Shown: positions 1 through 64,000, counted from the first letter of the stretch. The stretch is DNA of 64,000 bases from Macrostomum lignano (GCA_002269645.1 NIVC01001412.1:62001-126000); one strand, 5' to 3'. Made by a program: numbers and translations. The notes: generated from the letters alone by a model not told the origin.

Positions 1-33
1 TCGTCAGTAAGTGATGCGGAGTGCGGAGGTTTC

Positions 34-738
34 GTGGACACCTCCCCGAATCAAAAAATCCATGCGCGTGAGGCAGATCCGTACGTCACAGGTCGAGTTG
101 CGAGTCGAGAAGTCCCTTTCTTGCTTGACAGCGGCAGCCGGAAAAACTTTCTTGGTTCGTCAACCTGGGCCGCTATTAGACGTCGGATGCCTCGTTGTAT
201 TATATCGCATGCTATTCCCGATTGCGTAACTATGTATGATGGGACGCAGCTCCCACTTGCTTGTAAGGTGACCATTCCGGTGGAGTTTGGAGATGTCATC
301 GCGGACACCGAATTCCTCGTCACGGTCTCCGATTGTAAAAACTTGCTTGGCGTATCGTTTATGCGAGAGCACTGCCAGAACTTGGACTTCGCTCAAGGAG
401 TGTTGAAGTTCAACAATGGCGCGTGCATCCCTGTTCGCTACTCGCGTCGTGAGCTTCAAACCTGCCGAATGTACACCTCCGAGAAGTGCACCCTGCCGCC
501 TAGAAGTTCAGCGCTGCTTGCCGTCAGACTGGATGACGGCCACCCTGAGAATCGAGGATCGCCATCAATTGTCGAGCTGGTTAAGTCGAGGCTGCATCCC
601 AGCTGCAACGCTCTGGAAGCAGCGCCTGCTCTGATGACAATGCTTGAAGGTCGCGGCTACATTGAGGTCGTCAACACCGCCGACAGCGAGGTGTTTCGGC
701 AAGCCGGTATCCGTGTTGGTGTTTCGACGCCACTCTGA
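34..738 (+). pseudogene. pol: Retroviral-type aspartic protease region of Gypsy A pol
   Basis: FLLDSGSRKNF active-site motif and NLLGVSF flap/C-terminal motif. Premature stop at 738. Confidence 0.8.
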
Positions 739-896
739 ACTGCCGACTTGATGTACTTGAGCGAGACGCCAGAACCTGAAGTGCGACACCTCCCGAAGAA
801 CTCTGAAGAGTCTAGCACGGCATGGCTAGATGAAGTCGAAATCAACAACGAATTGTCCAAAGAACAACATCAAAGAGTGCGAGATCTACTAGTCGA

Positions 897-2270
897 ATGT
901 CAAGTGGCCTTCTCCAAGCACCTGCTAGACGCTGGCCTGACTCATCTGGTGACCCACGAGATCATCCTGAAGGATCGGACACCGGAGTGGCGCTACCACC
1001 GCGCCGAATCCCGCCTCATCTGAAGGACAAACTCGACGCCCTGTTAGACGAGATGCTGGCGAAGCACATCATTCACCCTGCCTACTCGAGTTACAATTCG
1101 CCAATGCTCATCGTACCCAAGAAGGACGGCAACATCCGACTAGTCCACGACTTCAGAGCTCTCAACGACAGGTGTGTGTATCACTCGTATCTGCTGCCGC
1201 ACATCCAGGAAACCTTCGCGAAGCTTCGTGGTGCTCAGTGGTATTCCAGCTTTGACCTTGCTCAATGATTCTGGCAGATCCCGCTGCGCGACTGCGACCA
1301 GCACTTGACGGCATTCTCAGTGATCGATCGCGGCCAATTCTGTTTCAACGTTCTACCGATGGGTCTCCACGACAGTCCCGGCAGCTTTCAGCGTTGCATC
1401 AATAAGCTCCTGGACGGCCTGACGCCAAAGACTGCGCTTGGCTACATGGACGACATCGTGGTGCACTCAGTGACTTTCGAGGAACAGCTGGATAACTTGC
1501 GAACTGTACTCGTACTCCAGCGCATCATCGCAGCCAACCTCAAAGTGAAACCGAAGAAATGTCATTTGTTCCTCAAGGAGCTGCATTACCTAGGTCACGT
1601 CGTGACTCCCGACGGCCTGAAGACCTGTGAGGACAAGATTGCGCAGATCCGTGATTGGCCCGTGCCACAGTCCGTTACTCAACTGAGACGATTCCTAGGC
1701 CTCGCCAATTACTACCACAAGTTTTTCGACGGTTACGCTGGAGTGGCTGCGCCGCTGCATGCCCTGACGCGAAAGGACATTGGCAGCCTGCGGCAGCACT
1801 GGACTCCCGAGCATCAGCACGCGTTCGACACTCTGAAGAAGAAATTGTGTTCTACTGAAGTTCTCGCTCTGCCAGAGTTTAACTCGGATCCTGCTGTGAA
1901 GTTTGTCCTCGACACGGATGCCTCTGATATTCGAATAGGCGCTTGCCTTGGACAACTGCAATCCGACGGCGTCGAACGTCCAATTGCATTCTTTAGCCAC
2001 AAACTTCGCGATACTGAGAAGCGCTACACGGTCACGAAGAAAGAGCTGCTTGCAATTGTGGACGCTATGCGACATTTCCGTCATTATTTAATTGGCAAGA
2101 AGTTTGAAGTTCGATCCGATCATCGGGCCTTACTGTGGTTACTGAACCAGACTCAGGCCACAGGTATTTTAGGCCACTGGATCGAACGCCTAAGCGAGTT
2201 CCGCTTCCAGCTTAACCACCGCAAAGGCAAGGACCACGCCAACGCTGATGCCCTGTCAAGAAGACCGGAG
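897..2270 (+). pseudogene. pol: Reverse transcriptase and RNase H of Gypsy A
   Basis: SPMLIVPKKDGNIRLVHDFRALN, LPMGLHDSPGSFQ, YMDDIVV, LDTDASD, KELLAIV and SDHRAL. In-frame TGA at 1266-1268. Confidence 0.92.
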
Positions 2271-2370
2271 GGGCCGCCGATCTTCTTCGAGCATGGCCGA
2301 CTGCTAGAGCAACCTGGTCCTGGAGCCCAACCCGGTGTAGACGACAGCATCAAGACTGAGCGCCGTCATT

Positions 2371-2765
2371 TCCTGGAAACGGATTTGGACGCGATTCCCG
2401 AGGCCACTGCCTTAGCAGCCCTCCCGAAGACTGTCCATCCTCGCAACCTGGAGGCCAAGACTGACCTGGACGAAGACCTGGAAGCCACCGCACCAGCAGT
2501 CTTTCAGCACGACGCCCACCGCTGCAGTCAACGCCTGGAGACCGGCCTAGACGACAACCCAGAGGCCACTGCGACAACAGCCCTCTGCCGCGATGCCCAT
2601 GCCGCCCGCCGCAATTTGGAGACCAACCTGGACGAAGTCCGCGAAGCCACCGCTGAAGCAGACCGCCTTGACGACGCTCAAGACTTCCGGTCTCGAAATC
2701 TGGAGACGCCCATGAACAAAGATTCAAAGGCCACCGCACACGCAGCCCTTCTGATGACGGCCCAC
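2371..2765 (+). repeat. Five degenerate 26-29 aa repeats (LETxLDxxxEATA) in the RH-IN linker of Gypsy A
   Basis: LETDLDAIPEATA, LEAKTDLDEDLEATA, LETGLDDNPEATA, LETNLDEVREATA and LETPMNKDSKATA in ORF 1305-3179. Confidence 0.65.
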
Positions 2766-3016
2766 AACGCAACTCCAGGACAGCAATCTAACTACAACCC
2801 CTCTGAGCCTTTCGCTGAGATCTCTCGCCATGTTGACAGGGGCCAGAATCTCGCGCCAGCTGCAAGGTCGAAGCTCTGTCCCCCGGGCCGACAGACAGCT
2901 GCTCATCGCCTGTGCGGAAAGTCGAGTCCCCCTTTGCGACACCGCCCAGTGCAGGAGAAGACTCACCCAGATTTGATGACGACTGAGCCGACGACTACGG
3001 CTGCCAGCGACGAGGC

Positions 3017-4692
3017 ATGCTTCACGTGTTGCGTCCCGCCCTACAGCCTGGGCTGTGGGCTGAGTCGCCTGGGCTGTGCAGTGGAGGCATGTGCACTGCT
3101 CCATCTGCGGAATTTTCTGTCAAGAGAGCGACGAAGAGAACTTCGAAACGAGATCAACGGACGTACGCCGACGTTGTGAGACAAAGTCCCTCGGAGCAAC
3201 CTAATCCTGACGCCGACAAGATGGTGCCGTGTGATCGACCTGGAGCCATTAAAGCGGAGACTGCGGGAGTCATGACCCCTCAGCCATGCCGCGCCGTGCT
3301 CACTGATTTTCTGAAGCTGCCGATGACTCGCCAACAGTTCGTTGACGCCCAGCGCGCTGACCGAGCCATCAGCTACGTGCTCAACTTGGTCGAAAACGAA
3401 GCCCCGAAGCCTGAGTTCGACGCCCGGTTGCGACTGACGAAGCAGCAGCGGAATCTGCTCGGATACTACGAGAACCTGCAGGAGGACAACGGCCTGCTGC
3501 TGATTGACCTGTCCAATGGCCAGCAGCCGCCAAAGGTTGTTCTGTCTGAGGCCCTTGACGCTCCGTTGCTCCAGGAGCTCCACAGTTCGCCACTGTGTGG
3601 ACACCTCGGCGAGACGAAGACGTTACTGCGGCTACGAGAACGGTTCTGGAGACCCGGATTAGCCCGTGCTACCAAGAAATTCATCAGTAAGTGCCGCACA
3701 TGCCTTGAAAGTAAATCGCGACGGCGAGAGAGAGTTCCGGTCCAGAGCTTCCCAGTCTGCGAAGTTCTGGGTAGAATCCACTGTGATGTAGTAGGACCAA
3801 TCGCGCAGAAGAGCAAGAGCGGCAACCGCTACATCCTGACCTTATGCGATGCGACGTCGAAGTATCTATTGAGAAACCTACCCGATGTATCTACCCGATG
3901 AGAAACCAGAAGGCCAAGACAGTCATCAAGCTTCTGCAAGAGCGCTTCATCCCCGAGTTCGGTGTACCATGCTGGATCCACACCGACCAAGGCACCAACT
4001 TCACCGGCTCCGCCTTCAAGAAGTTCTGCGACCTGTTTGGCATTCGGCATACGACAACAACACCGTACAATCCAGCTTCCAACGGACAAGTCGAGAACCT
4101 AAACAAACAGCTGAAAAGTGTCCTCACCTGTCTGCTCGAGCGCAACCACAACGACTGGGACACCTTCCTCCCGGCCTGCCTGATGGCTCTCCTCTACAGC
4201 GTGCACCCGGTGACCGGTTTCACGCCTCTCTACTTGGTGTTCGGCCGTGACTTCCGACTCCCGATCGACAACGCATTGAAGAAGCTGCCAGAGTATGGTG
4301 ATCTGCCCGACTACGTCAAGGACTTCCAACGTCGCCTGGACGAGGCGACTGAGCTAGCCAAGGAGCGCCTGCATCTGCACCAGCAACTGCGAGACGAGCA
4401 CTACTCGAACCTGCCCGCCGCCAAGAAGCTTCAACCCGGTGATCTGGTATTTCTCAACAATCCGGCGCTCGAACCGGACGAGGCGGCAAAGTTTCATCGA
4501 CCTCGCAAAGCACTGTACGAAGTCGTCGAGCCCAAGGGCGAGGTCGTCTACAAGATCCGACGGAGACTGCCAAACGAGAGAGCTAGACGAGACGAACTAG
4601 TCGTCCATCGCCGGAACCTTCTGCTCGTGCGCGACGCTGACTACACGAGGACTTCCGATCCTGAAGCCAAAGAAGCGTCGGCGACCGCCTGA
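3017..4692 (+). pseudogene. pol: Integrase of Gypsy A (HHCC plus DDE core), frameshifted
   Basis: LHSSPLCGHLG...CRTC zinc finger, IHCDVVGP, IHTDQGTNF and NGQVENLN, split over ORFs 3017-3901 and 3844-4692. Confidence 0.92.
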
Positions 4693-4784
4693 CGTTCCCG
4701 ACGGCGCAGGACCCGCGACCCTGACGCCGATCCCCGAGGACGACCAGGACGACCCCGACGATGACGATGATGACGGCTACGACG

Positions 4785-4850
4785 GCTTGGCAAGAATGTC
4801 CCACCTTCTCGAGGTGCCAAGTGGACAGCCCAATGGGCTGGCAAAGCGGC
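4785..4850 (+). ncRNA. HDV-like self-cleaving ribozyme at the LINE 5' end
   Basis: P1 GCTTGGC/GCCAAGT with G1-U wobble; P3 ACC/GGT; L3 TTCTCGA; P1.1 GG; P4 CAGCCC/GGGCTG; J4/2 GCAAA with catalytic-position C4842; P2 GTCCC/GCGGC with one mismatch. Confidence 0.85.
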
Positions 4851-5051
4851 TTTCGGGGGGGGGGAGAAGCCCACAGAGTTAGACTAACCTCTGACAGCTG
4901 TGGGCAAACCTTCCCTCGACAAAGTGGCCAGGGAGTAACGGACCCTGGTACCTCTATAAACAACATACACGTGAAAACCCCTGCGAGGACAGGAAGGAAG
5001 AGGGAAGAAAAGAGAAGGTTGACGACTGAGATCGCTAGCAGACTCCAGACT

Positions 5052-5072
5052 ATAGAAAAGAACCCTGGACCA
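5052..5072 (+). other. 2A-like ribosomal skipping motif (IEKNPGP) upstream of the LINE endonuclease
   Basis: RLQTIEKNPGP matches ExNPGP, but the canonical Asp is Thr. It lies about 110 bp before IKIATWNA. Confidence 0.55.
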
Positions 5073-5185
5073 AGAACTAGACAACAGAATCGAGCCAAAT
5101 ACGCCAGAAAGAAGAAGCGCAGGGAGAGGAGAAGAACTGCAAGGAGAACCATCTTACAGGAGTTAGCCGTTAGAAAGAAGAGTCA

Positions 5186-5414
5186 ATTAAGATCGCCACC
5201 TGGAACGCACAGAGAGCTAACATCATGTCGGGGCGCTTCGGCGAGATGGTCAAACTGGCCCAACGGAAATGGGACCTAACGCTCTTCACTGAACTCGACA
5301 CTAAATCGACAGGTATCAGAACATGTCACTGTGATGGCGAGGACTGCCACCTTATATTCTCGCAGAAGGTGAGTATTCTGCTAACAAACACCGCCTGGAC
5401 TCTGTGGACCTCGC
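5186..5414 (+). pseudogene. LINE APE endonuclease, N-terminal part
   Basis: IKIATWNAQ...LFTELD motifs, cut by the LTR at 5415. Confidence 0.8.
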
Positions 5415-5598
5415 TGTAATGAAGTCAAGTCGCTTATTCTGGAGTAAACTCAGTTGAGGCAAAACCCTCCACGCTCTGTATATTTTATAGGCCAAGGGCA
5501 CGGTGGCCCGCGCATGTACATTACCGTACGTACTGCTAGCTAGGCTTACTAAACAAGCTCCACCCCTACCACGCGGCCCCACCCCATAAGTCATGACA
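5415..5598 (-). repeat. 3' LTR of the Mag-like element
   Basis: TGTAATGAAG...TCATGACA, 183/184 identical to 9412-9595. Confidence 0.97.
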
Positions 5599-5610
5599 CT
5601 TTTCCCCTCT
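5599..5610 (-). promoter_or_regulatory. Polypurine tract
   Basis: AGAGGGGAAAAG on the minus strand, abutting the 3' LTR. Confidence 0.85.
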
Positions 5611-5630
5611 CAGAAGAAGTCCGCTCCCTA

Positions 5631-8600
5631 TCAATCACAGCTCCCGAGTTTCGAGTAGGTCAGCTTCTCAGGTGGCCGTCGCCGGCGTGCAGGCTGCAGT
5701 CCGCAGGGCGCGTCTGGCGGCTCCGGCTCCGGGTGCTCCGCGCCGGTCCCGGTCGAGTCCGCAGCTTCAGCTGGCTCGGTCCCGGCTGCCGGACCGTCAG
5801 GTTTGTCGCTCTCGACTCGCCGGCCCCGCAGTTGGTCGGCATGACGGCGCCAGGTCAGGCCGTCGCTCGTTTCGACTCGGAAGCTCAGCGGTCCAGTCTG
5901 CTCGAGAACTTTTGCTGGTTGCCAGACCGCCGCATTAGGCCGGTAGTCCCTGGCCCAGGCCTCCGACCACGGCTCCTCCGGCAGCTCCCGCGACCGCCGG
6001 TCGTGCTGTCGTTTCTGGGCAGATTGCTCCCGCAGTACTCGATCCCGGGCTGACGGCCTCAGCAGGTCCATTCGAGTCCGGAGCTGCCGCTTCAGGAAGA
6101 GCTCCGCTGGTGTCCGACCGGTCGTTGGGTGCGGGCTAGCTCGGTAGCCCAGCAGCCAGTTGCACAGGCGGATGTCGAGGTCCGGCTGACTGCTTCGTGA
6201 CGCCTCCATGGCCATCTTGAACGACTTCACCAGCCGTTCCACCAGTCCGTTGGTCTTGGCGTGATATGGACTGCTTCTTGTGTGGCGAATTCCATTTGCT
6301 TTGCAGAAATCGCTAAATCCTTGACTGATGAATGCTGGACCGTTGTCCGATACCAGTTCTCTCGGCAGGCCCCATTGTGCAAACAACACTCGCAGCTTAC
6401 GAACCAGCTCGGCCGATTCGAGTGTTGACACGGCCTCCACATGCGGCCACTTTGAGTGCGCGTCGACTACGAGGAGAAACTGGCGGCCTCGAACCGGCCC
6501 GGCAAAGTCAACGTGGATGCGGTCCCAGGGCTGGTCTGGCCACACCCAGGGGTGCAGTGGAGCCAGCACCGGATGCAGCTTAACGGATTGGCAGGCTTGG
6601 CAGCTGCTGGCAACCGACTCGATGTCAGAATCCATTCCTGGCCACCAGACGAAGGTTCTGGCGACACTTTTCATCCGGGCCATGCCGAAATGTTTCACGT
6701 GTAACTCGCGCAGAACTCCAGGTCGCAACGCTTCCGGAACCAGCACGCGAGTTCCCCAGATCACGCAGCCGTCTTCCACGCTTAGTTCTAGTTGACGACA
6801 AAAGTAGGGCTCGAGCCCCGGGGGAACCGACTCTGGCCAGCCAGTCATTATCATCCGGAGAACATCTCGGAGCTCGTCATCTCGCTTTGTTGCTGCCGCT
6901 ACATCCGCCGCCGTCATTGGAAACTCGCCCGTCAGCTGACAGACCCGATCGTCGTCGTCTGGGCTGTCGTCCTTCATCTGCAGGGGCAAGCGAGACAGAC
7001 CGTCTGCGTTGCTGTGCTGAGCAGTCTTGCGGAACCGGATGCTGTAGCTGTACCCTGACAGCAGCAGTGCCCATCTCTGAAGTCGCCCTGCCAACCTTCG
7101 GTCCGAAAATCGTCGTCAACGGCTGATGATCCGTAGTTATCGTGAAGCTCCGGCTGAACAGGTACTGGTGGAACCGCTTGATGGCGAACACAATGGCGAG
7201 GGCTTCTTTCTCAATTTGCGAGTAATTTCGCTCCGCTGCTGACAGCGTCCTTGAAGCAAAAGTCACCGGCCGTTCCGAGCCGTCCTCCATCGTGTGGGAC
7301 AGCACCGCGCCGATGCCGACCGATGAAGCATCCGCGGCCACCACCACTGGAAGCTGCTCGTTGAAATGTGTCAGCACGCTGTCCGAACTCAGTTCTTGCT
7401 TAAGATGGTCCCAGGCTCGGTCCTCCGTCTCAGCCCACCGCCAGTCCGTCTCCTTCCTCAACAGTTGATACAGAGGAGCAGCGATTGTGGAGAAGTCCTT
7501 GACATGTCGAGCATAGTAGTTTGCGAGGCCCAAGAATGATCGCAGCTCTGATACTGTCACTGGCTTCGGGCTGTTGACTATTGCTTCCACCTTCTGAGGC
7601 AGCTTCTTGACTCCGTCCTTGCTCAGCAACGAGCCCAGGTATTCGACTTCTTCTTGCAGAAATTTGCACTTGATTCGCTTCAGCCGCAAGCCCGCCGCTC
7701 TCAGCCTGGTCAGTACCTCGCGAAGCGCTGCTAGGTGCTCACTCATTGACGGACCGGAGACCAGGATGTCATCAATGCGGCAACAGACTCCCGGCACGCC
7801 CTTCAAAAGTGTTTCCATCAGCCTCTGGCAAATCGCAGGAGCCGAACTGACGCCAAATGGCAACCGGAGGTACTCGAAAAGCCCTTTATGCGTGTTGATG
7901 GTCGTCAGCTTGTAGCTCTCTTCGTCGAGTGGAAACTGAAGATAACATTGTGACAGATCGAGTTTTGAGAACAGCTGACCCCGTCCCATCTGCTCGTAAA
8001 GCTCTTCAGGCGTAGGCAGCGGGTACTGGTCGATGTGGAGCTGAGGGTTCAACGTCAGTTTATAGTCGCCGCACAGTCGGACTCGAGCTCCAGCTTGTCC
8101 CGCACTGCGAATGGCACGGGTCTGGCCTTGCAGAATCGAGGCTGTGCGTCACTTTTAAGTCTCAGTGCGACTGTCTGATCCTTCAACTGCCCCAGGCTCT
8201 CGTCGAAAACATCAGCGAACTCCTCCAGCATCTGGTCGAGAGGCCCGCTGTTCTGCGCCGGCGCCTGGCTGATCTGGTTGGCAAACAACTGAGTCCAGTT
8301 GAGTCGCACTTTTTTCAGCCAATTGCGTCCTAGCAATGGGCAGGCTCCGGTCTGACTGGTGACCACCAGCGGCAGCTTATCATGCTGTCTTCCGTCGTAG
8401 TTGACCCTGACCTCGGCTGTTCCCTTGACTTGTATTGGCTCGCCCGTCCAGGTCCGGAGTCGCAGGCGTGTTGGTGTCAGCGGAGGTCGGCCGAGCTGCT
8501 TCCACACCGACTCCGGTACGAGGCTGACGCAGGCACCGGTGTCCAGCTGCATGGTGAGGGGCTGGTCATTCACCAGCAGGCTTACGCTGATCTTCTTGGC

Positions 8601-9398
8601 CGATGCAGTGACTTGCGAAATCCAGCCAGTTGCTGCTTCCTCCTCCACTTCCGTTTGCATTGCGTGCGCTGGTCCGCTCTCTGGCCGTCCGGCTTTCGTT
8701 GTGCTGGAGGCTTTCTTGGCTGAGCGGCAAACTTTCTGCAGGTGTCCAACTTTCCCGCAGTTGTGGCACTTTGCGGTCCTGAAGTGGCAGGCTGCCGACA
8801 GGTGGCCTTTCAATCCGCACCTGTAGCACGCCTTCGAGTCTGGCGCTACCTGCTGGACTGAGCTGACCTCTGAGCTCGATTTCCACTGCTCAGTTTCCGA
8901 CTTAGCAATCTCCGCCGCGAGGGCAACTTTTTTGGCCACATTCAGCGTGAGCTTCTCCTCCATCAGGAGTCGCTGCTGGGTCCGCTGGTCCCGAAGACCA
9001 CAGACGAAACAGTCTCGGAGAGCTTCTTCTCGAAACCCCCCGAACTCGCACGAATCGGCCAGATTTCGCAGCGCGGCCAGAAATTGAGCAGCCGTCTCTC
9101 CGTCCTTTTGTGCTCGCTTGTAGAACTTGAACCGTTCAGCGATTACTGGCTTCTTCGGTTTGAAGTACTTTTGAAGGTGCTCGGTGAGGGCGCTGTATTG
9201 CAGATCTGTTGGCTTGGTCGGACTGCAGAGATCCCGCAGGACTGCGTAGCATCGTTCGCCAATCAATGTCAGAAACACTGCCTTCTTCTTGTCGTCGCCT
9301 TCTATGCCGTTTGCAAGCATGTAAGAGTCCATTCGCTCTTGATAGGCGTCCCAATCTTTGCCTTCCTCGTAAGGTTCTAGTTGTCCAACTGAAGCCAT
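5631..9398 (-). pseudogene. gag-pol: gag-pol of the Mag-like element (two deletion-associated frameshifts)
   Basis: CYRCGLKGHLSAAC and CHNCGKVGHLQKVC knuckles, LDTGACVS, RIDDILV, ADASSVG, IHVDFAGP, SDNGPAF and GLVERLV. Sequence is missing near 8090 (KLELE to VRLCGDYK) and near 7095. Confidence 0.93.
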
Positions 9399-9399
9399 T

Positions 9400-9409
9400 C
9401 TCGTCGCCA
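9400..9409 (-). promoter_or_regulatory. Primer-binding site
   Basis: TGGCGACGAG lies 2 nt inside the 5' LTR and is complementary to a tRNA 3' CCA end. The tRNA was not identified. Confidence 0.8.
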
Positions 9410-9411
9410 AT

Positions 9412-9595
9412 TGTAATGAAGTCAATTCGCTTATTCTGGAGTAAACTCAGTTGAGGCAAAACCCTCCACGCTCTGTATATTTTATAGGCCAAGGGCACGG
9501 TGGCCCGCGCATGTACATTACCGTACGTACTGCTAGCTAGGCTTACTAAACAAGCTCCACCCCTACCACGCGGCCCCACCCCATAAGTCATGACA
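9412..9595 (-). repeat. 5' LTR of the Mag-like element
   Basis: Direct repeat of 5415-5598. Confidence 0.97.
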
Positions 9596-11454
9596 TATGG
9601 GGTGGCAAGGCAGGAAAATGCATCCACAAGAAAGAACGCATGCAAACGAAATTGGCGGAGCAGTGGTGATGTCGGTCTACCAACCAATCAAAGACAGCCC
9701 AGCCTACAAAGGAGACTTGGAAACCATTCGTACGGAAATCGAACATTTGCTGAACACCTTAGGTAAAAACTTACCGATGATCATCGGTGGTGACTGGAAC
9801 GCCAACGTCGCAAAAAGACTGCTTCACCAGTATGGAAGCGCCTGGAGTTTTGGCCAAAGCCTGACCAACCAATAAGGCGCCGACCTCCTGACCTGGTTAG
9901 AAAGCATACAGATGGTGTGGATCAGCTCTTACTATCACTATCACCAGAACAAACCCGGAACGTGGAAACACCCCCGCACGGGCACCTGGTACGAGCTGGA
10001 TGGATTTGCCATTCGCAAGGAAGACCGTCACACAATAGTGAGACGAATATCAACGGACCACTCGGAAACCTTGCTATCAGACCACTTGCCGAAAGTTTTG
10101 TCTGTGCTACCGGGCGCCGCCATCATCAAGCAGCCCACAACTAGAAATACCAATAGGAATCAGAAACGCAAAGGACAAAAGACCAAACAGATCGAATGGA
10201 CTAAACTCCGTGACCCGGAAGTGAAAGAGTGTTTCCGAAAGAAAACAGAGGAGAGGCTAGTAACACCTAAACACACAGAAGCAACAGCCGAACCGATTCG
10301 CGAAATGGACGAAGTAAGAAACTGGAAAACGACTGAAACCAAGTTACTTGAAACCGCAATGGAAGTCTGTGGACCGAAAACCAAACAAACCAACAGCTGG
10401 ATGGTAGGACATGAGGAGGAACTGAAGGAGCTCAACAACAACCTCGCTAAAGCCCTCAGCGCCCGGAACCAAGAGAGATCACGCACGCTTGGCACCGGAC
10501 GACGACCAGAACACGGCGAAGATCGAGTCAGCACTCGAACACGTCAAAGCGTGCAGACAGATAAAAAAACGAAGCTGCAAAAATGGGAAGATGCTTGGTG
10601 GGTCAACATCGCCGATGAATGCAAACATCACTGCGATTGCGGCAACATAGCCGGAATGTATGATTGTCTGCGGAAGATGGGAAAAACGACGCAACAAAAC
10701 GCAAATGGCAGTAAAGCGTCACCACTCTTCTCGGCGGAAGATTTCAAAGATCATTTTGAAACTCTACAAGCCTCACGATACGAGAACCCCCCGAGTTGAT
10801 CAGAGAAATCATACTCAGAACGGAACGAGCCCACGAACCAGACAGCAAGACAGTTAGAGAGGCCAACGAAAAGCTGGCCACATCGCTGGAAGACGAAGAG
10901 ATCGAGAGGGAATGGATGAAGATTCAAGACGGAGCACCAGGAATTGATGGAGTACGAATAAGGTACATAAGGCAGCCTGCGAGGAGGCGAAAATATCGCT
11001 CAGAAACGAAATCCACCACCTATGGAATTCACCAGCCAAAGACTTGAGTGAGAATCAGAAAATCGGCCAAATCATCCCGCTCTTCAAAAAGGGAGACAGA
11101 GCTAACGCTAACAACTACCGGGGCATATGCCTGCTTCCGCTAGTTAGCAGAATTATCGCAAGGGTCCTAGCAACTAGAATCAGCGCATGGGCAGAAAACA
11201 TTGGCGCACTCGACGAGAACCAGACAGGCTTCCGCAACGGCCGTTCTACAATGGACGCCACCCAAACTATCTGGCGCCTAAATGAGGACGCCAGCAAACT
11301 GCGCGACAGCCCGGACCATACCGACAACCTGGACTCCAGGATCAAGCTGCTTGACCTTCGTAAAGCTTACCCAAGAGTCAACAAGCCGGCGCTCTGGCAA
11401 CTTCTTGCGCACTATGGAATGCCAACGGGAATCATAGACAAGATCAGGGACCTG
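9596..11454 (+). pseudogene. LINE endonuclease C-half and RT N-half
   Basis: IIGGDWNA, TWKHPRTGTWYELDGF, SDHLP, IIPLFKKGD...NYRGICLL, QTGFRNGRSTMD and DLRKAYPRV, with stops and frameshifts. Confidence 0.92.
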
Positions 11455-11785
11455 AGTAGTATATACGATACAAAATTGCCAGCCAACCCTTATCATAAAT
11501 CAAATGATTTTAACCCTTTATCAGTGTGAAATGGCTCATTTCCCTTCATTATCGCTCGTCTTCACTTCGCTCAACTCGCTCCGCTCATCCTCGCTTCATT
11601 TCGGTCAATCGCGTCATTTTACACTGATAACGATTAATTCTCTTTGAATTCCGAGAATTCGCTCTCGTCGTTCGCTTTGGTTTTCTGGCAATTTTTTATG
11701 GAACTCAAACTCTTCCAACTCTTCCAACTCTCCCCAACACACACAAACACTCTATAACCCCAGGCCGCGCCGCAGGCGCAAAGGG
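11455..11785 (+). repeat. Left terminal inverted repeat of Polinton 1
   Basis: Reverse complement of 35823-36152, with roughly 6-8 differences by eye. Confidence 0.97.
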
Positions 11786-11804
11786 TCTTTTTCTGTTACT
11801 AAAA

Positions 11805-23720: not shown

Positions 23721-23798
23721 GGGTTGCATCCTCCGGCTTTTCGCTGCCTCGCCATCGCCACACTCGGTTTGTCTTTGTCTTTGCCTCCCCTTCACTAA
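23721..23798 (+). repeat. Split direct repeat B2
   Basis: Copy of B1, ending CACTAA. Confidence 0.92.
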
Positions 23799-26087
23799 CG
23801 CTGATTCCTATACCAAAACCGAAGTCGATAATTTAGTTGGAGGCGGAACTGCAAAACAGGATCAATTCCAAACCGTTGAAACCGGTCACGTACCAGCAAT
23901 GACAGATTGGAGTGGAAATGGTTTTGGAATCACCGCAAGCACATGTCACGTTATTGGCGTAGAGGCTATGACCCTTAGAAGGGCCGTTTTACGAGAGTTG
24001 TCGTAAGTCGTAGTCCCAAAATGAATCGAGTCAAGTCTTGAGAAGCGGATTGTGTAGCGGAGCACTTGGCGTACAAGGCAGGGAACTGCCGTAGTTGATT
24101 TATTGTTGAGATCAATATTCAAATTGGTTAATGTCAATATAGAACTTATTGCGCTTGGGACACTGGCGGCTGCAACAATGGTTTTGAATTGAAGGTGAGT
24201 TAGAAATTGCAGTCGAGTGGCAGGCGAGTGATGCAAGGCGATGCAACGTGGTGAGTAACGGCGATGAGCACAGAAGAGGCAGATGCGTAGTGGTGAGATT
24301 GGCGTTAGCCGTGGCAGACAGTGGCAGGCAGTGTAAACAGGCTGGCCCAGACAGAGGAGCCGTGGCGAGAGATAAGGGGGGCTCGAGGCAGCCCGAAACC
24401 AGACAGAAGGCAGGAGAAGGAGCGAAGGAGAGGAAGGAGAGGGGCCCGCCGCCAGGCGGGGGGGGGGTTAATAAAGAGCGCAAAAGGGGGGTAGCGTAAA
24501 CACGGAGAGCCTTCATTGGCTGGCGAGAGAACTTGAAATTATCGATCGTGCCAAAATTCACAGACGAGCGCAAGGCCTACCAAATACACAGTGAATTAGC
24601 AGTTGATACAGATTATTTGCACGCTACTATAAGTAAACGTTAAAATAAACTATTGGAGAAATTAAAATGAGAAATTGCAAGGGAAACTATAGTCCAACGG
24701 CCCTTTTGCGGGACCACTTAAACTAGCAACGTCACACACAGCATTTAATACAACCGATTTTGCAAGTTGGAAAGCGTTTGATGGTAATGATGCAACTGAT
24801 TGGGCGACCGCTAATACTCAAACCGATTATTGGATTTAAGTCCAATGTCCATCCGCTATAATTTGTTATAAAATTGATTTGCGTGGTAGACCATCACCCT
24901 CAACCGAGCACCCCGCGTCATGGCGATTCGAGGGGAGTAATGACAATACAAGTTTGGATGTCTTGATTCCGTCAGAGAATTCGGTGGTAATAAATAATTC
25001 AACTCAAACATTTAATGTCACACAAAATTTTGACAAAACCTATACATATTTCGGATTATTCTGTCTTACTTCAACATCAGGTGCCACCAACCCCGGTCTG
25101 TCAACCTTCCAGATTTATCGACAGACTTTTACAGTTATTGATTTGAATTTGGGTTTTGTTAATCAATCGTTGGATATGGGTGGTAATACAATCACTAATA
25201 TTTCAACCATAAACAATAAAAGTTCTGTTGTTACTAAAGGTTACGTAGATACTCGTGTAACACAAACGGCAGATGGCCGAATGTCTTTTAATGATAAAAT
25301 TAAATTGGATGGTATTCCCGCGATTAATGCCGCTTTGTACGAACCCGTAATTTGTAATTGGGCTGGGTATCAAAACCCATCCACAGCTGGCGATATTTTT
25401 CCAACGGGGTCTTTTGTTGGAGATGCTTTATATATTGATTATCAAAATAGAGCTAGAATTACTGATGAATCCGCGGGAGTCAGCGGAGCGTTACAATTTA
25501 ATTTTACCCATTTTCGTAATATTTCCATCTCCTTCTTTTTCCGAGTTGCTAATGCTGCGGGTGGTGGAGCCGGCGCTGATGCAGTTTGGTTTTATGCATA
25601 CTGTCACCAACGCCCAACAAGTGAATTTGGAACAGGTTTAACAACAAACGCTGGTTTGAAAGTATTTGCGAGTGAGTGGCATGACAGATTTGGTTTGGTT
25701 TGGAGTAATATAAAATCAGATGGAGCCACGGTACGTAATGATGTTCTTAATGACGCGGATCAAACACTAACCTACGCCAACATCGATAATGGCGATCGGC
25801 ATCTGTTCGAAATAAATATTCTTAATCAAAGGGTTTGGTATCGATTAAATTCATACAACGTTTCGGGTGATTCTTATACGCTAATTGGGCAGAACGTTTT
25901 TACGTATAATAGTGGAACATGGGGAGACCTAGATAAAACTAGAACTCTTATGGGATTTGGTGCTCGAACCGGAGGAGCGGATGCTGCACATTTTATTCGC
26001 GGCGCAGTCGTTTGTGGCAGTACTTCATTTGGTTATAATTTTCCTTCTACGGATTATTTAGAAAAACCACCTGTGCAAATAAGCTAA
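23799..26087 (+). pseudogene. Fiber-like gene 3' part: F5/8C discoidin-like domain plus L-type (legume) lectin-like domain, interrupted by a solo LTR
   Basis: WKAFDGNDATDW...WI*V...WRFEGSND (discoidin-like); GAGADAVWF, DGDRH and MGFGARTGG...HFIR (L-lectin-like). One stop at 24837. Confidence 0.75.
23944..24736. mobile_element. Solo LTR (793 bp)
   Basis: TGTCACGTT...AACGTCACA imperfect terminal IR, 4-bp TSD CACA (23940-23943 and 24737-24740), AATAAA near 24468. Removal restores the frame. Confidence 0.88.
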
Positions 26088-26425
26088 AACTAAAATATTT
26101 ATATATAAAATGGCTTTTAGCAGAACCCCATCGATAAGACTAAATAACAATACTGTCATTCCGATTCCAAAACAAGAACCGATTATAAAAACCTTCAAAT
26201 CTCATACCAGATTTTTATTTAGCAGTGTAAATGTTCAAGATAATAAGAAACTTCAAGAATTAATTAAACTATTAAAAAATCCACATTATACTTCATGAGT
26301 TTTGGAAGTTTTATTTAAATGGGAGAAAAAAGAAAGAATCACTCCAATACAATACTTATTGAGCTCGGGGCAGATTCCCAAAGAGCGCGGGGAATTCATT
26401 TTGGTGTTATTAAAAATAGACGAAA

Positions 26426-27054
26426 ATGTCGGTGTCTGATGCTGATAAAATTGAAAGAGACCTGTTTAACCAACGTAAAGGTCGCATGTTAAGTAACGTC
26501 GATCGTACCAGTATCAACTATGATTATGATTTGTATAGTAAAAAAGTAAGAAAGGTTTCAAACCATATAAGGAACATGGATTTTTTCAATATTGGATTTG
26601 GAAGCTTATCAATGCTATGTGTAATTGTTTTGGGTATACTACAGTCTGTTCCAACTCCTAATTTATCTCAAGTATTTTTAGGTATTTTAATTCGTTCAAT
26701 ATCTGGTTTTGAATTAATAAGAAACTGATCAATACTTTTGGCAATTAAATTATATCTTAAAAAAGAAAGGAAAAGTATAAATCATTAAGAAACGTTGCCA
26801 AACAATATAAAAATCAGTTATATTTATATGTGCAAAAAACTCTAGATGATGGAGAGATAACAATTCATGAGTTATCAACGGCGGTTGAATTATATGAAAA
26901 ATATTTAAAAGATAGAAATCGAATTTTGGACGCTGAAGCTTTTACCGATATGGAATTGAAGGAATTGAGACTCGAAACTCCCAAAGCTCCGCCGTTAGAA
27001 ACGTTAGAATACAAGCCTGAAACTCTGGCAGTGGGTGCCCAAAGCCCGCGGTAA
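26426..27054 (+). pseudogene. Polinton transmembrane/coiled-coil protein (GasderminX-like), frameshifted
   Basis: Basic helix, hydrophobic hairpin FFNIGFGSLSMLCVIVLGIL, and KTLDDGEITIHE matching AIEDKFISEDEF in Polinton 2. Confidence 0.6.
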
Positions 27055-27348
27055 GGTAGCACGGTGGAGCTTCATGTTGTGTAACTTATTTAATGCATAC
27101 GTTGTATATTCTTCCCAAAGTGGTAACTCTCTTGTAATTCTAGGTTTAAATTTTTTATCAATACATAAAAATTCCAATGACTTTTTCAATAACATTTCGT
27201 TAGGTATGTTGCCTATCCTTATAAACTTTGTATTCTCTCGCATGAGAAAATTAAAATAATATCCAACTAAAATGAAAATCCTTTCAGCGTCTTTCGAACT
27301 AAATCCCTTGCCTTTATTTAAATGGAAAAGTTATTATATAAATAAACA

Positions 27349-27624
27349 TTATTTCCGGGGATAGCACCAACAACTGTGCCGTTTGGTAACACAAGATTTG
27401 GATGGGAAATATCCTTTGTAAGATTCTTTAAAATCGTGTTTTTGAAATAGTAATGTGAGTTCCCATCCAAATCTTCCAAATCTTCCATCCAAATCTATCT
27501 TTTTTGTTTTTTCAAATTGATATATCTTAGAACATGAATAACACATATGATATATATCTCCGTTTCCTGTTTGACCTCTATGCATAATCACATTACATTT
27601 ATTACATTCATAAATGTCTTTCAT
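27349..27624 (-). CDS. Small Cys-rich hypothetical protein
   Basis: CNKC...CYSC zinc-ribbon-like spacing. Confidence 0.35.
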   Translation of the reverse strand: MKDIYECNKCNVIMHRGQTGNGDIYHMCYSCSKIYQFEKTKKIDLDGRFGRFGWELTLLFQKHDFKESYKGYFPSKSCVTKRHSCWCYPRK

Positions 27625-27648
27625 TTTTTATTGTTTTTTAGATTAAAA

Positions 27649-27978
27649 ATGGTTAGCTGGTTCAAAACCGATTCTAATATCATTAATTTTCTCACACCCA
27701 ATTCTCTGGAGCATAAAGAGTATGATATTATATGTTTGCGACAAGTTAAATTTATTGGAATTCAATCAATATTTTTACAATTGGATGGGAACACAGTCCT
27801 ATGTCTAAGCGGCAATGATGTTAAAAATTTTCCAGTTTTAGTTATTAACAAACCAAAAGCTTTTATTATTAAATACAGTCTGGATGGTGGGCTGCAATTT
27901 AAACTAAAACAAACAAAAAATAAAAAGAGTGACAGGACTGTAAAATTAGCTTCTGTTTGGGAGGACGACGAAGACTAA
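27649..27978 (+). CDS. Hypothetical Polinton protein (109 aa)
   Basis: TAAAAATG start and acidic C-terminus; no recognised motif. Confidence 0.45.
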   Translation: MVSWFKTDSNIINFLTPNSLEHKEYDIICLRQVKFIGIQSIFLQLDGNTVLCLSGNDVKNFPVLVINKPKAFIIKYSLDGGLQFKLKQTKNKKSDRTVKLASVWEDDED

Positions 27979-28316
27979 CTTTTTTATAAGAAAATGGAGA
28001 CACTAAAAATATACGTTTCGAAGGAATGCGAACTTAATGATATTGATAAAAATTAAATATAATTATCAATCTGAAATATAGTGATTATGGTGACGATATT
28101 TTTCCAATTCGATATGACTTAGAAAAAAGAAAGCGTTTTATTAAAAGTGCAATTGCTTATGCTGAAACAGTAATTGAAATTGAAATCGATCGACTTGTTA
28201 GGAGAATAAAACTGCTTAGGAAAAAAATACAAGAATCTTTGTCTTACCCAGCTGACTGTGAAGAAAATTGGTGCTCAATAAAATATGAAATGGAAATGGA
28301 TATTATGCTTAAACAA

Positions 28317-30328
28317 TTACATGCTTTGGTTTTTTATAAGTGCTAGTTCATCAATATCGAACTCAAAACAATTATAGTCAACGTCAAAAAGTAAACTGTT
28401 ATAATATTCAATTGAGTGTTCATGCTGTGGTTTGTCATCAAAATAGTTTTTAAAGAATGGTTTCATAACGCCGTTTTTATCCGGTTTTTCTCTTTTGTAT
28501 GTGTTAATGGTGGATGTATATGTTTTTGATATGGTTGAGTTATCTGCTTGAGGGATTGTTATACCACCTTCAAACGATCGTTTCCACGGAGCATTATTAT
28601 TTACTTTTATTGATTGTCCATCATACAAAGTTTTAAACGATGCAAAATTAATCTTATCATTTGCACATCCTTTAAATGTTTTTTTCTCTTTCATAATGAA
28701 ATCGTCTTTCAACAAAAGACAATATTTAATTTTAGGAGCGATAAAATATCCAAATATAATTCCGCCCTCTCCATAACCGTTTTTTCCTTGACTTAAATTA
28801 TTTCCGACATGCCCGTTTTTATTTAATGTATTCCAATGTTTTTTTTTATGTATATATAACGAATCCGTATCGCCGTAATAAATTTCTGGAGTCTTTGAGC
28901 CGTCTATAGACGTGATAAAATTTTTCATGATCCTTCTTGAATGAGCTAAAATAAATATCCCTAATTGCGCCGGACAAAGACCTGTTGTAGGATTATCGTC
29001 GTCTTCTACATATTCTTGTGTATCTTTCTTTTTTTCTACATAAAATAAGTCGTCACATATTTTATCATTAGACTTGATCGTGTCGTCGTATTCTTTTTTT
29101 AATGTTTGCAAATTCCAGAGATGAGTTGTGAAAATAATGTCTCTTTGTACCGTTTTACCATATAAGGAATTTAACAATGTTTTTACCAATTCAGAACCCG
29201 CCTCGTTATTTGCTTTTTTAAATACTTTTCTCATTTCAAAAAGGTTTGTAATATAAGTTTGAAACGGAGAGAAATCGAAATTTTTTTCATATACAATTCC
29301 GCTATATATCTTTAATATTTTCCCACCCATTCTTACAATTTCTTGTATGTCTACGGAACATAAGGTGTCGATTAACTTTCCGTTTCTAAGCCTATTTAAT
29401 GTTTTTGTTTCATTTGCTTTTGTTTCCGGATTATAAAATTTCTCTTTATCTTTAGATGGGAGATGTTGAAGAAAAACGCTGGTAGGATTCTCGTACATAA
29501 TCTTTAAAACCGCTGTTTTTGGTCTAAAAGTTTGTGAATTAAATTGTGTCAAAAAATCTTTTTCCTCGCTTATATAAAAAACTCTGCCTGTTTCTACTCT
29601 TGGATATTCGCTATCCTTATTAGACATGGCGGATGGGTACAATGAGACTCCATCAAAATTCATCAAGCAATCTGACACAGTACCCAATTGGTTTTTTAGT
29701 TTAATTGCGATTTTCTTTTTTTCTTCGATATCACATTTGAGATAGGTTGATATAACCTCGCATGCGTCGCTTGTTGGTGTTTTTAAATGATCTTTTACGA
29801 TGTCTACGATTATTTGAAAACAGTCGCTTTCGTATTTATTTATTAGTGCAAATACTCTGCCTCCTTTGACCGCGTCCCTCATAAACCTTCTTATACTCGT
29901 ATAAGGGTTGGTATGAGAGTGAACTGAAAATTCTTTTCTTAATAGTGTTTGGTATTTCATTTTTCAAGTTTGCTCAAGTCAAAATAATCTTCGATTTTCA
30001 ACGGAGATATTATTTCTTCAACTTTTTTAACGTAATTGGTTTTTTCTTTTGTCTTTAGGTATTGTTTCATTTTGTCTTCAACTCTAACAAAATCTTTAAA
30101 CCAACATTTTAATGTTAAACTCGAACATGTAAGAGTATCAAACATTGTCATTCCTCCAATTTCATATGCTATTTCGTTATACTTATGAATACAGGCGCAT
30201 AAAGAAATAATATCAAATTGTAAATATTCATACCATTCATCCATGCGCTCTAGGTAGTCGTGTTCGGTAATGTCATGAACCATTGAGGTTGTAGTGAAAC
30301 TACAACTTAACTTAGATTTGAATTGCAA
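28317..30328 (-). pseudogene. polB: Protein-primed family B DNA polymerase of Polinton 1 (N-terminus missing)
   Basis: FDGVSLYPSAM, KTLLNSLYGK, YYGDTDSLY and LQFDIISL. Frameshift near 29960; truncated at the Gypsy insertion. Confidence 0.93.
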
Positions 30329-30702
30329 TATATTTTATGAGTTAAAGGCGAGAAGGCTTGGGCGAGAAACTTAACTGCGAGAAAGAACTGTAAAAGGAAA
30401 TTAGTCTATGGTAATTTATGACAAACTGAGTTGCAAATAAAAAGTACAACAAAATACCCATACGACTCCCCCCTCCAATTGCAGAGCACGGGGAAAAGAG
30501 ACTGTAACTGGTTCGGTTATAAAATATAAAATATTTTATAAAATTTATAAAATATAAATTATAAACTGGTGGAATGGCTTAAATTATTGAAACGAAGCGG
30601 CTATACAGTTGAAATACGAGCTAAATTTTATATGAGGGGTTGAACATTGAGAAATATTGAGAACATTGGAACAGCAGTCAGTAGACTTTATACATTACAC
30701 GG

Positions 30703-33700
30703 TTAATAATAAATGTAATCATTATGGCGTCGGAATTGGACTCGGCGGCCGCTAGAGGTCGCTCTAGGAGGTGATGAGTCCCTCGGTTCTTCTGGTTTGG
30801 CGGCTTTTTCCGGCAGCGATTTCGCGGCCGGCTGAACAGCCGACTTCGGAAGCGAAAGTCGCGCCGGCTTGAGGCGATCGATAGAGACAGATTCGGTGTT
30901 GCCTGACGGTAGGAAAATAACGAAGAACTTGTCAGTTCGCTGTTTCACGCGATACGGCCCTGAGTACGGCGCCTCGAGCGGCGACCGCACGCGATCGACC
31001 CGAACCCAGACGAATTCAGCCATTTCCAGGTCCTTGGGTACGTAGCTCCGTGGTTCGTGCGTCTTCGCGTGTGGACTCGGTAACTCTGTCAGCAGTTCCT
31101 GCAGCCGTGTCCGAATGTCCGTTGGGGCGAGTGGTTCAGAAGTTAGGATGCGCGGAACCATCGGAAGCTCGCCGGTAACCCTGGTGAACGGTGATATTCC
31201 TTGGTCGTCAGGTGCGACGTGCATCGCGAGAAGAGCCACAGGTAGGTCTGTCAGCCAGTCATTGCCTCGAGCACGTAGCATCGTCTTCAGGGTGCGATGG
31301 GCTCGCTCGACCTTGCTATTGGTTTGAGGGTGGTAGGCCGTTGTGCGTAATCGATGAAAACCAATTGATGACGAGACCGAGTGAAAGAATTCTGATTCGA
31401 ACTGGCGCCCCCGATCAGTGATTACATACAGTGGCACTCCGTAGCGCGAGACCCAATACGATACGAATGCATGGGCGACTACTTCCGCGGTTATTGATTC
31501 CAGTGGTGTAGCTTCTAGCCAGCCAGTCGAGCGGTCGACCATCGTGAGAAGGTAGCGGGCAGACTGGTGGCCAAAGGTGGTAGCATTAGCTGGTGGAAGT
31601 GGTCCCACAATATCGATGTGTACCGCCTCAAAGCGATTTGATGGTAATGCGAAGGCCTGTTGCGGAGAGACAGTGTGGCGAGTGACTTTACTCCGTTGGC
31701 AGTCCTGGCAGTTCCAGCAGTAGGTCTTGATGGACTTGCGCATTCCGGGCCAAAAGTAACGTTCTGTGATGAGTTTTGCTGTTTTACGGTAGCCGAAATG
31801 ACCAAGTCGATGGAAGGAGGCAATTACGGCGTCGCGGAGAGACGGCGGAATGATCGGGCGAGGATACGGCGTTGACGTCTCACACCAAACGACGACGTCT
31901 TTGTCCAGAGAATACGATCGAATATTTGGTGCAGGTGAGAACGACTCCGGTCGTTGTGCTTCAGCGATACTGGGCAGATCAACAGGGAATTGGCTTGATG
32001 GGGCAGCGACTACAGCGACTGTTGCGATGTTGGACACGTGATCATTCACTGGGAAGTCAGGCAGTCGAGAAAGGGCATCAGCTATTACGTTGTCTGCACC
32101 GCGAATGTACTGGACATCTGCCACGTACTCGGACAAGACGGTCAAGTAGCGCTGATTGCGATCTGACGTAGTGGTGCGATTGGCGTGGAAGGCCTGAGCT
32201 AGTGGTTTATGATCGGTGAACAAGGTCACGCTCAGTCCTTCAATGAGGTTGCGGAAGTGCAACACTGCCAGGTACGCCGCGAGTAGTTCTCGGTCGAACG
32301 TGCTGTACATCCTTTGAGATGATGACAACTTCTTGCTGAACATGCCAAGAGGTGACGTTCCGGTTGAAGAGGTTTGATGCAGAACGGCACCAACACAGTC
32401 GGCTGAGGCATCAGTGTACAGGTGGTACGCAGTACAGTTGGGGTCCGGATGATGCAGCAGTAGTCTCTCTGAGAGAGCGTGTTTGATGTTTTCGAAAGAT
32501 TTCTGATGCTGCTCTGTCCATTGGAAGTTTCCTGCTGACTGTAGTGATGCAGTGAGTAGGTCTTGCAGCGGACAGATGCGGTCGGCAAAGTTGGGAACGA
32601 ATTGACGGTAGAAACCGACGACACCGAGGAAGCGCCGAAGTGCGTTCGAATCCGTGGGTGTCGGCCAGTCAGTGATTATTTGGATCTTCTTCTGGAGAGG
32701 TTTTATTCCTTCAGGAATCACGCGATGGCCAAGGGAATCTACCTCGGACTGAAAGAATTCGCACTTCTTCAAATGAACCTGTAGGCCGTGTGTTCTTAGG
32801 CGATCCAAAACTTGTTCCAAATGCGAGTAGTGGTCCTCGGGGCCGTAGCCCAGCGGTAGCGCAGCTGCTCTGGTGTGCCAGCGACCCAGGCTCGATTCCA
32901 AGTGCAGTCACATTAATTTCGGGCTGAATTGGAATCTCGGCTTGGCTCTGCTCGTGCAATTAACGGCCTTGAGAGCCAACCCCCCAAGGCGCAGTGAAGT
33001 GTACATGCCTAACGATAATATAAAATTAGGGCCGCTGTACACTCCTGTGTGAGTGTGTGCCTGCGTACGTATCCGCGCGCTTGTATGCCTGCTCAGGGGA
33101 GTCGGCGGAATGGGCAGTAATGCCTCTCGCCGGTTGTGTGCCTATGTCGCTTAAAGTGCGCCAGGGTGCACACAACCCCCCTGCCTCTAATAAAAAAAAT
33201 AAAGAGTAGTGGTCCTCACGAGTCTTTGAGAATATCAGGACATCATCGATGTAAGAGATGATGAATGACAGTCCGTGAAAAACAGATTCGATGAAGCGTT
33301 GAAATGTTTGTGCTGCATTCCTCAGGCCGAAGGGCATGCGTGTGTATTCGAACAATCCAAACGGTGTGGTGATAGCGGTTTTGCAAATATCCTCTTCGGC
33401 GACTGAAATTTGATGAAAAGCGCGAACAAGGTCTAACTTTGAAAACACAGTGCTTCCGTGTAGGTACCGAGTGAAGGTTTGAATGTGTGGAACCGGATAG
33501 TTCTCCGGCTTTGTTCGTTTGTTCAATTCGCGATAGTCACCGCACGGACGCCAGCCAGCTCCCTTGGGTGCCATGTGGAGGGGTGACGCCCAAGCGCTTG
33601 AGGATGGTCTGAGGTAGCCAGCATCGATTAGCTGCCGAAACTCCTGCTTTGCAGCCTGTAGTTTTGCAGGGTGCAGTTGCCGGGGTCGCAAGTGAACCGG

Positions 33701-34165
33701 TTGTCCACTACCAGTGTCATGCTTGACCTCTGAAGCTGGCGGAAGGGCTCCGCCTTCAACGAAAGAAAAACATTCTGCAAACTTTGTCAACAGCGTACTC
33801 GTCCGAGAATCCAGGTTGGGTGGCAGTTCTACCGACACATTGAATGGGCTACAATGAACATTTGAAATTGACAAGGTAACAGTAGACAGTCCTGTTTCTG
33901 AGTCTAGAACGTGTTTGCGCTGACAATCGACAACTAACCCATGGTGAGCCAAGAAATCGTAACCAATGATGGATTTCACCACTGACGCCACGAGGAAGGT
34001 CCATTGGAAGGCGCGACGCAAACCGCGGATTGAGACATCCAGTAGGGCCGACCCGTGAACTGGTATGGCGGCTCCGGTAGCAGTAATTAAACGAACGTTT
34101 GTATCTTGAACGAGTGCGTTAACGAGGTGAGGTGGAACAATGGAAACCGAGGCTCCGGTATCCAC
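30703..34165 (-). pseudogene. pol: pol of the CsRn1-like element, split by a SINE
   Basis: PR-RT in 33026-34165 and RT-RH-IN in 30703-32901; EDHYS is duplicated by the SINE TSD. Confidence 0.92.
32839..33203 (+). mobile_element. tRNA-derived SINE (365 bp)
   Basis: A box TAGCCCAGCGG, B-box-like GGCTCGATTCC, A-rich tail, 14-bp TSD GAGTAGTGGTCCTC (32825-32838 and 33204-33217). Confidence 0.9.
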
Positions 34166-34537
34166 AAGAAACTTGCTGTAGGTTTGTTGATTTTAACATC
34201 TAACTCCAAACAGGTGGGCGATGGTATCTCGGCACTGCGCACCGCGATCTCGGTCGCAGTGCGATTTAGTTTTCCGGCTGTGGAGAAGGTGATGATGAAC
34301 GCGACTGAGATGGCGTTTTTTATTGGGATGCAGCACTCGGATCGGACGCGAGCTGTCCTTGGGAAACTGGCAACAGGGGCGACACGACCGAGCACGGCGG
34401 CCATAGTAGAGGTGTGAGCGGCAAACGACGGGGCGTTGGCCAGGCTTAAATGGGCCTGTTCCAGTGGGCTTACCAGGTGCTTGTCGGTGTGGAGCTTGCT
34501 CAAAGCGCTGTTGGGGTGTCCGATCTGCACCGGCCTG

Positions 34538-35050
34538 CTAAATTGGGCAAACTGTCGCTGGCGATGGAGAGCTAAGGCCTCTGACGACCAACATCGAGTC
34601 AGCAATCTCGGAAATTTGCTGGGATGACTGCTGTTGGAATCCCGACAGTGCGATACGAAGGTCCTGTGGAAGACAGCGCATCAGAGTGGCCTTGAGAAGT
34701 TCCTCGTCGGGCTGTATCTGGCACTGCTCCATCTTGCTCCGGAGTTTGCGCATGAAGATTGATGGCTTGTCTCCTCCGAGGTCCGAGACTTGCAATACTT
34801 CCGAAACCTTCTCCTGCTTGGACTTTTGCAGAGTCGATGTAATCGCTGTTTTCAGTTGTTCGTACTGTTTTGGAGTCTGAGCGGACAAGTGCAGAGCCGC
34901 GATATCCTCCGGTAGATGAGAGACTAGGTGGTAAAATTTGGCGGTCTCGTTGGTCGCCCTGTTGAGCATAAACTGGGCCTCCAGCGTGAGGAACCATGCT
35001 TCCGGGTTGTTGCGATAGAAGATTGGCAGCTTCAGGTGGGTTACTCTTTT
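34538..35050 (-). pseudogene. gag: gag of the CsRn1-like element (5' truncated)
   Basis: KLPIFYRNNPEAWF, KFYHLVSHLP, YEQLK and LGGDKPSIFM. Confidence 0.85.
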
Positions 35051-35822
35051 TTGTATAGAAAATAAAGAAGACGCAAACACAAAAGATTCTCTATCCAAAA
35101 ATGAACCTAATGGTTCGTGGGCTGCGCCCGATGGAACAAATGGCCTGCCCCGCTGGAGCAAATACACGCTTTTTATTCTCTGTCCTCGGTGCATTGTCTA
35201 AAACAGCACATGAATTTTTCTCATAGCTTAGAAAAAATCATGTATACACTAAAAGAGTTTGGAGCACACACACATGAACTTTTCTAAGCTATGAAAAAAA
35301 TTCATGTATACACTAAAAAGATTGTCAGTTTAATAGTTATTTACTGTTCCTTTTCTATGACTCAGTTTGGGTCAGACTGTGTAAAACGAAAAATTATATG
35401 GGTTTTTCCCATATTATCGTTTCCTTCTGCCAACAGTTCAGGAAGACAACGAACAATGGACCTTCTCTGTGTGATCTCTAGAGTCACATTCTCAAACTTC
35501 AGGCGAGGATCTTTCCTCTTCAATAAGTATATTTTATAAGCTAGCACACTGTACGCGAGCAACGAGGAATAGGAGCAGTAGGGGGAGAGAGTGGGATTTC
35601 GAGGCCCAATAGGCAGTGTCGGTCAGAGGTTGTGCATGCATCACGCGAGGGTCGCATGGCTGGGCTTCTTGCTCGCCGATCATCAGGACTATTTTTAGGC
35701 ATGCAGATCTTGTGCATCTGGGGAGTTGCTGCCAAGGCTGGATGCTTGTTCACGCATCACGCGCATGTCGGCTGATTTCTCCCATCCTCTTGCTAACGGC
35801 GCCTTCGTTTCACTTCATGTGC

Positions 35823-36152
35823 CCCTTTGCGCCTGCGGCGCGGCCTGGGGTTATAGAGTGATTGTGTGTGTTGGGGAGAGTTGGAAGAGTTGGAAGAGTT
35901 TGAGTTCCATACAAATTGCCAGCAAACCAAAGCGAACGACGAGAGCGAATTCTCGGAATTCAAAGAGAATTAATCGTTATCAGTGTGAAATGACGCGATT
36001 GACCGAAATGAAGCGAGGATGAGCGGAGCGAGTTGAGCGAAGTGAAGACGAGCGATAATGAAGGGAAATGAGCCATTTCACACTGATAAAGGGTTAAAAT
36101 CATTTGATTTATGAGAAGGGTTTGCTGGCAATTTTGTATCGTATATACTACT
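35823..36152 (-). repeat. Right terminal inverted repeat of Polinton 1
   Basis: Ends ACTACT, followed by TSD GACCTG. Confidence 0.97.
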
Positions 36153-36158
36153 GACCTG

Positions 36159-37689
36159 CATGAGGAAACGGCGTACGTAGTCATATCGGACAACGAGGAG
36201 AGCACACCCTTCTACCCCCAGCGTGGTTTGAGAGAAGGATGTGCCAATTCGACGACTTTATTCAATATCTATCATCAAGCAGCAATACGCCTTGCCGAGA
36301 AAGAGAGAAAAACCGCGGCCATCAATAACGGCCGGATTTCGCTGGACATGCCGCTCAGGGCATAGCCTCCCTCCGCAACGTTTGGATAAATTTAATGAGA
36401 AGACGACAATGAAAACCGTGTCGTGCTTTCCTTTCGCCGACGACACGATGATTATCGGAGCTACGAGCGAAATTGGGCAGGGAACTAAAATTATGAAGGA
36501 GGTGATAAAGGAATTCGAGGAGATTACCAACGATGACAAAGAAGAGAGCGCTGTCCTAGGGACTGAAAGCAGTAGCAACATACGAATGCTTGGCACCTGG
36601 CTAGGACGCAAAAATGACATTAGACAAAGATTGCAGAAAGCCGCGAAAACATCAGCCGGAGTCCGGAATATGCTCAGGAAGACTAGACTAACTAAGAGAA
36701 CCCAAGCGAGGGTAGTTGAGGCCTACGTCGAGAGCACCATGCTCTTCAACTGCGGCGCCAGGCCTTTCTACAAGTCAGAAATTAAAACGCTCCAGAAAAC
36801 GGTGGACCGCTTATATCGTTACGTATGGAGTAGCAAGACGAGACCACCTCTGTTTGAAATGGAAGAGAAAGGTGCCAATAGCTGGGACGTCCGCGACGAT
36901 CTGGGAGTCACTAGCATCTCAACAAAAATTGAGATGGCTCACTGGAGGAGAATGGGACACGTGCTACGGCTACCAGATGACAATCTAGCGAAGCAGTGCG
37001 TCCTCGGATGGAGTAAAGACCTTGAAGGAGTTCGGAAAGCGAAGCACCGCAGGCAAACCATAATCTCGTTCTGGAAGAAACTGCTGAAAAACGCTAAGGT
37101 GGACGAACTTGACCTTGAACGGATAGTTCGTGATCGAACAAGGTGGAAGGAAATCATTAGAGAAAGGCAAAACCAACTGCTGCAAGAGGAAAGGAGGAAG
37201 AGGAAGCAAGTCAACCAATCGCCACCAGCCCCCCCCCCGAACGCGAATGAGACGACATGGAATGAAAACGAGCTGACGGGTTTCCGCTGTCGGTAAGAAG
37301 ACTGTGGCAAGATCTGCGCAACGCGAGGAGGCCTTGCGGCGCACCAGCGTCGCATGCACCACGTGTTAACCAGAGCCAGTCTGCCATGCCCGAAATGCGG
37401 CGCGGACTTTACGACTGAAGCGACGCGCAAAAACCACATAAAGACATGCCGCGGGGAAGAGGTGCAAGGAAGCCGCATCACGTGTAATATGTGCGGAAAA
37501 ACCGTCTCCAAATCGAACTTAGCCAGACACAGGAAGAACTGTAGACAGCACGAGGAACAACAGGTAGCAGAGGAGCAGAGCGTAACAGCCCGCGTGTACA
37601 GAACCAAGACCGGACCATGTCCAGACTGCGGAAAGATGCTAGCGTTGACAAACATTGCGCGTCACAGGAAAACGTGCAGAGGCGAATAA
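36159..37689 (+). pseudogene. LINE RT C-half plus four C-terminal zinc fingers
   Basis: GLREGCANSTTLFNIY, FADDT and WRRMGHVLR, then CxxxxCGKIC...H...H, CPKC, CNMC and CPDC fingers. One frameshift and one stop. Confidence 0.92.
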
Positions 37690-37742
37690 TGGCTCGCTGG
37701 GGACCGACGCCGCAAGGCGACAAAACGGTGGAAGAAGAAGAA

Positions 37743-39427
37743 GACGGCTACGACGCAAGGCCGGCCCTCCAATGGCACTTCCGGCCTTTGGCGATCCCGG
37801 AGGTGCAGCCAGGAGGTGGACCGGTCACGACACCAGCGAACCAGGCAAGTGCACTTCGGCGTGAGCCAGTGCCGTATGGTGAATGCCATTTGCATGAGCC
37901 TGTTCCTAATGCGTCTATGCCTGCTATTTCTTTTCCTCCCGTTTCTGCTCCCGCCCCCTGTGCTGCTTTTTCTGTGGTCCAGACCCCTGGGCCGTCGCTA
38001 TGCACCACTCCGATGGAAGCGTCAGTAGGAATTATAGATGCCGGTAGGCCGGCTAGGAACCGTAGGCAGCCTGAGAGGCTGATTATTAATCCTAGGGCTA
38101 AGACTTATGTTAGTCGCACCGCCCGCATCCGCGCACAAATTGAAACGCATTTCAGCGCAGAAATGCACTCGCAACGCTTCACGAAGTGCAATGAGCGCTC
38201 CTCTTCCGAGGAAAGCCAAAGGCAGATTCGCCGCCGAGACGCCTCGGCCCCAAGTTTCCCGGGGCAACCAATTGGCGCGGCCGCTGGCCAGTACGAGCCA
38301 TTCGGCGGCTCGCAAGAGGCACCTCGCAGCGCCCTCCAGCATCGAATTGGATCCCGGCCCAGCAGCCGGCCCGCGTCATCACCATCTAGGACCCGTTCGC
38401 CGCCCCCTGAGCGGCGCCCGTCCAGACGGTCGCGCCGAAGGCGCAGGGCTCGATGCCGCCAGGCGAACCCCGAGGACGGAGTCAGCCGCGGTCTTTGAGG
38501 CAAGTTGAGGCCGAGCAAGTTCGCAACGCCGCTCGGCCATTTCGTGAGCAAGCCTCGACCGGAGCCACGGCGGCTGCCCCGCCGATATTCATCGATCTCA
38601 CTCAGCCGGACACCCCTGTGCGCCGTTTAAAGAGCGAGAAAGTGGAATGCAACGCCGACATCCAGGAGGCCGTGTCGCGAGGCACCGCTGCGGTGCGACA
38701 ACAACTACAACCGCCCTGACCTGAGGCCCCGGCCCCCGCGGCGCCTGCAACGGCGCAGGCGGCTGTACAGTCAGCGCTACGAACGGAGGCGCTCACCGAG
38801 GACAAGAAGCCTAAAGCAGAAGCGGCAGTTGCCAATAACCATTTTATTTTTAGGATCGCCGGGCCGGAGTTTCGCTTGGAACCAGCCTCACCGCCCACCG
38901 ATGACAGCCCAAAGCTCCCGACCACCCCGGGGCCTAGCCCACCGGAGGCGCCTAAAACAACAGAAGCCGCCTGTCAGGCGGACGCGCCTCTCGAGACTAC
39001 CGATTGGGCGGGCCTGGCCACGGAACTCCGCCAGGCTCTCGGTGGCCCTGATTACCCGGTGACGGCGGCCCCGCCCAACTCACCGGAGCCACCGACGGCC
39101 GACTCGGACGCGGCCGAGGCCGAGCCCGCGGCACAGCGCCAGGACCGTCCGCTGATGAATGTACAGGCCGCGGTCTCCCGATATATCGAGACCATTTATT
39201 TCCTGGGCCAGCAACTAACGGCCGCGGCCCAGCTTGGCGTCTTACCAGACCTGACCGCGTGGCCTCGGTGGGCCGCCGTGAGAGCCCTTAGCGACGAGGA
39301 CCGCCAGCGCCTCATGGACCCCGAAGCGGCGCGGGTGGTAGCCAGGCTGATTGCGGCGCAAATCGCCGGTCGCACCCTCGACGTGCCTGAAATCATACGG
39401 CGCTGCGGTGAATCCGGAGCTGAATAA
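37743..39427 (+). mobile_element. 3' arm of Gypsy A: long integrase tail plus extra GC-rich ORFs
   Basis: DGYD-ARPALQ continues the frame left at 4784. RPARNRRQPERL is a typical integrase tail motif. Extra ORFs at 38453-38719 and 38876-39427. Confidence 0.7.
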
Positions 39428-39903
39428 TTGCGGATATGCTAACTGCCCTATTGAAACAATTGGCGCCTCGCTTAATTTAGCGCCCTTGCCTTTTCCGCGC
39501 TGCCTGCGTTTGTTCAGGCGCAGTCCGCGCCTTTCACTGCGTTTTGGGCGACTCTTGCCCGTCATCGACAAGTCCCTTTAGCCATCCTGGCGCATTTGAC
39601 TCCCCTTTTTTATTTTTCTTGCCGAATTTTGGGCTCTGCACTTGACTCCCGCAACCCACCTACTTATCTATTTAGGCGCCTCTTTCTTATAGTGGGGCCG
39701 GCGCCCCCCTTTTCTGTTTGTTCCTTTGTCTTGCCAGTAATTTTTAGGCAGCAATACGGCCCTCGCCCAGCCGCGCGCTTGTAGCCCTTGGCGGCCCTCT
39801 CTTTTAATGTCCACGTTGCCTGCTCCGGTAACCCCCCTTTTTCCCCCATGGGCTCTGCTATTGTTCGACGCATCCCGGCATTTAGGCGTTTTTTTGTTTT
39901 TTT

Positions 39904-39956
39904 CGGACTCTGACGAAGGCCACGACTTGGCCGAAAATTTGGTCAAATTAACATTT
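39904..39956 (+). ncRNA. Penelope-type minimal hammerhead ribozyme motif
   Basis: CTGACGA-A-GGCC-N7-GGCC-GAAA-ATTTG-GT-CAAAT-TA. Core and stems II/III are present; stem I is weak. Confidence 0.6.
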
Positions 39957-40002
39957 ATACGAGTACTTTCTCTCACTGTGTGTGTGGTTTTAATTAATTT
40001 CG

Positions 40003-40331
<329 letters not shown>

Positions 40332-40437
40332 TTATCCATATCTACGAATCTGTCTCTCTATCTAATATATTGATTTTGTAGCCAAGCCGAACCAACTAAG
40401 GCTCATTTATTTCAATTCGCCGGTGGCAGCTCTGCCA

Positions 40438-42779
40438 ATGGCGGACAATTGTGACGCAAATGAGCAAAAACAGATAAATTCCAGCAAAATGCGGCGCTCT
40501 CCGAGTTACACAGCACCGATACCGCGAGCCAAAATGGAAGATCTTTGGAAAAGTATCCTAACAGCAATGGCACCAGATCTGGTGTCAGCCTTCGGCAGGT
40601 CCGCAAGCCAAAGCAAAAGGCTCGATGGCACTGAGCTGGTGATCCTGATAGCCGTTAGGATCGAAAATGAAACGAAAATTTCTCAATACCTGCAGACGCC
40701 TTCTAACATTGACAGGCTCTTCAGCATCAATGAGATTACTTTTTCACCGCTTCACTATGCGTGTGAATTGGGAAAAGTCAAAGTTGTCGAAATGTTCATT
40801 AAAGGCGGAGCTGACGTCAATCGTCAAAGAAACACTGGCGAGTCACCTCTCTTCCTTGCATCACAGAATGGTCGCCACGAAGCTGTGAGTTTACTCATCA
40901 AAGCACAAGCTGACGTCAATCTTCAAGAAGTCCATGGCTGCTCACCTCTCTACATTGCATCAGGAATGGGTCACCACAAAGTTGTGAGCTCACTCATCAA
41001 AGCACAAGCTGACGTCAATCTTCAACGAAACACTGGCTCGTCACCTCTCTTCATTGCATCACAGAATGGTCACCACAAAGTTGTGAGATTACTCATCAAA
41101 GCACAAGCTGACGTCAATCTTCAAAATAACACTGGCTCGTCACCTCTCTACTTTGCATCACAAAATGGTCACCACCAAGTTGTGACCTCACTCATCAAAG
41201 CACAAGCTGACGTCAATCTTCAACAAGTCGATGGCTGCTCACCTCTCCTAATTGCATCAGGCAATAATTGCCACCAAGTTGTGAGCTTACTCATCAAAGC
41301 ACAAGCTGACCTCAATCTTCAAGCAAACACTGGCGAGTCACCTCTCTACTTTGCATCACAGAATGGTCACCACCAAGTTGTGACCTCACTCATCGAAGCA
41401 CAAGCTGACGTCAATCTTAAACGAAAGACTGGCGAGTCACCTCTCTCCATTGCATCAGGAATGGGTCACCACCAAGTTGTGAGCTCACTCATCAAAGCAC
41501 AAGCTGACGTCAATCTTCAACGAAACACTGGCGAGTCACCTCTCTACATTGCATCAGGAAAGGGTCACCACCAAGTTGTAAGCTCACTCATCAAAGCACA
41601 AGCTGACGTCAATCTTCAACAAGTCCAAGGCGGTTCACCTCTCTACTTTGCATCACAAAATGGTCACCACCAAGTTGTGACCTCACTCATCAAAGCACAA
41701 GCTGACGTCAATCTTCAAGAAGTCGATGGCTCGTCACCTCTCTACATTGCATCACAGAATGGTCACCACCAAGTTGTGACCTCACTCATCAAAGCAAAAG
41801 CTGACGTCAATCTTCAACGAAACACTGGCCAGTCACCTCTCTACATTGCATCAGGGAAGGGTCACCTCAAAGTTGTGAGCTCACTCATCAAAGCACAAGC
41901 TGACGTCAATCTTCAACGAAACACTGGCGAGTCACCTCTATACATTGCATCAGGGTATGGTCACCACCAAGTTGTGACCTCACTCATCAAAGCACAAGCT
42001 GACGTCAATCTTCAACGAAACACTGGCTCGTCATCTCTCTACATTGCATCACAGAATGGTCACCACCAAGTTGTAAGCTTACTCATCAAAGCACAAGCTG
42101 ACGTCAATCTTCAACAAATCCAAGGCCTTTCACCTCTCTACGTTGCATCAGGGAAAGGTCGCCACCAGGTTGTGGGCTCACTCATCAAAGCAAAAGCTGA
42201 CGTCAATCTTCAGCGAAAAAATGGCGAGTCACCTGTCTACATTGCATCAGCGCAGGGTCACCACAAAGTTGTGAGCTCACTCATCAAAGCACAAGCTGAC
42301 GTCAATCTTCAACAAATCCAAGGCGGTTCACCTCTCCACCTTGCATCAGGGAATGGTCACCACCAAGTTGTGAGCTCACTCATCAAAGCACAAGCTGACG
42401 TCGATCTTCAACAAGTCGATGGCTCGTCACCTCTCTACATGGCATCAGGGAATGGTCACCACCAAGTTGTGAGCTCACTCATCAAAGCGCAAGCTGACGT
42501 CAATCTTCAACAAGTCGATGGCTCGTCACCTCTCTATATTGCATCACAGAATGGTCACCACCAAGTTGTGAGCTCACTCATCAAAGCACAAGCTGACGTC
42601 AATCTTCAACAAGTTGATGGCTGCTCACCTCTCTACATTGCATTAGGAATGCGTCATGACCAAGTTGTGAGCTCACTCATCAAAGCACAAGCTGAGGAAA
42701 TGGGTGTACATTTTGATAGTCAAGAGTTGGCTAAAATTACATCTGCTGTGGAAGAGCCACCGAAACAGTTGGATTCTGG
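40438..42779 (+). CDS. ANK-cGLR gene, exon 1: 20 ankyrin repeats
   Basis: 33-aa xSPLYxASxxGHHQVVSSLIKAQADVNLQ repeats; donor GG|GTAAGA at 42780, phase 2. Upstream exons cannot be excluded. Confidence 0.9.
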
Positions 42780-43239
42780 GTAAGATTCATATTTTTTCTT
42801 TTTTGATTCTAAATAACTTTTTCAATAATTTTTTTCGGGTCTGAAGAAGATTGGGTAACTGTACAAGCATGCGGTCATTAGAGGCGGTTTTGACAGTTGA
42901 AAACTGAGAGCTTACTGAATGCTGAGTCAAGATTGATATAACATGGCTGATATCCAGACAAGTATATGTGCTCAGGGGGATTATCCGTGACTCAAAAGTA
43001 AATGCAATGCGAATGTGAAGATCAGGACCCATCTGCCGCCATCCCCATTATTGGCAGTGTCAGAAAATCAGGTTTCTTTCTGATTTACTCGAACCGCTCA
43101 GACCCGTTCGACCAATAAAGTTCCCTCGTAACCATTCGACTCTGCAGACACTCTGCATGGGCAGTCACGGAAAGTACCATTTTTCTGGAAGAAACCATGC
43201 ACACATTTTCTCCTGACACTCGGCTCACCCTTTGGACCT

Positions 43240-44180
43240 ACCTCCGGCCTGCCCACCCCACCTCCGTCCTGCCCCACCCAACCTCCGACCTGCCCCACCC
43301 CACCTCCGTCCTGCCCCCCCCACCTCCGACCCGCCCCACCCACCTCCGTCCTGCCCCACCCACCTCCGTCCTGCCCCACCCCACCTCCGTCCTGCCCCAC
43401 CCCACCTCCGTCCTGCCCCACCCCACCTCCGTCCTGCCCCACCCCACCTCCTTCCTGCCCCACCCCACCTCCGTCCTGCCCCACCCCACCTCCGTCCTGC
43501 CCCACCCCACCTCCGTCCTGCCCCACCCCACCTCCGTCCTGCCCCACCCCACCTCCGTCCTGCCCCACCCCACCTCCGTCCTGCCCCACCCCACCTCCGT
43601 CCTGCCCCACCCCACCTCCGTCCTGCCCCACCCCACCTCCGTCCTGCCCCACCCCACCTCCGTCCTGCCCCACCCCACCTCCGTCCTGCCCCACCCCACC
43701 TCCGTCCTGCCCCACCCCACCTCCGTCCTGCCCCACCCCACCTCCGTAATTGCCCCACCCACCTCCGTCCTGCCCCACCCCACCTCCGTAATTGCCCCAC
43801 CCACCTCCGTCCTGCCCCACCCCACCTCCATCCTGCCCCACCCCACCTCCGTCCTGCCCCACCCCACCTCCGAACTGCCCCACCCCACCTCCGACCTGCC
43901 CCACCCCACCTCCGACCTGCCCCACCCCACCTCCGTCCTGCCCCACCCCACCTCCGACCCGCCCCACCCACCTCCGTCCTGCCCCACCCACCTCCGTCCT
44001 GCCCCACCCACCTCCGTCCTGCCCCACCCCACCTCCGTCCTGCCCCACCCCACCTCCGTCCTGCCCCACCCCACCTCCGTTATTGCCCCACCCCACCTCC
44101 GTCCTGCCCCACCCCACCTCCGTTATTGCCCCACCCACCTCCGTCCTGCCCCACCCACCTCCCGCCTGCCCCACTCCACA
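43240..44180. repeat. 21-bp minisatellite (CCTCCGTCCTGCCCCACCCCA)n in intron 1
   Basis: About 44 units; G-rich minus strand. Confidence 0.97.
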
Positions 44181-44483
44181 TCCAATGCGGAATCATCGCT
44201 GAATCAACTCTTTTGCCACCTGCCATCCAAATCACAGACACTGCATGGGACACTCTGTATGGGACACTGCATGGGCAGTCATGGAAATTAGACAATTTTT
44301 CTGAAACAAACCATGCACACATGCGCTCAAAACTAAACTAAAATAACTAAAAGGATCAACTGAATGCAAAATAATCAGCAAAATCAATTCATGCACTATT
44401 CGGGAGAGCTGCCCTGTGCTACACAAATTAGTCAATTAACCCGTCTAGAACTGCAAGTTTTTCACCAATAACTCACATTTTAG

Positions 44484-44827
44484 ATGCAGTCCCAGCGACT
44501 CAGAGCTGAGCCATCAGCTGCACTCAGCACTGGAGCAGTCAGGCTTCACCGAATCCCGAGCCGCATTGCAGAGCGCGGCTGCGGATGCCCTGCAGCAGAT
44601 TCTGAGAAGTCGACTGAACAATAGTCCATTTTTTGTGGTCGGCAGCTACTCAGAAGGCTGGGGCAACAGCCTGACGACACTGGACGGCAGAACTGACGCC
44701 AATTCCGACATCGATGTGATTTATTTGATACCCGGCCGAGAATACCACCAGAGAGGCCTGTGTGAGTGCGATGGAGCTCCGGAGCAGCACGAGTTGGTGA
44801 ACGGGCACATTCAGTGCTCAGGATACA
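44484..44827 (+). CDS. ANK-cGLR gene, exon 2: NTase catalytic motif
   Basis: Acceptor TTTTAG|A and donor ACA|GTGAGT; VVGSYSEG...SDIDV; in frame with exons 1 and 3. Confidence 0.88.
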
Positions 44828-45760
44828 GTGAGTTCTCTCTTGGGAATTTAGATCGTCTGTAAGGTCTGTTAGTGATTGCTAGAGACTCTCGCAGTGCAGA
44901 TGTTTGATCTTAGTGTGTAAAGCATTGCTGCAGAAAATATTTGAAGGAGATCAGTAAGCAGATCTAAACAAGAGCCTGACTGTCCTGACAGTCTGTGTTG
45001 ACAACTTGCATTCATTATGTACAAGCTGTTGAAACCTGCAGATTTAATTATATCCCGCTGAAATTCAACCTCCGGATTTTTTGCATGCATTCTGAAATCT
45101 GAGGTCATGCTCAAACAAAAAGCTTGTTAATGTAGAGGTGAAGCCAACTTGGAGTAAATTTTTAATTTAAACTCGTAGGCAAGGAGACAGGATTAAAATG
45201 CAACTTTAAAGTAAAATGGCGATGGCGATGGCGATTGCCGTCTAAAACTGAGTAAAATTGCAAATTAATGATACTGTTTGAGTGCTCTGCAGAATCTATT
45301 TAAGCAGAGTAGGCGTGCAAAACATCAGCAAAACTAGTAAGGAACAAATGTGAGAAGTCATAAAATATTATTTAGTATATAAGGTACAAATTGGCAGTAG
45401 AAGTTATTGTTTCAGAACGTTCACAAAAAATGGTTCAACCATGTCCTTGAGTTCTGTGTGCTGGGGTTGGTCCACTCAGACAAGAATGTAAGAAAATTAG
45501 GCAGGATTATTTGTGCTAAATTTGAGTAGGATTGGTAAAAGTGAAGCAACGCTATGGAGGATTCAGTGAAGATTTGCGAATTTAAGCAGCTTTTTGCACT
45601 TCTAAGTAGGAAGACTCGAATTAAGGATGGTTGGTCGGTTTTGCCATGTATAGTTGTATGAGGGGTTTCTAAAGCTGCATAATGCCCGAGCAGTCTAAAG
45701 CTTCACTGCACAGACTCAAAGCTGTATATTGCCCGATCGGAAACCGAATCGTTTTTACAG

Positions 45761-47232
45761 CTAACAATCCTGCTGATGCGACACACGGATGCACGCTGAG
45801 GCCAGCGCTGGACAATGTCGACGCATGCCGTCTCTGCCGCTACCCGCCCATCGCGCCGCTGCTGCCAAACCGCGTCTCAAACGTCTCCTATCCTTTGTTG
45901 GAGGCTCTCCGGAAGGTTCTCACCTCCGCCTCATCGCCCTGCCACGTGGTGCACGCAGCCTCTCCTGACCGAGGAGGCGAAGAGCTCCGCGTGAGTACCA
46001 GCTTCCTGGAGAACCGGATGCTGCGAAGTCTCACTACCCTGCAAGGCCAACTGTTCGTCACACTCAAATACCTGGTCAAGAAGGTCATCTGTCACAAAGA
46101 TGGCTTCAATCAGCAAGGCTTGAGGTCCTACCACGTGAAGACAATCACCTTCCGAATGGTGGACGAGACGCCGGTCGAGCAGTGGAAGAAGGAGAACCTC
46201 GTGAGTCTCACGAGACAGTCGCTGCAGATGCTGCTCGACTGTGTGGAGAAGAGCCGAGAGCAGGACAGACAAACACCTGACACACCTGACCGATATCGGG
46301 GTCGCATCATGAACCATTTCTTTCTCAGCGATGCGGCCATCTACCTCAAGGGTGCGGACAAGGAGAGAGAGGACCAGCATTTGGACGGCATCATGAGCAC
46401 ACTGAGAACAGTAATCGATCGGCTGCCCCAACTGCTGCAGCAGTTCATCGGCAGTCTCAGACCTGTAAGTGACTCAGGCACATTCTACTTCCACCCGTTC
46501 CAAATCCTGCCGGATCTGAGGCCGGTGCCCCTCTCCGAGTCAACTAAGTCCAGTGCTCTCGAGTACTATCAGATCTACGACGTGGTGAGAGAGTGTCTGG
46601 TGCGTCTCTCACGCAGTGACTGCAGCCAGAGATCTCAGGAGTCGCTCACAGAGCTGATTGCCAGACTACCAGACTGCGCCCTCTCAGCACGGGAGGCTCT
46701 CGGAGCGCTGGCTTGCCTGAAGTTCGGCTACCGAGAAACTGCAGAGAGAGTCGTGAGCTCGTGCTCAGGTCACTCGGTGAGCAGAGGCATCGCCTGGTCT
46801 CGTGAGAAGTCGGCGACTGAAGCGACTGCGGAGTTCGTGATGGGTCATCTAAGAAGCTGCGACTCGGCGTGGAAGTTTTGCTTTGAGTTCGACCAGCGAC
46901 CGAAACTCGAGTTCTTGACGGGAGATCTGAGGGAGTGCTTTCCCCTCAAGTTGTCAAGCAGATGTGACCATTTCTACATGAACTTTGACGCTCTGCTGTG
47001 GGCTCTGCGGCTCGAGCTGCGGACTGATCGAGGGCGCGCTCAGGACTGGATCCGGGATGTGGCTGAGAGAGAGGACTCGGATGAGCAGGAGCTGCTGGTT
47101 GCCGCTTTGAATTCTTCGAATCTGGAGCAGTTTGAGGAAATAAAAAAGAAGCTGTGGATGATGAAAGCACGTCTTAATAATTGGCTGAAGGCGAGATTTT
47201 GGGAAAAATGGAGTGATCTGACAACCGTATGA
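45761..47232 (+). CDS. ANK-cGLR gene, exon 3: Mab-21/cGAS-like core and C-terminal helical region
   Basis: Acceptor TTTTTACAG|C; DNVDAC (third acidic residue), LRVSTSFLEN, LKYLVKK, SYHVKT, W..ENL and NHFF. Confidence 0.9.

Positions 47233-64000: not shown

Follow-up and report, generated by a model that had tools for sequence, protein, structure and literature searches.

Do three reading frames that lie apart in transposon-rich DNA of Macrostomum lignano belong to one intact gene, and if so, what might its product sense? An earlier note on the window (the whole 64-kb stretch of DNA that was analysed) had joined an ankyrin ORF and two further ORFs into a fusion between a 20-repeat ankyrin array and a nucleotidyltransferase of the cGAS/Mab-21 type, i.e. 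an ankyrin-fused cGAS-like receptor (cGLR). With regard to both the gene model and the family assignment, we are confident that we have here an intact paralog, not listed before, from a lineage-expanded Macrostomum ankyrin-cGLR family. If gene, family and proposed mechanism must be covered by a single compromise judgement, then the explanation as a whole has about an even chance of being correct.

Gene model and genomic surroundings

The three exons (Table 1) join through GT-AG introns into 4158 nt, comprising 1385 codons and a stop, with no internal stop codon or frameshift, which confirms the in-frame union proposed for the three ORFs. All four splice dinucleotides are intact at the two junctions (TCTGG/GTAAGA...TTTTAG/ATGCAG and ATACA/GTGAGT...TTTTTACAG/CTAAC, with slashes at the exon boundaries), and the donor is the consensus GTGAGT in intron 2 and GTAAGA in intron 1. 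Exon 1 encodes residues 1-780 and two nucleotides of codon 781, including a non-repeat N-terminus of ~100 aa, the 20 ankyrin repeats and a linker of 30 aa, and the C-terminal product of exons 2 and 3 is 604 aa long. The introns of three annotated M. lignano paralogs, P0037 (PAA54193.1, BOX15_Mlig010266g1, 1378 aa), P0006 (890 aa) and P0001 (PAA67719.1, BOX15_Mlig022050g1), lie at exactly homologous positions and split a codon at both, in agreement with the phases 2 and 1 claimed earlier. The spliced product is colinear with all three proteins across both junctions, with zero gaps there, and its residues 95-1366 align with residues 81-1372 of P0037.

Table 1. Features of the ankyrin-nucleotidyltransferase gene, in positions of the window
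Feature	Position	Strand	Details
Exon 1	40438..42779	+	ORF 40423-42783; first ATG 40438; donor GT 42780; homologous exon 1 in P0037 and P0006
Ankyrin array	40741..42690	+	one N-terminal capping repeat and 19 regular 33-aa units
Intron 1	42780..44483	+	phase 2, GT..AG, 1704 nt
Exon 2	44484..44827	+	N-terminal helices and first part of nucleotidyltransferase core; equal extent in P0037, P0006 and P0001
Intron 2	44828..45760	+	phase 1, GTGAGT..ACAG, 933 nt
Exon 3	45761..47232	+	remaining Mab21/cGAS-type core and C-terminal helical extension; stop TGA 47230-47232
Mab-21_C (HhH/H2TH-like) segment	46060..46254	+	Pfam PF20266; cGAS-like motifs LKYLVKK and SYHVKT
Family-specific C-terminal extension, mostly helical	46351..47229	+	293 aa

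Paralog introns homologous to intron 1 measure 96-108 nt. Both introns of the window gene are filled with repeats and exceed those of P0037 and P0006 in length by a factor of 9-20. Tandem Repeats Finder places a 21-bp minisatellite of ~45 copies at 43240-44183, inside intron 1, and ~600 nt of intron 2 (44885-45489) are missing from a paralogous locus (L001) that is 80-88% identical to the window throughout its exons, introns and flanks. All remaining long ORFs of the window that match a Pfam model derive from transposons or resemble Maverick/Polinton genes, and seven long ORFs have no Pfam match. As far as the Pfam-matched long ORFs are concerned, this supports the earlier suggestion that the gene is the only clearly intact host gene among decayed elements. 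A search for additional Mab21 or ankyrin fragments across the rest of the window found none.

If the copy were a pseudogene of recent origin, or a duplicate stranded among transposons and not expressed, its frame might still be open merely through its recency. Such an origin would suit a window otherwise full of retrotransposon and Maverick/Polinton-like genes, the (TCTA)90 microsatellite directly upstream of the gene, the swollen introns, and exon position -1 of the second donor, where A in place of the G of the paralogs changes Ala to Thr. It would also suit the outcome of an exact-sequence look-up in a collection of 15 billion proteins, which has no entry for the complete model, for the 516-aa ORF or for the ankyrin ORF. 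The dN/dS ratio against the P0001 gene (0.53, at dS = 0.09) indicates only moderate constraint, but it is below 1. The ankyrin exon lies outside this comparison because the 9.3 kb upstream of exon 2 at L001 consist of a 118-bp satellite, where the ankyrin exon of the closest paralog was not found. Against decay stand also the uninterrupted frame, the intact splice dinucleotides and the retention of the catalytic residues and all family-invariant residues checked, and we regard a pseudogene as decidedly unlikely.

Predicted fold and active site of the C-terminal region

To model the fold, we let the paralog P0001, which is 90% identical, stand for the window product. Its AlphaFold2 model (mean pLDDT 78, pTM 0.78) was compared with the PDB by Foldseek, and all 27 matches with E <= 0.001 were chains of MAB21L1, Sp-cGLR1, MB21D2 or cGAS, with MAB21L1 chains ranking best, and with MiD51 and bacterial CD-NTases following after the 27. 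This predicted structure supports placing the C-terminal part within the Mab21/cGAS fold, as the earlier note had expected. A family profile, built on an alignment with P0001 as its first row and the two window exons as separate rows, matched cGAS in the PDB at E = 7e-7. The comparison by hhalign with the human cGAS catalytic domain gave a probability of 82% (E = 1e-5) and aligned the C-lobe alone, so that the equivalence of N-lobe residues is judged from their motif, their conservation and the predicted secondary structure.

The domain models that had been expected to match did so in part. Ankyrin models match the window protein, and the Mab-21_C model (PF20266) matches 10 of the 11 rows of the family alignment (best E = 3.8e-6). 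However, the window protein itself scores 23.8 bits with PF20266, just below the cut-off of 24.1 (E = 5e-5, borderline), and it gives no match to the N-terminal Mab-21 model (PF03281). Residues 8-84 of the C-terminal region match an MTPAP-like palm weakly (E = 0.13).

The active-site motif h[G/S]S ... [D/E]h[D/E] ... [D/E] appears here as VVGS, DID and PALD. In order, VVGS is followed by a 20-aa spacer, DIDV and, ~58 aa further on, VDA. The Gly-Ser codons (G834 and S835, at 44641-44646) and the Asp-Ile-Asp codons (D856 and D858, at 44707-44715) lie in exon 2, and the conserved third Asp, D913, is encoded in exon 3 (45811-45813). Among the paralogs, G53, S54, D75 and D77 (numbered from the start of the C-terminal region) are invariant, and at least 90% of sequences, down to 34% identity, keep D132 of RPALD, which is D913 of the full-length protein. 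D135 of ‘VDA’ (full-length D916) is not conserved across paralogs. The signature originally read from the sequence therefore stands in its hGS, 20-aa spacer and DIDV, but its third acid is D913 of PALD and not D916 of VDA, three residues off. In the P0001 model, the catalytic-type residues lie, in turn, where strand 1 ends, where strand 2 begins and where a later strand begins, and the spacer between Gly-Ser and Asp-x-Asp is modelled at pLDDT < 50. This spacer measures ~10-11 aa in cGAS and mollusc cGLRs, whereas a 10-aa insertion is present throughout the flatworm family.

OAS, poly(A)-polymerase-like and MAB21L1-type assignments were weighed for this region, and the fold ranking and the presence of an active site led to their rejection. 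For OAS, there is no Pfam match and no chain among the 50 PDB fold matches listed. The non-catalytic, developmental Mab21L1/2/3 type was rejected, although MAB21L1 is the best structural match, because the active-site residues are present and conserved.

The extension that follows the core is modelled by AlphaFold2 at a mean pLDDT of 74.6, and Foldseek against the PDB returned nothing below E = 0.47, with only weak helical-repeat matches. Among the listed profile-search matches that score best in this part, the six whose source was checked are all from M. lignano.

Whether such a protein need be an enzyme is a fair question. It could instead be a non-enzymatic Mab21-type scaffold that signals by protein-protein contacts like MAB21L1, MiD49/MiD51 or shrimp Mab21 and makes no nucleotide messenger; its ankyrin array and its helical C-terminal domain would then be interaction modules. 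The position of MAB21L1 at the head of the Foldseek list would fit a scaffold, as would the poorly modelled catalytic loop with its family-wide insertion. So would the 140-protein enzyme screen of Li et al. (PMC9980059), in which poly I:C and 45-bp dsDNA served as ligands. The active enzymes described there come only from insects, anemones, molluscs, hydras and corals, with no flatworm enzyme and none of the five M. lignano relatives included (Table S3, numbers 89-93) among them. Planarian flatworms are reported to lack cGAS and STING (PMC13563047), and a study of crustaceans reports non-canonical Mab21 signalling in which shrimp Mab21 proteins activate IKK-epsilon (PMC12928593). However, inactivity in vitro is expected if the activating ligand is absent, a limitation stated by Li et al. 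themselves, and MAB21L1-type proteins do not have the active site that is kept here (PMC9980059). Moreover, paralogs at only 34-59% identity retain the Gly-Ser, the Asp-x-Asp and the third Asp with few or no exceptions, a conservation that would be difficult to account for if the protein neither catalysed nor even bound nucleotide or metal. We consider such a scaffold rather unlikely.

The ankyrin array as a putative sensor

The proposed count of 20 repeats holds, with 19 regular units and one capping repeat in a strict 33-aa register, and with strongly positive Pfam matches over the first 295 aa (Ank_2, E = 5.9e-66; Ank, E = 1.1e-45). Tandem Repeats Finder reports a period of 99 bp and 19.1 copies at 86% matches (40809-42695), and the repeats are unusually alike, with a mean DNA identity of 86%. 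Variation between them clusters at register positions 2-4, 6, 10-11, 14-15 and 22. Six ankyrin positions are randomised in designed ankyrin binders, in the numbering of Binz et al. 2003, and the nine most variable positions of the array include five of these six (hypergeometric P = 0.003 under that numbering). Judged by this register, the variable positions map to the surface with which ankyrin repeats usually bind. Between repeats, the pooled dN/dS is 1.95, i.e. nonsynonymous changes exceed synonymous ones, in a measure whose pairs are non-independent and which is confounded by gene conversion. On this circumstantial evidence, to which an enzyme core that is not basic adds, it is plausible that the array is the ligand sensor, and that specificity comes from the repeats rather than from nucleic-acid binding.

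If so, the protein would be inactive at rest, with the ankyrin solenoid offering its diversified residues on the concave binding face. Binding of a protein or another non-nucleic-acid ligand, derived from either pathogen or host, might then relieve autoinhibition or cluster the nucleotidyltransferase. The activated enzyme would produce a nucleotide second messenger that acts on a receptor further downstream, perhaps STING, or another one if the animal has no STING. We hold this combination of ankyrin sensor and active enzyme only tentatively, at somewhat less than an even chance. Points that we weighed against the main explanation are the swollen introns, the donor change at position -1, the sub-cut-off Mab-21_C match, the missing match to the N-terminal Mab-21 model and the absence from the protein collection, and furthermore the long spacer, the screen outcome, the copy-specific isoelectric point, the confounded dN/dS between repeats and the reported lack of STING in planarians.

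A different role for the array follows if the nucleotidyltransferase domain itself binds dsRNA or dsDNA, as in cGAS or Drosophila cGLR1, and if the repeats serve just for localisation, regulation or partner recruitment. Every ligand that has been identified for a cGLR to date is a nucleic acid (PMC9980059), and cores of other paralogs have isoelectric points of 7.3-8.9, with several basic at 8.1-8.9. However, the core of the window gene (6.6) and that of its closest paralog (6.4) both fall below the pI > 8.5 reported for dsDNA- and dsRNA-sensing cGLRs, and acidic cGLRs have been proposed to have non-nucleic-acid ligands (Li et al., PMC9980059). Given the values of the other paralogs, this charge argument is particular to the window copy. 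The placement of repeat variation on the ankyrin binding face also speaks against nucleic-acid sensing, as does the absence from the described active enzymes of the relatives that were given RNA and DNA ligands (PMC9980059). We judge direct nucleic-acid sensing to be unlikely.

A Macrostomum family and its known relatives

The paralog count that had been suggested as a check yielded a large family. All 32 matches of a word-indexed search are from M. lignano (best identity 89%), and an exhaustive profile search gave at least 88 clusters (at 50% identity) with E < 1e-30. Every family member whose source was checked is from M. lignano, and some members are ankyrin fusions of 1378-1585 aa (for example, 1378, 1420 and 1575 aa). 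The window protein is 51% identical to P0037 over its full length and 89-90% identical to P0001 over exons 2-3. In databases, the paralogs are named just ‘hypothetical protein’, ‘ANK_REP_REGION’ or ‘Mab-21 domain-containing’.

To our knowledge, this is the one large flatworm cGLR expansion seen so far, as planarians and parasitic flatworms are both reported to be without cGAS-type cGLRs. The single locus adds little, as just another copy in a family of dozens which public annotation and the cGLR catalogue already cover. As a whole, the family merits attention for its pairing of an enzyme with long, diversified ankyrin arrays and a family-specific C-terminal domain. It might represent a protein-sensing branch of cGLRs, in which a hypervariable ankyrin module switches on a cGAS-fold enzyme with an extended loop, the helical, Macrostomum-specific C-terminal module acts as effector or in oligomerisation, and canonical STING is not involved. 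We offer this broader reading as a rather doubtful one. If true, a phylum that is otherwise believed to have lost cGAS-STING signalling would have a pathway that does not need canonical STING, and the ankyrin solenoid would parallel the repeat arrays found in other receptors of innate immunity. M. lignano is amenable to RNAi and transgenesis, and thus could become a workable system for learning what repeat-fused cGLRs sense.

The novelty that the earlier note had implied does not survive comparison with the literature. Ankyrin-fused cGLRs, for example from the coral Stylophora pistillata, were described by Li et al. 2023 (Cell; preprint PMC9980059), whose Table S2 includes PAA-prefixed accessions with Ank_2 domains, and the M. 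lignano proteins examined here bear this prefix. The gene is real, yet it is another copy of an already catalogued, large M. lignano family and is not new. That catalogue reports no activity, ligand or product for any flatworm member. Its ankyrin cGLRs are of the same architecture class (an ankyrin array with a cGLR nucleotidyltransferase), the coral fusions being presumably distant in sequence, and its screened M. lignano proteins share the GS-x20-DxD region, the RVSTSFLE, YHxKT and HFF motifs and the C-terminal extension.

Human cGAS, Sp-cGLR1 (8gjy), MB21D2 (7lt1) and MAB21L1 (5eom) have the predicted bilobed fold in common with the flatworm protein (target-normalised TM-scores of 0.43-0.56, E from 2e-5 to 8e-4), and C-lobe motifs of human cGAS align with it (WRLSFSH with LRVSTSF, LKYLL with LKYLV, SYHVKT in both, and NYFIP with NHFFL). 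Identity to this group is just 12-17%, and the flatworm protein differs in its longer catalytic loop, its acidic to neutral core, the absence of a vertebrate-type zinc thumb from the aligned region, and its additional parts, an ankyrin N-terminus of 780 aa and a C-terminal domain of 290 aa. Li et al. also noted a tandem cGLR architecture class (PMC9980059). Tandem cGLRs and enzymes of the OAS2/OAS3 type resemble the paralogs P0033 (1346 aa, two matched stretches) and P0015, each with two predicted nucleotidyltransferase units, whereas the window gene has a single one; some of these double-unit models may be merged neighbouring genes. The named M. lignano paralogs, i.e. P0037, P0001 and PAA93879.1 (1575 aa), differ in having much shorter introns and repeats less alike than those of the window array. 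They share the order of N-terminus, ankyrin array, linker, nucleotidyltransferase and helical tail, as well as the three-exon layout, the split-codon junctions and the conserved motifs, including the 20-aa spacer.

Gene model and paralogous locus

The three reading frames of the ankyrin-nucleotidyltransferase gene were joined in the earlier note by way of two codon-splitting introns, and this proposal has stood up well. The joined exons amount to 4158 nt, or 1385 codons plus a stop, with no internal stop codon. When the 604-aa product of exons 2 and 3 was used as a query, all 32 proteins matched were from Macrostomum lignano (the best at 89% identity), and many of them combine ankyrin and Mab-21 domains. 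We mapped paralog exons on the genomic loci of three annotated genes, those encoding P0037 (PAA54193.1, 1378 aa), P0006 (890 aa) and the closest paralog, P0001 (PAA67719.1). Their intron positions are exactly those proposed for the window gene: one lies a few residues ahead of SD(A/S)ELS, the other lies past NGH..xxG(F/Y), and each of them interrupts a codon. Aligned to the paralogs, the window product runs colinearly through the two junctions without a gap at either, and its residues 95-1366 align with residues 81-1372 of P0037. Given these homologous intron sites and this colinearity, we regard the predicted gene model as well supported by homology.

The introns measure 1704 and 933 nt in the window gene versus 83-108 nt in the P0037 and P0006 genes and 373 nt at the P0001 locus (L001, on NIVC01001460.1), from which ~600 nt of window intron 2 are missing. 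The final base of exon 2 is A in the window gene and G in the paralogs. Intron 1 carries a C-rich 21-bp minisatellite (ACCTCCGTCCTGCCCCACCCC; 45 copies, window 43240-44183) that gives rise to long spurious ORFs in either orientation; the paralogous locus has only 3.6 copies (L001 9607-9681). A (TCTA)n microsatellite of ~90 copies (window 40003-40364) stops 74 nt short of the start codon and is itself open as a long ORF of SIYL repeats.

Features of the gene and of the surrounding mobile elements (window positions)
Feature	Position	Strand	Basis or detail
Ty3/gypsy-like pol pieces	1305-4692	+	Pfam
Ty3/gypsy-like pol pieces	5631-9425	-	Pfam
RT/RNase H ORF adjoining weak tyrosine-recombinase match	21034-23291	+	Pfam
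Protein-primed type-B DNA polymerase, Maverick/Polinton-like	28317-29960	-	Pfam
Ty3/gypsy-like pol pieces	30703-34165	-	Pfam
Gene ORFs as read	40423-42783, 44566-44862, 45682-47232	+	ORF listing
Exon 1	40438-42779	+	3' end TCTGG, then GTAAGA
Intron 1	up to 44483	+	1704 nt; 3' end TTTTAG
Exon 2	44484-44827	+	3' end ATACA, then GTGAGT
Intron 2	up to 45760	+	933 nt; 3' end TTTTTACAG
Exon 3	45761-47232	+	TGA stop at 47230-47232
C-terminal extension	46351-47229	+	293 aa past Mab21 domain end (HFFLSDAAIYLKG)
Double-jelly-roll capsid-like domain, Maverick/Polinton-like	53341-54627	-	Pfam
545-aa ORF in Maverick/Polinton-like stretch	59315-60952	-	No Pfam match
Protein-primed type-B DNA polymerase and endonuclease VII-like match, Maverick/Polinton-like	60980-62041	-	Pfam

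It is also conceivable that the window gene is a young unexpressed duplicate. Its dS relative to the P0001 gene is 0.09, DNA identity to L001 is 80-88% in exons, introns and flanks, and the exact window protein was not found when looked up by sequence in the protein collection. The window gene may be an M. lignano copy that lacks annotation, or may belong to a sister species. Its reading frame and splice sites are undamaged, the conserved residues are retained, and dN/dS is 0.53 (590 codons). Constraint on the gene is moderate, a level common in expanded immune-type families. Downstream of the gene, window 47794-51827 matches L001 12522-17175 at 80-87% identity, and because this region is common to both loci the duplication behind the two gene copies was segmental rather than a retrocopy. 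The shared region also contains an internal duplication (window 48.5-49.4 kb and 50.7-51.8 kb). At L001, the 9.3 kb preceding exon 2 of the P0001 gene consist of a 118-bp satellite (positions 1-9294; ~79 copies, 99% identity), which probably explains why that gene is annotated only in part, without the ankyrin exon.

Nucleotidyltransferase core and ankyrin array

Taken alone, the window protein scores 23.8 bits against Pfam Mab-21_C, for which the cut-off is 24.1, and matches cGAS chains at E ~0.05. Of the domain models named in the earlier note, the Pfam ankyrin models match strongly, and the match to Mab-21_C falls just short. A family profile built from eleven rows performed much better than the single protein, matching PDB chains of cGAS at E = 7e-7, and aligned its C-lobe motifs with those of the human cGAS catalytic domain at 82% probability. 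A structure model was made for P0001, a 90% identical paralog, as a stand-in for the window product (pLDDT 78, pTM 0.78). In a Foldseek search of the PDB, every match to this model at E <= 0.001 is a MAB21L1, Sp-cGLR1, MB21D2 or cGAS chain, as would be expected of the cGAS fold anticipated in the earlier note; MiD51/MiD49 and bacterial CD-NTases rank below.

The MAB21L1 chains among these matches would also accord with a rival reading in which the protein is a non-enzymatic Mab21 scaffold. Bearing on the enzymatic reading, G53, S54, D75 and D77 of the C-terminal region (full-length G834, S835, D856 and D858) are invariant in the paralog alignment, and D132 (D913) is nearly so. The proposed signature thus survives as regards Gly-Ser, the 20-aa spacer and Asp-x-Asp, and has to be amended at its third Asp: that of 'VDA' (D916) varies among paralogs, which leaves the PALD Asp (D913) as the third carboxylate. 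The spacer is 20 aa long family-wide, with low model confidence, whereas that of mollusc cGLRs has ~10 residues (Li et al. 2023, Table S3, PMC9980059). In the stretch from the Asp-x-Asp strand to the C-lobe, H88, C93, C95, C140, C175 and H176 (motifs YHxxxxCxC, RLCxYPP and PCHVVHAA) are invariant across paralogs and could form a structural metal site, placed elsewhere than the zinc thumb of vertebrate cGAS. The C-terminal extension is conserved within the family and predicted to be mostly helical (model pLDDT 75); a fold search against the PDB gave nothing better than E = 0.47. Among the matches listed with their best alignment in the extension part of the profile, all six checked are M. lignano proteins.

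The ankyrin array has one capping repeat followed by 19 regular repeats of 33 aa each that keep perfect register, the 20 counted in the earlier note, and TRF reports a 99-bp period with 19.1 copies and 86% matches. Variation between repeats clusters at register positions 2, 3, 4, 6, 10, 11, 14, 15 and 22. Six randomised target-binding positions of designed ankyrin binders were placed by the numbering of Binz et al. 2003, and five of the six fall among the variable positions (hypergeometric P = 0.003). Differences between repeats strike codon positions 1 and 2 more often than position 3. Pooled dN/dS between repeats is 1.95, which is not a clean test of selection, since the pairs are non-independent and the repeats of an array are likely to undergo gene conversion. 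Together with the pattern of variation, this value fits a diversified binding face.

The best-supported reading is that the gene encodes a cGLR with the ankyrin solenoid as a ligand-binding or regulatory module. Alternatively, the protein might be a nucleic-acid sensor to which the array is accessory. Nucleic-acid-sensing cGLRs are reported to have pI > 8.5 (Li et al. 2023, PMC9980059); the core has a pI of 6.6 in the window copy and 6.4 in P0001, and other paralogs are basic (7.3-8.9).

Mobile elements around the gene

All other long ORFs of the window with a Pfam match are mobile-element genes, and seven more long ORFs have no Pfam match. It is reasonable to call this the only clear host gene present, as the earlier note did. 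The three Ty3/gypsy-like pol regions encode protease, RT, RNase H and integrase; each is broken up into two or three ORFs that overlap, implying frameshifts. The description of the elements as decayed applies only in part, as several of their ORFs are still long. The RT/RNase H element adjoining the weak recombinase match may be DIRS-like. Maverick/Polinton-like genes, assessed ORF by ORF, lie in blocks of 31-40% GC; the four retroelement regions lie in blocks of 51-58%.

Family size and known cGLRs

An exhaustive profile search returned 1035 proteins at E <= 0.001, with 88 clusters (50% identity) at E < 1e-30. The strong matches whose source was checked are all from M. lignano, and among them are ankyrin fusions 1378-1585 aa long; those weaker matches for which a source is named are Mab21 proteins of bivalves and sea anemones. 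Two M. lignano proteins, P0033 (1346 aa) and P0015 (1036 aa), have two complete nucleotidyltransferase units each as predicted, and could be either genuine tandem-domain enzymes or models that merge adjacent genes.

Planarians have been reported to have neither cGAS nor STING (PMC13563047). Li et al. 2023 (PMC9980059) noted that some cGLRs bear ankyrin modules, TPR modules or cGLR domains in tandem, and their Table S2 lists accessions with Ank_2 domains and the PAA prefix, which is also found on M. lignano proteins in our analysis. Given this coverage, the ankyrin-cGLR architecture and this M. lignano family are already known, and the window gene is a further member. In the same study, the enzymes described as active come from insects, anemones, molluscs, hydras and corals only, and many cGLRs are noted to be inactive in vitro, probably because the right ligand is missing. 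Five M. lignano proteins were among the 140 that it screened, and these have the same motifs and the same extension as the window gene.
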